Notes under the pieces: model-generated
Seen by the model: only the letters and a program-made list of their open reading frames with translations
Databases searched by the model: none
Told to the model about the DNA's origin: nothing
Virus record (IMG/VR): IMGVR_UViG_3300031760_000053
Strand: one strand, 5' to 3'
Source of the DNA: an uncultured virus (IMG/VR IMGVR_UViG_3300031760_000053)
Taxonomy: Duplodnaviria > Heunggongvirae > Uroviricota > Caudoviricetes
DNA length: 64,000 bases
Part shown: one piece after another, positions 1 through 64,000 of the stretch
How the letters are laid out: each line of letters begins with the position of its first letter
How positions within the stretch are numbered: position 1 is the first letter of the stretch
Position numbers and translations under genes: made by a program

Positions 1-28
1 TACAGGCTTATATGCAAAGCAATCAGAT

Positions 29-412
29 ATGAACGCAGTACAGGCAGTTATTCCTTCTGATGCTAGTGCTAGTAATCAGTTAGTAACTAACAAAGTTACA
101 GTTTTACTAGAAGTTTCACTACTTCCTGAAGCAAATGATGTTGCACAGGCAAATGCTGATGTAATAAAAACAGGGCATATAGTACAACTGACTATCTATG
201 GATTTCAAACCTATGATGCAAAGAATAGTAAGATAGGCGAGTTTCCTTCAATACCTCGCCCAGCGTCGGAGGTATTCTTTATTGCAGCAGATGATGGGGA
301 TACAGATATTCATCCCCTATATCTATCCACAGACGCAGAGATTTATTCATTCGAAAATATCTCTAATCTAGTCTTCAGACCCTGTACAATTACTTATATT
401 AGTAATGAGTAA
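29..412 (+). CDS. hypothetical protein, probably C-terminal part of a virion/tail protein (may start upstream of the window)
   Basis: ORF at window edge, co-oriented with the structural/lysis arm. Confidence 0.5.
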   Translation: MNAVQAVIPSDASASNQLVTNKVTVLLEVSLLPEANDVAQANADVIKTGHIVQLTIYGFQTYDAKNSKIGEFPSIPRPASEVFFIAADDGDTDIHPLYLSTDAEIYSFENISNLVFRPCTITYISNE

Positions 413-448
413 CCACACCTCAATTATTTATAGGATATAGGAGGTTAT

Positions 449-646
449 ATGTCAAACAAAACATATGACTTTTTGAAATATGTGGCACAGGTGGTGCTTC
501 CTGCTATCGGTACGTTATACTTTGCTATAGCAGAAATTTGGAAGCTCCCTTGTGCTGAGCAGGTAGTCGGCACTATTACCGCAGTAGATACTTTCTTGGG
601 TATTTTGCTCGGTATTAGTAGTAACAAATATTATAAAAAGGTCTGA
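449..646 (+). CDS. holin, Dp-1-like family
   Basis: 65 aa, two TM segments, MSNKTYDFLKYVAQVVLPAIGTLYFAIAEIW...VDTFLGILLGISS matches the Dp-1 holin pattern; GGAGG RBS. Confidence 0.85.
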   Translation: MSNKTYDFLKYVAQVVLPAIGTLYFAIAEIWKLPCAEQVVGTITAVDTFLGILLGISSNKYYKKV

Positions 647-667
647 AAAGACCTTGAGGAGTTGTAA

Positions 668-1294
668 ATGGATATTACAGGTGCAACACCAACATTGTCA
701 GTTGGCAATAACGATGGCTTCGGCGGCGGTTTTGGAATGATGTTCCTTGCGTTCCTTGCTATTATGGGTATGGGTGGTGGCTTCTTTGGTGGCAATCGTG
801 GACCGATGATGCCACCTATGACAGGCGACCAAGCGCCAGCATCTTCTGCGCAGTTGCAGAATGCTATGAACTTTAACGACTTGCAGGACCAGAACCGCGA
901 TATAAACAATAACGTGAACAACGTGTACCACGACCTTGCTGCAAATGTGAGCGACAAATATATGGAACTTCAGCGCGACATTGCCGCAAATGCTGTTATG
1001 TCGCAGCAGATTTTGGCTAAGCAAGCAGAGTGTTGCTGCGAAGTAAAGCAGCAGATTGCTGCACTTAACCTTGAGAACGAAAAACGTTTCAACGCACTCG
1101 GTAGTAAGATGGACCAGCAGGAAATCCAGCGACTTCGCGACCAGCTTGCAATGCAGTCGCAGCAGATGCAGGACTTGAAGTCTGACATTCGTATGCAGGG
1201 CGTTTTCCGTATGCCGCAGGGCTACACATTTAATGCAGGTCCGGGACCTTTCGCAGCACAACCGCTTCCATTCCCAATGGGAGCTATTGCATAA
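668..1294 (+). CDS. conserved gut-phage protein: Gly-rich TM N-terminus, coiled coil with CCC motif
   Basis: GFGGGFG-TM-GGGFFGG, then QAECCCEVKQQI coiled coil; GAGGAG RBS. Confidence 0.75.
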   Translation: MDITGATPTLSVGNNDGFGGGFGMMFLAFLAIMGMGGGFFGGNRGPMMPPMTGDQAPASSAQLQNAMNFNDLQDQNRDINNNVNNVYHDLAANVSDKYMELQRDIAANAVMSQQILAKQAECCCEVKQQIAALNLENEKRFNALGSKMDQQEIQRLRDQLAMQSQQMQDLKSDIRMQGVFRMPQGYTFNAGPGPFAAQPLPFPMGAIA

Positions 1295-1318
1295 AATTAT
1301 TTTATAGGAGATTAGATT

Positions 1319-2020
1319 ATGGCAGTAATCAGTTATTTGAACCTTGCAGGTGTTCGCAAAATTGCTTCTGAAGTTAAGAAGCGTGTTTCACAGATGTATG
1401 ACATCAAAGGTACAGCACGTTATATCAACGAGGATGCTGTAGACACTACGTTTACAAGCACAGGCTTGTGGAAGCAGGCGAGCGGTGTATGGACAAAAGT
1501 TGACTCATTCAAAGTTGGTTATGTCTACAACATCGAGAACCCATTTGTTACCGACTCTGACTTCGTGGAAGGCGCAGGAAACAAAGTTACGGGCGGTACA
1601 AACATTGTTGTTGTAAACGAGGGTACTGATGTTGCACCTGTACTCAAGTTTGACTTGCTTGCAAACGCAATGTCACTTGATGCTTATCAGCTCAAAGTAT
1701 TGCAGAATCCTGTAACTGTATTCTCGAACCAGACTCCAACAGTGTACACTGCTGCCGCAGACTTGCCATCAACAGAGCCTGTTGCAAGTGCTACAATTGC
1801 AGACCTTATGGTTGCTATTATTGGTGGCTCTTCTTCTGAGGCAGGTGATGTTTATCGTGCGAGCGTTACTGTAAACGCTTCTGACGAAACAAAGAATGAC
1901 ATTACTTGGGTAAAGCTCGGCGACCAGCTTACTGTGGAAGGTATGCTCAGCCTTTTGGCATCAACAGCACCTAACACACCAATTACCGACGCAGAAATCG
2001 AAGCGGCGTTTGCCGACTAA
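1319..2020 (+). CDS. putative virion/tail accessory protein
   Basis: 233 aa; N-terminal YLNLAG and C-terminal PITDAEIEAAF typical of tail accessory proteins; AGGAG RBS. Confidence 0.6.
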   Translation: MAVISYLNLAGVRKIASEVKKRVSQMYDIKGTARYINEDAVDTTFTSTGLWKQASGVWTKVDSFKVGYVYNIENPFVTDSDFVEGAGNKVTGGTNIVVVNEGTDVAPVLKFDLLANAMSLDAYQLKVLQNPVTVFSNQTPTVYTAAADLPSTEPVASATIADLMVAIIGGSSSEAGDVYRASVTVNASDETKNDITWVKLGDQLTVEGMLSLLASTAPNTPITDAEIEAAFAD

Positions 2021-2026
2021 CCATAG

Positions 2027-2050
2027 AAGAGCAAGGGAAACCTTGCTCTT
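2027..2050 (+). promoter_or_regulatory. GAAA-tetraloop hairpin (stability or weak terminator)
   Basis: aagagcaagg-gaaa-ccttgctctt, 10-bp stem, no U-tract, directly followed by AGGAGG. Confidence 0.5.
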
Positions 2051-2065
2051 AGGAGGTTTACATTT

Positions 2066-2155
2066 ATGTGTGATTGTAATAGAATACAAGTCGTTGTACC
2101 GACAGCTGAAAAGATGAACATTCAAGCCAGTGGGTTAAAGATGTCAACAAAGTAA
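2066..2155 (+). CDS. small 29-aa peptide (MCDCNRIQVVVPTAEKMNIQASGLKMSTK)
   Basis: AGGAGG RBS upstream; fills the gap; below ORF-track cutoff. Confidence 0.5.
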   Translation: MCDCNRIQVVVPTAEKMNIQASGLKMSTK

Positions 2156-2164
2156 GGGTAGTGT

Positions 2165-2650
2165 ATGTGGGATGCTATTGCTAGAATACTTACAGACAAA
2201 CAATCTAGTACAATGTTTGGCTTTGTGGTTTTAGTGATAGTTCTGTTAAGTGCTTTAGCAAAACTTGGCATCGTAAATATAAAGACCGAGCATATAAAGA
2301 TTGGTAAAGCAACAGACAACGAACGAGAGATTGTTAAGCGACAGCTCTCGTTCGTGGACGGTGCTATAAATATGTTTGAATCGAAAATACCTAAATACGA
2401 AGGGTATAATGAATGGCGAGCAAAAACTGTGCTAAGTTTAATATACAAAGAGTGTATGTCGTGGGTGCTTTTTAATCACATACGAGATACACCTGAGTAT
2501 ATAGGACTTAAACAGACTATCATTTGGAATATCATTCTATGTAATTGTCCTAATGAATTGCATAGAAGCGATGAGTTTAAGAAATTAGTATGCGACCATA
2601 TTGCAGAAAGCATCAAAATACTAATCAAGATTAGGAAGGAGTACCAGTAG
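2165..2650 (+). CDS. membrane protein with N-terminal TM, lysis-cassette associated
   Basis: TM FGFVVLVIVLLSALAKLGIV; lies directly before the spanin-like pair. Confidence 0.65.
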   Translation: MWDAIARILTDKQSSTMFGFVVLVIVLLSALAKLGIVNIKTEHIKIGKATDNEREIVKRQLSFVDGAINMFESKIPKYEGYNEWRAKTVLSLIYKECMSWVLFNHIRDTPEYIGLKQTIIWNIILCNCPNELHRSDEFKKLVCDHIAESIKILIKIRKEYQ

Positions 2651-3120
2651 TGTGGAAAAGAAAAAATCTATTGGGTTTGCTTTTAGGATTGTTTTGTTTT
2701 ATATTACCGTTTGTGTCGCTTGCACAGTCTTCACAGGATGTGCCACCACAAAAAGAGAATATCCCGTTGACGATGATATCCTCTCATATCAAAGAGAAAT
2801 TGCAAGACTTGAAAGTACAATCGAACGCTATAACGACGAGATTGGAAATTGTGTCGAAGACCTTGGAAGAATCCGAGAAAGAGCGGCTGGACTTGAAGGA
2901 ACAGTCGACGAGGTTATCTATCTCTTTGATGAATATCAACAGGGAGTTGAACGATTGTTACAAAGATATAGAGAATTACAAGCGTACACTCGAAGAGAGG
3001 ACAGTGGTGCTGACATACCTAGCGATACTGATGGTGATAAGGGTGCTAGCAGTGGCAGTGGGTTACATACTATACTTCAAGGGGATTAAAGTTCCTCGCT
3101 GGTTGGACATACTATTATGA
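2650..3120 (+). CDS. putative inner-membrane spanin component (signal/TM, coiled coil, C-terminal TM)
   Basis: GTG start; hydrophobic N-terminus ending VSLA-Q; heptad coiled coil; C-terminal TM. Confidence 0.6.
   Translation: MWKRKNLLGLLLGLFCFILPFVSLAQSSQDVPPQKENIPLTMISSHIKEKLQDLKVQSNAITTRLEIVSKTLEESEKERLDLKEQSTRLSISLMNINRELNDCYKDIENYKRTLEERTVVLTYLAILMVIRVLAVAVGYILYFKGIKVPRWLDILL
2652..3089 (+). CDS. putative outer-membrane lipoprotein spanin component, nested in another frame
   Basis: GTG start; KKK, hydrophobic core and lipobox VFTG-C; coiled coil; fully overlapped by 2650..3120. Confidence 0.6.
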   Translation: MEKKKSIGFAFRIVLFYITVCVACTVFTGCATTKREYPVDDDILSYQREIARLESTIERYNDEIGNCVEDLGRIRERAAGLEGTVDEVIYLFDEYQQGVERLLQRYRELQAYTRREDSGADIPSDTDGDKGASSGSGLHTILQGD

Positions 3121-4244
3121 CAGAGCAAGACGTTGACGAGCGCATTAAAAAATTTTTCTCCAAAGAAAGACGACAACTCCTTATAGAAGTTGAGCGTCTT
3201 ATTAAGTTGTCATCTACCAACAATTCTTCATCTACTGTTACGATAGAGCAGGTAAAAGCTCTTATCGAAAAGCATACAGAGCAAGAATCTGCGTTCATTA
3301 CTCAGTGTATTTCAACTGCTACATCTGAGCTTGAACAAAGTTTTCAGAATGACTTAGCTGCAGAAAAAGATAAACAGACAGAGCTGCAGAACCAACTAGA
3401 AACTACTACCCAGATTCTTTCCGACGCACAATCTGCGCTTGAGAAAGAAACGGAAACAGTCGCAAGCCTTAATGATAAGCTACAGGAACAGCAGGATTCT
3501 TTGTCTGCATTAAACGCTCTAAACGACGAGTACTCTAAACAGATTGCTTCAATGGCAAAAGAGATAGTCGAATTAAAGAATACGCCAGCAGGAATTGATG
3601 AAGAAGCTGTAAATGCTCTTATTGGGAAAGCTACTAAGGAATTGCAGACTCAGTTGGAGTCATTAAAAACAGATGCTACTAAAGCAAGGACAGACGAGGA
3701 AACTGTAAAAAAACTGACGCAAGAGGTTGTAGATGCTACTGTTCCCTCGCTCGTTGACAAATATCTTTTAGATTACAACTCTACGATTCAAACGTATTTG
3801 ATGAACTACAATACTAAAATTGAGCAGTATCTAAAAGAGCATACGGCAGGTAGTGCTACTGCAGAAAGCGTAGCAGACTTACAAGCACAGCTTAACAAGT
3901 TACAAAAGCAAGTCGTTACAAATTATCAAGAGCTTGCTAAGGGCGAGCAAGATACTGGTAAGGTTTGGCTTGATGAGAACACTGTGTACAACAGACTGGT
4001 GCTGCCTACTACAATTTCTTTTAATGACCAGAGGTGGACTTATATCCAGCATATTCCGAACTTTGAGCAGATACAGACAATCATATCTATCAAGGGTATC
4101 ATCACGTCGTATGGCAAAGTCCAGAACGCAGTACACAACGTAGACATCTGGCGAGTTACGGCTGATGGCAATCTTGAAGCTCGTTCTTTGTTTGGAGAAA
4201 CAACAGTAAGCGCAATTTACTTAGAGTATACTAAGAAGGTGTAA
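3117..4244 (+). CDS. coiled-coil protein with C-terminal tail-fibre-like domain
   Basis: long coiled coil; C-terminal EQDTGKVWLD...YLEYTK motif typical of fibre C-termini. Confidence 0.6.
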   Translation: MTEQDVDERIKKFFSKERRQLLIEVERLIKLSSTNNSSSTVTIEQVKALIEKHTEQESAFITQCISTATSELEQSFQNDLAAEKDKQTELQNQLETTTQILSDAQSALEKETETVASLNDKLQEQQDSLSALNALNDEYSKQIASMAKEIVELKNTPAGIDEEAVNALIGKATKELQTQLESLKTDATKARTDEETVKKLTQEVVDATVPSLVDKYLLDYNSTIQTYLMNYNTKIEQYLKEHTAGSATAESVADLQAQLNKLQKQVVTNYQELAKGEQDTGKVWLDENTVYNRLVLPTTISFNDQRWTYIQHIPNFEQIQTIISIKGIITSYGKVQNAVHNVDIWRVTADGNLEARSLFGETTVSAIYLEYTKKV

Positions 4245-4245
4245 T

Positions 4246-4710
4246 ATGAATCTTGTAAAGGATTTAATTCCAGATGGCGTGCCGTGTGATACAAAGAAAC
4301 ACTTTGTAAACCACAAGGCAGAAAACATTACTATCCATTACACAGGTCCGCTACCTAAACAGACACCTGCTCAGGTGCGAAAGTATTGGATTGACAGTAA
4401 GGGTGAGCCGTCAGCACATTTTATCATTAAAGATGATGATGTGCTGCAGTGCTGGGAAATCGATAAGATTGCTTGGCATACTGGTACTAGCAGAGGAAAC
4501 CACTCTAGTATCGGCATCGAGGTTATCCCCGAAACGAAGGATGGCAAGTTCAGTGAGCGGAGTATCGCATCTCTTAAAGAGCTTATTGCAACTTTGCCAA
4601 AGCTGCCGATTGTTCGTCACTATGATTGGTCAGGAAAGAAGTGTCCTGCGTATTATGTTGACGATAAAAAATGGAAAGATTTGTTGGAAAAAATTTCAAC
4701 AAAGGCTTGA
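4246..4710 (+). CDS. endolysin, N-acetylmuramoyl-L-alanine amidase (Amidase_2)
   Basis: ITIHYT, SAHFII, IAWHTG, NHSSIGIEV, RHYDWSGKKCP zinc-amidase motifs. Confidence 0.92.
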   Translation: MNLVKDLIPDGVPCDTKKHFVNHKAENITIHYTGPLPKQTPAQVRKYWIDSKGEPSAHFIIKDDDVLQCWEIDKIAWHTGTSRGNHSSIGIEVIPETKDGKFSERSIASLKELIATLPKLPIVRHYDWSGKKCPAYYVDDKKWKDLLEKISTKA

Positions 4711-4735
4711 CAGTACAAGGATTATGCTTTAGAAT
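4707..4735 (+). promoter_or_regulatory. sigma70-type promoter
   Basis: TTGACA (4707-4712), 17 bp, TAGAAT (4730-4735). Confidence 0.65.
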
Positions 4736-4741
4736 AATTAT

Positions 4742-4850
4742 TGTAATCGCAATCTTTCTTTTTTAATCTAGGCGTTTGAAGAAAGACCAAAAGACTTAAC
4801 ATCCTCCTTTTTCGGAAAGCTACATCACGCAGTAGCTTTCCGTTTTTTTT
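4742..4850 (+). ncRNA. candidate ~110-nt small RNA with anti-SD motif
   Basis: between a consensus promoter and an intrinsic terminator, no ORF with RBS; contains ACAUCCUCCUU. Confidence 0.45.
4813..4850 (+). terminator. intrinsic terminator at the convergence of the two arms
   Basis: cggaaagctac-loop-gtagctttccg followed by T8. Confidence 0.85.
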
Positions 4851-4851
4851 C

Positions 4852-5022
4852 TTAGTTAAGAATCTCTGCTCTATACTTTTGTATAGCACAGCGTTTCCCT
4901 AGTCTTTCTAGCTCTCGTCTACGACGTTCTGCTTTTTGTAAAGACACTCCTCTATCCATTGTTTCCCAATACACATCTCCATTTGAGAGAGATTTTTCCA
5001 CATACAATGTAAACAATGTCAT
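4852..5022 (-). CDS. hypothetical protein, 56 aa
   Basis: manual translation MTLFTLYVEKSLSNGDVYW...; GGAGG RBS. Confidence 0.55.
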   Translation of the reverse strand: MTLFTLYVEKSLSNGDVYWETMDRGVSLQKAERRRRELERLGKRCAIQKYRAEILN

Positions 5023-5023
5023 T

Positions 5024-5368
5024 TTACACCTCCACGAAAGACATCATACTATGCTCTCTACCACACTTGCTACACATCAGCATAGCAGATTTGTTTTCAA
5101 TAACCTTACTCAACAGCACTGTTTTTAGATACTGATGGCAATCAGGGCATCGCAGGTCTGTTTTTAAGCCAGAGTGTTCTTTAATGTATCTGGAACACTC
5201 TCTCAGTTTAAGCCTTGTGTGACCTTCTAAGAACTCGCACTTGAGGTCTTCTACAGACCAATGCTTGCACATATTACAGCAGCGTTTCTGCCCTAGCTGC
5301 TGTATAGTTTTTGCATTGCGCTCTTTTGTCGCATCGGTCTTATTTAAGATACCTTCAACTTTATTCAT
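5024..5368 (-). CDS. Cys-rich zinc-binding protein
   Basis: CNMC, CPDC, CSKC motifs; AGGAG RBS. Confidence 0.65.
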   Translation of the reverse strand: MNKVEGILNKTDATKERNAKTIQQLGQKRCCNMCKHWSVEDLKCEFLEGHTRLKLRECSRYIKEHSGLKTDLRCPDCHQYLKTVLLSKVIENKSAMLMCSKCGREHSMMSFVEV

Positions 5369-5378
5369 TCGGCAACTC

Positions 5379-5591
5379 CTAGCACAGTGTTGGTTGTGCT
5401 TTTGTCTTCTTCTCTCTCTCTGTTACAGCGATTGCTTTTTGCAGCTGCAGCAGTAGATTATCAACTTGTCCTTCCCAATACTTAGCATCAACCATTTCAT
5501 TGTATGCTTTATGTAATTGGAACTCTTTTTGTTTCTTTCTCATCAAATCCACAGCTTCTACAAAACTGCGGACTTCTCCAAACTTAATCAT
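5379..5591 (-). CDS. hypothetical protein
   Basis: ORF coupled to neighbours in the - strand operon. Confidence 0.6.
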   Translation of the reverse strand: MIKFGEVRSFVEAVDLMRKKQKEFQLHKAYNEMVDAKYWEGQVDNLLLQLQKAIAVTEREKKTKAQPTLC

Positions 5592-6082
5592 TTGCTACAT
5601 CCAAAAGGTTCGTTATCTATAGGAAGCCCAGCCTTATCTCTAGCTGCCCTCCATATCCAATAATCTTGTTCATCGTATATATCATACTTAGGGTCATACC
5701 TTTCATCCCAAGAATCTTCTACATATAAACTACTAGTGCCGCCTGTTGTTTCTATCTTTACCCAATGCTTTTCTACAAAAACTTGAGCATAGATATGATT
5801 CAACACATACGGACCTGTGTAACTCCAAGATGGATTAGGATTCCTGTTTACCACAAGACGAACTGTATCCTTCCCATAACGAGATACCCAAAGGTTATAA
5901 AATATAATTGCGTTGTCTATGCACGTAATTCTGCCATCGCCATTTATATCCTTTTCCATTGCCAAAGCGTCGTTCAAGAGATTATAAACTTTATAAAACT
6001 CTTCCCTAGATTTTATGGCTTCAATTCCAAAAAGAAAAGAACATTCCAATATCAACGCAAAAAACAATACAAACTTCTTCAT
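5588..6082 (-). CDS. exported protein, possible transglutaminase/papain-like fold
   Basis: start moved to MKKFVLFF (GGAGG RBS); signal peptide; CIDNA...NHIYAQV...WVKIE Cys-His-acid pattern. Confidence 0.55.
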   Translation of the reverse strand: MKKFVLFFALILECSFLFGIEAIKSREEFYKVYNLLNDALAMEKDINGDGRITCIDNAIIFYNLWVSRYGKDTVRLVVNRNPNPSWSYTGPYVLNHIYAQVFVEKHWVKIETTGGTSSLYVEDSWDERYDPKYDIYDEQDYWIWRAARDKAGLPIDNEPFGCSK

Positions 6083-6095
6083 ACAAGACCTCCTT

Positions 6096-6275
6096 TTAGT
6101 CTTTGTCAATATAGTCAAGAACGCCTACCACAACTATAATAATAAGAAGTACACTTCTTATTATAGATTCTAAAGCCCATACACCAGAGGTAGCAGATGC
6201 AAATACTACCCCTATATCAACGCTTATTGTGACCAGAACCCATATACCAATCAGAATGTCAACGAGCTTTCTCAT
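6096..6275 (-). CDS. small two-TM membrane protein
   Basis: two hydrophobic segments; start uncertain. Confidence 0.5.
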   Translation of the reverse strand: MRKLVDILIGIWVLVTISVDIGVVFASATSGVWALESIIRSVLLIIIVVVGVLDYIDKD

Positions 6276-6444
6276 TCTTACGTACTTGCTCCTCACTAGC
6301 ATTAAGTTCTGCAATAGCATTTATTACTGTGCGCCATTTGTCGTCACTAGCCATCATCTGTTTATACATATCCACACGCATTTCAATAGGGCTAACAATT
6401 CCCTGCTGTCTGTGTTCTCTCGTAACATCGTAACTCTTATTCAT
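6259..6444 (-). CDS. hypothetical protein
   Basis: ORF in operon, GAGGTG RBS. Confidence 0.5.
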   Translation of the reverse strand: MNKSYDVTREHRQQGIVSPIEMRVDMYKQMMASDDKWRTVINAIAELNASEEQVRKNEKAR

Positions 6445-6599
6445 TTATACACCTCGTGCCAATCCTTGAAAATGGTGTCAAGTTCAAAATCTTTGCAGGG
6501 TTCTGTATTTCCTGCTTCCCTATGCCTTCTCAAAAAGCATATTCCATAATGTAAGCAATCTGTGCAGTCATAACCTTTACTAGTTGCTTCCGTTGTCAT
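6441..6599 (-). CDS. small Cys-rich protein, 52 aa
   Basis: manual translation MTTEATSKGYDCTDCLHYGIC...; GAGGAG RBS; ATGA overlap. Confidence 0.55.
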   Translation of the reverse strand: MTTEATSKGYDCTDCLHYGICFLRRHREAGNTEPCKDFELDTIFKDWHEVYK

Positions 6600-6602
6600 A
6601 AA

Positions 6603-7022
6603 TTACTCCTCTTTATATTTTGGTAGCTCGAACCAAGCAATAGGCGGTGGGTCAATTTCCAAAGAATCTAATCCTGGCTGTTCGTAAGCATACCACCAAG
6701 TATTAAAAGTAGGGTCATAGTAAGCAATATCTCCCTCGTCAGTTAAAATATTAGCCGAATACCTATGTCTATATCCTTTTGGCACAGGCGGCAAATCTCC
6801 ATCAGCAACCTTGTGCCACTTTGGTTTATACCGTTCTGCACCCTGCATATAAGCAACTGTCGCAAGGTCTGCTTCTGCCATTTCTTTACCCTCTTTAAGT
6901 CCGTACATAACTGCAGCTTTGATTTCTTTTTTAGTTACTTTTTCATTAAAAATACAATGAACAGCCATTTTATGCCTGACTATTTTTTCAGCATATTCTT
7001 CTGCCATCTCTTCGTCTGTCAT
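6603..7022 (-). CDS. hypothetical phage protein (DUF551-like C-terminus)
   Basis: MTDEEMAEEYA...KWHKVADGDLP...IAWFELP pattern. Confidence 0.65.
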   Translation of the reverse strand: MTDEEMAEEYAEKIVRHKMAVHCIFNEKVTKKEIKAAVMYGLKEGKEMAEADLATVAYMQGAERYKPKWHKVADGDLPPVPKGYRHRYSANILTDEGDIAYYDPTFNTWWYAYEQPGLDSLEIDPPPIAWFELPKYKEE

Positions 7023-7024
7023 AG

Positions 7025-7399
7025 TTACCCCTTGATTAGCTTTTGACGCTCCTTAATCATCTTGATTAAGGTCTTAGCTTCATCTCTTTTACAAGCGTTC
7101 TTAGCTTCCTTTGCTACCTTCTTCTTTCTCTTTGCACATTCAAGCATCATATCCAGCACTTCTCTATACCCTGGATAAGAAGATGTTCGTGCTTTTATAA
7201 TCTTCTCATCAGCCTGTAGGTCGTATCCTCTTTCTTCTGCCCATTTTCTGATACATCCGTTTTGAACATCAGTATACAAATTTGACATATGAAACTCCCA
7301 CCAACCAACCCCGTCAGAAGACTTCTTTCCTAACTGGGGCTTGTATTGGTTACCCCCTAAACAGAATCCCAATACAAAACCTGTTCCAAAACTCAACAT
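7025..7399 (-). CDS. hypothetical protein
   Basis: ORF, AAGGAG RBS. Confidence 0.6.
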   Translation of the reverse strand: MLSFGTGFVLGFCLGGNQYKPQLGKKSSDGVGWWEFHMSNLYTDVQNGCIRKWAEERGYDLQADEKIIKARTSSYPGYREVLDMMLECAKRKKKVAKEAKNACKRDEAKTLIKMIKERQKLIKG

Positions 7400-7402
7400 A
7401 AT

Positions 7403-9016
7403 TCAATTCTCCTTCTCTGTTAGAACAACCATTGCTTTCCATAAATCATCTTTCCAGTAACCCCAGTTACATCCAACGTCACATTCAACTTTCATCGGAA
7501 TCTTCAATTTCTCTTTATAAGATTCCGTCATTATCTTGACGAGTTCTTTTGCAGCTTCCACACCTGCTCTCGTTTTCGGTATAGAAAAATCTAACTCGTC
7601 GTGTTCTGTCAGATGAAATGTTAACTCATTAAACACCCCTTTAGCATAAGCTGTTATAATGCTTTGCTTTATGATGTCCGCAGCACTTCCTTGCAATAGA
7701 TGGTTTAACATCTTATACATAGGACGTTCCATTTTGTTCGTCATAGGATTGTATTCTTCTGGCGGTAAATATATTTTTCTACCACCTAAAGTCTTTACAT
7801 ATCCATTCTTTAAGGCAATCTTTTCAACAGCAGCCATTGTATCTTTTATCGCAGGGAACTTCTTATGATAAAGCGTATACAGTTGAAAAGCATACTGCTC
7901 TGCTGTTACACCATTTTCCTCTGCTTTTTTAGAAAACAGCTCATAGTTATTTACAAGTGCTGTTCTCCAACCCATTCCATAAATAGCACCATAGTTAAAT
8001 GGTTTAACCATATCCCTAGATTCTATACCTGTTAATGCCATTGCTACGTTATGAAAATCCACACCTGCAAGGGCTTGCTCTCTAAGCCATTTAGCCTGTG
8101 AACCGCAAGCATAATTACAAAGTAGCAAGTACTCTATTTGTGAATAGTCAGCTGCTCCAAAGTAGCAATCTTCCTCAGGAATAAATAACGACCTTACTCT
8201 CTTTCCATAAGGAATTCCAAATACTTTCTTTCTAGCAGGTATGCTTTGCAAGTTCGGACTGTTACAAGAAAATCTACCAGTGACAGCCCCTACAGGATTG
8301 AATACACAATGTATTCTTCCATCATCTTTTATGTTGCTTTTGATAGACCCTCTTAAAGTTGTTAGCAAAGTGTCGTAAGTTCTAAACTCTCCTAACATTC
8401 TTATCACAGGATACCTTGTCAAACGTATCATAGCAGCTTCATTCCAACTCTCCGCTCCGTTTGCGGTCTTTATCTCGGAATGAATCCCTAAGCAGTTTAG
8501 TGTTGTACCCAGCTGCTTAGAACTTTTTATAATTTCTGGTGTTAGACCATACTCAGAAAGCCTTGTAATAGTTCCGTAGTAATGCTCTTCAACTTCCCCA
8601 ATCAACTTATCCAGCTCTTCTGTATCAATTCTAACACCTGTCTTTCTTACTTGTAGCATTATAGAATTAAGAGCTGTGTCTATAGCAAACGGCTCTATAG
8701 GCATATCTGCTAAATTCTGTGTGTAGTAGTTGTATATATCAGCTGCTGTATTTACTCTCAACAGTTCGTTTTTGTAAGCAGCCATTACTTTTACATCTAC
8801 TATATCGCCTTGTACATCTACACCGTTCTCTGCATACAAAGCTCCAATGTCTTTTATTCCGTAGACAACTTTTGTAAACTCTATATTGCCCATCACTTCT
8901 AGGAACACTTTCCACTGAGGTGTTCCTAGTTTATACTGTCTACAAGCCTTGTCGTTGTAGACAGTTATTGTAGTGGGTGTTTCAAAGAACAACGCCACAG
9001 GTCTTCTCATTCGCAA
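7403..9016 (-). CDS. polA: family A DNA polymerase with degenerate 3'-5' exonuclease region
   Basis: TGRFSCNSPNLQSIP, motif A ADYSQIE, motif B RDMVKPFNYGAIYG, QGSAADIIK, motif C HDE. Confidence 0.95.
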   Translation of the reverse strand: MRMRRPVALFFETPTTITVYNDKACRQYKLGTPQWKVFLEVMGNIEFTKVVYGIKDIGALYAENGVDVQGDIVDVKVMAAYKNELLRVNTAADIYNYYTQNLADMPIEPFAIDTALNSIMLQVRKTGVRIDTEELDKLIGEVEEHYYGTITRLSEYGLTPEIIKSSKQLGTTLNCLGIHSEIKTANGAESWNEAAMIRLTRYPVIRMLGEFRTYDTLLTTLRGSIKSNIKDDGRIHCVFNPVGAVTGRFSCNSPNLQSIPARKKVFGIPYGKRVRSLFIPEEDCYFGAADYSQIEYLLLCNYACGSQAKWLREQALAGVDFHNVAMALTGIESRDMVKPFNYGAIYGMGWRTALVNNYELFSKKAEENGVTAEQYAFQLYTLYHKKFPAIKDTMAAVEKIALKNGYVKTLGGRKIYLPPEEYNPMTNKMERPMYKMLNHLLQGSAADIIKQSIITAYAKGVFNELTFHLTEHDELDFSIPKTRAGVEAAKELVKIMTESYKEKLKIPMKVECDVGCNWGYWKDDLWKAMVVLTEKEN

Positions 9017-9360
9017 GCTCCTTTAAGAACCTTTTGCTGTTTGTAAATCTTTTCGATAAAAGAACGCGCCCCTTCTATAAGCAACTCATCTCTGCTTCCA
9101 AACCTGTATATATCTCGAACCCATAAAATAGATTCTGAGTTTCTGTTTCCTCCACATCGAACCAGTCCGTAGCTATCTGGACGAGAAGTATCAATCACTG
9201 CGACTTGATACATACGCATTGCATAAGCATCTATAATGTCTTGCTGAAAAAAATGATACCAGTTGTATACAGGAACTACAACATCTCCAAGCTCAACACA
9301 TCTTGAATCAAAATGTGTAATACAATTTTCTCTGATAAACCCTTTATCATTAACCAGCAT
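9007..9360 (-). CDS. hypothetical protein
   Basis: ORF with GGAGG RBS. Confidence 0.6.
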   Translation of the reverse strand: MLVNDKGFIRENCITHFDSRCVELGDVVVPVYNWYHFFQQDIIDAYAMRMYQVAVIDTSRPDSYGLVRCGGNRNSESILWVRDIYRFGSRDELLIEGARSFIEKIYKQQKVLKGACE

Positions 9361-9733
9361 TTGAAACCTCCGTTAATACCACAGTTTGTTGATATAATTT
9401 TTTGAATGTCACAGACCTTTCGTATCTTCCGATTTTTTCTAAGTGTCCATTTACACGGATAGAATCTTTATGAATTCCCTCTGGTGTCCAATCTTCGGAT
9501 TGATAGATAGCTTTGAAGCCATATAATTTCCTTGCCATACGATTCAAGAAAACCAATTCCTTAAAAGTTATAGCACGATTTATGTCGGATGTGAAGTAGT
9601 AGAAGTCAGTGTATCCTGTAGAACTTCTAGCAAGGTACTCTCCTTTTTCATTTCTTATAGCATACAAAAAAGGAAGTCTTTTAGAAATCTCACTTGAGAG
9701 TTCCTTTTTATCCTCTATCTCTATCTCTTTCAT
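9350..9733 (-). CDS. hypothetical protein
   Basis: start moved to MKEIEI (AGGGG RBS). Confidence 0.6.
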   Translation of the reverse strand: MKEIEIEDKKELSSEISKRLPFLYAIRNEKGEYLARSSTGYTDFYYFTSDINRAITFKELVFLNRMARKLYGFKAIYQSEDWTPEGIHKDSIRVNGHLEKIGRYERSVTFKKLYQQTVVLTEVSNAG

Positions 9734-9748
9734 GTTATACCCCTTTGC

Positions 9749-9796
9749 AAAAAAAAATAGGGTCAAAACTCAACCTTTTTATCGGTTGAGTTTTGA
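9749..9796 (-). terminator. intrinsic terminator after ssb
   Basis: 13-bp stem tcaaaactcaacc/ggttgagttttga with T9 tract on the - strand. Confidence 0.7.
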
Positions 9797-9800
9797 ACGT

Positions 9801-10223
9801 TTAGAACGGAATATCTTCCCCGTCTTCCATCGTGTACTCTGGAGCAGATTCCTGTGGCTCTTCTACCTTCTTTGCAGCAGGTACTGCAGGTGCTGCATCT
9901 CCATCTTTCTTACTTCCCAGCAGTTGAAATGACAGAACATCAACAACCAAGTCTGTGTGCTGCGTTCCGTTCTGACTTGACCAACTACTAGTAGATAACT
10001 CACCAGAGCCGCCTACTAACTGTCCTTTCTTACAGTATTCAACAACCTTTGCACCACGCTCACCCCATTGCTGAACCTTTAAGAAAGTTGTCTTAGCGTA
10101 CTGTCCATAGCCTGTATTAACAGCTACGTTCATTGTTAGCAGCCCCTTGCCTGTTGACAAGACCTTGTACACAGCATCGGCAGTCAATCGACCTGTAAAG
10201 GTCATAACGTTTATATCAGCCAT
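9801..10223 (-). CDS. ssb: single-stranded DNA-binding protein
   Basis: INVMTFTGRLTADA, KKGQLVGGSGEL OB fold; acidic tail EDIPF. Confidence 0.93.
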   Translation of the reverse strand: MADINVMTFTGRLTADAVYKVLSTGKGLLTMNVAVNTGYGQYAKTTFLKVQQWGERGAKVVEYCKKGQLVGGSGELSTSSWSSQNGTQHTDLVVDVLSFQLLGSKKDGDAAPAVPAAKKVEEPQESAPEYTMEDGEDIPF

Positions 10224-10815
10224 TCTTTCTTATTCCCATTGTACCAAAAGTTTCTTCGATTACTTTCGCAACCCTTCTTGCAGCTTCTTCATTGCCAACC
10301 TTTACTCTGACAGTGATTACACCTTTTTCTTTGACTTCTTCTTTGTCTTCATTGCTCTCTTCTTTGTAAGGTGACTCGCAGTTCTTCTTAATATCCTCAG
10401 GACATCCTTCGCACGACTCCCGTGTTGTGTCTACCCCAATGTCTTCAAGTGGGTTAGAGTGGAAATGACGTTTGAAGAAAGCATCTCTCAAAGCATCAAA
10501 ATCAACAGTCCCCTTAGGTTCTGATTCTTTTACCTTCTGTTGGTCGAACCAGTCACAGAACAAAGCGTTTACAGCAACGTGATACAGATGCGGCAAACCA
10601 CTTTCTTTGTCTGTAAACTCACCCTCTGTCCAAGCAGCAAGATGTCTACGCAATGCAGAATAGTATCTCTCGCTGCCGTGCTTGACCTGCTGCCAAGTAT
10701 TCTTGCCATACTTCTTTGCACCAAAAGCGAGTACCAATGCCAATGCTCTCTCGAAAGAAGCTGGCACTACATCATATCTCAGTTTCTCTGCATCGTCTTT
10801 GTTTGTTGTTTCCAA
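10216..10815 (-). CDS. dATP/dGTP diphosphohydrolase-domain protein (DUF5664)
   Basis: KDDAEKLRYD...FGAKKYGKNTW...SALRRHL...DKESGLPHLYH. Confidence 0.85.
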   Translation of the reverse strand: METTNKDDAEKLRYDVVPASFERALALVLAFGAKKYGKNTWQQVKHGSERYYSALRRHLAAWTEGEFTDKESGLPHLYHVAVNALFCDWFDQQKVKESEPKGTVDFDALRDAFFKRHFHSNPLEDIGVDTTRESCEGCPEDIKKNCESPYKEESNEDKEEVKEKGVITVRVKVGNEEAARRVAKVIEETFGTMGIRKNG

Positions 10816-10861
10816 AATAAACTCCTATAATCTAGGCGGGTTTCCCCGCCTTTTATTTTCC

Positions 10862-11620
10862 TTACTCGATAGCCATCTCTGCAAGGGCTGAACTGTCATC
10901 TGCTGTATCTGCAGGTGGGTTCTCGTCTGTTTCCTCTGGAGCAGAAAGTGCAATCATATCTGCACTTCTTACCATTTCAATCTGCGGTTTCAAAGAGTTC
11001 ACGAACAAGTCCTTAGTGATAGGACTCCCCTTCTCAACACGAACCAACTGATAGACCTTACTGCCCTGCTTAGTCTTTACGACATCGCTTACGAGTTTCC
11101 AAGTATATCCAAAGATTGGGAAGCGACGACCATCAGGCATAATCTGTGAGTGCATCTGCTTGTTCCAATTCTTCAACGTCTTCATATTGCCTACAGGCGG
11201 ATTGTACAAAAGCGTGCCAAGCTCAGGATGGTCTGCGATTGAAAGAGCATACATAAACAGCTCTACAATCTCGTTACCACTCTGCGGATTGTACATCTTT
11301 GGGAACTGGTTCGCTGCGTTCTTTGGTGGCAACACCTTCTTGACTTCGATAGAGTTAGGTGCGTAACGTGCAACTGTCTTGCCTGTTACAGGCTCTTTCT
11401 CACACCACACTGTAGTGAAATCAAGAACAACAACCTTGACCTCTTTGCCGAATACATCGCCAGAAGAACTGCATCTCCACTGTCCAGCTTCGATACCCTG
11501 CTCAACCAATTCACTTGTTGGCTGTACCAATGAAAGATATGCAGATGACATCTCATTAGCTGTCATCGAATCAAAACCCTGACCTGCATACTCTGAAAGA
11601 AAATTTTCCTGTGTGTCCAT
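10862..11620 (-). CDS. conserved phage replication protein, putative ssDNA-binding/annealing
   Basis: AGQGFDSM...LSLVQPTS N-terminus, acidic C-terminal tail; family commonly near primase-helicase genes; alternative start 11635. Confidence 0.6.
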   Translation of the reverse strand: MDTQENFLSEYAGQGFDSMTANEMSSAYLSLVQPTSELVEQGIEAGQWRCSSSGDVFGKEVKVVVLDFTTVWCEKEPVTGKTVARYAPNSIEVKKVLPPKNAANQFPKMYNPQSGNEIVELFMYALSIADHPELGTLLYNPPVGNMKTLKNWNKQMHSQIMPDGRRFPIFGYTWKLVSDVVKTKQGSKVYQLVRVEKGSPITKDLFVNSLKPQIEMVRSADMIALSAPEETDENPPADTADDSSALAEMAIE

Positions 11621-11781
11621 AATTGACACCCCCATAATAATATATGTTCGGTCTATGACCTATAGCAAGAATAGGAGTCGGACCTATTATAAAAATTATA
11701 AAAACTTTTACTTACCGAACTTGCTACCGAGTACAGATGATGACTAACACAAAAAAACAACTTCGCTTGTTTTCGTTTTGT

Positions 11782-11824
11782 ATTATATCACACTTCAAAA
11801 ACTTTTTTCAATATTCCCGTGAAT
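11782..11824 (-). promoter_or_regulatory. promoter with upstream TTCACGGGAATA box
   Basis: - strand ATTCACGGGAATA-TTGAAA-18 bp-TATAAT with extended -10 TG. Confidence 0.65.
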
Positions 11825-11827
11825 GTT

Positions 11828-12307
11828 TCAAAAGAATCTGATTATCTTTTGTTTTATAGATGCGTATACTCCATCTGTGATACACAAGTTTCTCATCTCA
11901 TCTTTCGTAAGAAATACCCAAGTGCCAATGTCCTGAGCCTTTTCCAACAAATCTGTAGGCACAAATGATAACCACTGTCCCCTTTGAAACATCGTTGGAA
12001 TACCACTTTTAACTATAATGGTAAACTCTTCGATACGGAACTTTCCGCTGCCGCAAATCTTAGAAAGCATTTGTTGGTATCCACTTGTCATTCCCAGAGA
12101 TGCCGTCGATATAAATGGAAACACTTGAATATTCTTTATCGGTGAGCGTGTAGGTGTATTCGTAACTCGATACAAAATATCTTTTTTATACGAATGTTCA
12201 CCTGATATGACAGTGCTAATACTGTCTACGTCTTTCCAAAACTCTCTCATATCTGCAAGATATGGAAGCAATCTTGCAGATAATAAATACTCAGAATCAT
12301 TCATCAT
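11828..12307 (-). CDS. hypothetical protein
   Basis: ORF coupled to the primase-helicase. Confidence 0.6.
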   Translation of the reverse strand: MMNDSEYLLSARLLPYLADMREFWKDVDSISTVISGEHSYKKDILYRVTNTPTRSPIKNIQVFPFISTASLGMTSGYQQMLSKICGSGKFRIEEFTIIVKSGIPTMFQRGQWLSFVPTDLLEKAQDIGTWVFLTKDEMRNLCITDGVYASIKQKIIRFF

Positions 12308-14876
12308 TATGTCCTCTCTCGTCTACGTCTGCATCTATCGTTGCAATCAACGGGCAATGCTCTCTGGTCAACCAATAGTTTATCTGACTTGGCTGTTTAT
12401 ATCCCTTTAATCCATTAGGAATAATATCGTGCCATAACTCATCGTGCGTTAATCCTAAAGACCGTAGCAATCTATATGCAGGGAAGAACAATCTCTGTCT
12501 ATCCCCATCATACTTTTGGTCACTCCAGAAGTTTCCTGTAGACACAGCTTCTGCAGCTTCTTTGAACTCAGGTCTTGTTGGATACAAAGGCTTTCCTCTA
12601 AACTGTTCCAACTTACTCAAAGGTCTTGCACACCACTGAGCATACAAGTTCCGCCATTCAAAGTCGTATACGTTATTCCAATTCTCACAGATAAGTTTTT
12701 GTTTACCTGTAATCTGTAAACCGTACTTAGACGTATATCGTTCTAACTCTAACGGACTGCGTGTCAATCTTGCAGGGTCTGAGCATTGGCTATCAAACAA
12801 TAGCTTGTCTGATAAGTTCAACGATAGATAAGCGTGTAGCCATTTGTACTCATCGATGTTGCTTGGCTCATCTTTTACTCTTACTAAGAAATGATAGCTC
12901 TTTGCACCAGAGTACACAATGCGTGCAACCTTGCCTTCATCATACAATCTTTGACCTTCTTTCAACGCAAGCTCAAGTCTTTCTTTGTACAAGATTTCTG
13001 CATCTATACCGTAGTCTTCCCCATAGTTTGCTGCATACTCCAATGCTCTCTTTTGTTCTTGCTTGATGATAACGTCTGTTGTTTCATCACTCTCGAACAA
13101 AAACGTATCAAGGTATGCAACATTCGCAGTCTTGTTCTTTAGAGATGTAGTGCCAGGCTTCATCTCATTTACTGTTTCAAAGCACCCCATAGGGTCTACC
13201 TTGAAGTTGTCGTTGACTCTAAGTCTTTCTCCTTGACGTTCTGCTTTTTGTGGCAATGCTTTTAGCATAGGCTTAATGTCTAACTTAGGTATTTGTACCT
13301 GAGGGACATCTTCTATCCTACAAAGTTTTATTGTAGGAGCTTTCTTATATCGACCTTGCAGTTTACTAAAGCCCCACGCCAACGGTTCTGTGTCAGGAAC
13401 TACCGCTAATCCGTGAGAAGTCTTTAACCACTCAGCACAATCTAGCATAGTTCTCTCTACTACAGCGTGAGAAAAAGGTTTATGAGTTCCTACTTCAAAG
13501 AATACCAACGGTCTACACAATGCTACATAAGCAGCCCTGCCACCATACGCTGGCATTACTTCTATAGCATTTACGTTTTCCACTATATCTGATAAGTAGC
13601 TACCGCCAATATCAGATACCAATGTATTCTTCTCAAGCGATGCTCTTAGGAACGGAGCAAGTGAACGCATAATGCTTTCAATCTCTGTCGCTTCGTTCGT
13701 TCTCGGCAAACTAAAGCAACGTTTATATGCAGGTGTCTTAGGAAAGTTTCTCAAAGATACCTGAGCCAGAGCTTCGTTACTAAAAAGCTCGTGCTTAAAC
13801 TGTGCAATAAGTTCTCTGTCTTCAACAAAAGGTTTCCCTACTGGGTGATAGTTAGCATCAAAACCATACAGCTTTGAAAACACCTCGTCTGCCAGCGCAC
13901 TCTTTTTCCTCGTGAAGTTTTCATCTGCTTCCATAATCATAAATCGTCTTTGGTCTTCTCGACCGTCAAACTTTATCGGAACATCTTTATTTGTTGTTAC
14001 GATAAAGTCGGTATAGCTCTCTTGGTATATAGGGTCTATACCTTTCTGCTCTTTACGGATTGTCGTAGCAGTAGCTCTGCTCTTTAATGTACCTGCAGGA
14101 TTTCTCTTATCTGTTTCCTCTTTCTCTTCCTGACATACGATAAGAGCATCTGCATAGTCCGCATTAAATCTTGCACTACTGTCGTACTGGTCTGAAACAA
14201 TCACATTGTCCTTACCAAACAAACCTTTACAGATGACTTCTGCAAAGGTAGTTTTTCCTGAGCCTTGCGCTCTCGATACAATGATTGGTACTACCTGTGT
14301 CTTTATCGTTGGATACATCATCTTTGCTCTTAGCCAAGCAAGTAAGTGTAAAGTACACTCACCTGCTAGATGTTGTATGTAAGTATAGATATGGCTAGTA
14401 TCTCTCCCCGTTGCTTTTGCAAATACTGGAAAAGGCTTTGCAATATTAAAAGCATCTTTTTCTGCTGAGTAGTATCCTGTTGGTACACAATAGTTCCTGT
14501 AGTACAATGGCTTGTGAATACCATCGCCTTGTTCACCGTTGATACTAGCTCTGTTAAAATACTTGAACCCTTTTGGACTCCACGGTATTCTTGCAGGTTT
14601 CTTTTCTGTACCACCCATAGTGTACAATATCGTACCGTAATATTGTTCATAAGCGTGCGGTAACATTATCTCGCCTTTGTGAGATACACAAAGAAATTGG
14701 TGTGAGCTATTGCTAAACAATAGCTTGTCAAGGCAATGCTCACTCGCCCATTTCTCTAGCTCTTCTTGATTTTCAAATCCTTTATTTTCCTGTAAAGCTA
14801 AAGCGTTTTGTAATAGCAGCATCTGTTCCTGAGCTGCTTTGTATGTGTTGCCATAAACATCATCTTGTACTGACAT
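12297..14876 (-). CDS. helicase-primase: N-terminal SF3/DUF5906-type helicase, C-terminal AEP primase
   Basis: Walker A QGSGKTT, TTN motif C, RRF; then FLFESD, SGAKSYH and DPARLTRSP AEP motifs. Confidence 0.85.
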   Translation of the reverse strand: MSVQDDVYGNTYKAAQEQMLLLQNALALQENKGFENQEELEKWASEHCLDKLLFSNSSHQFLCVSHKGEIMLPHAYEQYYGTILYTMGGTEKKPARIPWSPKGFKYFNRASINGEQGDGIHKPLYYRNYCVPTGYYSAEKDAFNIAKPFPVFAKATGRDTSHIYTYIQHLAGECTLHLLAWLRAKMMYPTIKTQVVPIIVSRAQGSGKTTFAEVICKGLFGKDNVIVSDQYDSSARFNADYADALIVCQEEKEETDKRNPAGTLKSRATATTIRKEQKGIDPIYQESYTDFIVTTNKDVPIKFDGREDQRRFMIMEADENFTRKKSALADEVFSKLYGFDANYHPVGKPFVEDRELIAQFKHELFSNEALAQVSLRNFPKTPAYKRCFSLPRTNEATEIESIMRSLAPFLRASLEKNTLVSDIGGSYLSDIVENVNAIEVMPAYGGRAAYVALCRPLVFFEVGTHKPFSHAVVERTMLDCAEWLKTSHGLAVVPDTEPLAWGFSKLQGRYKKAPTIKLCRIEDVPQVQIPKLDIKPMLKALPQKAERQGERLRVNDNFKVDPMGCFETVNEMKPGTTSLKNKTANVAYLDTFLFESDETTDVIIKQEQKRALEYAANYGEDYGIDAEILYKERLELALKEGQRLYDEGKVARIVYSGAKSYHFLVRVKDEPSNIDEYKWLHAYLSLNLSDKLLFDSQCSDPARLTRSPLELERYTSKYGLQITGKQKLICENWNNVYDFEWRNLYAQWCARPLSKLEQFRGKPLYPTRPEFKEAAEAVSTGNFWSDQKYDGDRQRLFFPAYRLLRSLGLTHDELWHDIIPNGLKGYKQPSQINYWLTREHCPLIATIDADVDERGHNDE

Positions 14877-14886
14877 CTAAAACCTT

Positions 14887-15453
14887 CTACTGACTGATTT
14901 CTACAGTGGGTATCACTTGAAAGTGTATACACTTAGGTATGTCTTCCAGCGTGAACTGCTGCTGTCCTGTTGTTACTCCGATTCCATCCTTCAAAAACGC
15001 CTTTAGTTTTATTGTATTAACCGTCGTATTTTCTACATACGGTACACCATTCTTTTCTAGCAAGTCAATATCCATAGGCGATACACTTGCAGAATGTTCA
15101 ATAAGATGCTCACCATTATGAGTCTTTAACCAATCTGCAATAATCTTTCTGTCCTCAGGGTTCTTGTTAGGCTGACAATAGTAATTGTACTTTACCTTCA
15201 ACGACCCACCACCTGCAAGAGAAACAGAGTCCACTCCTGCAGCATACATCTGCTGGGGAACGACGACGTTCGCAAAGTGTTGAAATGCTTTCTTTGCCCT
15301 CTCGAACTCCTTTTCTTTTTTATCCATATCCTCTTGCAACTTTTTTAATTGCAAGCCTAGCTTAGAAAGATTGCTCAACACTTTCTTGTCTTGTGTTTCC
15401 AACCCGTCAAACATATAATCAAAGTTTTCCAATGATGTCCTCCAGCTGTTCAC
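14887..15453 (-). CDS. conserved phage replication-module protein
   Basis: coiled coil, VPQQMYAAGVDSVSL, WLKTHNGEHLI, VNTIKLKAFLKD pattern. Confidence 0.65.
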   Translation of the reverse strand: MNSWRTSLENFDYMFDGLETQDKKVLSNLSKLGLQLKKLQEDMDKKEKEFERAKKAFQHFANVVVPQQMYAAGVDSVSLAGGGSLKVKYNYYCQPNKNPEDRKIIADWLKTHNGEHLIEHSASVSPMDIDLLEKNGVPYVENTTVNTIKLKAFLKDGIGVTTGQQQFTLEDIPKCIHFQVIPTVEISQ

Positions 15454-15697
15454 CTCTGAGCTTGTCCAAACTTGCTCTTATGTTCTTTGCCGTTTCATCA
15501 GCACTCACATCTAAGCCCTTGAACAAAAGGTTCATAACTCCGTCAACCAATTTCCAATCCAAGCTGTCATCTTCTGACTGGGCAGAAATAGCTGAACATA
15601 CTTCATACATTACATCCGTAATGATGCCAACTTCTTTGTCGCAGATTTTCTGAATCTGCTCTCTTACCTTCGATTGTATCTCAAGTTTGTCTATCAT
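15419..15697 (-). CDS. hypothetical protein
   Basis: ORF, AAGGAG RBS. Confidence 0.6.
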   Translation of the reverse strand: MIDKLEIQSKVREQIQKICDKEVGIITDVMYEVCSAISAQSEDDSLDWKLVDGVMNLLFKGLDVSADETAKNIRASLDKLRGEQLEDIIGKL

Positions 15698-15718
15698 TAT
15701 GAGAACTCCTTACCATAA

Positions 15719-16033
15719 TCATAAACCATAACCAGACGATTTTATCATATTCACGGTAATATCTTTTCGCCTACGCTCTATGATAGGTAAAAGCTCTTTC
15801 TGTTTCTTTGTCATTTTATCTGTTCTCTTCGTCCCTTCATAATACCAGAACATCTTTTCTTCTATAAGAGGTGCTGTTATATACATATATAAACAGTACC
15901 ACTTATACTCAGGAGTATGTATTGACAAGCTGTTCCTGCTACAAGAACCCCTCGGAGAATACTTCCACAACTGCCACGACTGCACTTCTTGTTTGTCGTT
16001 TCTTGCTTTTATTATTTCTCGCCATTCAATCAT
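15719..16033 (-). CDS. hypothetical protein
   Basis: ORF with ATGA coupling. Confidence 0.55.
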   Translation of the reverse strand: MIEWREIIKARNDKQEVQSWQLWKYSPRGSCSRNSLSIHTPEYKWYCLYMYITAPLIEEKMFWYYEGTKRTDKMTKKQKELLPIIERRRKDITVNMIKSSGYGL

Positions 16034-16371
16034 TGCTCCCTCTCTCGTCTTGCCATCTCTGTAAAGACTTCATTAAACTTTTCAAACATCTGTGACAGAG
16101 CTTCGTCTAACTGATTCTTGTCCAGCTTGTCCAGCTTGGGAAATAGATAATGCAAGAATGTATGTGTCATACTATTCAAACATATAAAATCTTTTGGATT
16201 ACCTATGTTTGTATAACCTTTGTTTGTTACATCAAGATGATGTAATTCCCAACCTCTCTGCAATGGCTCACCTGTAATGTAATCTACTCCACCAGATGCC
16301 TTCTTGCAGAGAAGTCTAAACTCTTGCCATTCCTTTGAATGTCTGAATCTAGCCTTCTCTATCTGTGTCAT
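16030..16371 (-). CDS. HNH endonuclease
   Basis: SKEWQEFR...WELHHLD...FICLNSMTHTFLH. Confidence 0.75.
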   Translation of the reverse strand: MTQIEKARFRHSKEWQEFRLLCKKASGGVDYITGEPLQRGWELHHLDVTNKGYTNIGNPKDFICLNSMTHTFLHYLFPKLDKLDKNQLDEALSQMFEKFNEVFTEMARREREQ

Positions 16372-16643
16372 TATTCACTCCACATCAATTCATTCCCGTT
16401 TAGGAATGAGTATTCCTTTGCGAGGACTTGATAGCTTATCAAGTTCTTATAACTTCCAACAGCAATTTTACCATCTCTAAAGCCGACAACTTCTTCGACT
16501 TTTCCTGTGGCATTGTTCAACAACCTGTAAGCCTTTATAGGCTTCTTAGGTTTTGTACTAGGCTTACGCAACTTGGGGATACCGTCTTTTATGAAAGCCG
16601 CAATGAACTCGTGTTCGTTCCTGAATGGTCTTAGCATAACCAT
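16371..16643 (-). CDS. hypothetical protein
   Basis: ORF, AAGGAG RBS. Confidence 0.6.
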   Translation of the reverse strand: MVMLRPFRNEHEFIAAFIKDGIPKLRKPSTKPKKPIKAYRLLNNATGKVEEVVGFRDGKIAVGSYKNLISYQVLAKEYSFLNGNELMWSE

Positions 16644-16648
16644 ACTCC

Positions 16649-18328
16649 TTAAAATATAAGTTCTTTAGGACTACTCTTGCGAATGTAATCCAGTAAATCC
16701 TTTTTAAGTTTTAACGCATTATAGATTACTTGGTCAACCCCTGATGCTATGTAATCTACATATACGCATTTCTCTTTCTGTCCCATACGGAACGTTCTGA
16801 ACTCCGCTTGCTGTCTTACTTCCATCGAAAAAGAATTGGAGTAGAATAATATCGTGTGTGAAATCTGCAAGTTAAATCCTCTAGCAATCTTGTTTGAGTT
16901 TGCTACAAGTATGTCTAACTTACCAGCCTTGAAATCTTCCACACCACCTATAACTTTCCAACCTGTAAACAATCCTGTTCTGTATCCAGCTTTGCTACAT
17001 AGCTCGTATATCTTTGCAGCTTCTGCAGAATACTTTGTCATTATCAACAATGGCTTGTCACTCTCTGCTACATCTCTCATCAAAGCATCTAGCTTAGGGC
17101 AACTCTCTCCTAGCCATTGTATTTCATTCGGCATTAAATCCTGCTCTTCGTCGTCAACATCTATTTCCAATGGCTGTTCTGTGTTGACAATAAAACCATC
17201 GCTTATCTGTTGCAACCTCATCGCAGCTACAAGAGTATTCTTTGCTGTCATTACTTTGCCTTTGTACGATGTCATAAGTTCTTTTTCCATAGACTTATAG
17301 GCTTTCTTTTGTATATCTGACATCCCAATGTTACGAACTGTATAAGTTTGCTCTGGCATATCCATACACTCTGTCAACCGTTTGAACATACTCACAGGTT
17401 CGATAGCAAGTTTTAATTCATCGGCGTGCTTGTATGCCCCTTGGAACTTTACTTGATGCTTGACTGTAAAGTATGTGTCTTGCGATACTCCAAAGTAGTA
17501 GAACGCTGTTTCATAATCTCGACAGCTCTGTATTCCTTCCCACGTCTTCTCTGTCAAAGGTATCTGTACTTCTCTTTCTCTGCTCTCAGATGCCTTTAAT
17601 ACTGTGTACATACAGTAGTACGAACGGAAATTATAATAGTTCCTGCCAAAGTAATTCGGCTTCAAGAACTCCATCAAAGCCCACAAATCAACAGTGCCAT
17701 TCGTTACAGGTGTTCCTGTAAGTATAGCTCTGAATCTTGTGTTCCAATTCTTTGTATGTAACAAAGGTCTACCTTTTCTGTCCCTACTCAACACATCATT
17801 AAACTCGTACAGTAATCTTTGTGAACGATTACTGTCAGGATTTTTTATACAAGTTGCTTCATCAATAGCAATCATTATTGGTAGGCTTCTAGCCCACTCA
17901 ACAATCTTTCTCCACTTTGTCGGCTGACTAAATGTATCTATGTTTACGCTCACGAACTTAAACGTATCTGGATACGCAAACTCACAGATGTCTTTAGCTC
18001 CTCCTCGACCTCCAACGCATTGGGCTTCGATGCCCACGCCCATTTCTCTATATAACTTACCTTCGATTGTAACTCCATCTACTAAATCATCATACCACTG
18101 ACGATGTACATCGTTAGGAGCTATGACAAGCAAGCCTTTAATCAAACCCCTGCGGAACTTGTCCTCAGCTAAGCACAATGTGGTAAATGATTTACCACAT
18201 CCCATCTCGAAAAATAGTGCAATAGCATCACTCTCTCTAAACTTAGAGAGAGCTTCTAGCTGGTGTCCATACGGAGTCATTACTGGCTCATTGTTGTATG
18301 GCACATAAGCATAGCAGCTCTTCTTCAT
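16649..18328 (-). CDS. SNF2-family helicase
   Basis: PYGHQ, EMGCGKS, IDEAT, LTGTP, GFNLQ, QAEFRTFRMGQ; start moved to MKKSCY (AAGGAG RBS). Confidence 0.92.
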   Translation of the reverse strand: MKKSCYAYVPYNNEPVMTPYGHQLEALSKFRESDAIALFFEMGCGKSFTTLCLAEDKFRRGLIKGLLVIAPNDVHRQWYDDLVDGVTIEGKLYREMGVGIEAQCVGGRGGAKDICEFAYPDTFKFVSVNIDTFSQPTKWRKIVEWARSLPIMIAIDEATCIKNPDSNRSQRLLYEFNDVLSRDRKGRPLLHTKNWNTRFRAILTGTPVTNGTVDLWALMEFLKPNYFGRNYYNFRSYYCMYTVLKASESREREVQIPLTEKTWEGIQSCRDYETAFYYFGVSQDTYFTVKHQVKFQGAYKHADELKLAIEPVSMFKRLTECMDMPEQTYTVRNIGMSDIQKKAYKSMEKELMTSYKGKVMTAKNTLVAAMRLQQISDGFIVNTEQPLEIDVDDEEQDLMPNEIQWLGESCPKLDALMRDVAESDKPLLIMTKYSAEAAKIYELCSKAGYRTGLFTGWKVIGGVEDFKAGKLDILVANSNKIARGFNLQISHTILFYSNSFSMEVRQQAEFRTFRMGQKEKCVYVDYIASGVDQVIYNALKLKKDLLDYIRKSSPKELIF

Positions 18329-18330
18329 AT

Positions 18331-18702
18331 CTACTCCTTTACTCTGATTGCGTGATGACACCAAAAATCCTTTTCAGATTTTACCATCTTAGCTGTTACA
18401 GCTGTCCACTCTCCATCAGGCAACACCTGCATTTCAAGTTTGGTCTTTTGACCATATCGCCATTTCCAAAAGGCATCTGCATTGCGTGCTGGGCAAACAA
18501 GATATGCTAAAGCATAACGACCACTGCCGTCTACAAATCGAAAGCAGCTGTCTTCTGGTTCAATCGAAACAATAGTTCCGACTATGCAATCTTGCACATA
18601 GTGTTTTAGAAGTTTCAATGAATCAGCAGCACACACAATATCACCTTTGTGCAACTCATCAGCATTAACTGACGTGTAAACATTACTTACATCAAAGTCC
18701 AT
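18331..18702 (-). CDS. hypothetical phage protein
   Basis: start MDFDVSNVYTSVNADEL with GAGGAG RBS. Confidence 0.65.
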   Translation of the reverse strand: MDFDVSNVYTSVNADELHKGDIVCAADSLKLLKHYVQDCIVGTIVSIEPEDSCFRFVDGSGRYALAYLVCPARNADAFWKWRYGQKTKLEMQVLPDGEWTAVTAKMVKSEKDFWCHHAIRVKE

Positions 18703-18782
18703 AGCTCTTACTCCTCTGAATAACACTGACCACTGTACTGTTCCAGTGTTTCAACTCTTGCTGTTAACTCTTTGATGCACTT

Positions 18783-18824
18783 GCTCTGTTGGCTATCTGT
18801 ATAAAACAGAATAGCCAACAGAGC
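18783..18824. repeat. intergenic inverted repeat
   Basis: gctctgttggctat ... atagccaacagagc 14-bp stem plus inner ctgt/acag. Confidence 0.7.
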
Positions 18825-18863
18825 GTAGATGAAATACTTCCACGCTCTGACCATCTGTTACCT

Positions 18864-19256
18864 CTACTCTACATAGTAGAAGCGACCCTTAATAGCTTCT
18901 ACCACTTTCTCTTCGACTTCCGCTTTCTTCTCTTCTGTCAACTCAACACCAACTGTGTCTGAGTCTATCTCATCGAACTGAATGTCGATAAGCTCGTAGT
19001 CATCAGCACATCCATAGATGTATTTGTGACCTACAGAAACCGTGCCGCTGCCGACAGCTGTTGCACATTCCTGCTTGTCATAATCATCCCACAGGTCGAA
19101 CTCAAATGTACCACTCACCTGCTCACCGCAGCGAATAGTATTCAACTCAGGAACGCTTCCTTCTACGTTCAACAAGTAGCCATTGTCATCGTCATATTCC
19201 TGAAAATCAAATCTTCCATCATCGCAAATCATACTGTACTCCTTATATAATAGCAA
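18864..19256 (-). CDS. acidic hypothetical protein
   Basis: D/E-rich ORF; true start probably MICDD (AAGGAG RBS). Confidence 0.6.
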   Translation of the reverse strand: MLLYKEYSMICDDGRFDFQEYDDDNGYLLNVEGSVPELNTIRCGEQVSGTFEFDLWDDYDKQECATAVGSGTVSVGHKYIYGCADDYELIDIQFDEIDSDTVGVELTEEKKAEVEEKVVEAIKGRFYYVE

Positions 19257-19566
19257 TCAAAGCAAATACTAGCATTACTACAACGTAGAATGTTAGACCA
19301 CCAATCATCTTATCATTGCGCATAGCTGCAGCGTAATGATGTTTTAGATTGTAATATACACCAGCGGCTTTATCATCCACTGCAAGTCTATCACATAATG
19401 CCATAGCATCATAGCATTTATCATAGGCTTGCTTTGTCTGACAGTGATTACAGTCACCAGCTTTACAAATTCCCTTGAGCCTGTAGAACCTACACTTGCC
19501 TTGTACATTAGCAAGTGTAGATATGTTCTTATCAAACTCACTCTCTTGTTGAAGTTTAATATTCAT
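19243..19566 (-). CDS. Cys-rich protein with C-terminal TM
   Basis: C-x7-C-x4-C-x2-C cluster; hydrophobic C-terminus. Confidence 0.6.
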   Translation of the reverse strand: MNIKLQQESEFDKNISTLANVQGKCRFYRLKGICKAGDCNHCQTKQAYDKCYDAMALCDRLAVDDKAAGVYYNLKHHYAAAMRNDKMIGGLTFYVVVMLVFALIAII

Positions 19567-19603
19567 ACCACTTTCCTTGCAGGGCTTTCGCCCTGCGGTT
19601 TGT

Positions 19604-20737
19604 TTAGCACTCTACAATCGTGTATGTGCTTGCAAAAATATTGTCAGGGTTTTCTTTGTACTCAACCTTGACACCATCTTTTTGCTCCCAATCATTGAGC
19701 TTCTTTTGAAACTCTTTGATACCCATCTGAGTGATGCGGAATACCTGTTCAACTGTAACTGTATCGCCAACCTTTACACAGTCGCCAAAGACCTTAGCAA
19801 CAATACTGTTGCCTGTTGTCTTGTAAGCATACTTCATCAAGATGGTTCGTGTGTCCTCACGAATCTCTTCCCACTTACCTATCGACTTGAAGTAGTCGAT
19901 GACCTCTGCGACAGCTGCTGCAGTTGCAACTCTCTCCGCTTCCTTCTTTTCTTTGTAGCGGCGGTTAGCTTCGGCGTGTTGTACTTTCTTGTCTACAACA
20001 GGAACTTCTGCACTGAACTCTTCACGTTCTTCCATAGGTTCTTCCTCCACAACAGGCTCTTCCTGAGCCTGTACTTCCACAGTCTGCTCCACCTGTTCTT
20101 CAACAGCCTGCTCTTCGTTCTTCTCAGCCATAACCTGTTCTTCCATAACCTGCTCCTGAACTTCGTCATTCATCTCGTCATACTCCTTGCTCTTCTTGAG
20201 CTTCTTACAAATGTCCTTCCACGCCACAACCGACGTGAATAAATCCTTTTCCACTGTTTCTTTTTTCTCTGCCTTGTAGTCACCGTCGAGAAAAGAAACC
20301 AAATCTGCAGTGGTGTTTTGTGTATCCTTGTCCCAAGACACACCCACCATAGCAAGACAATCCTTGACCTTCTTCCAGTTAGATGGTGTAATAGATACCC
20401 ATCCACGATAGTATCTATCGTGAAAAGCACTTTCGGTTAGCGTTTCAAATCGGCTGCAAATCATAGAGATGCCTATCTGTCGGCTCATCAAGAACCAATA
20501 GAAAGCAACCGTGAGCTTGCCATACTCACTAAAGTTCTTGAGATGTATATAGTAGCTGCTTGCCACGAACTCCTTTATAAACTTCTCCACCTCGCAAGAC
20601 GTGTTTTTAATATCAAGACGAGGACCATCTCTGTAACCACCAACTCTTGCTGTAAGACTCCAGATGTCTGATGACTTCAATTCGCAATCCATAAACTCCC
20701 TCCCTAATGTCGTATTTCTTGTGGATAGATTACCCAT
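19604..20737 (-). CDS. hypothetical protein with Glu-rich linker; possible internal start at 20173
   Basis: 377-aa ORF; AAGGAG 9 nt before in-frame MNDEVQ. Confidence 0.65.
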   Translation of the reverse strand: MGNLSTRNTTLGREFMDCELKSSDIWSLTARVGGYRDGPRLDIKNTSCEVEKFIKEFVASSYYIHLKNFSEYGKLTVAFYWFLMSRQIGISMICSRFETLTESAFHDRYYRGWVSITPSNWKKVKDCLAMVGVSWDKDTQNTTADLVSFLDGDYKAEKKETVEKDLFTSVVAWKDICKKLKKSKEYDEMNDEVQEQVMEEQVMAEKNEEQAVEEQVEQTVEVQAQEEPVVEEEPMEEREEFSAEVPVVDKKVQHAEANRRYKEKKEAERVATAAAVAEVIDYFKSIGKWEEIREDTRTILMKYAYKTTGNSIVAKVFGDCVKVGDTVTVEQVFRITQMGIKEFQKKLNDWEQKDGVKVEYKENPDNIFASTYTIVEC

Positions 20738-20976
20738 TTGTTGCGTTTGATTCTATACATATCGCTTGTTATAGGATGTCTATCCCAAGTACCATTTGCC
20801 TTGCGCTTGTATATAAAATGATGCCAAGTATATTTCTTGTCATCTGTATCTTCTACATACACCACGAACGCTGGCACATCTACATCAATCGCAGGTGTAA
20901 CCCAAGCATTACAATCCTGTACATACAAAGAGTCATCGCTATACAGTGATAACTTATAAGCATCGATAACTGTCAC
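20704..20976 (-). CDS. hypothetical protein
   Basis: GTG start with AGGAGG RBS. Confidence 0.6.
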   Translation of the reverse strand: MTVIDAYKLSLYSDDSLYVQDCNAWVTPAIDVDVPAFVVYVEDTDDKKYTWHHFIYKRKANGTWDRHPITSDMYRIKRNKWVIYPQEIRH

Positions 20977-21019
20977 TATTGTTTCCTCCTATATGACGGT
21001 TGAATCAAAATTGTAATCA

Positions 21020-21063
21020 TATAATATCACGGGAACATTTGTTTTTTTAATATTCCCGTGAAT
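21020..21063 (-). promoter_or_regulatory. promoter with TTCACGGGAATA box and internal inverted copy
   Basis: - strand ATTCACGGGAATA-TTAAAA-18 bp-TATTAT; same architecture as 11782-11824. Confidence 0.6.
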
Positions 21064-21072
21064 AAGATATGG

Positions 21073-21528
21073 CTATCTACAACTATCAATTACAGATTGA
21101 TTGATAGTCTTTCGCATTGTCGTTCCCAGAGCTTCCATATATGGATATTCATTCATATATAGCACTCTACAGATAGGTAATGGCACAAAGTTATCTTCTA
21201 TAAGAAAGATATTTTTCTTTGTCATCGGAATTATAAGCACACAGTCTGAGCATCGCACCAACGTTAATGTGTGCTTATGATTATCGTGAGCATTTGCATA
21301 TCGCAATGCCCACGCCAGTTGACCACTGCGAAAATGTACCTTGACCTTTTCTTTCTTTAATGCTTTTACATTCTCGCTCTTTAGTTCGCACCAAAAATCA
21401 TAACCATTACCTTGCACGAATACATCTGGCACTCCCTTTTCCGTAGTACCAGTTTCAATTCTCACGCAATCGTAACCTTCTTTCTTTAGTTTTGTCTTCA
21501 CAATACTATAGAACTCACTCTCAAGCAT
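21073..21528 (-). CDS. VRR-NUC / Holliday-junction-resolvase-like PD-(D/E)xK nuclease
   Basis: MLESEF...RIETG...GVPDV...WCELK...GQLAW. Confidence 0.8.
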   Translation of the reverse strand: MLESEFYSIVKTKLKKEGYDCVRIETGTTEKGVPDVFVQGNGYDFWCELKSENVKALKKEKVKVHFRSGQLAWALRYANAHDNHKHTLTLVRCSDCVLIIPMTKKNIFLIEDNFVPLPICRVLYMNEYPYMEALGTTMRKTINQSVIDSCR

Positions 21529-21559
21529 ACCTTTGCCCTACTATATATAACAGGGTTAC

Positions 21560-21714
21560 ACATTCACGGGATTATCATCCTACATCTCGCACGTTTTTAC
21601 ATTAAAAATCCATAACTTCTAGCGTCAAAACTTTTTTTCCTATCTTTTTTAGGTAAAGAATAGAAAACTAAATGCTAAAATACGTCAGATGTAGGATGAT
21701 AATCCCGTGAATGT
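21560..21714. repeat. 28-bp perfect inverted repeat around a 99-bp AT-rich spacer with a 16-bp core
   Basis: arms 21560-21587 and 21687-21714; core acttctagcgtcaaaa at 21615-21630. Confidence 0.85.
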
Positions 21715-21750
21715 TCCAAAACCAGTGTGTGTATACGCTACTTCTAGTGC

Positions 21751-22017
21751 TTATACTTCCACGCGACTGAGCCAACACTCTATAGAGTGTTTGTAATCCT
21801 GTGATTTATTTGTATACATCACAGAGATTTTCTTCTCTATCGTGCGAAAGACTAGACATATCAGATGACTACCGTCGTAAACTTTTACATCTTGATATGT
21901 TGCTATGACATAGAACTGTCCATACATTGTGTACTTCTTAGGTTCTTTATCGAAGCGACTTGCATAGCTACCTGCCCATCGGGTAAGAGCCCCTAAAACC
22001 TTGCTCCAGTCTGACAT
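21751..22017 (-). CDS. hypothetical protein
   Basis: start MSDWSK with GGGG RBS. Confidence 0.55.
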   Translation of the reverse strand: MSDWSKVLGALTRWAGSYASRFDKEPKKYTMYGQFYVIATYQDVKVYDGSHLICLVFRTIEKKISVMYTNKSQDYKHSIECWLSRVEV

Positions 22018-22099
22018 AATCAATCCCCCATTATAACTATCATTACAACGATTACCCATAAGATACAACCGATGATAATAAACGTTCCAAAGTTCATTC

Positions 22100-22387
22100 T
22101 TAAACCTCCGTCAATCTGTCAAAGCCTAGCTGACAATTCTCATTGCTTATTGCATAAGTATCAGGCACAGCTTTTATCAATTCATCTAAGAGATACGCTA
22201 TACATAATTTGTTCTTATATATACTGCGTTTGTTTTGTGCTGTTCGTTTACACAAATCTCTTCCATCAACATCCTTGTAAAAGGCGGTGCTTGTGTATGC
22301 TTTCTCAAGGTGAGTGATAGCATCTGCAACTGCTCTCATCATATCACCTTTTGACATAAGTCCGCCAACACTTTGCCTTTTGTTCAT
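22100..22387 (-). CDS. hypothetical protein
   Basis: ATGA overlap with upstream gene. Confidence 0.55.
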   Translation of the reverse strand: MNKRQSVGGLMSKGDMMRAVADAITHLEKAYTSTAFYKDVDGRDLCKRTAQNKRSIYKNKLCIAYLLDELIKAVPDTYAISNENCQLGFDRLTEV

Positions 22388-22635
22388 CGATACCCCCAAG
22401 TAATCGAACCAGAACCGTGTGTTAATCCTTCTTTTAAGATACCCTCCCATATCTTTATCATAGGTAAGTCTTCCTGTGGCTTGCCATCATAAGACCATTG
22501 CTGTATCACTGCAACTGCAACTGCAACAACAAGGTTGTCGTATACTCTGAGTTCTTTCTTTGTATACGATGGTTCTTTCTTTGCAGGAGCTGGAGTAGCG
22601 TTCAACTTTCTTCCGCTTTTAGAAAACTCAATCAT
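22384..22635 (-). CDS. hypothetical protein
   Basis: start MIEFSK with AAGGAGG RBS. Confidence 0.6.
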   Translation of the reverse strand: MIEFSKSGRKLNATPAPAKKEPSYTKKELRVYDNLVVAVAVAVIQQWSYDGKPQEDLPMIKIWEGILKEGLTHGSGSITWGYR

Positions 22636-22657
22636 AGTAACCTCCTTGCTTATATAA

Positions 22658-23272
22658 CTATCCCCATATATTCCAGTGGTCTTTGGAAGAATATCCATCT
22701 TGTACATCAGCTAGCTGTACAAAAGTTTTCTCACTAAGTATGCTGAAGAAGACATTGTAAGCTCCTTCCATAACATTAAAATAATAGTTAACGTTACGAC
22801 GAGGATTGGGTATCAAGCTAGTGTAGCTCTCGTTCGTACCGAGCTTACCTACCATTTCCATCAGCAGCTTTGCATTACGGCTAACACTCTTCTCAGTTGT
22901 ATTGTAATCATAAGTTACAACTTTCCTCTTGATGTCATACCAGAACCGTTCATTCGTCAGAGTAGGATTAGTGAAACGAATACAGTCAGCTGTACAGAAT
23001 ATAGCCATATCTCTGGTGTCAAACAACGCAAGAGGATAAGACTGGAACTTCTGCGGTTTGCTATAGTAGTCTAGAACGTGAGTGATTTTTCTGTACATCT
23101 CACGCCCACATTTCTTACTTGCCTTCATAAGCGGCAAGTAACTATTGCGATACGTTGCTCTGAGTACTGCATCTCGTTCATTGCCTTTCGGCATAACAGC
23201 TGCCACCTGAGCTGAAGCCTTCATAATAATCTCCAGCTGTTTCTGTTGTTTATGATTTAGAAGATAAACCAT
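22658..23272 (-). CDS. hypothetical early protein
   Basis: 204-aa ORF, GGAGG RBS. Confidence 0.65.
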   Translation of the reverse strand: MVYLLNHKQQKQLEIIMKASAQVAAVMPKGNERDAVLRATYRNSYLPLMKASKKCGREMYRKITHVLDYYSKPQKFQSYPLALFDTRDMAIFCTADCIRFTNPTLTNERFWYDIKRKVVTYDYNTTEKSVSRNAKLLMEMVGKLGTNESYTSLIPNPRRNVNYYFNVMEGAYNVFFSILSEKTFVQLADVQDGYSSKDHWNIWG

Positions 23273-23283
23273 ATACCCTCCGT

Positions 23284-23317
23284 AGCAACAGGGCTAGATA
23301 TTACTAGCTCTGTTGCT
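23284..23317. repeat. CTAG-apex intergenic hairpin 1
   Basis: agcaacagggCTAG-atatta-CTAGctctgttgct. Confidence 0.8.
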
Positions 23318-23322
23318 CTGTT

Positions 23323-23610
23323 TTATTTTGCAAGTTCTGTCAAGAAAAATATCAAAGACCTAGCTCTAGGCTCTTTGATTGTTTCCCAAGGCAACTTCTT
23401 GACATACACATTACCCAAGACCTTTACAGCTTCACGAGCTGCTTCTACTGTTACATAGCAGATGTCATTTTTCAGACACGTTGAGTATGAAAACTCATAC
23501 TTTCCATTCTCGTTCCGCTTCTTGAACTCCAAGTAAAGCCTATAGCAATTCGGCATTACTTTTCTCTGAACCAGATACACAGCTCTGTATTCTTCCTTCC
23601 GTAACAACAT
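23323..23610 (-). CDS. hypothetical early protein
   Basis: ORF, AAGGAGG RBS. Confidence 0.6.
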   Translation of the reverse strand: MLLRKEEYRAVYLVQRKVMPNCYRLYLEFKKRNENGKYEFSYSTCLKNDICYVTVEAAREAVKVLGNVYVKKLPWETIKEPRARSLIFFLTELAK

Positions 23611-23612
23611 AG

Positions 23613-24059
23613 TTATACCTCCTTTGTAATTTTGAAGCCAAGCGTTCTCATCTCATCTATCTGAGTGTCAGTCCACACGCCTTCACCTTCTTTGTAATCC
23701 AAGTCAGCACACGTCTTGCGTGTGCTGACTAATGCTTCCTGAGCCGCTTCGTTATGTAACGTAACGGTTGTACCTAAGTTCTTATGTTCAAACCGTATAG
23801 CTTTAGCAACCAACCTTGCAATACTCTCTTGCTCTTCTGCTGTACCCTTGATGTACACCTCCTCATCATAAGTTACTTCTCCTACCAAAGTAACAACCTT
23901 TACCACAATAGCATAGTAGCCATCACCACCTACAGTCCGTTCCTGAACCTGTAAATAGTGATAATGACCAGCCCACAATCCAAGTGGAAAATCCCTTGAC
24001 CGCTTTTTAATCACGGTAATAATCTCTTCCATAGAAATCTCCTTGGTATCTAGTACCAT
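23613..24059 (-). CDS. hypothetical early protein
   Basis: ORF between hairpins; start may be MEEII (AAGGAG). Confidence 0.6.
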   Translation of the reverse strand: MVLDTKEISMEEIITVIKKRSRDFPLGLWAGHYHYLQVQERTVGGDGYYAIVVKVVTLVGEVTYDEEVYIKGTAEEQESIARLVAKAIRFEHKNLGTTVTLHNEAAQEALVSTRKTCADLDYKEGEGVWTDTQIDEMRTLGFKITKEV

Positions 24060-24062
24060 TCA

Positions 24063-24087
24063 AGTAGCCTAGATGTACTAGGCTACT
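24063..24087. repeat. CTAG-apex hairpin 2
   Basis: agtagcCTAG-atgta-CTAGgctact. Confidence 0.85.
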
Positions 24088-24095
24088 CAAGAGTA

Positions 24096-24350
24096 TTAGA
24101 TTCTCTTAAAGATTGCTGCAAGTCCCTCTGCTATAGGGTTATCCTTGTAGCTGAACTCTGCAAGTTGCTTGTCTGCTTCACAGTAGATGTGAAGTACACG
24201 CTCACCTTTCTCATTAAGTACATCAAACTCCCAACCATAAGTTACTGGTCGATACTTTGTTGCCCATCCACTGCAATCAACTCCCTTGCTTTCAAGGTAG
24301 TTCTTACCTGACACGTAAAAATCAAGTTTCAATCTCTGTGCGATATTCAT
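24096..24350 (-). CDS. hypothetical early protein
   Basis: ORF, GGAGG RBS. Confidence 0.6.
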   Translation of the reverse strand: MNIAQRLKLDFYVSGKNYLESKGVDCSGWATKYRPVTYGWEFDVLNEKGERVLHIYCEADKQLAEFSYKDNPIAEGLAAIFKRI

Positions 24351-24682
24351 TACAGCACCTCCTGCTTATTGATAATTCTTATTGGCTTAATCTTCTTAGC
24401 CAATATCCATTCACCGCCCTGACTTTCGGGGCGGTCATAAGTTGTGAAGTCCTCGACCTCCAACTCAATCCAGACCCTCTGCTGTCCGCTTGCCAGCTGC
24501 TCCTTCAAGTGTGGAGCAACAGGCTTGAAGCAGCAGTGAAAGCCCTCACGAACTGCAAAGCCTTTAGTAGGATAGCAGCCAGCTATCATCTGCTTCCCGA
24601 ACTCAAAAGCCTGATGCTTATTGATGAATAAAGGATAGCACTTGCCATCCTTACCAAGTCTTACTAGCTTGTACGCTTTCAT
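24350..24682 (-). CDS. conserved hypothetical phage protein
   Basis: AYKL...YPLFI...GFHC...APHL...QGGEW pattern; AAGGAG RBS. Confidence 0.7.
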   Translation of the reverse strand: MKAYKLVRLGKDGKCYPLFINKHQAFEFGKQMIAGCYPTKGFAVREGFHCCFKPVAPHLKEQLASGQQRVWIELEVEDFTTYDRPESQGGEWILAKKIKPIRIINKQEVL

Positions 24683-24719
24683 ATCAATCTCCTTAGTAGC
24701 CTAGATATACTAGGCTACT
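24683..24719. repeat. CTAG-apex hairpin 3 with conserved RBS block
   Basis: atcaatctcctt-agtagcCTAG-atata-CTAGgctact. Confidence 0.85.
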
Positions 24720-24729
24720 TATATTCTCT

Positions 24730-25107
24730 CTACAATAACTGCTTGAGGTCTTTCGCAGTTATTGGTTTGACTTTCTCTACATTAAAGTAGATGTCCATAC
24801 AGTAGAGCTTTATCTCTCCACGCTTCCACAACTCTAGTTGAGTGTCACTGGGCTGCGTGTAAGCATCATCTACTAATGTAGATACAAGAAACTGAACAGC
24901 CTCTCCGTCTTGATAAGCTGTTATTTTCACATCATCCTTGTCCATATAGAACCCATCAGCGATAAGAGCCTTGAGTTCTTCCTGAGTTTCAAAGGTCTTC
25001 CTGTAAAGGTTACTAGGAAACTCCTGTGTAGAAATATCCATAGAGCAACCTTTCTCATAGTCGTCTTCTGAAACATCAACAAAACCATTGCTTATTCTAT
25101 AAGCCAT
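24730..25107 (-). CDS. acidic early protein, distant paralogue of 26417..26815
   Basis: shared YE.G, FET.E.L and W....LY motifs. Confidence 0.7.
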   Translation of the reverse strand: MAYRISNGFVDVSEDDYEKGCSMDISTQEFPSNLYRKTFETQEELKALIADGFYMDKDDVKITAYQDGEAVQFLVSTLVDDAYTQPSDTQLELWKRGEIKLYCMDIYFNVEKVKPITAKDLKQLL

Positions 25108-25178
25108 ATCAATCTCCTTGGGTTAGTTAACCCACACGCTACACTAGAGATGACTAGTGTAGCAATGCGTTAGCTAAC
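25108..25178. repeat. CTAG-apex composite element 4 (attC-like geometry)
   Basis: - strand GTTAGCTAAC-GCATT-GCTACACTAG-tcatct-CTAGTGTAGC-GTGTGG-GTTAACTAAC-CC-AAGGAG. Confidence 0.85.
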
Positions 25179-25497
25179 GCCTGAACTCTTCTGCCTTCAA
25201 CGTGTTGAACAAATCAAACACACTGTAGACACCTTCTTGAAGGACTGCTAAATTATAAGTCCCTTTAGCAACCTCCATATCAACCTTTAGGTCTATGAGC
25301 TTTTCCATCTTTACATACTCACACCCTGCAATAACGCTGCTAGGATATGTCGAGCAGCACAGCTCTCTGCCGTCTTTCTCAAACCATATCTTCTCTCCTT
25401 TTCTGCAGAGAGCTGCTGCCACTATGCCTTTGAACATATAACCCGTGTAGTTTTCTTCCCACGGGTTCATCTTAAACGGATTTATTCTATAAGCCAT
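25174..25497 (-). CDS. hypothetical early protein
   Basis: AAGGAG RBS; begins MAYRI like its neighbour. Confidence 0.65.
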   Translation of the reverse strand: MAYRINPFKMNPWEENYTGYMFKGIVAAALCRKGEKIWFEKDGRELCCSTYPSSVIAGCEYVKMEKLIDLKVDMEVAKGTYNLAVLQEGVYSVFDLFNTLKAEEFRR

Positions 25498-25534
25498 ATC
25501 AATCTCCTTAGTAGCCTAGTATATCTAGGCTACT
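25498..25534. repeat. CTAG-apex hairpin 5 with RBS block
   Basis: atcaatctcctt-agtagcCTAG-tatat-CTAGgctact. Confidence 0.85.
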
Positions 25535-25549
25535 TAATAGTAATATCAC

Positions 25550-25822
25550 TCAACTGAGAATTGCCTTTGCGAATTCCTCGTCGAACTCTTCGTCATCTTC
25601 GTCCTCGTTTTTAATACCAAGACTGTCATAGATATCATCTCTCCCAAACCATAAGAGGTCGTTAATGTCTTGCAGCCTTGGTGTTTCACCAGCGTAATAG
25701 TCTGTAACGAATGACTCCCATTCATCAAGCTTGCCTTCTGCTTTGATGCGCTCCATAGTGCTAACAGCACCTTGCCAAAAATTGTTGACATCTGTTACGT
25801 CAACATCATTACGTACTTCCAT
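25550..25822 (-). CDS. acidic conserved phage protein
   Basis: FWQGA...INDLLWF...IYDSLGI pattern; strongly acidic. Confidence 0.7.
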   Translation of the reverse strand: MEVRNDVDVTDVNNFWQGAVSTMERIKAEGKLDEWESFVTDYYAGETPRLQDINDLLWFGRDDIYDSLGIKNEDEDDEEFDEEFAKAILS

Positions 25823-25892
25823 ATCAATCTCCTTGGGTTATCTAACCCACACGGCACGCTAGTTATCTAGTGTGCCAATGTGTTAGACAACT
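25823..25892. repeat. CTAG-apex composite element 6 (attC-like)
   Basis: - strand GTCTAAC-ACATT-GGCACACTAG-ataa-CTAGCGTGCC-GTGTGG-GTTAGAT. Confidence 0.85.
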
Positions 25893-25916
25893 ACTTGTTG
25901 TCTTTCTCTTCAAGAG

Positions 25917-26114
25917 TTACTTAATTAAATACTCAAATCTAGCACCAAAGCACCAGTAAATTTTGCTCTTCGGAATACTTACAACGTCGTACGCTTTCTC
26001 AGGAATGGAGAGTCTTTCCGCCTCTTTTTTAGTGAACAGTTCATTCCTTATAAGAAAGCGGTCGTCCTTTATTCTTTTCTGGTCGAACTCTGGTTTAACC
26101 TTACAATAAATCAT
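25917..26114 (-). CDS. conserved small phage protein
   Basis: VKPEFDQ...NELFT..E...YWCFGARF; GAGGAG RBS. Confidence 0.65.
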   Translation of the reverse strand: MIYCKVKPEFDQKRIKDDRFLIRNELFTKKEAERLSIPEKAYDVVSIPKSKIYWCFGARFEYLIK

Positions 26115-26119
26115 ACGTG

Positions 26120-26407
26120 TTACTCCTCGTCGTCGTTGTCTTTCTCTTCAAGCAAGCCCAACTCTTCAAGCCTGCTATCTGAAATCAAACCCTTGTCCAA
26201 GTCCTGCAGCACCGCATCCATTATGAAGTTCTCTTCAGCAGCCTGTTCAAGTGATTGCAATCCTGTTCGACAATCCAAGATTTTATAGAGCCATTTTTCA
26301 TCTCTACCGTTGATTTGTTCTACAAGAGTAAGCTCGTCCTCTGTGCAAACATCGTTGTCCAGTAAAAATATCTCGAATCTATCAATAAACATAGTTCCGT
26401 ACTCCAT
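26120..26407 (-). CDS. acidic conserved phage protein
   Basis: TEDELTLV..ING...RTG..SLEQ pattern; AGGAGG RBS. Confidence 0.7.
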   Translation of the reverse strand: MEYGTMFIDRFEIFLLDNDVCTEDELTLVEQINGRDEKWLYKILDCRTGLQSLEQAAEENFIMDAVLQDLDKGLISDSRLEELGLLEEKDNDDEE

Positions 26408-26416
26408 AGTAACCTC

Positions 26417-26815
26417 CTACCAAATCTCAACGCCCTGTTCTGCGAGGGCTTTTAACTCATCATCAGTAACATCTTTAAGAACGATGTCAACTCTGCGTGA
26501 GTAGAGTTCCTGTTTGTCTTCCTGCCAAGCAGCTTTCTCTTCGGCTGTCGCTGCTCGGAAGGTAGTGCCATTACCTTCACGAGCCACGATGTCCTCAGCA
26601 CTCAGAGTGAAATCGTCGCCCCAATCCTCACCTATCCAGTGAGATTCCGACCAATCAATCGGGCAAGTAACGAACTTGCTTACAAGTTCATTGAGCTGCT
26701 CGACTGTTTCAAAGCTCGACTTGCCAAGAGCAAGAGTCTGGAAAGCGACCCACTTCTGTGTTCCTTCCTCGTATTTTTCGAGGTAGAATTCCTCAGTAGC
26801 TTCTTTGACTACCAT
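26417..26815 (-). CDS. acidic early protein
   Basis: AAGGAG RBS; E/D-rich. Confidence 0.7.
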   Translation of the reverse strand: MVVKEATEEFYLEKYEEGTQKWVAFQTLALGKSSFETVEQLNELVSKFVTCPIDWSESHWIGEDWGDDFTLSAEDIVAREGNGTTFRAATAEEKAAWQEDKQELYSRRVDIVLKDVTDDELKALAEQGVEIW

Positions 26816-26886
26816 AGTAATCTCCTTGGGTTAACCAACCCACACGGTGCACTAGCATACCTAGTGTACCAATGTGTTAGTCAACT
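26816..26886. repeat. CTAG-apex composite element 7
   Basis: - strand GTTGACTAAC-ACATT-GGTACACTAG-gtatg-CTAGTGCACC-GTGTGG-GTTGGTTAAC. Confidence 0.85.
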
Positions 26887-26888
26887 TG

Positions 26889-27287
26889 CTAGAACCAACA
26901 GACTACCTTACCTACTGTTGACCAGTAGAAATCTACGACCTCTTGCAAGTCGTAGGTATATGTATACCTACCGTACTTAAATAGGCAATCATCGGTCTGC
27001 TCATCGTACGTAATACCGAGAGCATTGATAGTGAACTGTAATATCTCTGCATCGGAAAACATAAAGCCATACATATCGATGGCATAAAAGCCTAACCCTA
27101 CTGCCCAGTCCTCACAGACGGCAGGTGTTAAGTTGCTCACACCCTTTTGAGTGCGAACTTTGTCACGAACCTCTGCCATTGTTTTACCGTGCTCTGTAAC
27201 GAGTCCAACTACATAAGCCTTAATAGCCTTAGCAACCTGATTGCGACGTGCAATAGTCATCAATCTTCTAGGTCTAATGTTAACCAT
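26889..27287 (-). CDS. hypothetical early protein
   Basis: start moved to MVNIRP after the AAGGAGATTGAT block. Confidence 0.65.
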   Translation of the reverse strand: MVNIRPRRLMTIARRNQVAKAIKAYVVGLVTEHGKTMAEVRDKVRTQKGVSNLTPAVCEDWAVGLGFYAIDMYGFMFSDAEILQFTINALGITYDEQTDDCLFKYGRYTYTYDLQEVVDFYWSTVGKVVCWF

Positions 27288-27358
27288 ATCAATCTCCTTG
27301 GGTTGTCTAACCCACACGCTACACTAGGTAACTAGTGTAGCAATGTGTTAGACAACTA
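27288..27358. repeat. CTAG-apex composite element 8 (best attC-like copy)
   Basis: - strand GTCTAAC-ACATT-GCTACACTAG-ttac-CTAGTGTAGC-GTGTGG-GTTAGAC (RYYYAAC...GTTRRRY). Confidence 0.85.
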
Positions 27359-27359
27359 A

Positions 27360-27701
27360 CTACTCATCAGCTATCTGTAGTTCAAAGCCTGTCAGACTCT
27401 CAAACTTATCCTTTTGCTCCTCGGTGTATTCTCCTGAATAGTACACCTCTGAGCAAAGGCAATTAGGTCTGATGTCTGTCTTGTCTATGTCTAACCCTGC
27501 GACATAGATAGCTGTTTCAATGCAGTAGCTCCAAAGGAACTCACCGTTGAGTTCAATCCTATTCTCAAGGTCAGCGGCGTAATCGCGTACCAATTCTTTC
27601 CACGCTGTAGAAAGAATGTTGCTGTCCATACCTGCAAACATTGCCTTAGCATCATCTGTTGATACCTGCAAAAGAACTGTTGCCAACTTATCCATATCCA
27701 T
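27360..27701 (-). CDS. acidic hypothetical protein
   Basis: AGGAGG RBS. Confidence 0.65.
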   Translation of the reverse strand: MDMDKLATVLLQVSTDDAKAMFAGMDSNILSTAWKELVRDYAADLENRIELNGEFLWSYCIETAIYVAGLDIDKTDIRPNCLCSEVYYSGEYTEEQKDKFESLTGFELQIADE

Positions 27702-27738
27702 AGTAGTACCTCCTAGTACTATAAAAAATATATATTCT

Positions 27739-27759
27739 AGCAGGGCTTTAAGCCCTGCT
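27739..27759. promoter_or_regulatory. GC-rich hairpin, similar to the one at 19579-19596
   Basis: agcagggct-tta-agccctgct versus gcagggc-tttc-gccctgc. Confidence 0.55.
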
Positions 27760-27766
27760 TACCTAC

Positions 27767-28345
27767 CTAAAACTCATTGAACAAAACCTTTATGTATCGC
27801 ATCAACGAAAAAGGTTTGTCTACAGGAACTTTAACCTGCTTATAGTTACCCTCAAGCCACGGCTCTCCGTTTATGATACGGAATTTCACGGCATAAGGTA
27901 ACAATCTACAAGCTGATTGCATACGGAGCATTGTACTCCAAGTTAAGTACTCGCTGTGTAAGATACAAGTAACATCTTTTACTTCACCATCGAAGAAGTT
28001 ATCAAAGCTGACTCCAAACAAATACGAGTCGTAGTACATAGCATCTACCCCGTGTCCGAAGCTACTTGATAGCCAAGTGTTCCTATCTACATAGTAGTAG
28101 CTGTTGACAGTACCTCTTGCTTTAACCTTCAAGAGTTCATACCGCATCCTACTAGCAAGAGTTCTTGTAATCTTTCTACTCTCGTGGAAAGACATCGTTT
28201 TCTTTTGTCTTACTAGACAATAGAAACTCTCCTTTGAAGTTCCCTTTAGATACTCTGTGTACTCTTTAGCAGAGTTCTCTGTTGAGAACGAAGCTTTAGT
28301 AACCTCGCTCTCTCTTATGCCTATCGCAACATAATACTGTTTCAT
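27767..28345 (-). CDS. hypothetical early protein
   Basis: AGGAGG RBS. Confidence 0.65.
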   Translation of the reverse strand: MKQYYVAIGIRESEVTKASFSTENSAKEYTEYLKGTSKESFYCLVRQKKTMSFHESRKITRTLASRMRYELLKVKARGTVNSYYYVDRNTWLSSSFGHGVDAMYYDSYLFGVSFDNFFDGEVKDVTCILHSEYLTWSTMLRMQSACRLLPYAVKFRIINGEPWLEGNYKQVKVPVDKPFSLMRYIKVLFNEF

Positions 28346-28364
28346 TCCAGTACCTCCTAGTACT

Positions 28365-28808
28365 TTATTTTACGAACTCTTTTACAAGTCCGTCTTTTGA
28401 AAATCCATAAGAGATGTATACAATCTCTTTGCCTTTGTCCTGTTTCCAGAGGGCAACCCCTCCGTCGTATAGGTTTCCGTCGTGTCCTTCCCAAGCCTGT
28501 CGCTTAGTAATAACCCACAACGTTTCACTACTAGTATGGAGTTCGTCTTCAACAAACTCTATACTGCCGTCGTCAACTATACTATCATTGTCTACGATAG
28601 TATGCCCGTCTTCGTCTACTGGATACACTGTGAAGCACAGCTCTCCATAGTGGTCGAATACATTGATGTCAAACTCTTTGTCGCCATCAACATAGCCAAG
28701 CCACTCATCATCGATGTTGAGTGGAAGCTCTCCCACTTCAACCAAATCCCTCTTGCCGATTGCGGCAAGTACCTTGTAGCAGTTCGCTTCTTTCTTTAGA
28801 AAGACCAT
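28365..28808 (-). CDS. acidic hypothetical protein
   Basis: AAGGAG RBS. Confidence 0.65.
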   Translation of the reverse strand: MVFLKKEANCYKVLAAIGKRDLVEVGELPLNIDDEWLGYVDGDKEFDINVFDHYGELCFTVYPVDEDGHTIVDNDSIVDDGSIEFVEDELHTSSETLWVITKRQAWEGHDGNLYDGGVALWKQDKGKEIVYISYGFSKDGLVKEFVK

Positions 28809-28820
28809 AGCTTTGCTCCT

Positions 28821-28880
28821 TTAGTTACTTGAGTAACTATTCAACAGCCCTAGATTACTAGGACTGTCAAGGGTTACTAA
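28821..28880. repeat. CTAG-apex composite element 9
   Basis: tagttact-tg-agtaacta small hairpin; acagccCTAG-atta-CTAGgactgt; outer agtaac/gttact. Confidence 0.75.
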
Positions 28881-28882
28881 AG

Positions 28883-29290
28883 TTACTTTGTAATCTCTTC
28901 AACCTCATACTCTTTGCTTGTTTCAAAGAACCTGTCGCACTTTGAGAGTGCTTTTTTGTAGCACTCTTCATTATCTGGCTCTCCCAGATAATCATAAAAG
29001 TTATTGTCTATCAAGATACCTACTAGCATCTTATAGTAGGCTCTGGCTTCAAAGCCGAAGTCAAACACCCTTATAGTGTTGTCAGCTGACTGAGGGGCAA
29101 CCACAATCTGTTTCAGGTTGCTATCAAAGTACATAGCGACATAGAAGTTGTCGTGGTCGTCATCGTGAGTCCCACTCCACTCACTAACGAGCTTCTTTGT
29201 GAGTGGAGTGCCGTTGTTCTCCATTGCGTACGTGTCGCTTCCATAACGTGCGTTGTATTCGCACCCTTCCATTACTCCGAAGTGTAACAT
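28883..29290 (-). CDS. hypothetical early protein
   Basis: AAGGAG RBS. Confidence 0.65.
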   Translation of the reverse strand: MLHFGVMEGCEYNARYGSDTYAMENNGTPLTKKLVSEWSGTHDDDHDNFYVAMYFDSNLKQIVVAPQSADNTIRVFDFGFEARAYYKMLVGILIDNNFYDYLGEPDNEECYKKALSKCDRFFETSKEYEVEEITK

Positions 29291-29302
29291 CTTAAACTCC
29301 TT

Positions 29303-29360
29303 GTTGCTCTAGCAACTATTCAAGCACACTAGAATTACTAGTGTGCTTGAGGGGTACTAG
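29303..29360. repeat. CTAG-apex composite element 10
   Basis: gttgct-ct-agcaac; tcaagcacaCTAG-aatta-CTAGtgtgcttga. Confidence 0.8.
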
Positions 29361-29491
29361 AACCCTGCTACGTCTACTGACGTTGCGTCGTAGTCGTAGA
29401 TGTTAATTGAGTAGCCGTGAATACCTGCCACGGCTGCAGCCACTAGCAAAACACTAAGAATTATTCCTAGCACAGCTATGCTTTTTGTCAT
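29357..29491 (-). CDS. small TM peptide
   Basis: MTKSIAVLGIILSVLLVAAAVAG; GGAGG upstream. Confidence 0.45.
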   Translation of the reverse strand: MTKSIAVLGIILSVLLVAAAVAGIHGYSINIYDYDATSVDVAGF

Positions 29492-29621
29492 ATCTCTTGC
29501 CCTCCCAAGCAAGCTGTATGTATAGGGAGTATGCTCGCTCCCTGTCGAGCTTTCTTTCAATAGCGTACGGTGTTAGTGCCGCACGCAATCTTTCACAAGC
29601 AATGTCTAACTCGCTCATCAT
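29454..29621 (-). CDS. small hypothetical protein
   Basis: MMSELD start after AAGGAGATTG. Confidence 0.55.
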   Translation of the reverse strand: MMSELDIACERLRAALTPYAIERKLDRERAYSLYIQLAWEGKRYDKKHSCARNNS

Positions 29622-29631
29622 CAATCTCCTT

Positions 29632-29697
29632 GCTGTTAACCAGCTATGCAAACAGTACTAGCACTAGGCTAGTACTGTTCACGGGCGGGTCAACTAG
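29632..29697. repeat. CTAG-apex composite element 11
   Basis: aacagtaCTAG-cactagg-CTAGtactgtt with gctg/cagc small hairpin. Confidence 0.75.
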
Positions 29698-30023
29698 ATG
29701 TCGTATACACACTCAGGGTTTCTTATGTCTACCCTAAGCCACTTTAACTGGAAGCCCTCTGGAAGTGTCTTCGCTCCCTCAGGCAAGCGTCCACCAATCA
29801 ACTGGCACACAAAGAGTGTATCACCGTAGTTGAGAGAGACTGTCTCTCTGTTGAAGGGGAAGCCAGCTACATTAGCAGTGTCCTGATGTCCGATGATACT
29901 CTTAGCACCATTCTCAAACGCCTTGCGAGCGTCGTCCTCTGAGCAAGGAACTGTACGAACATCGGCAACGAAGTCGCATCCTACTAGCATCTGTAAACTA
30001 AAACCATTTGTGATGTACTCCAT
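29694..30023 (-). CDS. DUF1874 / STIV B116-like protein, candidate AcrIII-1 ring nuclease
   Basis: YITNGFSLQML, SIIGHQDTA (GH motif), FNRETVSL.YGD, QL.GGRLPEG match the DUF1874 pattern. Confidence 0.75.
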   Translation of the reverse strand: MEYITNGFSLQMLVGCDFVADVRTVPCSEDDARKAFENGAKSIIGHQDTANVAGFPFNRETVSLNYGDTLFVCQLIGGRLPEGAKTLPEGFQLKWLRVDIRNPECVYDI

Positions 30024-30058
30024 AGTTGTAGCGGGGATACTGACCTCCCCGCAAGGTC
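30024..30058 (-). promoter_or_regulatory. H-type pseudoknot in RBS position (copy D)
   Basis: GACC-UU-GCGGGGA-GGUC-AGUA-UCCCCGC-UACAACU-AUG. Confidence 0.65.
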
Positions 30059-30077
30059 TTAAAGTTTTTTTTGTAGT

Positions 30078-30137
30078 TGGGTTAACAACCCATTCAAGTA
30101 GCCTAGTATTTCTAGGCTACTTGAATGGGTTGTTAAC
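30078..30137. repeat. CTAG-apex element 12, perfect 26-bp stem
   Basis: gttaacaacccattcaagtagcCTAG-tattt-CTAGgctacttgaatgggttgttaac. Confidence 0.9.
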
Positions 30138-30451
30138 TAGAGGCGTTTCGCTGCTGCTATAGCAACCTCGTACGCCTCTTCGTTGCTTATAGGTTCGTCC
30201 TCTGAAAGTTCCTCAAGAACATCGCTTATCTTTTTACAAAAGACTATCGCCTCTGCCTTGTCTTCAAAAGCAATAGCCTTTTCCATACTTTCTGACGCTA
30301 CTACATAGCAACCGCTGTCCACGTCTTTAACGACTCCGACATAAAGGTCGTCGTCTGGAAAAGCACTGAATGAAGTCATTTCACAATATGTTATGACTTC
30401 GTTGTTAATATTAGCAAGAACTACACAGCCTTCAATTTCTAATTCTTTCAT
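30137..30451 (-). CDS. acidic hypothetical early protein
   Basis: 104-aa ORF; no SD at normal spacing. Confidence 0.65.
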   Translation of the reverse strand: MKELEIEGCVVLANINNEVITYCEMTSFSAFPDDDLYVGVVKDVDSGCYVVASESMEKAIAFEDKAEAIVFCKKISDVLEELSEDEPISNEEAYEVAIAAAKRL

Positions 30452-30487
30452 ACAAGTAGCGGGGATACTGACCTCCCCCGTAAGGTC
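30452..30487 (-). promoter_or_regulatory. H-type pseudoknot in RBS position (copy C)
   Basis: GACC-UUACGGGGGA-GGUC-AGUA-UCCCCG-CUACUUGU-AUG. Confidence 0.6.
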
Positions 30488-30501
30488 TAAAAAATGTTGT
30501 T

Positions 30502-30560
30502 TTGGATTAGCAATCCATCTAGTAGCACTAGAATTCTAATGCTACTAGGAGAGTGCTAAG
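30502..30560. repeat. degenerate CTAG-apex element 13
   Basis: tggatt/aatcca small hairpin; ctagtagca-CTAG-aatt-CTAA-tgctactag. Confidence 0.65.
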
Positions 30561-30962
30561 CTACTCTTCGTCTAGTGGTGTGTTAAAGCACCACCACAGG
30601 AAGTTCTCTCTCCACTCGTCATACGAGCGAGGGAAGCCGTCCATTCTCAAGACGGCTAAAAAGTGGTTTTGCTCTCGGAGCTTGTCGAGTTTTGCGAGGC
30701 ACTCGTACACTCTGTATCGAGCAACCTCCCAATCCATATCAGCACACCACCAATGCGCCTGAGCAGCTGCTCTCTTAATGTTCCTACTAGAACCATAGTA
30801 GGCTCTAGCATCGAGGTACTGCTCCTTATACTCTCTTGCAAGGCGGTTAGCTTCTCTTACGAGAAGCTGAACCTCGTCTTGAGGGTTTAAGCCGATAACG
30901 TCCTGCCCCATAAGAGTAATGCCGTCAGCTATCAATTCAAAATCAACATCAAACTTTGCCAT
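30561..30962 (-). CDS. hypothetical early protein
   Basis: 133-aa ORF. Confidence 0.65.
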   Translation of the reverse strand: MAKFDVDFELIADGITLMGQDVIGLNPQDEVQLLVREANRLAREYKEQYLDARAYYGSSRNIKRAAAQAHWWCADMDWEVARYRVYECLAKLDKLREQNHFLAVLRMDGFPRSYDEWRENFLWWCFNTPLDEE

Positions 30963-30993
30963 AGTAGTCGCTCGCTTAACCGCCAGCTAGGTC
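30963..30993 (-). promoter_or_regulatory. H-type pseudoknot in RBS position (copy B)
   Basis: GACC-UAGCUGGC-GGUU-AA-GCGAGC-GACUACU-AUG. Confidence 0.6.
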
Positions 30994-31003
30994 TGTAAAA
31001 TTA

Positions 31004-31060
31004 TGGGTTTAACTAACCCACTCGGCACACTAGCCCTACTAGTGTGCCAATGTGTTAGCT
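31004..31060. repeat. CTAG-apex composite element 14
   Basis: - strand AGCTAAC-ACATT-GGCACACTAG-taggg-CTAGTGTGCC-GAGTGG-GTTAGTT. Confidence 0.85.
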
Positions 31061-31730
31061 AAAAGAGCTTACTTATTGCCTGAGCATACTGCTCAGCGTT
31101 CAAGATTCCACTCTTGAACAGGTCTGTTAATACAGCCGCTCTGGCTGTATTGTCTACCTTAGGCTGTACGGGCTGTGGGGCAGGGGTTACCTTTGGAGCA
31201 GGGGTGTATACAGGCTGTGGCTGTGGCTGTGGCTGTGGCTGTGGCTGTGGAGCTGGCATACCGAAGCACATCGGTATCTCGCTAAATGTCGGCAAGCCAC
31301 CTTTAGCCTTTCTGAAGAGCTTACTTAGCTTTTCACAGAGTCGCTCCATATCAGTCCAAAGGTACTGACATTGAGGGCGGAAGCGTCCAAAACAGGTGTC
31401 CAATGTCGGTGCACCCATACGTCCCGACCCTCCCCACATCTCGATGGCTATAACAAGAGAGATTTGTGTAGTGTTGAGAAACTTTCTCAGCTCCTTGACA
31501 GAGCTATCTTCCTCGTGGCTAGTAAGCCACTCAAGAAGCCAGTGCCTGTTCTTCTTAGCCTCCTCAGGCGACACGTCCCCCTTGTACATAGCTAGGGCTG
31601 GTATAGCCCTCTTTGCTTTGTGGCAGTATGCCATAAAGGTGTCCCAGTTAACAGGCTTGATAGCCTGCTCTACAGCAGGCTTAGAAGTTGCCTTGCAACC
31701 AGCCGCAAGAATATCCTTTGTTATAAACAT
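31059..31730 (-). CDS. first early gene; PQ linker and C-terminal SHOCT-like domain
   Basis: (PQ)n linker; LTDLFKSGILNAEQYAQAISKL resembles SHOCT. Confidence 0.7.
   Translation of the reverse strand: MFITKDILAAGCKATSKPAVEQAIKPVNWDTFMAYCHKAKRAIPALAMYKGDVSPEEAKKNRHWLLEWLTSHEEDSSVKELRKFLNTTQISLVIAIEMWGGSGRMGAPTLDTCFGRFRPQCQYLWTDMERLCEKLSKLFRKAKGGLPTFSEIPMCFGMPAPQPQPQPQPQPQPVYTPAPKVTPAPQPVQPKVDNTARAAVLTDLFKSGILNAEQYAQAISKLF
31213..31248. repeat. (GGCTGT)6 in-frame microsatellite encoding PQ repeats
   Basis: six exact hexamer copies. Confidence 0.9.
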
Positions 31731-31763
31731 AATAGTAGCTCGCTACTAGCCGCCAGCTAGGCT
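31731..31763 (-). promoter_or_regulatory. H-type pseudoknot in RBS position (copy A)
   Basis: AGCC-UAGCUGGC-GGCU-AGUA-GCGAGCUA-CUAUU-AUG. Confidence 0.6.
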
Positions 31764-31783
31764 GAGAGATATAGTTGCCTACG

Positions 31784-31827
31784 CAACTAATCAAACCTTT
31801 AAGTAGTCTTAAAGGTTTGATTAGTTG
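31784..31827. repeat. perfect 20-bp hairpin in the early leader
   Basis: caactaatcaaacctttaag-tagt-cttaaaggtttgattagttg. Confidence 0.85.
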
Positions 31828-32632
31828 GGGTACTGTAACAAGAAGTACCCCCGCCCTACTAGTTGAGTTACCAACGAAAAAACCCTGCCCGATAGCCATC
31901 ACCCTACTAGTAGGATAAATCAGGTTTAGGTCTTTTTGACTGTAGGCGTCAAGTCAACTAGTTGACAGTAACAGGGGGCATAGGGCTTAACCTACACCAA
32001 AGTTAGAAGGTGTTAGTTACTATCAACAGCCATAAAATTATATCTCTGTTTTTCAGAGGGGCGGCTTTTGCTTGCGCTACTCACCGCTACTCAGCTTTTG
32101 GACTTACCCCCTTGATAGCTCTAGGGAACAGTATCCTAAGTCGGTAAATTGTCGCAAGGTTTGAAAAGGCTTTATTTCCATACGTCACCCTACTACTTAT
32201 CTGTAGCATCGGCTGTTGATTATCATCATCTAGTCTACATCAAGTATCACGCCCGCCTTATCGCGATTGTGCAAAAACTCAAGCTACTAGTAGCTTTTTG
32301 TTTACTCGGTTAACTATCTCTGTTTATAACCGCCGTGGGTTTATCGCTATGTACTTATAGCTTTTTCGCTCTAGCATTGCGCTTTTCTACTTGTTAACTT
32401 TTATCGCCTGTTAACAGGTCTATCGTCGCAATCCTTGCTAGTTCAAAAGCAACTCGTCAAGCTCGTCGCTTTATGGTTATAATATAAAGCATATACAGAA
32501 AAAAGTAAAATCCTAAGGTACATTTACACACTCACATAATTTTTTAACTAAAAACTTCAAAAAAAACCGAAAATCACGAAATCCTCGCACGTTGCTTTAT
32601 AGATAGCAACAATATCAGTAGCACCATAGGAG

Positions 32633-32812
32633 TTACTAAAATATTTTCTAAACTCGTACAAGTGCATTTTTTCAAAACGGCTTTGACCACTTCCCCCAAT
32701 ATATATGTATTTTTTATACTCTATGAGGGTATAAAATTTTTTGACGCTAGAAGTATAGGTTAAAAGGGTGTAAAAAAACTCATTTGGACGAGTTTAGAAA
32801 ATATTTTAGTAA
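32633..32812. repeat. 25-bp perfect inverted repeat around a 130-bp spacer containing the 16-bp core in reverse orientation
   Basis: arms 32633-32657 and 32788-32812; ttttgacgctagaagt at 32739-32754. Confidence 0.85.
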
Positions 32813-33031
32813 AAAGTAGTGAATCACAGGACTTTTACTATTGATTGCCGTGATAATGTGGCGGTGATTCCGTGATAAATGGAGGGGTTTACAGAAAATT
32901 GACCACCCCCATCCCATAAAATATGCATATTTTCAATATAATTTTAAGAAAATACGCGTCTAAGAGGTCTTTTAAGGGGGTAGGGGTATGTCGAACTTAA
33001 ATAACTTGTTACGTACAGTTAAGAAAAAAGG

Positions 33032-33060
33032 TTGACATATACATTTTTTTTCTATATAAT
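33032..33060 (+). promoter_or_regulatory. perfect-consensus sigma70 promoter for the packaging arm
   Basis: TTGACA (33032-33037), 17 bp, TATAAT (33055-33060). Confidence 0.85.
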
Positions 33061-33066
33061 AAAAGA

Positions 33067-33618
33067 ATGAACGTAATAAAGGTACTTTCGGACACAAAAG
33101 ATACGTTAAAGGTAGGGGAAATGACGGAGTTTCAAGGAAAATTGAAACACCGCAGCCCGAAACAGGTGGAATCGTTGGCAAATAGCTTGCTTACGGAAGG
33201 TTTGATTATGCCATTTGTGATATGGCGGCACGAAGGTAAGAACTTATTGCTTGATGGACACGGGCGATACAAGGCTATACAGTATTTAGCTGAGAAAAAC
33301 GGTGATGAAGCTGTCTTGCAACAGGACTTCCCTGTGCTATATATTGATGCTCAGACAGAGGAAGAAGCTAAAAAAGCCCTTTTACAGATTTCAAGTAGGT
33401 ACGGAAACGTTACGAGAAAAGGTGCAGCTGCATTTTGTGCTACGATACCGCAATACAAGGCTCCAGTGCTAAAACCTTTTTCGACAGACAGCAGTGCATC
33501 GAAAAAGTTTAAGGCAAAAGCGACGGACAGAACGTTGATAAAGATTTCTGTGCCGAACGATATAGCTGAGGAGATTAAAAAGATGCTTTCGGAAGTACCA
33601 TCTATAAGGATAGTGTAA
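33067..33618 (+). CDS. ParB/Srx N-terminal-domain protein
   Basis: SLLTEGLIMPFVIW...LLDGHGRYKA; next to terminase. Confidence 0.8.
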   Translation: MNVIKVLSDTKDTLKVGEMTEFQGKLKHRSPKQVESLANSLLTEGLIMPFVIWRHEGKNLLLDGHGRYKAIQYLAEKNGDEAVLQQDFPVLYIDAQTEEEAKKALLQISSRYGNVTRKGAAAFCATIPQYKAPVLKPFSTDSSASKKFKAKATDRTLIKISVPNDIAEEIKKMLSEVPSIRIV

Positions 33619-35594
33619 TGGGAAACATACTTGCGCCAACAGTGAATAAGACAGAAGCATTTGAAGAAGAGTTCAATACCACAGGAATGAAAAAGAACGA
33701 CAGTGGCGTTGAAAAAGAATCGCTAACGCAGTCTTTTAGGAAACTGCTTAATCTTCCTGCACAGGAAGATGAGATAAGGCGCAAGGACCAGAAACACATA
33801 GAACAAACGTTCTTATCGGTATATGAGATTGCGAGTAATGAAGGATTGACAGTTGCCGAGTGGGTGCAGAAAGACCCTACGACTGCTGTTGCTTATGCTG
33901 AAAACAGCGTAGCGTATTGGCAGAATATATTGACAACAGCAGCGATGACGGGTGCATTGGAAATCACCCTTGCTAATGGAGAAACGGCGAACAATCCTGT
34001 ATCAAAGAATCAAACAAAGCTGATTGAAGTAAAGATACGAGAGTGTCAGAAACAGTTGGACTTTGTAAATGAGTTGGCATTAACATCATACCGAGATGAT
34101 GAGCAGCGCAGAGATGCGTTGCAGCGTGTAATGTATAGGCGTGCTTTGAAGGGTGACACCCGAATGGCGATATACTTACACGATAGAACAGAAGGACGAC
34201 CGAGTGAGAGTAAAGTTGCGGAACTGGACTACGACTATACGTATGCTGTATGGGCGATATTGAAGACCTTGTTTGATAAGCAGCTTGAAGTGTTGAACTC
34301 TGGCTCTGGTGTACGTTTAGTATGTTGTTCCCGTCGAGCGGGAAAGACGCACTTGCTGACAGCAATAATGTTGATTGAGTGCTTACGTCGACCGAGAACT
34401 AAGGTTATGTACATTGGAGAAACAATGCTACAGTCCGAGAGTTTGGTAGACAAAGCAGCGAACGACATTATTGATGCAGCGCAGTTGCGTGACAAAAGAG
34501 GACGACGACTTGACTGGAAGCACTTGGACAATGGGTCTGAGATTATGATTCGAGGTCTTTCAAATACAAAAGACCCTGACCAGATTCGTGGACACAATGC
34601 TAAAGTCATTGTAATTGATGAGTTCTTCCATTTGAAAAGTGAATTGCTAGACTATATGCAGCAGCAGGTTTTGACACCTATGCAGATGGACTTTGCAGAC
34701 GATTATATGTTCATCTGTGCAGGAACGCCGCCGAGAATTAAGGGAACGTTCGGAGAGAAAGCATGGAACGAATGGAAAGTGCCTAAGTTCCATTGGACGT
34801 GGAAAGACAATCCGCATCCTGTAAATATGGAACAAAGGGCGGCATTTATTGAGCAGAAACTCAAGGAGCAAGGTTTGACGTGGGAAAGTTCGTTTGCACG
34901 TCGAGAATACTTAGGTGAGTTCTGCTATGACGAAGACTTGTTGCTATATCCTACCTATTATACATACGACCCAAGAGAAGCGTTACCGACCGTACAGCCG
35001 ACGAGAATTCTTTTTGGCATTGACTACGGTGTATCAGATAATGACTGTTTGATTGGCGTAGCGTGGAATGATGATGAGAATCGGGGTTATGTATTCTGCG
35101 AAGAGAAGTTCAACAGACTTGACGTACCGCAAGGTGTATCACAGCTTGAAATGCTGAGTGAAAAGATAGAACACGCTTGGTACGATGCTTTTGATTACTT
35201 CCCAGGACTTGACAAAAAAGAAGCAAATAAGAGAATATGGTTTGATGCTGATGACAATGACCAGCATTTGACAGATTACTTGAATATGAATGTACACGTT
35301 ACATACATAGATGAGCAGACACAAGAGAGAAGAAAGTTAAATCTTTCAATACAGAACGCACATAAGACAGACAAAGGCTTTATGTTCGACCGCTTGAACG
35401 ACCAATTTAGAACAAGCAACTTGCTTGTTATGAAAGGTAGTAAGCTAGAAACAGAGTTGAAATCTACAATCCGAAAGCGTGGTAGCAAGGGTGAAGTGTA
35501 CAACGAAGTTGATGATAGTGCATATCATCCAGATTTGTTACCTGCATTAAGATATGCTATGTGGAATGTAATCGGCGTTAAAGGAGTAAAGTAA
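33618..35594 (+). CDS. terL: terminase large subunit with TerS-like N-terminal extension
   Basis: SRRAGKT, VIVIDE, AGTP, REYLGEF, GIDYG, HPDLLPALRYA. Confidence 0.9.
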   Translation: MGNILAPTVNKTEAFEEEFNTTGMKKNDSGVEKESLTQSFRKLLNLPAQEDEIRRKDQKHIEQTFLSVYEIASNEGLTVAEWVQKDPTTAVAYAENSVAYWQNILTTAAMTGALEITLANGETANNPVSKNQTKLIEVKIRECQKQLDFVNELALTSYRDDEQRRDALQRVMYRRALKGDTRMAIYLHDRTEGRPSESKVAELDYDYTYAVWAILKTLFDKQLEVLNSGSGVRLVCCSRRAGKTHLLTAIMLIECLRRPRTKVMYIGETMLQSESLVDKAANDIIDAAQLRDKRGRRLDWKHLDNGSEIMIRGLSNTKDPDQIRGHNAKVIVIDEFFHLKSELLDYMQQQVLTPMQMDFADDYMFICAGTPPRIKGTFGEKAWNEWKVPKFHWTWKDNPHPVNMEQRAAFIEQKLKEQGLTWESSFARREYLGEFCYDEDLLLYPTYYTYDPREALPTVQPTRILFGIDYGVSDNDCLIGVAWNDDENRGYVFCEEKFNRLDVPQGVSQLEMLSEKIEHAWYDAFDYFPGLDKKEANKRIWFDADDNDQHLTDYLNMNVHVTYIDEQTQERRKLNLSIQNAHKTDKGFMFDRLNDQFRTSNLLVMKGSKLETELKSTIRKRGSKGEVYNEVDDSAYHPDLLPALRYAMWNVIGVKGVK

Positions 35595-38002
35595 TGGCAG
35601 ATACTAATGACACAAAACCAAAGAAAAAAGTTGTAGTAGTAAAAAAGAAGCCTACAACAGAAAAGAGTTACTCAGAAGAAGACCGCAAGAAGTTGATGGA
35701 GTTTGCAAGAAATCACGGAGATGCGATACAGGCTGCCGTTCGTGGGGAACAACGAAGAGATACAGATGCAGCTAGAGATGTAACTAAAGTTCCGCTACAC
35801 AAAAGTGACTTTAAGGCTGCAAATCACGACAGCTCGATGGGTGCAAATGTCTTTACAGGTGTATCAAGAGCTGACAAAGACATTATCCAATCGGAGCTTG
35901 CAAGAGCAATTCGTGAAGGAAATGGACCACAACAATATGACCCTGAAACATCTTTGACAGGACGTAGACAGGTTGAGAATGATTTGTCTTACTTCCAAGA
36001 CGTAGGGGACACGTCAGCTGCAGGAACGTGGAGTGACTTTGAAGATGTTTGGAACAAAGGAATAAAAGGTGAACGTCTTCCAACAACAAAAGAACGTGAC
36101 ACAATGATAAAGGACTTTGAAACTCCTGTTGCGAAAGATGTTTACAGCGGCGTAGTCAACCTTGAATTGCATAAAAAGAAAGAAGCTCTTGAAAACAGAA
36201 AAAAGAATCTTGAAGAAGAGCTTGATGAGAATCCAGAAAAAACAGAACTGAAAGACCAGATAGCTGATGTAGAAAAGCAGCTACAAGAAGTAAGACGACA
36301 ATTACCAGCTATTGATTTGGGCGCAGGGACTTCAAGGAAACAGCAGTTTGATAACAAGTTAAAAGCGTACGAAGATAGGTTTGTGGAACTTACAAGAGAA
36401 CTTGAAAAGAATCCGCACTCAGAACGCTTGCTAAATGAGAGAGCGAACCTAGAAGCAAACGTAAAGGCTTTACTGAATCAAAAAGATACTTACGTACCAA
36501 AAAAAGGGCAGGACTCTCTGATTACGAATTATGGTCATAGCTCAGGCAAATGGTCTATGACTGTTGGTGACCTAAAACTTTTTATGAAAGAGAAGGGGTT
36601 AACAGACTACCAGATTGGAGAAGTTATAGCGCAAAGATTCCCTACTCCGCCGTCAGATGATATGAGCATAACCTCTCAGGATGTATGGGAGTGTGCGCAT
36701 TTAGTGCCACAGATGGCTCAGACAAACTTCAAGAAGAACAACGCAGCTCAGCTTGATGTGAATCGAGAACTAGAGTCCAAATTTTTCTCTCCTGGAAATG
36801 CTATGTATAAGTACATAGATATGCACCCAGATAAGATATTACAAGCAGTACCTGCATATAAGGCTGTTAAGAACATAAAAGATACTGCAGAGGCGTTTCA
36901 AAAGTTAAAGAAAGAGATTCAAGGCGCAGCGAAAGAAGCCTTTGGTCCAGGAAAAGGAAGAGCTGACGAGTTTCATAAAGTAAAAAGTCAATTAACATCT
37001 CAGCAATCACTTGAAAAAGGTACGGTCCAAGAAAGAGTAGACAAAGCCTTTGGACCTTTATTTGACCCATTTATAAAAGAATTTCTTGTAAACTATAATG
37101 ACCCTAGTACAAATGCTGGTGTAACACCTCTGGTACAAGGTGTTACAGTTGAAGAAGAGGTAGCTGGTACTGGAGAAGGTGATGGAGAAGGCGGAAGCGG
37201 AGAGTTGTCTGCTCCTTTGTTGAAGAACTCAGATGCGTCTTTTGTAAATGCAACACAAGATGCTGCAGATGAAAAGAAGAAAGAATCATATACATCTTCG
37301 GACGGCGTAATGAACGTTGAACATTTGCCAGGAGGTATGCCGCCAACACAGACACCTTTGACAAGAGCAGAAGCTCAAGCCAATTTGTTGCAGCAAAAGA
37401 TAGATACTTTGACTTCTGCTGTAGAGGAATTGGATAAACAAGCAGGTATAGCGTCTGACCACGGTAAGAAAAATGAAGCCAAAGAATTGTGGGGTCAAGT
37501 AGGAAAGTACGAAGAGATTCTAAAGGACTTGACAGCATTAAAAGAAAAGTTGATGAAGGAACACGAAGCGGAACTCTATAAAAGAGAGCATCCTGACCAG
37601 CCAGCCCCGTATGAAGGAGAAAGTCTTACAGAACAAGAAAAAGATTTCCTAAACGGATTTTTGGCAGACTCAGCACCTATAAGGTCAGTTTCTATCTCAG
37701 GACCAGAAGAGAAGGGGGCTGAAAAGGTAGGTAAGATTCCTGAGGTGACAGCAGGTTTAAGCGGCTTCCAAAAAGAAGGTCAAGATGCTATACTAAGAAC
37801 TCTTCAAGGAGCGTCATCTCAGTCGGGAACGCCTTTAGGAGATGTTGTTAGCGGTTATGCTGATGGCAACACAGAAGAAGGTTTTACTGACAACAACACC
37901 TACGAAGGTGTTGATGAAGCTATAAAACGTCAGCAAGCCAAGAATCTCTTATCATCAGTGTTAAGAGGTATAAACAGTCAAACAGGAATGACAAGTGATT
38001 AA
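35594..38002 (+). CDS. large charged coiled-coil protein, probably virion-internal
   Basis: 802-aa ORF between terminase and portal; AAGGAG RBS. Confidence 0.6.
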   Translation: MADTNDTKPKKKVVVVKKKPTTEKSYSEEDRKKLMEFARNHGDAIQAAVRGEQRRDTDAARDVTKVPLHKSDFKAANHDSSMGANVFTGVSRADKDIIQSELARAIREGNGPQQYDPETSLTGRRQVENDLSYFQDVGDTSAAGTWSDFEDVWNKGIKGERLPTTKERDTMIKDFETPVAKDVYSGVVNLELHKKKEALENRKKNLEEELDENPEKTELKDQIADVEKQLQEVRRQLPAIDLGAGTSRKQQFDNKLKAYEDRFVELTRELEKNPHSERLLNERANLEANVKALLNQKDTYVPKKGQDSLITNYGHSSGKWSMTVGDLKLFMKEKGLTDYQIGEVIAQRFPTPPSDDMSITSQDVWECAHLVPQMAQTNFKKNNAAQLDVNRELESKFFSPGNAMYKYIDMHPDKILQAVPAYKAVKNIKDTAEAFQKLKKEIQGAAKEAFGPGKGRADEFHKVKSQLTSQQSLEKGTVQERVDKAFGPLFDPFIKEFLVNYNDPSTNAGVTPLVQGVTVEEEVAGTGEGDGEGGSGELSAPLLKNSDASFVNATQDAADEKKKESYTSSDGVMNVEHLPGGMPPTQTPLTRAEAQANLLQQKIDTLTSAVEELDKQAGIASDHGKKNEAKELWGQVGKYEEILKDLTALKEKLMKEHEAELYKREHPDQPAPYEGESLTEQEKDFLNGFLADSAPIRSVSISGPEEKGAEKVGKIPEVTAGLSGFQKEGQDAILRTLQGASSQSGTPLGDVVSGYADGNTEEGFTDNNTYEGVDEAIKRQQAKNLLSSVLRGINSQTGMTSD

Positions 38003-38336
38003 ACTTTTCAAGAAAAGGGTAAAGGTGGCAAAAGAGCCATCTTTGCTCAGGCAAATAATATCGGTGTACTACGAACAGGCAAAGAGAAGAAAGGCTTTGC
38101 GCATACTTGAGAAACAGAATTGGAGTATGGAGTTTTTATCAGGGGTCTTAATAAAAGCGGCAAAGAACAATGAAAGATTGTCGCTTGTAATTGAAGACAC
38201 TGCAGGAAGAAAGATTACGTTAACAACAAAAGAAGCGGCAGCTCGTTTTGAAAACATTGACGATTCTATCTTCAACCATCTTGATGATGAAATTGCTATA
38301 CAGCGTTTTGTCAGAGAGCATAATACGAGGAAGTAG
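37995..38336 (+). CDS. hypothetical protein
   Basis: GTG start overlapping upstream stop. Confidence 0.6.
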   Translation: MIKLFKKRVKVAKEPSLLRQIISVYYEQAKRRKALRILEKQNWSMEFLSGVLIKAAKNNERLSLVIEDTAGRKITLTTKEAAARFENIDDSIFNHLDDEIAIQRFVREHNTRK

Positions 38337-38338
38337 GT

Positions 38339-39994
38339 ATGAGTACGATACAGTGGGAAAAAGATGTAACAGGTATGGCAGTGCCGACATTGTATCCAGG
38401 CGAAAAGAGTGACAACTGGGAAATCCCTAACAGCGTGTCTGACGAGTACCATAGGTTAAACGGTATTATAGAGAGTAAGTACAGTAAAGAGTTCTTAAAA
38501 ATCTGCGCTTTCTATAATAAGATGTTTCCATCTTTAAGAACAACAACGAGTCAGACTCCGTACAACTCTATTGCTTTTACAGTAAAAGACCAAGAGAGAA
38601 CTGATACAGGAGCAGGTACTAACTATAACTACTTAAAAGCTATAGTAGACCAGATTACATCACGATTAGGAACAATTCTTTTCCAACCAATGTTGACAAG
38701 TGAAGACCCGAACTATGAGTATGTGATATACAAAGATACTGTAGAGAGGGTTTTGAGAACATTTATTCGAGATGATAACTTCAATCGCATTTGTTTGGAG
38801 AGTTTTCACAACGCAGCTATCTTAGGATACTCACACGTATTCATAGACCCGTATACAGGAAGGCTAGTAAAAGCACCTGATTACACAATAGGCTTTTTTG
38901 AAAGCCAATTTAACCATAATAACATCACACAAATGCTGTATAGAGATTATTCTTTCCCTGTTACAGAGGTAGGATACTACTTAACAGAGTGTGATGACAA
39001 GCAAAAAACCGAAGTAATGGAATCTATACTAGGTAGAGATAGCGTAGATTTCAAGATGTACTTCGATTGTATAGCTCAAGAGGTGTATGTAACCATAGGA
39101 AGTAAGACTTTACCAGCGAAAAAGTACCCTTTTGACAAGGTTTTGATGGCTACTTTTCAATGGGATACGGGCTTTAATCGCACTCATACAACGTCAGAAT
39201 TTGACAAATTATACCCAATTCAGAGGGAAATTAACAAGATTGCAGCCAAAATCCAGCAGTTTGTAAGGCTTTATAAAGGTCCTGTACCTGTTTTTAACAG
39301 CGATATAGACCTAGTTGTAAAGCAATTAAGCAATGGAAGTGGCGAAGTATTGGTTGTAGACAGTGGTAGACCTGTAGATTCTTTAATGACTGTCATAAAT
39401 CCTACTCCATTGGACAGTCAGTTGGACGCACAGATACAGGCGTACAAGACAACGATGTTTGAATTGAGTGGAATCCAGAACAGTTCATTCGATATGGAGC
39501 AGATGCGAAGTGCGAGTGCTGTCATTGCTCTTGACCAGATGCGTGATAGCGTATTCCAAGCACAGATGAGTGCAATGAGCCAGTTCATAAAGGACGCTTT
39601 GCATTTGTACATACAGTTCTATGCAGAGTTTCCTGACTTTAGTCCAGCAGCAGCAGTTGTTGACTGGAGGACTGTAAACAATCTGATGAAGAACAGTTAC
39701 ATAGACTTGAAGCCAGTACACTTAAACGACTTTACATCGGATACGAACACAATCGACACAAAGCCGAGTGACTACATAGAAATGATGTCATCGCAATTCT
39801 TGTTGAAATTGTTGAACAACAAGGCAACTTATGATACAATACCTTATTATCTTGACCCTGCGCTTGTAACAAAGAAGGTTGCAGAAACTTTAGCGAAGTT
39901 TGCAGCGTTAGGACTTGAGATTCCGATGAGCATACATAAGTATCTGATAAGAGCGTATCTGGAAGAGATTGCTGCAGGACAAGGAGAGTTGTAA
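38339..39994 (+). CDS. putative portal protein
   Basis: 551 aa near terminase; NYLKAIVDQITSRL, PIQREINK, ELSGI...SASAVIAL portal-like segments. Confidence 0.7.
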   Translation: MSTIQWEKDVTGMAVPTLYPGEKSDNWEIPNSVSDEYHRLNGIIESKYSKEFLKICAFYNKMFPSLRTTTSQTPYNSIAFTVKDQERTDTGAGTNYNYLKAIVDQITSRLGTILFQPMLTSEDPNYEYVIYKDTVERVLRTFIRDDNFNRICLESFHNAAILGYSHVFIDPYTGRLVKAPDYTIGFFESQFNHNNITQMLYRDYSFPVTEVGYYLTECDDKQKTEVMESILGRDSVDFKMYFDCIAQEVYVTIGSKTLPAKKYPFDKVLMATFQWDTGFNRTHTTSEFDKLYPIQREINKIAAKIQQFVRLYKGPVPVFNSDIDLVVKQLSNGSGEVLVVDSGRPVDSLMTVINPTPLDSQLDAQIQAYKTTMFELSGIQNSSFDMEQMRSASAVIALDQMRDSVFQAQMSAMSQFIKDALHLYIQFYAEFPDFSPAAAVVDWRTVNNLMKNSYIDLKPVHLNDFTSDTNTIDTKPSDYIEMMSSQFLLKLLNNKATYDTIPYYLDPALVTKKVAETLAKFAALGLEIPMSIHKYLIRAYLEEIAAGQGEL

Positions 39995-42900
39995 TGGAAG
40001 GCGGACAGAAATCGAATATAGACCTTACATCAGGGATTGACACACAAAGCAATGATATGCTTGTGAATGTGAACAATCCGAAGTTTTTGCACAACAGGCA
40101 AAAGATGCAAGGACGATATATGCCAAACTCTGTCCGTTATGAACACGATGGGTGGGCTGTAGACAACGACATATACGAATTTGAAAAAGACACTGTGTTG
40201 ATAAATACGTATCCTAAAGGATACACAGTGTCAAGAGATATAATGTCGTCGGAAATTCCTTTATATAGATTTATAGTAAAAGACGAAAACGGAAACAAAA
40301 TCGGAAGCTGTAAATACACACCTGCTAGTACACTGTTTGATAGCAATGGACAGTTGTCTATACCAGTGTCGAATACTTTGACTGCAAAAGTAAAATTCAA
40401 CAGGGGAAAGGCACAATGGGAATTAGTAGAAGGGGAAAACTGTAAAGTAGAATCTACACGGGACAGTCAGTATAGATATACTATAACAGTTATAAACAAG
40501 GCAAAAACTTTTAATGGTTCTTATAAGTTTACAAAAGGAACGAACTTAAAGCTCGGTCAGAAAGAGTATAGCTTAAAAGAACAAACATCAACAGGTTCAA
40601 AGTATGGTACAAGTAAAGTTACTGTCGAAACTAATAGTACTGCCGTAACAGACATAAAAGTAAATGGAACGTCTATAAAAAACAGTACGAGTAGAGCAGG
40701 GACTGTAGGAATAAAAGACAAAAGTGAGTTGACTTTAATTCCTGCAGAGAAAAACTTTTTGACCCATTTTGAAGGTATAGGAAGTACCGAGCCGTTGAAG
40801 CTGATAGGATTGGATGCTCACGACAAGGTTATAGATGATTACATATCATTGGCTATTGTTTGTGAAGAGGGAACTGTAGGAAGTGATGGGCAAGTAACTT
40901 GGACAGAGATTGAACAATCTTTATTGGGGTATGATACAGACGGGCATAAATACAGATTAAGGCTTGATGTAGCAGTCCCTGTTTGGGGAGGCATATCTTT
41001 CGAGAAAGGTGTAAGGAAGACTACTACAGGAGTGCCGCAGGTTACTACACCAGAAGACCTTGCAACAGAAGGAGATTGGAAGTTACAGTTAAAGCCAGGA
41101 AAAATGCAGTCTGGATACCTTAGACGATATGGTTCTAGGGTGTTATTGCCAAACATCACGGTATGGAAACATTGTAAAGATGTCACGTCAGAATGTACTG
41201 AATCAGTTATAAGCCCAATGCAATTAAGTGTGGCTTATGAATATTATAAAGTAGAGTTGACAGATTATTGGATAGAAGACACCTCAGCTAAACACGAGAT
41301 ATACGATGCGCTTGAAGAAGCGTATGAAGATAAAGAAGATGAGTATTATAAAACGGAAGAAGAAAGAGTGGATGATGTCGGCAGTGATGGGTCGGGCTGG
41401 CATACGGAAACTCATTATTGGTACAAGTTACCAAGACCTAAGAAGCATACAGGAAGCAAGACAATAAATAACTTTGATTACTGGTCTTGGACAGTTTCAG
41501 ACATCCAGACTCTAACATCAGAAACAGGAATACCAACTACTTGTACTTGGACTTCTAATACAGAATTCGTACAAGAAAAGGGAACTAATTCAGATAATAC
41601 TCTAAAAGAAGATGTAGATTATGACTATTCTGATTTAGGAAAGATTATAAAAGAAGCCTTCTACAACGCATCAATGGGGGCTTGGTATTCTCAGAAGATA
41701 ACTGCTACATTGAGGTCAGACAGTAAAGATTTCAATGATGATACTTATTATCATACAGACGTAACTCTAAATGAAGGTAACTGGCTTGCAAACTGGTGTA
41801 GAGGAAAAGATGGCGAACCGACTTTCCAAAGGGACACAGACAACTGGTTCAAATATTATGGGTGTCTAGGAGATGGCAGCATTAGAGGATTCAATTCTCC
41901 GAACGCATATTTTCCCAAAGATTGGAAAGAAGGTGTATTGGCTATGTGTTACAAGGGGGTCTTTTCAAAATACTTATCATTAAAAGACTCTGTAACAAGC
42001 AATCCAAAACAGGCAAAAGAGTTTACAGCAGCAGATTTACAGATAGAAGATGCTCCTTACGGGGGTGCTGGTACAGCTTATAACATATCAGATTTATTCT
42101 CACTAGAGGTGGGAAACGTTCGTTTCTCTACAGGAAATAACTGTATAGGGTTAAATCTTGTAAAAAAAGGAGAAGAACCTGAGTTTATTTTTTATTGTGT
42201 AAAAGACGCATCTAGTTCTACTGATTCAAATAAAACTCCTAAAAGATGGGACTTTGACGAAACTGTACAATCGTTACACGATGAAAGTCGATATGCGCCT
42301 GGTCACATTTGGAACAAAACGATAGACTTAGCAGGAAGTGCATCTGGCAATATGAAAGCAATAGCCGTATTAAAAACGTATGGTAGTTCTACAGCGCAGA
42401 ACACAATCACATTGTCTTTAGATGCTATTGAGCCGAAAGAAAAAAAATACATAACAAATATTGCAGTAAACAAGAGCAGCCTGAGTAACTTTGATGGCTT
42501 TGAAACTCCTGATGTAGACAAGCATCAATCGATGCTTGATGCTACAGTATTTGAGAAAGGGACATTTAGTGTTTCAACAGCAATATCTAATACAGGAGCT
42601 GTTACTGCTACGGTAACGGAAACAGAAAAGATAAAAGCAATTCCTGTAGGTGAAAGTTTGAAGGACTTCGGATTAGAAGCAACCATAGCAGCTGATGGTG
42701 ATTCGATAACATCAATAACTTGTACTCCTTCAAGTGTGACAGACGAGAGTACTTTTGATGTTAGTTATACAGGGGACAAGGACACAAAGAAAATAGCTGT
42801 AAACTATGTAGCTTATTTAACTACAGAGCTAGGACAGCCATACTCTATAAAGAAAGCATCAGACAACTCAGATGTAGTTACAGAAGTAAAAGATGATATT

Positions 42901-45900
42901 GTGACGGCAACTCTTGACACAGTAAAGTTTGGATACAGTTTCACAAAGGGGAAGGTCTATTTAAGTTTTAATAAGAACGAAGAGTCTTTGGGGAGCTTTG
43001 AGCTAAAACAGGATGAGTATATTCTTACTGGAAGCGTAAATGAAAAGATTGTGACTGTAAACACGTTTGAAAAAGGTATCAAAAATGGTATAACAGTTGC
43101 AAAGATTTATGAGAACGACGGGCTTCCAAATGCTGGAATAAGAAATGATGGGGACTTACTAGTATTTGAAAAAGACAAATTGTACTCTGTAAATTTGTCA
43201 GAATTCGACAACTCTTCTCAACAAGACTCTTTGAAATACTTTTATACAAGAGTAAACGATGGCAAAGAGGAACAGTTTTATTTAGGGAAACAGTACACAC
43301 AGAAAGAATATCAATTCTTGAAGCAACAGTGGAATACGACTGTAGACGTTGAGAATTACTGGTGGCTAGACCAAACTCACATACTTGAGCTAACGAAGAA
43401 GGAAATAAGAGTTCTTGTAAGAACAGATGAGCTTGACGATTGGGCAGCAGATAAGTGGGTAGTTGCAAAGACATATAATAGGTTTGACTACATAACAAGC
43501 AATGTTTTGAAATATGTAGTGCCTAATTTGTATGGAGCAGAATCTTTAACACAAGGTGGAGTATTCCTTACTTTTGAAAAGAAAAACACAAACTCTTTTG
43601 CTATAAATTTATATGAACCTTTGAACAATATGACCAAAGTTTTTACAGAGGTTTATATAAACAAGATAGAAATAGGGGAGTTTCTAAACGGTGACAAAGA
43701 ATCCTTAAACTCATATAGTGACATCCTAGTAGAGAATATGCTATCTCAAGCGACGTTTACTGCATCACTTGTAAACGGAAAACTATTCTTAGGTATTCAT
43801 TATGACAACAACTTCAATCAGTGGACGATTGTTTTTGACAGGGCTTTGTCAGAAAGATTTGTCGTGCAAGGGTATGGGTATGTAGGTGTAAACGGATTGC
43901 TCACGGGAGGAGAAATTCCTAAAAAATATCTATCAGACAAAAGTGAGGGGTACATAGGTTTCAATGATAAGGTCGAAGCGATAAGTGTACTAGGAACGGC
44001 TACTGAGGAAGATAAAGTTTATATAAAAGACTTGAGTGAGTTATCTGAGATTACCGACAGAGTTGTTGGTACAGATTCTCAACAGTGGTATATTTCAAAA
44101 GTCATTACAGATATAGTGTCACACATAAAAGTTTCTGTTGACAATGGTACTGTAACATTTACGCCTGAGTATATTCCTATTACAAACAATTACAGCGTAA
44201 ACTATGCTAGTGGAAGTTTTGGAAGTACAGTTCTAGGAGATTACAATCCACAAACGAGAGGTTTGACTGAGTTCATAAAAGGAGCAAAAGCTGATGGCTT
44301 AGAGAAGTTTTTGTCATTGGCATTGTCACCTCAGGTATGTTATTTCTGTACAAAGATAAGTACAATGACATATTTGCAGCAGACAATAGGACAGGCTGCT
44401 TATGTACATTATAATTCAAAGAGCGTACATCAATCGCTAGACTTAGCGAATCAGGATTCGTCAAAGAATTATGTACCAAAAGAAGCTGAGATAAACAGAG
44501 CGACAGCTACAGGTGTATCGTCAGACAGTATAGCTTTTGACTATCAATCTGTAAAACAGAAGGTTCAAGCAGGTGATGATATATACAGAAATCTTTTGTC
44601 ATTAGTAGGTGCTGCGGCTATATCGGCGACAGACAATGTTGCAATGGAAAAAATGAAAGTAAACTCCACTGTGAATATGTCTACTGCTAATGATTACGGA
44701 AAAGCCTTTGGAACATATTTCTTGGCAAATGCAGAAGCGGCAGCTATAAGTGATTTTACAGGACTTGATATGAATCCAAAGTTAAACTCCGAAGTAGCGG
44801 CAATGAAAACATTGGATATGTTTTATTCTACAAGTTCTGGACAAGAAATTTGTGCTGGAAGCGGTTGGGTAAATCATAACTTTGTGGCACAGTGTACAGC
44901 ACAGAGTACTACAAGTGTACAGATGGAAGGTAGACAGCAGAGATATTTCTTAATGATTTCTGCAATAACAATGATACCAATCTACGCATTGTACAAAGCA
45001 ATGAAGTGTGATGAAGAAATAGCAGAAACAACGGCTGAGTCCACATCGGGTGGTGCTACAGTATTTGCAGGACCAGCTGGTGCAGGAACTAACGCAGCCG
45101 AAGTTGCTCTTCATTATGCAACAACAGTAGCTTTAGCAGTTTTGAAGGCTTCTAAAGAAGCCTATGCTACGGTAGTAGAATTGTTACCAGATTTGTTAAA
45201 AGGTCTAGGAGCGGATAAGCTACAAACAAACATATCATCTATGTATACAAAACATAATGTAGACATAGAAGCTAGTCATAAGTATGGCACAAAGATGGAA
45301 TACTTTATGTATCCTTGTTGGAATTGTGCAGGAAATACTTATGTAGATGAAATTGTTGACGTAGGAATCAAGAACAAATCTTGGTATCTTGATATGAGTA
45401 CACACACTGAAATTGCCGAAAATGAAGATACTGTAGCTCCAGATTTTGTTACGAACAAACCTAACGAAGATATGATAGAAGACTTGAAGGGAAATGTTTC
45501 TTATTTTATAGCAAACATAAAAGGGTCTTCTACAGAGAAACCTCTTCCTGTTGGAATGGCTAGTGTAGAAGGAGTAGGAACATTCTTGCCTACAACTTTA
45601 TATAAAAACGAGAATATAGGCGAGAGTGAACCTGTATTTACAACACCGCCGTTCCAAGATTATATCATCGATGAGAGTTGGAGTTTAAGTCGAACTGCGA
45701 GTGTAGGAATGACAACTTGGGTAAGTTGCAAAGATACAAAGCTCATAGACGGAGAGCCAAGCAATTTTGCTATCTCAGATGATTTCTGCGGTGTAGCATC
45801 TCCTTATGCTGCGATAGAGGTTCGTAGAGGTATTGAGATGAAATATCTCAGACCATTTGCTATAACTCCAAAAGTTTTGTCATTGAATTGTACAGGATAC

Positions 45901-47454
45901 AACTGCTTGTTCGATGAGAAAATGTATCACGCTTTTGATGGATATGGATACAGAATTGTAAGCTGGAGAGGTGAGAGCGGTCTTGCAAAGGGAAATAGAG
46001 CTTTCCAATACAGTTTCTTAATGAACGACAGATTCAAAAGAAGTAACAAGATGCCTGTAAATTTATTCTTTGGCAACTTCAAGTCTGACCCTGTATTAGC
46101 TTTGCCAGGTACTGCAGAGGATAAAGTATTTTCTCTTGTAACGATGCCAGAAGAGAATAAAGGAATGACAGCAGGAACTATTGGAGAGGATAAAGATGCA
46201 AGACGATATAGTATTCCTGTGTTTACAGAATATGTAAGTACAATGCCAGCAGTTGTAAAGACTATAAGCAGCTACAATCTATCTGTTGTAGATGGTATAA
46301 CGACATTAACATCAGAGAACCACGATTTGCAAAGTGCTTACAAAGCACCTACAAGTGTAGACTTCTCTATTGGAGAAGATAAATACAGATACACTCAAGA
46401 GTATATTTGTTCATTGCAAAACAGTCAGGAAACAAAAGGTGTTACTATAGTAGAGCATTTATGCCCTTGTATTGGCTTGACGTATTTAGGAGCGACACCT
46501 ACAGAAGCGTTGTTTTATTCAAGAGATAACAGGCAGTACTATAGTTACTCAGGTGGAAAGAACATAAGGCTTGTAAGTATGCTAGAAAGATTTAGGAATA
46601 TAATTTCTGGTCGATATGATTTTATCAATCAGGAAATCATAGTACCTGCTTTAGCAAACTTCAAACGGCTTGATGATAAAGTTGAAGATGATGCAGATGA
46701 AACAGACAATGTTTTTATTTTGCGAATGAATGGACAAGAGGTTCAGGGAGAAGTTACACCGCCGCTTGATACTATTTACAAGACAAAAGAGATTGAAAAC
46801 TTTCCTAGTTGGTTTAGAACTTTAAGTTTGCCAATGGGACTGACCTTCCAAGGACCTAACAGATGTATTGTCAACAGGTTTATTGTAAACGAATATATGT
46901 TGCAAGACATAAGGAACAATTACGGAAAATGGAAAAGAGTTCCTAAAGAAGAATATCACCCATTTAGAAAGTACAAGGCAAAGTTCGAGAGTGTAGAACA
47001 CTTTATAGGAGAAGAGGTAAAGGTAGAAGGCTGGACGCATAATCCGTTCTTGCTTGTAACAGCTCCTCTTGGGGTTAACGAAGAACAAGATTGTTTGTTT
47101 GAATGGAACATAACTTTTGTATGGACAAAAGAAATGGATATGCTGTATAATGAAAATGAGTATGCAGTTGTAAATCTTTTGGCTGAAACAATGACAGTAG
47201 GTGGCAAGGTTATTGCTAATAGACCTACTCATATATACCTTACGAAAGAATTGTTTACGAGAACAGGAAACTATGGATACTATTCTTTTAGGTATCAGAG
47301 TAATTGTGGAGCAGGTAACAGAGAGCGGTTGCATATCTGGTCAGACCAGTACATTGCTATAAACAATTTGACGTTGGAGTATAAATCTGTATCGCAAAGA
47401 CATAATGATATTTTGACGCAGCAGGTTGATATTTCCGAACTAGTGGAGGTATAA
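39994..47454 (+). CDS. 2486-aa virion protein, probably tail
   Basis: uninterrupted ORF after the portal; beta-rich, T/S/N-rich composition. Confidence 0.6.
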   Translation: MEGGQKSNIDLTSGIDTQSNDMLVNVNNPKFLHNRQKMQGRYMPNSVRYEHDGWAVDNDIYEFEKDTVLINTYPKGYTVSRDIMSSEIPLYRFIVKDENGNKIGSCKYTPASTLFDSNGQLSIPVSNTLTAKVKFNRGKAQWELVEGENCKVESTRDSQYRYTITVINKAKTFNGSYKFTKGTNLKLGQKEYSLKEQTSTGSKYGTSKVTVETNSTAVTDIKVNGTSIKNSTSRAGTVGIKDKSELTLIPAEKNFLTHFEGIGSTEPLKLIGLDAHDKVIDDYISLAIVCEEGTVGSDGQVTWTEIEQSLLGYDTDGHKYRLRLDVAVPVWGGISFEKGVRKTTTGVPQVTTPEDLATEGDWKLQLKPGKMQSGYLRRYGSRVLLPNITVWKHCKDVTSECTESVISPMQLSVAYEYYKVELTDYWIEDTSAKHEIYDALEEAYEDKEDEYYKTEEERVDDVGSDGSGWHTETHYWYKLPRPKKHTGSKTINNFDYWSWTVSDIQTLTSETGIPTTCTWTSNTEFVQEKGTNSDNTLKEDVDYDYSDLGKIIKEAFYNASMGAWYSQKITATLRSDSKDFNDDTYYHTDVTLNEGNWLANWCRGKDGEPTFQRDTDNWFKYYGCLGDGSIRGFNSPNAYFPKDWKEGVLAMCYKGVFSKYLSLKDSVTSNPKQAKEFTAADLQIEDAPYGGAGTAYNISDLFSLEVGNVRFSTGNNCIGLNLVKKGEEPEFIFYCVKDASSSTDSNKTPKRWDFDETVQSLHDESRYAPGHIWNKTIDLAGSASGNMKAIAVLKTYGSSTAQNTITLSLDAIEPKEKKYITNIAVNKSSLSNFDGFETPDVDKHQSMLDATVFEKGTFSVSTAISNTGAVTATVTETEKIKAIPVGESLKDFGLEATIAADGDSITSITCTPSSVTDESTFDVSYTGDKDTKKIAVNYVAYLTTELGQPYSIKKASDNSDVVTEVKDDIVTATLDTVKFGYSFTKGKVYLSFNKNEESLGSFELKQDEYILTGSVNEKIVTVNTFEKGIKNGITVAKIYENDGLPNAGIRNDGDLLVFEKDKLYSVNLSEFDNSSQQDSLKYFYTRVNDGKEEQFYLGKQYTQKEYQFLKQQWNTTVDVENYWWLDQTHILELTKKEIRVLVRTDELDDWAADKWVVAKTYNRFDYITSNVLKYVVPNLYGAESLTQGGVFLTFEKKNTNSFAINLYEPLNNMTKVFTEVYINKIEIGEFLNGDKESLNSYSDILVENMLSQATFTASLVNGKLFLGIHYDNNFNQWTIVFDRALSERFVVQGYGYVGVNGLLTGGEIPKKYLSDKSEGYIGFNDKVEAISVLGTATEEDKVYIKDLSELSEITDRVVGTDSQQWYISKVITDIVSHIKVSVDNGTVTFTPEYIPITNNYSVNYASGSFGSTVLGDYNPQTRGLTEFIKGAKADGLEKFLSLALSPQVCYFCTKISTMTYLQQTIGQAAYVHYNSKSVHQSLDLANQDSSKNYVPKEAEINRATATGVSSDSIAFDYQSVKQKVQAGDDIYRNLLSLVGAAAISATDNVAMEKMKVNSTVNMSTANDYGKAFGTYFLANAEAAAISDFTGLDMNPKLNSEVAAMKTLDMFYSTSSGQEICAGSGWVNHNFVAQCTAQSTTSVQMEGRQQRYFLMISAITMIPIYALYKAMKCDEEIAETTAESTSGGATVFAGPAGAGTNAAEVALHYATTVALAVLKASKEAYATVVELLPDLLKGLGADKLQTNISSMYTKHNVDIEASHKYGTKMEYFMYPCWNCAGNTYVDEIVDVGIKNKSWYLDMSTHTEIAENEDTVAPDFVTNKPNEDMIEDLKGNVSYFIANIKGSSTEKPLPVGMASVEGVGTFLPTTLYKNENIGESEPVFTTPPFQDYIIDESWSLSRTASVGMTTWVSCKDTKLIDGEPSNFAISDDFCGVASPYAAIEVRRGIEMKYLRPFAITPKVLSLNCTGYNCLFDEKMYHAFDGYGYRIVSWRGESGLAKGNRAFQYSFLMNDRFKRSNKMPVNLFFGNFKSDPVLALPGTAEDKVFSLVTMPEENKGMTAGTIGEDKDARRYSIPVFTEYVSTMPAVVKTISSYNLSVVDGITTLTSENHDLQSAYKAPTSVDFSIGEDKYRYTQEYICSLQNSQETKGVTIVEHLCPCIGLTYLGATPTEALFYSRDNRQYYSYSGGKNIRLVSMLERFRNIISGRYDFINQEIIVPALANFKRLDDKVEDDADETDNVFILRMNGQEVQGEVTPPLDTIYKTKEIENFPSWFRTLSLPMGLTFQGPNRCIVNRFIVNEYMLQDIRNNYGKWKRVPKEEYHPFRKYKAKFESVEHFIGEEVKVEGWTHNPFLLVTAPLGVNEEQDCLFEWNITFVWTKEMDMLYNENEYAVVNLLAETMTVGGKVIANRPTHIYLTKELFTRTGNYGYYSFRYQSNCGAGNRERLHIWSDQYIAINNLTLEYKSVSQRHNDILTQQVDISELVEV

Positions 47455-47458
47455 CAGA

Positions 47459-47740
47459 ATGAATTTGACAGACCTAATTGAAAAAGCAGCCGCTCTAGCT
47501 GGCAAAATTGGTAAAAAAGATTTGCAAGAAAAGTTGTTGCAACTAGCAAAGGAAGCAGAAACGTACCAAAAAGGTTTTGCAGAAGAGTGGAAAAAGTACG
47601 ATGAATCGTCTGCTCCGAGCCCTAAAATGAATGGACAGGAAACAAGAAAAGCAATATCAAGTGTACTCAGAGAAGCCTTAGACCCAGCACAAAGGTCAGA
47701 GAGCTATGGTGCTGAAGATTATTTGGCAAAGAACAGATAA
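47459..47740 (+). CDS. hypothetical virion-associated protein
   Basis: GGAGG RBS. Confidence 0.6.
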   Translation: MNLTDLIEKAAALAGKIGKKDLQEKLLQLAKEAETYQKGFAEEWKKYDESSAPSPKMNGQETRKAISSVLREALDPAQRSESYGAEDYLAKNR

Positions 47741-47758
47741 ACAGGGAGATTGAAATAA

Positions 47759-48526
47759 ATGGCGTTAACTGCAGAAGAACAGCAAGAGCTTGCAGCTTTG
47801 TTGGATAAGATGGATACTTATGAAAAAAAGAGTTTCTTTCAAAAACTAAAAGAAACACGAGATGGTGACTTAATGGATATGCCCACAAGTGGTGACAAGA
47901 AAAGACTTGGAGAACTCAAGTCAAAGCTGAAAGAGCCGAGTGGAGAAACTCCGAAAGCCCCCACAGAAAGTCAATCAAAAGAAGAGCCACCGAAAGAAGA
48001 GTCGAAAGAAGAGTCAAAGGAATCTACAACAACGCCACCAAGCAATGTTGTAGGAAAAGGACAGACGGCGAGTGCAGGTGGTGCTGTTGTAGAGGGGGCA
48101 GCTCCTCAAACACCAACGTCAAACAAACCTGATGACAGGGTTTTCATACAAGGCAGTTCATATAAAGATGTAGCAAATGCTCAGCCAGGACAGTGGATAC
48201 GCAATTCAAAGGGCGAGCGACAGCTTACACAGGGTGATATAAATTGGGCGAAACAGAAACTGGAAGAACAGTCTGCTCCCAAACAGACAAATCCAAGCAA
48301 TCCTTCTGCAATTCAAAGCGGCACACAAGGCAAAACAGAAGGTGATAAACTAGAAGATGAGTATAATCTGTGGAAAAGAAAATATGGACCTGAAAAGGCT
48401 TTGAGATTGTTTCAACAAGGAGTAGCTCCTAAACTTGAAAACGATAACCAAGTTCAAAGATATATAGAAGCTAAGAAGAGCATATTAAGCGCAACACAAG
48501 ACAATACAGTACCAGGACAGCGATGA
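47759..48526 (+). CDS. low-complexity putative internal virion protein
   Basis: P/E/S/K-rich ORF. Confidence 0.6.
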   Translation: MALTAEEQQELAALLDKMDTYEKKSFFQKLKETRDGDLMDMPTSGDKKRLGELKSKLKEPSGETPKAPTESQSKEEPPKEESKEESKESTTTPPSNVVGKGQTASAGGAVVEGAAPQTPTSNKPDDRVFIQGSSYKDVANAQPGQWIRNSKGERQLTQGDINWAKQKLEEQSAPKQTNPSNPSAIQSGTQGKTEGDKLEDEYNLWKRKYGPEKALRLFQQGVAPKLENDNQVQRYIEAKKSILSATQDNTVPGQR

Positions 48527-50277
48527 ACAACTCAGGACTTACGGAATACGAAAACAAATACACCAGACCTGTAATGAACAATTCTGAACTTAAAGAATAC
48601 GAAAGGCAGGCTGAGGAACTCGAAAAATATCACGATGCTAAGCAGCAGAAAAAAGATGCTGATATGTACCAAAAGTATTCTCAAGAAAGAGATGCTGAAT
48701 ACGGTCAGCTAGAATCTGATAAAAAGACTGAACTGGGCATTGCGGATAGATTAGCTCACGACAGAGCTAAGAAGGATGCAGCTGCGGCAGGGAAAAGTGA
48801 TGACTGGCTTTCTTATTATGATAAGTATAAAGAAGAAGAGTTTTCTCAGATAGAAAGCAAGTATGAAGACCTAAAGAGAATGGTTGATAACAGCCTTTCT
48901 CAAAAATGGGGTTCTTCAAAAATGGAGATGGTAAAACGGGAACAGCAGCGTCAAGATGATAAGGCTGCAGAAAGAGCCAAGTCTGAGGAAATTGATACTG
49001 CTCATCGTCTTTCAACAGAAAAAGCGGCAAAAGAAAATGGAAAAGTTCCTGATAGCGGTACTAAAAGCAGTACTGATAGTTCTACTGAAAATGGTGGCGA
49101 TAAGGGGAGTTCAAGTACTGACAGTGCTACTAGTACTGACGGTGCTAGTGGTAATTCTTCAACGCCTTCTTCGACAACGACGACGAAAGAACAAAAGACT
49201 ACCACAAGAACAGGAGCTGTAAACCCTGTTGTAAGTGGACTAAGGTCTTTTTGGGATAGAAAATTTGGAAAGACAACAGACCCGATGGGGCGCAGTACAG
49301 GGCTAAGAGCGCAAGCAGATTTGCATAATGTTGAAGCTGGAGAGCATCGGGCGGCAGCTCAGAGAGAAAACCAGATTGCTAATCGTGACCCTAGACGAGA
49401 AGCAGGGCTTGATGGAGCTGCTGAATATCACGATAAGAACGCTCAGAAAGTAAATAACAGGGGCAATGTTAGTGCTGGTGCAGCAGCTTTGGAACGAGAA
49501 GAAGGTTACGGAAATCCTGATACTCATAGAAACAGGGCTGACCAAGCAAGGCAGAAAGGTGTTGAGAACACTGAAAAAGCGTACGATGAGGACCAGGTAG
49601 CAATACAGGAACGTACATCAGGGGACGTTTATGATTACGTTGCAAGAGATATGCAGAGTAGTAATGATGAAACAAATGCTTTGTCACAGGGAAGTGGGGA
49701 TAATACAACAAAGACTGAAACCAAAACAGAAACCAAAACTCCTGAACCAGAAAAAACTGACCCTCCAAAACCAACCGTTTATCCAGAAGAAAAAACGGCT
49801 ACATTGATTCCGCAATGGGCTTTGAATTATATAACATATTCTAAAGACCCAATGTCTAAACAAAATCCAGACGGAAAAGGAAAAGACCCTTTTATTGGAA
49901 TGAACCAGTATAACAAAGGAAAAGAGTATGCAACAACTCAGTATCACGGTGATAACACTTGGAATGATAAGGTAGCAAGTGAAGCGCAGCCGATTTCACC
50001 AGAAGATATTGAAGCGTATAACAAGAAACACGGAACAAGTTACAATCCGCAGAACTACCCTGGCGAAGGAGAGATGCAAAACATCGTTGCAGAACTTAGA
50101 CCTAATTGGTACAAGTGGTGGAAAGGTGTTAGCGGACGCTTTGATGATAACGGACATCAGAAAAATCTAGGAGATGTCGTAGATGGAAAAGTCGTAGGAC
50201 GAGATGAGATTGACAACAAGCAAACGAATACATACACTGAGCCAATCGTAGACGCTATAACTGGTCCTAATAACTAA
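48523..50277 (+). CDS. putative internal/ejection protein
   Basis: charged helical and S/T-rich segments. Confidence 0.6.
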   Translation: MNNSGLTEYENKYTRPVMNNSELKEYERQAEELEKYHDAKQQKKDADMYQKYSQERDAEYGQLESDKKTELGIADRLAHDRAKKDAAAAGKSDDWLSYYDKYKEEEFSQIESKYEDLKRMVDNSLSQKWGSSKMEMVKREQQRQDDKAAERAKSEEIDTAHRLSTEKAAKENGKVPDSGTKSSTDSSTENGGDKGSSSTDSATSTDGASGNSSTPSSTTTTKEQKTTTRTGAVNPVVSGLRSFWDRKFGKTTDPMGRSTGLRAQADLHNVEAGEHRAAAQRENQIANRDPRREAGLDGAAEYHDKNAQKVNNRGNVSAGAAALEREEGYGNPDTHRNRADQARQKGVENTEKAYDEDQVAIQERTSGDVYDYVARDMQSSNDETNALSQGSGDNTTKTETKTETKTPEPEKTDPPKPTVYPEEKTATLIPQWALNYITYSKDPMSKQNPDGKGKDPFIGMNQYNKGKEYATTQYHGDNTWNDKVASEAQPISPEDIEAYNKKHGTSYNPQNYPGEGEMQNIVAELRPNWYKWWKGVSGRFDDNGHQKNLGDVVDGKVVGRDEIDNKQTNTYTEPIVDAITGPNN

Positions 50278-50286
50278 GGAGTTTTT

Positions 50287-51324
50287 ATGGAAAACATAGA
50301 CGAAGTGCTTGCTTATATTTACAAGGTATTAAATCTGCCTGATACAAAGAAAAATCTTACTATAAAAAAAGCTGCTTTAGAAACTCTTGCTAAGTTAGCT
50401 AATGCTGAATCAACAGAAAGAAATAAAACTGCTAGTGTGCAAAGCAGTGCGTTGGATAGACAGAGTAAGCAACAACTATCAGATAAGCAGCTTGAGATAG
50501 AGAATCTTAGAATGAAGACCGCTGCATCGAAAGCAGCAGCACAAGATGCTACCAACAAAACAAGAGAAAAGCTAGAGCAGATGAAGATTGACGCAGCTAA
50601 GTCTAAGCAAGATTTTTCTGCTGGAAAAATACAAGATGACAGAGCGCACGAGATAGAGTTGGAAAACTTGAAAACGGATAGAGCGCAAAAGATAGCTGAC
50701 TACAGAAAAGACTTAGCTGCGTATGAAAGAGAAACGGGGCAGATAAATAATCAAGCCCGAAAAGACCTTAAAGAGATGGAGCGACAGTATGAATTAGAGG
50801 ATAGACAATATAGAGAGCAAAAAGAAAAAGAAGCGAAAGCTGAGCAAGCTGCTTTTGATAAGAAAGCAGAAGCAGTAGAGAAAGCAAACGCTCAAGAAAG
50901 ACTAGGTTCTCTCAGGACGGGGACTGCTGTTAGTTTAATAGGCAACCTGTTAGGAAACATAGCAGAAGGATATGCACAAAGATTAACGGATAAAGCAAAC
51001 GCTGCGGCAAAAAGAGATGAAGCGTATGCTGCAATATTAAATGCAATAAGTAGCAAAACGCCTGGTTGGTCACAAATACAAGAAACGTTACACGGGGCAT
51101 CTCCAACAGCTCAGGCAGCTTCTGCTATGGCAGCGGTTCGACAGGGCGATGCTGACATAAAGAGAGCCGATGCTGCTATTGAAGCGAACACTTACAATAA
51201 GATAGGGTCATCAATAAAAGACGCTGCAGACATTGCCAAGGCATATTCTATTATGAAGATGGGTGGAACAGGTTCTATGTTCCACGGATTAGGTTCGTTA
51301 ATCAATGCAACAAGAGGAAGATAA
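50287..51324 (+). CDS. putative ejection protein (Ala-rich coiled coil)
   Basis: A/K/E/Q-rich helices; AAGGAG RBS. Confidence 0.6.
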   Translation: MENIDEVLAYIYKVLNLPDTKKNLTIKKAALETLAKLANAESTERNKTASVQSSALDRQSKQQLSDKQLEIENLRMKTAASKAAAQDATNKTREKLEQMKIDAAKSKQDFSAGKIQDDRAHEIELENLKTDRAQKIADYRKDLAAYERETGQINNQARKDLKEMERQYELEDRQYREQKEKEAKAEQAAFDKKAEAVEKANAQERLGSLRTGTAVSLIGNLLGNIAEGYAQRLTDKANAAAKRDEAYAAILNAISSKTPGWSQIQETLHGASPTAQAASAMAAVRQGDADIKRADAAIEANTYNKIGSSIKDAADIAKAYSIMKMGGTGSMFHGLGSLINATRGR

Positions 51325-51329
51325 AAAAA

Positions 51330-51737
51330 ATGGAAGGCGAAGATAGAAAAAATAGGCTTAGAGAGCTGGCAAACAAAGACAGTCTGTCACCAGATGAAAT
51401 TGGAATGGCATACGACTTTGCTCAAGAAGATGGCTATCAAGACGAAGAGTTTGAACAAGGGTTAGCAGATTTGTATGCTAAGTACATTCGCAATTATCTG
51501 TACACCTACAAGGACCAAGCAAAAGCTATTGACCCTAGCATAGACCCTAATGAAGAACACATAGGACCTATGGCGCAGGACATAGAAAAGGTTGCTCCTG
51601 ATTGCGTAAAAGAAACGGAGAATGGGACAAAAGTTGTTGACGGAAACAGGCTTGCTTTGGTAAACTCAGGGGTGATAGCAGACCTTGCTAGACGCATTGA
51701 TGATTTAGAAATAAGATTATTCGGAGGTAAAAACTGA
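51330..51737 (+). CDS. stand-alone Peptidase S74 / intramolecular-chaperone-like domain
   Basis: YLYTYK...IGPMAQDIEKVAPDCV...VD...IADLARRIDDLE; lacks the N-terminal SD.R.K motif. Confidence 0.7.
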   Translation: MEGEDRKNRLRELANKDSLSPDEIGMAYDFAQEDGYQDEEFEQGLADLYAKYIRNYLYTYKDQAKAIDPSIDPNEEHIGPMAQDIEKVAPDCVKETENGTKVVDGNRLALVNSGVIADLARRIDDLEIRLFGGKN

Positions 51738-52885
51738 TGGCAATGAAAGCTAGAGAAGTGGAAACAGCAGGTAACGCTAGAAACAATAATGCTTATGCAA
51801 GCAATGCTCCGAAAACTCAACAGAGAGCGCAACCACAGCAAAAACAGCAGCCACAACAATCGTCGGAAGATGAGCTTAAACGTCAGTATTTGCAAGACCC
51901 CGACGGACAAGCTGAAATCATAGCAGGGCTTCAAGTACTAAAGAAAGTTGTTGATGCTTATGATATGACATCAGGAGCTGTTGCTGCTAGGAATCAGGGG
52001 AAAAGTCTATTACAGCTAGGTTTTGATTTTATAAAGCAACAAGCTGCGGAGATAAAATCCTACTTTGACCCAACAGCATCAGGTACAGCAGCACAAAATG
52101 CAATAGCACCTAGTGTAGCAAACGCTGTAAGAAATCTTGGTTTGAATAACCCAAAGGAGAGAGTTTTCTTAAAGGAAAATGCGGAAAAGCTAAAGACGAT
52201 TCGAGAACTTTTTTCCAAAGAACAATTAAAACCTTTTGCACAGAAAGCTGGGTTTTCTGCAGGGACAGAAGACCATTACTTAAAATTTTTGTACAGCGAC
52301 CAATGGGATAATATGGTGTATGCATTGATTAAAGATGACTCCGTTTTGGACAAAGTCACGAGAGATGCACAAAAGATTGACACTAGTAATGCAGCTAAAG
52401 CGATGCAATGGGAAGATGGAACACCATTTGTTGCCAGCTCTGTAAGAGATACAGACACTTTAAGAACTTTAGGCAAGTCTGGTAAAGAGCTTGGTAAGAT
52501 GATGGCTAATGTGGGTGACACTGTTACAGACATTGGATACAAAATCAGAAGCCTAGTAGGTGAGGATAATCATCAGCCTATAGAAGGTATCAATCCTGAA
52601 TGGCATATAAATCGCAATGGTGTTAAGGAACGCTATAATCCTGCAACAACAAATGAGTTGTCAAACCTAAGACGCATTTATGACCAGTGTCAAAACTCCT
52701 ATAAAACTTTAATTGCATTGGCAAACAAAGTTGAAACGAATTCCAAAGAAGAGTATGATATTATCAAAGGGTATGTAGATGCAAATCCAAAGTACGAATC
52801 GCCCCAAAACATAGAGCAGTTAAAGAATGTGCTACTAACTCATCCAGCTGGACTCACATCTAGCTATGCTCAGCCACAACAGTAA
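51737..52885 (+). CDS. putative internal virion protein
   Basis: 382-aa ORF, GGAGG RBS. Confidence 0.6.
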   Translation: MAMKAREVETAGNARNNNAYASNAPKTQQRAQPQQKQQPQQSSEDELKRQYLQDPDGQAEIIAGLQVLKKVVDAYDMTSGAVAARNQGKSLLQLGFDFIKQQAAEIKSYFDPTASGTAAQNAIAPSVANAVRNLGLNNPKERVFLKENAEKLKTIRELFSKEQLKPFAQKAGFSAGTEDHYLKFLYSDQWDNMVYALIKDDSVLDKVTRDAQKIDTSNAAKAMQWEDGTPFVASSVRDTDTLRTLGKSGKELGKMMANVGDTVTDIGYKIRSLVGEDNHQPIEGINPEWHINRNGVKERYNPATTNELSNLRRIYDQCQNSYKTLIALANKVETNSKEEYDIIKGYVDANPKYESPQNIEQLKNVLLTHPAGLTSSYAQPQQ

Positions 52886-52905
52886 AATATATAAGGAGTT
52901 AAATA

Positions 52906-54000
52906 ATGAGTCAGATACAATGGGCAGCAGGTACATCAAACGGTGGGAAAGTTTACACAATGAAAGTGGTGTCGTCTAAAGCGTCGTCTAACACACCTCA
53001 AAATCCTGAAGCGAAAACAGGAACGCAAAAAACTGGCTCAGGGTCTATTTTGTCAACACAGGTTGATGCACCTGTTGACCCTGCTAAGACATATCAAAAA
53101 CAAATGGAAGAAGTCCAGCAGAGTGACACTTACAAAAAGAGCCCTGAAAGAGAGGATGCTTATCAAGGAAAGACAGATGAATACTTAGACAAAAGAACTA
53201 CGCCTGAGTATAAATCTAAACTAGACCCTCAGTGGAATCAAAACCTTGCTCAACAGGGACAGCTTACTGGTAGAGGATTTACGCACAATCTACAACTCTC
53301 AAGACTTGCGGATGCTTATAACAATCGAAGGCATTTGAAAGCGACTGATATTGGACACAGAACTCTGCACTATGGTACTACAGGAACTGGTGCTGACAAT
53401 GCAGGAAGCGAAAGATGGCAACCTATCGAAACGCAAGAGATGCGTCAGATGAGGGAAAATGAAGCTATCAATAAGCAGGTTCGTCAGAATGATGTAGAAC
53501 GACAAAACAAAGTCCGAAACTATGCTTACGACTTAAACAACAAAATTGATAACCAGAATCTTGGGTATGTTGATTACGAGAGAAAAGGTACAACAGGTTT
53601 GTTGTTTGATATTGAGAGAGCAAGAATTGACTCTGAATATGCTGCACAACAGGCTCAGAAACTCCGACAACAAGAAGCTATCTTTGAGCAGAAACTCCGC
53701 TTGAAGTTCTCAGAAGCTGCACTAAAACTTATCTTGAGCTATGGTAGCTGTAAAGAAGTTGAGAATATGCTGTATCAGATATTAGGAGGAACATACGGAT
53801 ACGCAGCTAGTGCTATAGAGCAAGCCTTGTCAGAAAGTTATGATGAACGAGTAAGGGCTATATATAACGATGCAAGAGCGCAGGGGAAGCCTATAACTTG
53901 GGGTGATGCTTACGATTTTGAAAAACTTATCGAATTTAGAACAGGGGCAAGGGTCGCCGAAAGACAAGCTGATATAGCGCAGGACGCAGCCAGAAACTAA
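52906..54000 (+). CDS. putative internal virion protein
   Basis: 364-aa Q-rich ORF, AAGGAG RBS. Confidence 0.6.
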   Translation: MSQIQWAAGTSNGGKVYTMKVVSSKASSNTPQNPEAKTGTQKTGSGSILSTQVDAPVDPAKTYQKQMEEVQQSDTYKKSPEREDAYQGKTDEYLDKRTTPEYKSKLDPQWNQNLAQQGQLTGRGFTHNLQLSRLADAYNNRRHLKATDIGHRTLHYGTTGTGADNAGSERWQPIETQEMRQMRENEAINKQVRQNDVERQNKVRNYAYDLNNKIDNQNLGYVDYERKGTTGLLFDIERARIDSEYAAQQAQKLRQQEAIFEQKLRLKFSEAALKLILSYGSCKEVENMLYQILGGTYGYAASAIEQALSESYDERVRAIYNDARAQGKPITWGDAYDFEKLIEFRTGARVAERQADIAQDAARN

Positions 54001-54011
54001 GGAGATAACTG

Positions 54012-55292
54012 ATGCTACAAATAGAAAATAAATCATTTGCCAGTGACGCTCTTGAAGATGCTATGCGACTAGCACAGGTAAAGGCGATGAACAGCTTTAC
54101 CTTCTCAGATTGTTTGATGTATCTAAACTATGCTTGGAGAGATATATACGACCGAATGGCTATGATAGATGATGGCTATTACGGGACAAACGTTCGTATT
54201 ACAGAGAAGCTGACAAAACTTCCTCCATTTGTAAAAAACACAGTGCAGATATATGAGGCACAATCGCCTATAGATAGCAATCGTTTGCTCTATCGCAACA
54301 GTGGCACTATGGATATGACAGCTCCTAGGACGTATAAAATTAGTGGAACAGACTTGTACGTTCCTGACGCAGAAAGAAAGACTGTATGGCTGTACTATGT
54401 CCCGATGTGCAAGCAGATATTTTTCACGCATCACAATCGTGACCCAAAGATTCACGATGAGTACCCTGTAAAGATGAACAGTATTTACAATCTTTGGAAG
54501 TTAAGACTTTCAAAGAAGGTTACTATCACAAACGAAGACGGGACGACTAGTGACACATTTGTCGAGATACCTATTGACAACAGGTCTGAATTATTGGATA
54601 ATGAAAGTATTGCTAAGATTGAGATGGTCCGTAGAACTGCTACAGGTGTTAACAACCAAGATGTAGAAGATGTTACAGACCGTTTCACGATAGAAGCTGA
54701 TGAAGCTGATGAAGGTGAACAATGGAAACTGACTTACATAAGTTGTGACTATCCGTACATCTTTGTTAGTTATAAGCATAATATAACAGGCGACCATAAG
54801 TCAGGTTTTTTCGACAGAGAGTGGAATTGGAATGACTATAATCCTTTCTCTTTTATCGGACGAGATAGCAATGTGGAATATATTGCTACCAAGTGGAACG
54901 ATAAAACAGGTATGGGTGTTGTTATTCGAGATTGGAACGATACCTACAACACCGTTGTTGACACGGATAGTACTCCGAGTACAGCATCCGTGGGCGGGGC
55001 TATTGAAACCCAAGTAGATGGTAGTGGCAAGAAAGTTGTTACTACTGCGAAATTAAAAGAATTGGGATGGACACCAGATACATTGCTTGATTATCCTATA
55101 CCAGAGATGTACAGGTATCTGGTTGCCCGTCTTGCCGACAAGTTTTCTGCCCTAAATGAGAGCAACATTATGGGTGTACAAAAAGAACTAGTAGAAGCAA
55201 GGTTTGCTTTTGAGTCGTTCCTTGACAGGGATAAGAGTGCTTTCAAACGAATGGTGAATGTAAATCCACCTACTGTGGATGATTGGTTGTAA
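54012..55292 (+). CDS. putative head-tail adaptor protein with large insertion
   Basis: ASDALEDAMRLA...YLNYAWRDIYD N-terminus and IPEMYRYLVARLA C-terminus typical of podovirus adaptors. Confidence 0.6.
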   Translation: MLQIENKSFASDALEDAMRLAQVKAMNSFTFSDCLMYLNYAWRDIYDRMAMIDDGYYGTNVRITEKLTKLPPFVKNTVQIYEAQSPIDSNRLLYRNSGTMDMTAPRTYKISGTDLYVPDAERKTVWLYYVPMCKQIFFTHHNRDPKIHDEYPVKMNSIYNLWKLRLSKKVTITNEDGTTSDTFVEIPIDNRSELLDNESIAKIEMVRRTATGVNNQDVEDVTDRFTIEADEADEGEQWKLTYISCDYPYIFVSYKHNITGDHKSGFFDREWNWNDYNPFSFIGRDSNVEYIATKWNDKTGMGVVIRDWNDTYNTVVDTDSTPSTASVGGAIETQVDGSGKKVVTTAKLKELGWTPDTLLDYPIPEMYRYLVARLADKFSALNESNIMGVQKELVEARFAFESFLDRDKSAFKRMVNVNPPTVDDWL

Positions 55293-55567
55293 TGATGGAC
55301 AGAGAGATGAATACAGCTCTGCGGCTAAAACTCAAACAGAATTTTTTGCCGCAGAACTTTAACAATGACAACATTCGCAGACGAGCGGTGATTCTTTTGA
55401 TGAACACTGCTAGAGATAGAGATTTTAATAATCGTCAGCAAAGAAGTGAACAAGAATACAGGCGACTAGCAGAGGAAGCTATAAGAAATTTCTGTGCTAC
55501 TTGCAGAGAAGAAGAAGGTTTGGGAAACAGATTTGGAAGTAATAACAGTCTTTACAAACAAAGATAG
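55292..55567 (+). CDS. hypothetical protein
   Basis: ATG overlapping upstream TAA. Confidence 0.55.
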   Translation: MMDREMNTALRLKLKQNFLPQNFNNDNIRRRAVILLMNTARDRDFNNRQQRSEQEYRRLAEEAIRNFCATCREEEGLGNRFGSNNSLYKQR

Positions 55568-55579
55568 ATGTATTATACT
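55551..55579 (+). promoter_or_regulatory. sigma70-type promoter for scaffold/capsid genes
   Basis: TTTACA, 17 bp, TATACT. Confidence 0.65.
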
Positions 55580-55598
55580 TCTAAGGAGAGTATAATTT

Positions 55599-56507
55599 AT
55601 GAATCTTGATGATTTGAGAGGAAAGTTAAACGAACTCCGCAAGACTTATTCGGGAGAAGCCCCTCAGGCTACCCCTGAAGAAGGTATTGATAACGGAGCT
55701 ACGTTAGATACAGCAGAGGGTGGTAACACGGAAGCAGCTGCTACAGGGAGCTTTGATGTTTCTATGCCTAACGGTACAGAAATCTCTGGAGAGTTACCTG
55801 TTACACCGTCTGCACCAACAGATGCACAACCACCTGCTCCGTCGTATCTTACGATGGACAATTTTAACAATGACTTTGGACAGTGGTTCAACAACGACAG
55901 TGACTTAGGGGAAGAGCTGTTTAGACAGATGAACATAATGGGTGTCGATACAAAGACAGCCACAGAAGCTGCTTTGCGTAATGTGCTAGAGGACGTTGTT
56001 AATCGTTCTAGGGCAATTATGCAGCAGCTTTCATTTTTTATTTCAAATGTTATGCAGCAAACAAACCAGATGTCACAGATGAGTGCGGCGGTAAACAATG
56101 CTCTTGCGATGAAGGGCGAACCTATTCCGACTGTAAACATTGGTAATCCGCCCCCAGATGAGCCGAACTTTGGGGCTATGGGAGAAGCTGGTGCTGGTGC
56201 TGGTGCTGAGTTGCCGCCACCAACAGATGCAGGTGCTGGTGGTGAATTACCTCCGCCAGATGATGGTGGTGGAGAGTTTGAGCCGCCGCCAGATGATGGA
56301 GGAGGAGAGTTCGAGCCACCGCCAGAAGGAGTGCCACCAGAGGAAACTCCGTCAGATGCTAGAATAAAGAATGTGCAGTCAGGAAAATATGTTGTATCCG
56401 ATGCACAGGCGAAAAATATTTTCCGTCAAATGAAATCTTATTCTGCAAACGGGAATGGCAACCAGAGGTCAAATATTTTGAGTGCTGTTCGCACAGGTTT
56501 TAATTGA
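55599..56507 (+). CDS. putative scaffolding protein
   Basis: acidic, Pro/Gly-rich, upstream of the capsid gene; GGGEFEPPPDD repeats. Confidence 0.55.
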   Translation: MNLDDLRGKLNELRKTYSGEAPQATPEEGIDNGATLDTAEGGNTEAAATGSFDVSMPNGTEISGELPVTPSAPTDAQPPAPSYLTMDNFNNDFGQWFNNDSDLGEELFRQMNIMGVDTKTATEAALRNVLEDVVNRSRAIMQQLSFFISNVMQQTNQMSQMSAAVNNALAMKGEPIPTVNIGNPPPDEPNFGAMGEAGAGAGAELPPPTDAGAGGELPPPDDGGGEFEPPPDDGGGEFEPPPEGVPPEETPSDARIKNVQSGKYVVSDAQAKNIFRQMKSYSANGNGNQRSNILSAVRTGFN

Positions 56508-56776
56508 TGGCGAAGTTTGATGTTAAAAAGTTGCGAGATACACTTAAATCTAAGTTTGAAGAATTAGGTTTAAGTGATAAAGATGTTACGGAATTGCTTG
56601 ATGATGAACATAAGTTCGGAGTTATGGTAGATTCAAATCCTGAATTCATACAGTATTTGGATGAAGAAGAAGGCAATGATGATAGTAACAAAGAAGCGCA
56701 TTTGGATTCTACAGGAATGAATACCGTTCCTGTTGGAAAAGAATCCAAGGAAAATATATTAGCAGCACTTATGTAA
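56504..56776 (+). CDS. small acidic protein
   Basis: ORF between scaffold and capsid genes. Confidence 0.6.
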   Translation: MMAKFDVKKLRDTLKSKFEELGLSDKDVTELLDDEHKFGVMVDSNPEFIQYLDEEEGNDDSNKEAHLDSTGMNTVPVGKESKENILAALM

Positions 56777-56792
56777 CCTATAGGAGATTTAT

Positions 56793-58445
56793 ATGGGAGT
56801 AATTACAACCGACTATCTTGAAGGATTGGGAAAACAGGTTTTCATTTATGATTACTTGCAGAACGGATTGTTTCCTGGACAGTCTGACATCACTAAGATG
56901 ATTAGAGCAAGAAAACGTGATTGGAAGTTTAACGACAAATTTGAGTACCGAATGTTTGTGTCAAACACAAACACTGGTGGTTCTTTGAACTCTCAGGTTT
57001 ACAAATCTAACGTACATTTGCGCAAGGCGAATGACTTGGAGTATATGACATTTCAGGCAACATACGGTGCTATCACTGATGGTTTTGATGTAAAGACAAC
57101 ACAGAACTTGGAAACAAAAGAAAAAGAAGCAGCTTTCGTACACGACTACGCAATGATGATGCACTCTATGCGTTTGAACATTTCTGCTTTGTTCAAAAAC
57201 ATCTGTATCCACGGTCGTTTTGGAGTTGTACACCAGATTCGTGCATCAATTACAGCACCTAATGTTCACTCAAGCAAGAACCCTCAGCCGAACGTATTCA
57301 CACCTGTGCTTGGTGTACCGTTCACAATCAAAGTTCCGAACAACGTATTCCAGTCAGGATTCAAACGTGGAAAGTATCTTATCAAAACTAAGGAGAACGC
57401 TCCTTGGGGTTCTGCGGATGTAGCAGAGTTGTATATGGTTTTGGAAAACCAGCCAGGACTTTTGTCAATGCTTCCTTGTGGAACAATGGTGTCTGCTTGG
57501 GAAGACGGACAGTTCCTTGAAGTTGCTTACAACCGTGAAATTGCAGGACAGCCAGCAAACGTATTTGACAACTGGACGCCAAGCGGCATCAATGTGGCAT
57601 CAGGTGCTTTTGCAGGTAAGTATGACCAGTTTACAGGAACAGGTGTTTACACATCAGGCAACCAAGCTATTACAGGTTCTATGGAAGGTATGGCGGACTT
57701 GTTCCCGTGGTATGTAGACCCGAATGATATGTCAACACGTCTTGGTCTTGATTTGCCGTTCCGTGGACAGCCTAACCGCTTGCGCTACACAGTAGAGCAG
57801 TGTGGTCAGTTTGTTATGCAGGAAGAGGACGAGCATATTGCCGATGCTATTATGCGTGGTTTGGAATTGACAACAATGATGTTGCCAAAGAACAACTGCG
57901 TAATGTATATGAACCCAAGAACAATGACCTACTTAGGTTATGAAGAGGGTGCTACAGTACAGGCAGTTCGACAGACATCTATCGAAGGACCAATCATCTA
58001 TCAGCGTGGCGTAAACTCTGTTGACTATCAGGTAGGACCTCGCAGCTTCAAAGAAGTTGTGTACGACCAGAATATGCCAACAGACGTAATTCTTATCGGA
58101 CCGAAGAACGATTTGTCTTACAACTGTTGGGACAACTCTATCTTTGAGATTGAGAAGTACATCAAGGAAACTTGGGGAGATGGTTTGCCACCGAAGATTG
58201 ACGACCTTGAAATTCCAAATGAAATGATTGCTTCTATCGATATGAGCAAACGTATGACTTGGGGTTCACCAGAACTCCGTGATGGTGGTCTTGCACAGTT
58301 CAACTTTGGAAACGGAATCCGACACCCAGAGAGTGTTATTCCTGTTGCTATGCACGAGATGGGCGCACTCTTCACAGAGTACCCAAGCACTTACACAGTA
58401 GTACACTTGCGCAATCCAATTATTGAGTTGCCAACACAGCACTAA
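56793..58445 (+). CDS. putative major capsid protein
   Basis: 550 aa; strong RBS; high-expression codon usage (CGT, AAC, TTC); promoter upstream and terminator downstream. Confidence 0.7.
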   Translation: MGVITTDYLEGLGKQVFIYDYLQNGLFPGQSDITKMIRARKRDWKFNDKFEYRMFVSNTNTGGSLNSQVYKSNVHLRKANDLEYMTFQATYGAITDGFDVKTTQNLETKEKEAAFVHDYAMMMHSMRLNISALFKNICIHGRFGVVHQIRASITAPNVHSSKNPQPNVFTPVLGVPFTIKVPNNVFQSGFKRGKYLIKTKENAPWGSADVAELYMVLENQPGLLSMLPCGTMVSAWEDGQFLEVAYNREIAGQPANVFDNWTPSGINVASGAFAGKYDQFTGTGVYTSGNQAITGSMEGMADLFPWYVDPNDMSTRLGLDLPFRGQPNRLRYTVEQCGQFVMQEEDEHIADAIMRGLELTTMMLPKNNCVMYMNPRTMTYLGYEEGATVQAVRQTSIEGPIIYQRGVNSVDYQVGPRSFKEVVYDQNMPTDVILIGPKNDLSYNCWDNSIFEIEKYIKETWGDGLPPKIDDLEIPNEMIASIDMSKRMTWGSPELRDGGLAQFNFGNGIRHPESVIPVAMHEMGALFTEYPSTYTVVHLRNPIIELPTQH

Positions 58446-58460
58446 GGAAGGAAGGAAGGA

Positions 58461-58497
58461 AGCAGCCAGCAAAGAATAGCTGGCTGCTATTGTTTTT
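58461..58497 (+). terminator. intrinsic terminator after the capsid gene
   Basis: agcagccagc-aaagaata-gctggctgct followed by attgttttt. Confidence 0.75.
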
Positions 58498-60123
58498 ATG
58501 AGTGGATTATCCGATTGGGTTAATGCCTTAAAGAATACAGCTTCAATGCCTCTCTTATCTGATAGTCAAAGAAAATCTATGACTAAAGAAACTTCTGTCG
58601 AAGATAATAAAGTAAAAGAGTTTAGACGGCAAGAAGCACAATATTCTGGTAGACATATTGATGAGTTTAGACGATTACCAGCTGACAGTGCTATTGAATT
58701 TAGTAGAATCGTTGATGAAGAAGTGTCTGCAGGCAGTGCTATTGAATTTAGTAGAATCGTTGATGAAGAAGTGCCTGCAAAACAACGAAACTATAACTTA
58801 GTACAGGGTCTAAACTTTGAGCAAAGAGGTGGTAAGTCAAAGCTGTCTAAAGTACCTACAAACTATGCGAACTATCTAAAAGCAAATTCAAGTTCTCCTA
58901 GTGACTATATGACAGCAGCTCAACAAAATCTTGCAACATTGCAAGCACAGTATAATACAGCTCTTGCTAAGGCAGGTCCTCTAAAATTTGCTTCAAAAAA
59001 AGATATACAGAACTTAGCTTCTACTCGCAGACATATTAGACAAACAGAAAGAACTCTTGGTTATTTTAACCTAATGAAAAGTACTGGAAACTTAAACTTT
59101 CAAGTGTTTGGAACTGGCAAGAATGTAAACTTGAATATGATAAAAACATACCTAGAAGCCTTTAAAGAAGCCGATAAATCTAGTTCTGCTTCCGATTTAG
59201 ACTTTAAGGCAGGTGCTGTTCACACTCGTAACTCAGGACGATATGCAGGTGAGCAGTATGATATTTCTTCTCGACTTCGACGAGGAAAAATTACCAATGG
59301 AAAAGATACAAACTTTATAAAATCAGAAGGTGGAGAAGGACATATACAAAAAGTTGTTTACAATATTCCTTATAGCATTATGGAAGTAACCTTTGCAAAA
59401 GGTGGTTATAGAGGAAATGTTTGCGTTTTTTTTGAAGTTCCCGTATCCGTTGCATATCAAATATGTAACGCAATAGAAACCAATGCTACAGTTCCTTTCT
59501 ACCAAAAAGAGTGGGTACGAGGTAAAAAACTTTGGGTAAAGACAGATAGAGATGAAGTCCATCTAGCAGGTGTTCTCTTTTGGGATTACATACGAGTAAG
59601 AACTACTGTAAGCGGTGTACGATACCCATTTGAGTATATGCCTTCGGCTACGGATATTGAATCTGCTACATCATTGCAAGAGCGAAGCACTCCTGACTCA
59701 CACGGTATTATGAACTCCGACCCTGTAACAAAGACAAAATCTCGGTCTGTAAAAATACAAATATCCATTGGTACAACGCTCAAAGAGATAAAGATACCAA
59801 TCGAAAGTGGTTGTATGGAAGACGATAACTTTACAGGAAGCGAACTTTATGACAGTGGTATATTGGGACAAATTCTTGACTGGTACGAAGATGAAGACAG
59901 AGATGAGAATGATTTCACTCTTATAAAAAGCCCTAGTACTTTTATCTCGAAAAAAGAAGAGGTGACAAATCTTATAAAGGATATAACAAATTCTTACGAA
60001 AACAAAAGAGATGGTGTTGTAGATGTTCGGAACTTTGGAGCAAATATTGCAAGACTAATTGAATATGGTGTGAATCCAGAGGTATTCGAGGAAGTGGTTA
60101 TAGATGATTTGTACGAACTTTAA
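58498..60123 (+). CDS. protein with KTSC-like domain and internal repeat
   Basis: HIQKVVYN...MEVTF...FFEVP...GVLFWDYIR resembles KTSC. Confidence 0.55.
   Translation: MSGLSDWVNALKNTASMPLLSDSQRKSMTKETSVEDNKVKEFRRQEAQYSGRHIDEFRRLPADSAIEFSRIVDEEVSAGSAIEFSRIVDEEVPAKQRNYNLVQGLNFEQRGGKSKLSKVPTNYANYLKANSSSPSDYMTAAQQNLATLQAQYNTALAKAGPLKFASKKDIQNLASTRRHIRQTERTLGYFNLMKSTGNLNFQVFGTGKNVNLNMIKTYLEAFKEADKSSSASDLDFKAGAVHTRNSGRYAGEQYDISSRLRRGKITNGKDTNFIKSEGGEGHIQKVVYNIPYSIMEVTFAKGGYRGNVCVFFEVPVSVAYQICNAIETNATVPFYQKEWVRGKKLWVKTDRDEVHLAGVLFWDYIRVRTTVSGVRYPFEYMPSATDIESATSLQERSTPDSHGIMNSDPVTKTKSRSVKIQISIGTTLKEIKIPIESGCMEDDNFTGSELYDSGILGQILDWYEDEDRDENDFTLIKSPSTFISKKEEVTNLIKDITNSYENKRDGVVDVRNFGANIARLIEYGVNPEVFEEVVIDDLYEL
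58686..58779 (+). repeat. 48-bp in-frame tandem duplication (SAIEFSRIVDEEV x2)
   Basis: cagtgctattgaatttagtagaatcgttgatgaagaagtg repeated exactly. Confidence 0.9.
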
Positions 60124-60126
60124 CAC

Positions 60127-60155
60127 TAGACAAATTCCTACTAGTAGTTTATAAT
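60127..60155 (+). promoter_or_regulatory. sigma70-type promoter
   Basis: TAGACA, 17 bp, TATAAT. Confidence 0.65.
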
Positions 60156-60173
60156 TGAAAGAGGAGAAATCTG

Positions 60174-60410
60174 ATGAGAACTTGTTTTTTGAACAATTAC
60201 TATATGAAAAATGAGCGAAGTAATAAGCTGTACCAAACAGTTATTATTGACCTTGCTTTAGCAGGTGCGCTCGACAGGACTATTGCAGAACAACTTTTGG
60301 GGTATAAAATCCCTGACAGCATCACTAGTCCTGTATCACTTGAAAAGAAAAAGACTTCAAAAAAGTCAAACCTTGTCAAAGTTGAAAAAACGGAAGATGC
60401 CACAGAATGA
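60174..60410 (+). CDS. hypothetical protein
   Basis: GAGGAG RBS. Confidence 0.6.
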   Translation: MRTCFLNNYYMKNERSNKLYQTVIIDLALAGALDRTIAEQLLGYKIPDSITSPVSLEKKKTSKKSNLVKVEKTEDATE

Positions 60411-60628
60411 TTACGATGGAAGAAGTGAACCAAGCATTAAGAGATACTTGGACACTAGAACTAAAAAAAGAAGAGAGCTTACCAAAACAACTTGCAAAAA
60501 GCTACAAGGCTTGGGTTCGAGGTTTGATACAAAATGCTGCAGCAGGATTGCAACAGAATGAAGCAGCAGGTGCTAATGACCAAGAAGCTGCTCAGGGTGC
60601 TGGTGGCGGTGAAGCTCCTCAGGAGTAA
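60407..60628 (+). CDS. hypothetical protein
   Basis: ATGA coupling. Confidence 0.55.
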   Translation: MITMEEVNQALRDTWTLELKKEESLPKQLAKSYKAWVRGLIQNAAAGLQQNEAAGANDQEAAQGAGGGEAPQE

Positions 60629-60632
60629 ATAA

Positions 60633-62156
60633 ATGAGTACGTTTACACAGTGGAATGGACCAGGCGAGATAGGTGGTCGAATACATATAAAAGAGCTTAC
60701 AGAGATGTACGATGCGTTCAAGCAACTCTCTACTGAGATTCACGCGCATATCAATGATGCTGTTGGTGCGACGTACACTCTTGATAGTAGTACGGACAAG
60801 TATACCGTATCTGGAGGTAACTGGGCGCACGGATTTGACAAGGCTCTTGAGAACCTCTTGAACACGATTCATTCAAAGGTTTCAGCTTTAACAACCACTG
60901 TGAATAACAATCAGGCTGCTCTTAAAGATACTAGTGGTACAAAATTAGCTGCTGACACTGTGCTTTATTCCAAGTCAGAAGTGGATAGTTTACTTGCAAA
61001 TAAAGCAAATACGTTTACAGTAGAAACCGAAGTAAAATCATCTGGTAATCCTGTTTCTGCCACTGCTGTACAGACGGCTTTGGATAAGAAGCAAGACACT
61101 CTAACCTTTGCTACTACAGTTGCTGATGGCGACACTAATCCTGTGACAGCTGATGCTGTATACGACGCCCTTGCAGATTATATTCCAACTTCAAAATTGG
61201 GGAACTTAAATAATTACGCAACGATTGGTGCATATATAAAAGCTGTGGCAGATTCTGTGGCAAAACTTCCTACAGTCAATTCTATTTACGGAAAAAACGA
61301 GCCTACAGATTCAGAAAAAAATCTTTTATCTCAGATACAAACAGCTACTAACAACATCTCTATTTTAACATCTGCAATAAAAACTCTTTTCAAAACGAGT
61401 GGTGATGGCAAAGTCACAACAGAGTTGAAGCCTGGTGTCTTCAAAGATATGAACTTAGCTGTAGCAGATTTTGATGCTTCCTCTGCTGACGTTGCTGGAC
61501 AGACGAGTACAAAAAGCCTAAAGACAGATGATGTATACGCCAAAGATAAAAACTATATCGATGTGCATAATGATGTAGTCTTTAGGGGTACTGTCAAAGT
61601 AAGCGACAAGCCGCTTGCTACAGAAGCGTTTGTACAGAGTCAGGTACAATCACAGGTCGCTACTCAGATGGACGGTAGCTATGCTACTAAGACAGAGCTG
61701 GCTGCTACTAAGCAGGAATTGGCGGCTACCGACCGTAAGTTATCCAACGATATTGACGACGCAACTGACAATCTTAACAACCGAATCTCCGAAACAGCTG
61801 CCGACCTTAGTGAACAAATCTCTGAAACGAAAGAAGCAATACGCAAGGGCAAAGTTCCTGTGGGGGACACTATGCGTTGGGGCGATGCTGAATTGGAATC
61901 TCGTAGCGTACGCTCTACTACGCCGTTTACCTTTACTTTTAAAGGAAAGCAGCATACCATCAATCCAAAAGATGCTACGGTGGAATTGTACATTGCTAAG
62001 AATGTACCAGAGGGCTGGCACGCTCTTGATGGTTCTGTAGAGCTTAGTGCAAGTGAATATCCAGAGCTTGCGGCTGTTATGAAGGAAAATGTTACGACCG
62101 ATAAAAAAATATGGTTACCTTATGTCGCAGGACAGATTATAAAGATTATAGCATAG
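60633..62156 (+). CDS. putative tail fibre / collar protein
   Basis: YSKSEVD, KQDTLTF, NPVT..AVY, YATKTEL repeats and collar-like VPEGWHALDG C-terminus. Confidence 0.7.
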   Translation: MSTFTQWNGPGEIGGRIHIKELTEMYDAFKQLSTEIHAHINDAVGATYTLDSSTDKYTVSGGNWAHGFDKALENLLNTIHSKVSALTTTVNNNQAALKDTSGTKLAADTVLYSKSEVDSLLANKANTFTVETEVKSSGNPVSATAVQTALDKKQDTLTFATTVADGDTNPVTADAVYDALADYIPTSKLGNLNNYATIGAYIKAVADSVAKLPTVNSIYGKNEPTDSEKNLLSQIQTATNNISILTSAIKTLFKTSGDGKVTTELKPGVFKDMNLAVADFDASSADVAGQTSTKSLKTDDVYAKDKNYIDVHNDVVFRGTVKVSDKPLATEAFVQSQVQSQVATQMDGSYATKTELAATKQELAATDRKLSNDIDDATDNLNNRISETAADLSEQISETKEAIRKGKVPVGDTMRWGDAELESRSVRSTTPFTFTFKGKQHTINPKDATVELYIAKNVPEGWHALDGSVELSASEYPELAAVMKENVTTDKKIWLPYVAGQIIKIIA

Positions 62157-62164
62157 GAGTTTAT

Positions 62165-62833
62165 ATGAGTACACAGATACTTGGCAATATCGAACTTGTA
62201 ACAAAACAAGAAGTTGAAGGTATGCTCGAAGAGGTTGTTGTTTCAGAGCAGACTATTGACGATAAAATCGCAGTTGAGAAAGAGAACAGAGAAACGGCAG
62301 TAGCATCTGTCAGAGCTGTAATTGAACAGGCTAAGACTTCTCAGCTTGCAGATAAGGCAGAACTCGACGACAAAATTACAGATGAAGCTGCTATTCGTGA
62401 CGGAAGAGATAAGGGCATCGAAGAAAATCTTGCAAAAGAAATTGGTGAGCGCAAAGCTGCTGACCAGAGTTTGCTTGAAACCCTGACAAAGATGCACGAG
62501 GACAATCATACATTTCAGGAAGACGCATACGCTTTTTCGTTTGTAGAAAAGCTCAAGGGCTTGCCTATTGCTATGATTACAGTTACAAACACTGATAAGT
62601 CATTGCACGTGGGCGATACCATTACAACAATCGACGAGGATTACTTCCCCAAGCGTTCTGTAGATTTCATTATGTACTCAGAGCAGCTTGACAGTGTGGG
62701 CGCAAGCAAGACTGTTATGCTTGTTCTCCGTCTTGACAACGACGGAAACGTAAAGGTTGTAAATATGGTTGATGTTGCTACTGCAACATCTGTGACTGAC
62801 GAAGCAAGTGCAGTGTACTTTACGGAGCGTTAA
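62165..62833 (+). CDS. putative tail-fibre-associated coiled-coil protein
   Basis: E...R..AD heptads; start MSTQIL with AGGAG RBS. Confidence 0.6.
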   Translation: MSTQILGNIELVTKQEVEGMLEEVVVSEQTIDDKIAVEKENRETAVASVRAVIEQAKTSQLADKAELDDKITDEAAIRDGRDKGIEENLAKEIGERKAADQSLLETLTKMHEDNHTFQEDAYAFSFVEKLKGLPIAMITVTNTDKSLHVGDTITTIDEDYFPKRSVDFIMYSEQLDSVGASKTVMLVLRLDNDGNVKVVNMVDVATATSVTDEASAVYFTER

Positions 62834-62835
62834 TT

Positions 62836-63120
62836 ATGGCATATTGTGCAACAGGAAGTGTAAGTATCGCTGACTGGGCGGAAATCAAAAAGCTCTGCAA
62901 GCAAATGCAGGATATGATTGATGCTCGTTTCCGCCAGTTAGATACTGATACAATGCAGAACTTGAAGAACAAGCTGTCTACGTTTGAAACTAGCATAAAT
63001 GAATTGCAGGTTCACGATGCTGTACAAGACAAACGGATTGATGACTTGGAAGAAGTAAGTGCTAACACTCCTCTTACGACAAGTGAGGTGTTGGAGATGT
63101 GGCAAGGTGGGAACGAATGA
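62836..63120 (+). CDS. small coiled-coil virion protein
   Basis: ORF in the tail operon. Confidence 0.6.
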   Translation: MAYCATGSVSIADWAEIKKLCKQMQDMIDARFRQLDTDTMQNLKNKLSTFETSINELQVHDAVQDKRIDDLEEVSANTPLTTSEVLEMWQGGNE

Positions 63121-63773
63121 AAAGTATCAAATACTTAGGAATGAGAGGTACTCAAGACCTTATAAACCTTATCAAAGCTGACCTTGACCTAAAACAAAAC
63201 TTGCTACAATTTGCAGCTATGCCAAACTATGCAGATTATATCGGCAAGATTGTTCAGTACACAGGTAAAACAAACGAACAGTTTACGATGGGGCATTTCT
63301 ATAAGAGCAATGGCTTTTCGTGGTATGAGATTTATTCATCGATTACCATCAAAGGTTTTGAGCTTGTAGATGCGCTTCCAGCTCTTGAAGATGCTGAGTG
63401 GAACATTATGTACTTTTTGGCAGACAAGAAGTTCCACACATTGAAAAGTTACGTGAGAGGGGACGACCAGTACTACGAGGTCGGCACTACAAAGTCTTGG
63501 GAAATTGTAGATGCTATTCCTGATTGGAATAAAGCAAATCCCAACGTGATTTATTTTATGCTTAAAGACAGATGTCTTGTAGGGCATATCAAAAATGAGA
63601 ATGAAGAAGGAAAATTTGATGTTGTAGGCGACAATGTAATGCAGAAAGTTACATTGCTAAACGAAGACGGAGAACTTGGCGATGCAGAATATGTGAACGC
63701 AAACGACATTGAGTTTGAGTGCATACCTGCTAGTAGCATAGAGAAAGCTGTCGGAGAGGTGTGGGATGTTTAA
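63117..63773 (+). CDS. putative tail accessory protein
   Basis: repeated (L/I)VDA(L/I)P...N..YF modules; ATGA coupling. Confidence 0.6.
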   Translation: MKSIKYLGMRGTQDLINLIKADLDLKQNLLQFAAMPNYADYIGKIVQYTGKTNEQFTMGHFYKSNGFSWYEIYSSITIKGFELVDALPALEDAEWNIMYFLADKKFHTLKSYVRGDDQYYEVGTTKSWEIVDAIPDWNKANPNVIYFMLKDRCLVGHIKNENEEGKFDVVGDNVMQKVTLLNEDGELGDAEYVNANDIEFECIPASSIEKAVGEVWDV

Positions 63774-63992
63774 CTTATCAAGTATGATGCAGTTGCTACA
63801 GAATCCGCAGCAGGTATTATCTGAGCAGATGGCTGCACAGCTTATTCGTGAGAACCCAAAGCAATGGCAGCAAGCACAAGGTATGTTTGCTAATAAAACC
63901 ACGAACAACAAGTAGCAGCATTAAGAGAACTCTATAAGAGTAGAGGAATGAATCTTGATGCTGTAGCTAGACAATATGGAGTACAGTTATGA
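63766..63992 (+). pseudogene. Gln/Met-rich conserved phage protein interrupted by a frameshift (or sequencing error)
   Basis: frame 0 stops at 63913-63915; the -1 frame continues HEQQVAALRELYKSRGMNLDAVARQYGVQL. Confidence 0.55.
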
Positions 63993-64000
63993 TAAGTGAT

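Follow-up and report, generated by a model that had tools for sequence, protein, structure and literature searches.

What is the function of the related hairpins that lie between the early genes of this uncultured gut phage? The original prediction, made from the 64,000-nt stretch of DNA that we refer to as the window, proposed two answers: attC-like cassette sites with which the phage would acquire or shuffle anti-host genes, or else an RNA-processing code. Our analysis favours the second, and we give a probability of about 0.6 to the reading that the elements of this phage, whose host is probably Treponema, are RNase III processing and stabilising signals of the T7 type.

The hairpin array in the early region

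The 14 related hairpins are real and far beyond what is expected by chance. The motif CTAG-N3-8-CTAG occurs 16 times in the window (shuffle mean 7.3), and 14 of these lie between 23294 and 31042. Under a stricter rule, a CTAG apex with at least 9 of 10 Watson-Crick pairs, there were 13 hairpins in 23.2-31.1 kb and none in the remaining window, compared to a mean of 0.011 and a maximum of 1 in 1000 shuffles; this rule omits the fourteenth copy, the single CTAA variant at 30507-30559 that had been described earlier. The claim of at least 14 such hairpins in most intergenic gaps was thus correct, as elements were present in 14 of the 15 gaps of at least 36 nt and in none of the six short or overlapping ones. 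Each element spans from the stop codon of the upstream gene to short of the next ribosome binding site (RBS). As had been noticed, the left arm contains or adjoins the stop codon, which begins 17-27 nt 5' of the apical CTAG in 13 of the 14 copies. The RBS was said to follow the right arm, which it does directly in 11 of the 14, while the other three carry further leader. The elements and their surroundings are as follows.

32481..32509, minus strand: candidate early promoter of sigma70 type with 9 of 12 matches to the consensus, from a scan that was overall at chance level
22658..31730, minus strand: array of some 22 small genes in the same orientation, encoding 51-223 aa; most have no known function, and the set is strain-variable
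31003..31062, minus strand: long element, type A, followed by leader rather than directly by an RBS
30503..30559, minus strand: the CTAA copy, a long element of type B with a 2x3 UC/AUG loop; its predicted distal-box position holds U·G
30077..30137, minus strand: long element, perfect 26-bp stem without internal loop
29694..30023, minus strand: AcrIII-1 / DUF1874 (STIV B116-like) family gene, 109 aa
29624..29698, minus strand: long element, 14-15 bp upper stem, CC/AUA loop, extended lower stem, then RBS
29303..29361, minus strand: long element of type B, whose small hairpin is followed by AAGGAG
28824..28881, minus strand: long element, type B, three coding-strand G·U pairs; predicted cut 28839/28838
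27739..27759, minus strand: 9-bp GC hairpin unrelated to the elements, in the one long gap without any of them; possibly a terminator
27300..27358, minus strand: long element, type A, of all copies the one most like attC; predicted cut 27313/27312
26828..26885, minus strand: long element, type A; missing along with the next gene in L031 and run X4
25835..25892, minus strand: long element, type A
25510..25534, minus strand: short element, 10-bp hairpin abutting AAGGAG; loop inverted in L031
25120..25177, minus strand: long element, type A
24695..24719, minus strand: short element, 10-bp hairpin abutting AAGGAG
24045..24101, minus strand: long element, type B (UC/AUG); missing along with the next gene in L024 and runs X2, X3 and X4
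23284..23317, minus strand: short element, 14-bp hairpin abutting GGAGG

Fold and covariation of the elements

On the coding strand the elements fold into an upper stem of 11-15 bp, an asymmetric internal loop (mostly 2x3, YC/AUR) and a lower stem of 8 bp. This two-stem fold is found in 10 of the 14 copies; one more is the perfect 26-bp stem, and the remaining three (23284, 24695 and 25510) are single, short hairpins, of which two have just 10 bp. Most long copies outside type A have a 12-15 bp stem, the 2x3 YC/AUR loop and an 8-bp stem, and type A has an upper stem of 11-12 bp, a partly paired 5/6 loop, a lower stem of 8-9 bp and an overlapping small hairpin. Five copies read xxCTAAC, 5 nt, 10-bp stem, loop, 6 nt and GTT as claimed, and the copy with GTCTAAC and GTTAGAC at its ends is at 27305-27353. 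The 5/6-nt spacing of these copies was taken to be an unpaired spacer; the spacing is present, but on the coding strand as many as three of the positions in it form pairs that covary. The internal loop keeps its sequence: in 16 of 18 aligned rows its 5' side has C and its 3' side A-U. The right outer arm can alternatively fold as a hairpin of its own, 4-6 bp long and located just 5' of the RBS, which the first reading of the sequence had overlooked. This small hairpin also covaries (71% paired, none of 500 shuffles as high), and it and the long stem are mutually exclusive.

That the differing stems stay complementary, as originally suggested, was seen in 92.9% paired cells and two-sided changes in 17 of 22 pairs (0/500 shuffles). 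For the two-stem fold the values were 95.8% and 21 of 21 pairs, again with 0/500 shuffles and with only 32-44% in slid controls. Loops are inverted between orthologues, indicating that DNA template switching can repair the arms, and therefore part of the covariation may be mutational. Mismatches are biased towards those that pair in the coding-strand RNA: G·U against A·C was 44:5 in the 18 aligned rows, which are related and give non-independent counts, and 56:19 when unique events were counted over 40 elements, whereas chance hairpins gave 29:22 and 22:14 (Fisher p=0.045). For the close clade by itself the ratio was 23:11 (p=0.06). Of the 10 distant relatives scanned, 8 also had two-stem elements, located between genes and free of CTAG and AAC/GTT, as opposed to one match in ten late-region controls; the other two relatives, L013 and L018, had simple hairpins only. 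The shape is thus kept among phages of about 60% terminase identity despite the turnover of sequence, at 1-4 copies each in the region scanned. The coding-strand fold, the covariation and the G·U bias together support the RNA-processing option of the original prediction.

A signal read from the DNA, such as a hairpin or cruciform promoter, or an operator on CTAG-N-CTAG for a phage protein, seems very unlikely in comparison. The inverted loops would suit it, as would the element moving with the downstream gene in two of three clear gain or loss events and six listed mismatches being G·T on the template strand. However, the distance between the CTAG motifs varies from 4 to 7 nt, CTAG is missing in the relatives, and the G·U bias is on the coding strand. 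No -10/-35 promoter-like site recurs with the elements, and no phage RNA polymerase was found, a 2486-aa protein having neither a DxDGD motif nor a family or PDB match.

Comparison with integron attC sites

The cassette reading holds that the elements are attC-like sites recombined in trans by an integron integrase of the host. The guess of a Treponema host gains some support from a relative with 87% terminase identity that sits in a Treponema genome bin, and the host is probably Treponema to the extent that binning evidence can tell. IntI was found in 36 of 151 genomes of this genus (below the cut-off in G001), so a trans-acting integrase would be available in principle. As in attC or CALIN arrays, palindromic sites lie between co-oriented, promoterless-looking genes in an array that is highly variable between strains, with the stop codon in the left arm or box and the RBS after the right one. 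AAC and GTT at the 5/6 spacing occur in 6 of the 14 copies, and the full RYYYAAC/GTTRRRY in two.

Other features set the elements apart from attC sites. No element has an extrahelical base, the upper 10-bp stems being bulge-free in 14 of 14, and an extrahelical base is essential for deletion between two attC sites according to an excerpt of PMC2727003. In the 22 Treponema attC sites that were aligned, TAAC/GTTA is invariant, bases are bulged and the length is 63-67 nt; the phage elements are 49-52 nt long, AAC/GTT is not family-wide among them, and the relatives retain the fold but not these bases. Even the copy at 27300-27358 measures 49 nt from GTCTAAC to GTTAGAC and lacks an extrahelical base. 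The Treponema attC covariance model (R2), which recovered held-out attC sites at 74 and 54 bits, matched neither the window nor any of 12 phage loci at E<=10, and the model of the phage elements had no match in 10 integron loci. Pairing of arms across the cassette circle was 7/7 in 41 of 48 real cassettes and in 0 of 17 phage ones (mean 6.8 versus 4.3). Pairing within the own site was 7/7 in 12 of 54 real sites (mean 5.6) and in 4 of 22 phage elements (mean 5.9), the phage copies having been pre-filtered for an own pairing of at least 5. The arms of the phage elements thus pair within the site and not across the cassette. A tyrosine recombinase was not found among the scanned ORFs of the window or in five near-complete relatives. 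The original prediction had itself noted the short sites, the missing extrahelical bases and the lack of an integrase in cis, all of which hold.

If the hairpins were cassette sites, breakpoints between relatives would be expected at them. None of 13 junctions could be placed at the crossover point between G and TT; most were at microhomologies of RBSs, start or stop codons. One (between two type-A copies, in L024) is unplaceable and compatible with a G/TT crossover, and could be integrase-type. In addition, at least three events of element loss left no residual site. The idea of mobile attC-like cassettes failed the tests by models, circle pairing, breakpoints and extrahelical bases, and we consider it highly improbable. 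It is equally hard to believe that type-A copies (27300-27358 and 25835-25892) double as minimal substrates for a trans-acting IntI besides an RNA role. If they did, a lytic phage could use a host enzyme to cut out or take up cassettes of early genes, anti-CRISPR genes among them, and the hybrid element of L024 would be one such event.

Intercistronic stabiliser hairpins and the PeSL elements of T4 are repeated intergenic stem-loops, found like the present ones in a variable gene array with some recombination via shared sequence. The repeats could likewise be kept mainly as handles for homologous recombination that shuffles the early genes. Two or three joins do lie inside shared element sequence (the L024 hybrid, the remnant left arm at 25900-25920 and the X3 join 24076-25910), and L065 differs in gene order. 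However, most junctions use microhomology outside the elements, only 1-4 copies occur in the regions scanned of distant relatives, and it is the structure that is kept while the sequence diverges, whereas a homology handle would require the reverse. In contrast to those systems, the phage elements have no attached promoter and conserve a two-stem fold with a specific internal loop. Maintenance as handles is accordingly a very weak candidate, and gain and loss of genes would instead be a side effect of microhomology at stop codons, RBSs and shared element sequence.

Proposed RNase III processing and other possible RNA-level roles

In the RNase III reading, the elements would be intercistronic signals on one long early transcript, read by the RNase III of the host. 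They lie between genes and are carried on the strand that is transcribed in a polycistronic early region, which presumably gives a single transcript. Of 41 genomes from the probable host genus, 37, including G001, have an RNase III that scores over the cut-off. The enzyme would cut once, on the 3' side of the internal loop and 2 nt beyond the upper stem. The upper hairpin would then stay on the upstream piece as a 3' shield, and the downstream piece, having lost its lower-stem partner, would refold into the overlapping 4-6 bp hairpin and so cap its new 5' end just ahead of the RBS.

According to the excerpts available of the respective papers, T7 R1.1 is 60 nt long with an asymmetric 4/5 loop and a primary cut giving 47 and 13 nt (PMC6121014), a substrate of RNase III needs at least 11 bp with a free loop sequence (PMC1540722), and T7 and SP82 RNAs are cut singly on the downstream side at internal loops (PMC1935012). 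As far as these excerpts go, the present elements resemble the signals of T7 and Bacillus phage SP82 in their intergenic position in an early polycistronic region, a length of about 50-60 nt, an upper stem of at least 11 bp with free loop sequence, an asymmetric internal loop, a lower stem and an RBS downstream. Pairs resembling the distal and proximal boxes were also found in one register. Under relaxed E. coli rules (no G-C at bp 3, Y·G at bp 10, U-A at bp 11), all three were present in 11 of 18 rows as opposed to 0-1 of 18 in four shifted registers; this comparison is post hoc, framed after the pair table was known, with related rows and a box numbering deduced from text. The cut predicted by this register falls within 1 nt of the start of the small hairpin. 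CTAG may have been retained in the clade because its C-G and U-A pairs occupy bp 10 and 11 of the distal box.

Unlike the T7 and SP82 signals, the loop is mostly 2x3 and not 4x5, the elements form a repeat family of up to 14 copies, the right arm doubles as a small hairpin, the host is probably a spirochaete, and cleavage is predicted only. Base pair 10 is C-G in 11 of 18 rows, where E. coli RNase III prefers U·G, and bp 3 is G·U in 10 of 18, where it prefers A-U or U-A. U-A at bp 11 is found in only three of the eight rows that lack CTAG, and type-A copies have no good pairs at bp 1-2. Two short copies, at 10 bp, are under the E. coli minimum, and the three pre-16S stems of the host that could be folded have neither an element-type loop nor CUAG.

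An RNA signal that RNase III does not cut is the alternative that we regard as possible although clearly less probable. The elements could be stabilisers, which the 10-bp copies suit better than cleavage sites, or the YC/AUR loop, itself conserved in sequence, could bind another protein or nuclease. They could also be a translation-coupled switch, in which a ribosome that stops on the left arm would make the small hairpin form in place of the long stem and so adjust the next gene; the position of the stop codon and the two exclusive, covarying folds would fit this. The covariation and the coding-strand G·U bias apply to all these variants as well. However, in the folds examined neither structure pairs the RBS, which is 15-25 nt off in several distant relatives, arguing against a switch by simple occlusion. 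An uncut RNA signal does not predict the fixed length of the stem or the box-like register, and no Rfam family matched at the gathering score in the window and 15 related loci, where only sub-threshold matches to miRNA-type hairpins were seen.

Genes of the array

The proposed anti-host function of the array genes can be supported for one of them, the other roughly 20 being unannotated or of unknown function. The gene at 29694-30023 belongs to the AcrIII-1 family and probably encodes a cA4 ring-nuclease anti-CRISPR. Like the viral AcrIII-1 (DUF1874) ring nucleases, its homologues carry PF08960 (38 of 38), and their profile matches AFV3-109, STIV B116 and two more at E 2e-17 to 2e-13. The predicted product retains the catalytic His (H46), and the conserved N6, H46, R59, Q74 and R79 correspond to the active-site residue types named in 10.1101/778746. 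In contrast to the known ring nucleases, the single sequence scores 17.4 bits, below the Pfam cut-off of 26, and its activity is predicted from sequence. In addition, the anti-CRISPR role of such ring nucleases in native systems has apparently been questioned, judging from an excerpt of 10.1101/2023.01.10.523387.

Implications

The kind of signal proposed here has long been known, and the surprise is modest. Our results suggest caution with AAC...GTT hairpins between small genes, which can mimic attC sites, and the pairing test on cassette circles is a cheap way to tell the two apart. If the RNase III reading is true, this probable spirochaete phage lineage would offer a naturally occurring series of more than 30 substrates of RNase III, for which the cut site is predicted and both products come with built-in protection. 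Such a series could be of use in studying the specificity of RNase III beyond E. coli and Bacillus, and it may provide parts for expressing several genes from one transcript.

Phage genome and probable host

The window covers the greater part of an uncultured tailed phage's genome. A family A polymerase, an SNF2 helicase, a primase and an amidase are also encoded, and no integrase was found among the 56 window proteins scanned. The nearest annotated phage was a partial terminase match at 24%. In the literature searched, mostly without subscription papers, neither this phage group nor the hairpin element was described. Features outside the hairpin array are as follows.

31730-32510 (-), about 750 nt of non-coding, hairpin-rich DNA upstream of the first array gene
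32633-32812, AT-rich, imperfectly self-complementary region at the GC-skew switch, kept in relatives
33032-33060 (+), TTGACA-17-TATAAT, a perfect promoter match directly upstream of the packaging genes
33618-35594, terminase
38339-39994, portal-like protein
39994-47454 (+), 2486-aa protein, probably structural, without a sequence match in PHROG, Pfam or PDB

The non-coding stretch at 31730-32510 includes a perfect 20-bp inverted repeat (31784-31827), is poorly conserved in three related loci (L007, L009 and L035) and gave no Rfam match; it is a possible structured leader or origin. The three best-matching runs were bovine gut metagenomes. A Treponema genome bin includes a relative at 87% terminase identity, and a second, phage-like contig of the same bin has two hairpins of the phage family as well as seven genes homologous to early genes of the window. 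Treponema is therefore probably the host, as judged from genome binning only.

The hairpin family

The hairpins lie in an array of about 22 small minus-strand genes, and the array itself, as first described, proved to be real: 14 of the 16 CTAG-N3-8-CTAG matches in the window were within this small-gene block. A strict hairpin rule found 13 in the block, none elsewhere in the window and at most one in any of 1000 shuffles, and the element was present in 14 of the 15 long intergenic gaps of the block. The order in a long copy, read on the coding strand, is stop codon, lower stem of 8-9 bp, asymmetric loop, upper stem of 11-15 bp, loop of 4-7 nt, return arms and RBS. A hairpin of 4-6 bp, mutually exclusive with the lower stem, has the right lower arm as its first half. 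Five window copies have an AAC-5-10-6-GTT look (type A) and four a 2x3 internal loop YC/AUR (type B). A further copy combines the YC/AUR loop with a longer stem, another pairs perfectly over 26 bp, and three consist of one short hairpin each.

Some details of the region deserve mention. The listed start of the ORF at 23613-24059 (-) falls inside an element; translation probably begins at ATG 24032, which is preceded by AAGGAG. Of one CTAG-less element only the left arm remains (25900-25920, -), where it is joined to a duplicate of the 3' end of gene 26120-26407; the same element is complete in the related locus L024 (9513-9585). In another phage locus (L010, 3066-3190), about 17 units of seven bases with CTAG stand in tandem upstream of the terminase.

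Searches of 150 host-genus genomes with two models of the phage hairpins (R1 and R3) gave no chromosomal copy outside phage-like contigs, each model matching one genome and there only phage-like contigs of the Treponema bin (L065 among them), and host chromosomal homologues were thus rejected. In the whole-record search R1 missed the distant copies and R3 recovered its training copies only, and therefore the wider range of the family rests on script scans. Two loci with pattern matches (L025 and L026) had no protein match to the window and were dropped as relatives. There was no Rfam family match for the element, and no hammerheads or other Rfam RNAs occupied the same slots of the relatives. 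N4-type hairpin promoters were considered, and the virion RNA polymerase was looked for and not found. IS200/IS605 ends, REP, the TrpR operator and sigma70 promoters were considered and dropped because CTAG and the spacing are not conserved.

Comparison with integron attC sites

According to the main idea of the original prediction, the copies are attC-like sites of a gene-cassette system. Boxes, bulges, model scores, circle pairing and breakpoints all speak against this, and we conclude that the phage element is not an attC site. Real attC sites were taken from ten integron loci in genomes of the probable host genus (L048-L057; IntI was present in 36 of 151 genomes sampled). They are 63-67 nt long with invariant TAAC and GTTA and bulged bases, which agrees with the part of PMC3607928 used here. 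In contrast, the phage copies span 49-52 nt, their upper stem has no bulge and AAC/GTT is not constant, being found in 6 of 14 window copies (full R-box consensus in 2/14). For attC x attC deletion, an extrahelical G is named essential in a section of PMC2727003. A model of 22 real Treponema attC sites found held-out attC and nothing in the window or in 12 phage loci, and the phage-hairpin model had no match in the ten integron loci. 

Because IntI crosses over inside R', the R' found at the 5' end of a cassette is expected to match that cassette's left box, and chimeric sites of this kind are described in a passage of PMC4889954. Real arrays matched at 7/7 across the cassette in 41/48 cases and within one site in 12/54. 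The phage copies showed the opposite, 0/17 across the cassette (mean 4.3) and 4/22 within their own site (mean 5.9), in a count for which copies had been pre-filtered for own pairing of at least 5 and short copies skipped. No circle-type joint was seen among the matches listed (15 of 26) in contigs of four DNA runs; contigs drop rare variants and bear little on excision.

Close relatives differ greatly in the gene block, and under the attC idea gene gain and loss would be expected at G|TT. None of 13 junctions, each a gain or a loss, was placed there. Element 24045-24101 and element 26828-26885, each with its next gene, and in a third case four elements with three genes, were absent with no residual site, the ends being joined at a stop/RBS overlap. 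Other junctions fell at 18-nt and 28-nt microhomologies, at sites just after the RBS, at an element truncation and in gene interiors. In L024 one junction, lying between two type-A copies, has no definite position, because the stem there also occurs, in the related locus L031, at the other parent's position; this junction is compatible with homologous and IntI-type exchange alike.

Cargo gene and leaders

Gene 29694-30023 (-), the sole array gene with a functional lead, belongs by sequence to the AcrIII-1/DUF1874 family, as compared with part of 10.1101/778746, and has the catalytic His. The gene is found in L009 and is absent from L024 and L031. Two leader families were observed nearby. One has two copies (30021-30050 and 30449-30478, -), in which an RBS-like GGAGG is enclosed by a hairpin and an alternative pairing is possible; it is a candidate translational control element, in place of which L009 has a plain leader. 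The other (30963-31000 and 31731-31765, -) has CTAG words flanking a G-rich RBS-like stretch, and L035 has three copies of it (60-90, 290-320 and 830-865).

Evidence at the RNA level

An alignment of 21 long copies, taken from six sources, had 92.9% paired cells, and 17 of 22 pairs had changed on both sides. In an alignment of 18 close and distant copies 95.8% of cells were paired, all 21 pairs covaried, and G·U outnumbered A·C by 44:5 on the coding strand. Counted as unique events in 40 copies, the ratio was 56:19 against 51:36 in chance hairpins (Fisher p=0.045); this count takes in elements of L019 and L021 from a scan allowing G·U but not A·C, and its automatic registers sometimes cross the internal loop, adding A·C counts. 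The later scan of distant relatives was strand-neutral. In the close clade by itself the ratio was 23:11 (p=0.06). Some orthologues carry loops inverted relative to each other, and therefore DNA template switching is also at work on these repeats; the strand-specific wobble bias, however, is not explained by it.

Of 10 distant relatives (terminase about 60%), 8 have two-stem elements, which on the coding strand directly follow a stop codon and precede an RBS. These elements lack both CTAG and AAC/GTT and often have the UC/AUG loop and the small hairpin with its overlap. The other two, L013 and L018, have simple hairpins only; intergenic hairpins at L013 2795-7433 have CATG/GCAT words in common, in place of CTAG.

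Likeness to RNase III signals

The original prediction also offered an RNA-processing code, and here phage precedents are available. The T7 R1.1 RNA, 60 nt long, comes from between genes of the early region, has an asymmetric 4/5 loop and is cleaved into pieces of 47 and 13 nt (PMC6121014, in part), and the T7 and SP82 stems with internal loops receive one cut, on the downstream side (PMC1935012, in part). Single cuts are common in vivo according to a portion of PMC6212723. In the sections of PMC1540722 used, RNase III needs a minimum of 11 bp with free loop sequence, the distal box is U-A then U·G, G-C or C-G at proximal position 2 inhibits, and single cuts leave protective 3' hairpins.

Box positions at bp 11, 10 and 3 from the cut were inferred from residue labels in that source, a numbering that depends on its figures 3 and 7, and we counted bp from the internal-loop edge in 18 rows. 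G-C was avoided at bp 3 in 17/18, Y·G was present at bp 10 in 16/18 and U-A at bp 11 in 12/18; all three occurred together in 11 of the 18 rows, and in 0-1 rows in four shifted registers. The test was post hoc and relaxed (C-G allowed at bp 10, G·U at bp 3) and the rows are related, and for these reasons it supports the RNase III reading but does not prove it. Against RNase III count two copies of only 10 bp, the poor pairing of type-A copies at bp 1-2, and the host rRNA stems, which had no shared motif (three 16S and one 23S stem folded, four loci). RNase III is encoded in 37 of 41 host-genus genomes.

If RNase III acts here, CTAG would be kept because its C and T occupy bp 10 and 11 of the predicted recognition boxes, and the sole CTAA variant is the U·G form. 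The predicted 3' cut would fall at most 1 nt from the start of the small hairpin. Hairpins at the 5' end can stabilise mRNA. In its build the phage element looks like the RNase III signals of T7 and SP82, and cleavage is predicted.

Follow-up and report, generated by a model that had tools for sequence, protein, structure and literature searches.

Organization of the phage genome and its early arm

The window analysed here, that is, the whole 64,000-nt stretch of DNA, is a near-complete tailed phage genome in which TerL, portal and PolA are present. TerL (33618-35594) and the portal are carried on the + arm, PolA, primase and helicase lie on the - arm, and the window also has a ParB-like gene. 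No tRNA genes were found in the window. The - arm opens with a run of small genes, here called early, a label inferred from the genome layout; a leftward sigma-70 promoter scan gave nothing convincing (best match 9/12). A 2486-aa protein was considered as a virion RNA polymerase and dropped, as a motif scan returned no catalytic motif and no family matched.

The first four genes of this arm (A to D, all on the - strand) are each led by one of the RNA elements described below, and their reading frames start at 31730, 30962, 30451 and 30023, respectively. Gene A (31059..31730) encodes a 223-aa protein with a Pro/Gln-rich linker, whose seven homologues use the same start Met. Gene B (30561..30962) encodes 133 aa. 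Gene C (30137..30451) encodes 104 aa and is absent together with its knot in the contigs X2 and X3. Gene D (29694..30023) encodes a 109-aa protein of the DUF1874/STIV B116 family; as a single sequence it falls below the Pfam cut-off, its homologues all carry PF08960 with G45-H46 invariant (His46 being the catalytic residue of the family), and its family profile matches 2x4i, 6scf and 2j85 at E 2e-10 or better. Gene D is thus predicted to be a ring nuclease like AcrIII-1, a family described in bioRxiv 10.1101/778746, and so to act against type III CRISPR. An anti-CRISPR may have to be made at once, which is in keeping with a knot-led gene, but orthologues led by a Shine-Dalgarno sequence (SD) show that gene D can do without the knot.

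Among GenBank phages no close relative was found, with one weak TerL match; relatives were located in viral and metagenome contigs. The sole match in a bacterial genome was L073, a 9.4-kb contig with a TerL 87% identical, which lies in a MAG titled uncultured Treponema sp., and the same bin contains further contigs of the L073 phage. A Treponema host for the phage group is a binning hint only. A DNA host-link search of 401 genomes, of a kind that scores few candidates and is weak for CRISPR spacers, returned only the phage contig of the MAG itself. The two best-matching runs, a possible source run aside, are labelled bovine gut metagenome.

A compact pseudoknot directly precedes the first four start codons

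A sequence-only reading of the window had placed four H-type pseudoknots on the - strand directly before the AUG codons of genes A to D, and all four are present there as written. Their order is P1-L1-P2-P1'-L3-P2'-spacer-AUG, with a P1 of 4 bp, an L1 of 2 nt, a P2 of 6-7 bp, an L3 of 2-5 nt and a spacer of 7-8 nt, and the two stems adjoin directly with 0 nt between them. Specifically, pseudoknot A with its spacer (31731..31763) is formed by P1 (31760-31763/31748-31751), L1 (31758-31759), P2 with one G.G (31752-31757/31738-31743), L3 (31744-31747) and a 7-nt spacer (31731-31737). Pseudoknot B (30963..30993, including a 7-nt spacer) has a P1 with a terminal G-U, a 6-bp P2 with G.G and an L3 of 2 nt. 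Pseudoknot C (30452..30487, including an 8-nt spacer) has a G-C-rich P2 and fits the geometry with a 5-bp P1, or with a 4-bp P1 if L1 is 3 nt and L2 is 1 nt. Pseudoknot D (30024..30058, including a 7-nt spacer) has a perfect 7-bp P2. C and D are 90% identical over 30 nt and A and B are also a near-duplicate pair, so that the four window copies amount to two independent solutions.

A structure-only descriptor found 21 pseudoknot-like sites in the window and 8-18 in each of six shuffles. An ATG followed 7-8 nt downstream at 5 of the 21 sites, namely the four elements and one low-complexity repeat, against 0-1 sites per shuffle; this chance test is post hoc, since the descriptor was tuned on known copies.

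C and D also hold a strong SD, GGAGGU, inside the knot (30471-30476 and 30043-30048, respectively), a feature absent from the sequence-only reading. It runs across the P2/P1 junction, ends ~19 nt before the AUG and pairs with the anti-SD 9-mer at -11.4 kcal/mol; the other copies contain weaker G-rich matches 13-16 nt from the AUG (-4.8 to -9.3 kcal/mol). An in-frame AUC lies 5 nt past the buried SD in C and D. This arrangement is not general, as copy A and the first copy of L073 have an in-frame stop upstream.

Each knot follows an A/U-rich linker, and long intergenic hairpins precede most genes of the arm. Over the 12 nt in front of the 13 copies described below, A+U make up 77% and G 5%; the arm as a whole has 56% and 26%, respectively. 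The linker of A (31764..31775, - strand) is G-poor and a candidate bS1 landing site, those of B (30994..31005) and C (30488..30506) are likewise A/U-rich, and that of D (30059..30080) is A-rich, all on the same strand. Further upstream lie a perfect 20-bp inverted repeat before gene A (31784..31827), a hairpin module before B (31003..31050, family D5, 77%), a long hairpin before C (30507..30559) and a perfect 26-bp inverted repeat before D (30081..30137). A module of the same family as the one before B occurs at 26817-26880, but it ends in an SD.

The fold is conserved in thirteen copies

Together with nine copies in relatives (one in L064, two each in L068 and L067, one in L065 that is identical in L066, and three in L073), the four window elements make 13 distinct copies of one compact H-type pseudoknot; the count leaves out L001, which is 99.7% identical, and duplicate records of the same contigs. 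P1 is paired in 51/52 cells, with compensatory change at position 2 (A-U, G-C or C-G), so the covariation of P1 that had been read from the window is borne out over all copies. P2 is paired in 78/83 cells, and its positions 3, 4, 6 and 7 switch pair type on both sides; the five failures are the same G.G in five copies, where the others have G-U, A-U or G-C. The earlier observation that P2 differs in sequence between A/B and C/D with pairing kept also holds, C and D retaining the fold without CUAG. In two sub-alignments with few gaps, of 6 and 5 rows out of 13 (B and C differ in loop length and were excluded), 93.3% and 98.2% of cells are paired, against at most 62.5% in slid registers, controls that are themselves inflated by the relatedness of the copies.

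Nine cells are G-U and none is A.C, which makes the fold specific to the mRNA strand. The invariant bases are few and consist of the C-G pairs where the stems meet. The P2 sequences fall into two main classes; in a cross-pairing matrix 11 of the 13 P2 strands are nearly interchangeable and form one class. All copies descend from few ancestors, and the independent covariation events number only a handful. Nested MFE folding returns the P2 hairpin alone in most copies. A third, kissing-hairpin stem between L3 and the spacer was rejected, as it is not conserved.

The several P2 arms that share a CUAG core with the intergenic palindromes, and the copying of modules between genes, could suggest that the knot is a DNA-level or non-functional repeat, a by-product of shuffled CTAG-containing palindromic modules, but this is highly improbable given the strand fixed by the G-U pairs, the compensatory changes in both stems, the loss of CUAG in C and D and the genes that would otherwise be without an initiation signal.

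The knot and the Shine-Dalgarno sequence exclude each other

The distance from the end of P2 to the AUG is 7-8 nt in 13/13 copies, despite an L3 of 2-5 nt and a P2 of 6-7 bp. We scored anti-SD pairing with a 9-mer that we take to be the anti-SD; the canonical anti-SD was found in 1/5 host-family genomes searched. In the zone from -16 to -4, none of the 13 copies pairs better than -3.6 kcal/mol, and 16/16 downstream genes of the window reach -7.8 kcal/mol or stronger. The claim that the 3' strand of P2 sits at the SD position yet is no SD, with downstream genes led by SDs, is upheld. Additionally, the knot spacer resembles the A(-6)...U(-1) spacer that follows the SDs of the same phage.

Among 81 early-arm starts in seven genomes, listed by hand and chosen by eye, partly by their SD, each has exactly one of the two signals, the knot in 13 cases and an SD in 68, and the knots are confined to slots 1-4 of the arm. 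Nine omitted ORF starts were checked afterwards: four have an SD and five neither signal, the latter being overlapping, internal or in-hairpin ATGs. Genes of at least six families are led by the knot, which goes with the slot and not with the gene.

Orthologous genes show the same exchange. Gene D has an SD instead of the knot in L067, L068, X2 and X3, and in X2 and X3 a 23-nt stretch with an SD takes the place of gene C and both knots. For gene A, L063 and L064 have an SD inside and beside the loop of a vestigial P1 hairpin, and X4 and X5 have deletions at the same place as this SD form. A small MSEL(D)-type gene is led by an SD in the window and L063 and by a knot in L073. The same upstream hairpin module leads either directly to an SD or to an A/U-rich linker and a knot. 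In the tree of gene A, the window, L063 and L064 are not resolved from one another and the knot is present in the outgroups; the knot would be ancestral at gene A by parsimony only.

The element was found only in a close phage group

Rfam 15 returned no match in the window at the gathering threshold, which agrees with the impression of the sequence-only reading that the element belongs to no described family. A scan of the window at E<=10 gave sub-threshold matches only, mostly to the long hairpins, with chance-level overlaps of traJ_5 on D (E 2.7) and rli22 on C (E 9.2), and Rfam on four relatives returned one miRNA-type hairpin match only. A C/D-type pattern had no matches among viral contigs, and A/B-type patterns matched 41 and 6 stretches, with the full element only in stretches from this phage group; a third-type pattern had one match, to an already known copy. 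A covariance model run over 54 sources (811,722 bases) recovered the known copies and nothing else at 38 bits or more, with noise following at ~16 bits, and the descriptor applied to 71 loci (11,509 start contexts) gave only background outside the close group. In distant relatives (TerL about 50-63%), the first genes mostly have ordinary SDs.

A pattern search of the host family matched 8/401 genomes, with ~30 control matches; three of the matches are the phage contig, and none of the nine others lies 7-8 nt before an ATG. The descriptor, run on 601,825 host-family bases, gave a flat distance profile. The available text of PMC5737381, PMC2864571, 10.64898/2026.09.22.753630 and PMC10931766 describes no element of this kind; for PMC5737381 this covers the main text, most of its 224 motifs being described in the supplement. 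A wider literature search, mostly outside the reach of subscription papers, found none either. As far as the literature was searched, the element is a real, undescribed RNA element.

Discussion

The linker and pseudoknot as a probable initiation signal

The A/U-rich linker and the pseudoknot together are probably a positive initiation signal that replaces the SD and recruits the 30S subunit through bS1, a reading drawn from sequence comparison to which we give a probability of about 0.6. Such a cis-acting mRNA element would stand in for the SD at one to four genes at the head of the arm. The sequence-only reading had proposed either an SD-independent initiation element or a switch controlled by a protein or ligand: the former gains support from the exclusion of SDs, the 7-8 nt spacing and the orthologue swaps. 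Control by a ligand is weakly supported, as the melted knot bares no SD at a working distance and conserved bases are few in the loops; control by a protein is considered below.

In the mechanism that we propose, bS1 would capture the linker and the pseudoknot and dock the mRNA on the 30S platform, and the fixed spacer would put the AUG in the P site. The bS1 step is suggested by the full-length bS1 found in 5/5 host-family genomes and by SELEX, in which pseudoknots were ligands of 30S/S1 and SD RNAs were selected when the target was S1-depleted 30S, as reported in PMC3858243 and PMC7708055. The knot might stay folded at the place of the SD:anti-SD helix, or bS1 might melt it after docking, and we weigh these two courses about evenly. 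That the folded knot fills the 30S platform pocket of that helix and sets the start without rRNA pairing is a more tentative proposition, possible but doubtful. The first slots may use the knot because loading would then not depend on how available the anti-SD is, or because a common handle would allow these genes to be shut off later.

Some considerations weigh against a positive signal. Structure within the ribosome footprint normally inhibits initiation, and the fixed spacing could partly reflect descent. The strong SD buried in C and D counts against it too. Moreover, the pseudoknots of IGR IRESs are described as dispensable in E. coli (PMC9458429).

Alternative explanations

The knot could instead be a translational operator or damper, binding a phage or host protein that tunes or shuts off the earliest genes, whose initiation would be weak and would depend on the A/U context. 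We consider this unlikely, although it is the strongest competitor to an initiation signal. The scaffold invites it: the knot has the geometry of the CPK-1 class, whose members have a stem 2 of 6-7 bp, a loop 1 of 1-2 nt and directly stacked stems, and whose founder is the T2/T4 gene 32 operator, also located in a phage mRNA leader (PMC3835772, PMC3014915). A stem 2 of 6-7 bp is found in 13/13 copies (with one G.G in five), and a loop 1 of 1-2 nt without inter-stem nucleotides in 12/13, or also in C with a 5-bp P1; the two stems may form together and stack. The restriction to first slots would suit temporal shut-off, and the few invariant C-G pairs at the stem junction would suit a protein ligand. 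By contrast, the knot precedes unrelated genes, which argues against autoregulation by the downstream product, and an SD is present wherever the knot is absent, as expected for a substitute of a positive signal. The known operators also differ in position: the gene 32 knot is described as lying ~67 nt upstream of the start, nucleating repressor binding and leaving the RBS intact, whereas the knot of this phage occupies the SD position itself. With this position and at least six gene families downstream, an autogenous operator of the T4 gene 32 type was rejected. In the E. coli rpsO operator, a pseudoknot docks on the 30S platform with the help of S1, but rpsO keeps its SD, and the knot, which serves as the S15 operator, sequesters coding sequence and must melt (PMC3858243).

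It is improbable that the real SD is the G-rich strand where P2 meets P1, hidden by the knot and brought into range by an alternative fold that shortens the spacer. In favour of this are the strong GGAGGU in C and D, the weaker G-rich matches of the remaining copies, the P1 that gene A retains around its SD in the SD form, and the spacer hairpin of -4.8 kcal/mol that copy A can form. The match, on the other hand, lies at a variable 13-19 nt from the AUG and is weak (-4.8 to -5.5 kcal/mol) in 7/13 copies. The T4 gene 38/25 split RBS, in which the SD becomes free once a hairpin has looped out the spacer (PMC3014915), is alike in placing structure between a distant SD-like sequence and the AUG. 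In our knot, by contrast, both stems take up the SD-like strand, and the copies share no hairpin in the spacer: the spacer fold is 0.0 kcal/mol in 7/13 copies, including C and D, and -1.9 kcal/mol or weaker in five more (12/13 in all), for which a split RBS of this type was set aside.

An effect on mRNA stability appears slightly less probable still. The long near-perfect hairpins before each gene would be RNase III-like processing sites, and the knot would protect the 5' end thus created against exonucleases; both pseudoknots and bound ribosomes are able to block 5'-3' decay. This explanation leaves aside the fixed distance to the AUG and the absence of the SD only where a knot is present.

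Relation to known regulatory pseudoknots

In riboswitches of the preQ1-I/SAM-II type, the knot hides an SD at normal spacing. An SD-occluding riboswitch was rejected here, as 0/13 copies have anti-SD pairing stronger than -4 kcal/mol between -16 and -4. To our knowledge, natural activating pseudoknots all retain an SD. Closest to the initiation signal proposed here are tisB and the ligands that SELEX gave for 30S/S1 (Ringquist 1995, cited in PMC3858243 and PMC7708055), which combine an H-type knot with a single-stranded tract and are described as acting positively through S1. The SELEX ligands are artificial, however, and the tisB standby knot lies ~100 nt upstream and opens a sequestered RBS (PMC7708055). 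A pseudoknot is likewise described as required for initiation in timP (PMC11228461) and in ColIb-P9 repZ and IncB repBA (PMC4705826), and in repZ its 3' strand adjoins the initiation region (PMC4705826). Those knots are long-range, hold open an SD that is already there and serve as antisense RNA targets, whereas the phage knot is local, ~26 nt in size and without an SD at a working distance, for which reason the repZ/timP/tisB type, in which a knot frees a retained SD, does not describe it.

The DUF1874 RNA motif (PMC5737381) resembles the element in occupying consecutive intergenic regions, and gene D is of the DUF1874 family. As described in that source, the motif is multistem with a conserved internal loop, and it gave no Rfam match here; by this description the two are set apart.

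Implications

It is still an open question in the field whether a bacterial ribosome can be recruited, and the start codon chosen, by RNA structure alone; the best-known claim, made for the IGR IRES in E. coli, has since been put down to S1 and an SD-like element, as described in PMC9458429. The 13 varied copies and the pairs of knot and SD before nearly identical genes form a natural test set for this question. If the inferred function is true, the element would be a new kind of bacterial ribosome-binding site and possibly an anti-SD-independent part for expression engineering. On the more tentative proposition that the folded knot sets the start without rRNA pairing, it would be a minimal IRES-like element of ~26 nt that is evolutionarily interchangeable with the SD, and the first genes of the phage, one of them a predicted anti-CRISPR, would be translated independently of the anti-SD.

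Probable loss and exchange of pseudoknots among relatives

The compact H-type pseudoknot that precedes the first genes of the minus-strand small-gene arm is not a fixed feature of these genes. In two relatives, gene A adopts a Shine-Dalgarno (SD) form (L063, 680-716; L064, near 5970-6003), in which the P1 hairpin is retained and the SD lies within its loop. Such an arrangement would fit a deletion, between short repeats, that removed L3 together with the 3' strand of P2. Additionally, a contig from run X3, which contains close relatives, joins gene B (30561-30962, minus strand) to the pseudoknot type of L073, a knot-bearing contig binned in a Treponema MAG, with the loose end at window position 30965. 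On the 30 letters of sequence covered at this joint, knot types, too, appear to be exchanged in front of the same gene.

Features of the divergent arms

In the virion region, the 2486-aa protein at 39994-47454 (plus strand) has no match in Pfam or PHROG, and a search for an RNA polymerase motif in it found none. A perfect (12/12) sigma-70 promoter lies at 33032-33060 on the plus strand, immediately 5' of the ParB-like gene; since the AUG follows within a few bases and lacks an SD, the transcript is probably leaderless. The AT-rich gap separating the arms contains an inverted repeat at 32633-32812 (40-nt arms, 90% alike, 100 nt between them), which lies near a GC-skew switch and possibly marks an origin or genome end. 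On the minus strand, a leader of ~700 nt (31830-32520) contains many hairpins without a conserved ORF; its sequence has diverged among relatives, and no Rfam match reached threshold.

Within the arm, the predicted product of gene D (29694-30023, minus strand) is a ring nuclease of the AcrIII-1/DUF1874-like kind. Of 151 genomes from the putative host family, to which binning in the Treponema MAG gives a hint, 3 have a Type III-B/Cmr2-type Cas10 that passes its family cut-off. Long intergenic hairpins or inverted repeats, on both strands between 23272 and 31830, precede most genes of the arm, with perfect pairing of up to 26 bp and CTAG often flanking the apex on both sides; they group into a few recurring module families. 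Close relatives differ in gene content across this region. The hairpins are candidate RNase III-type processing sites, or candidate recombination units for cassette exchange.
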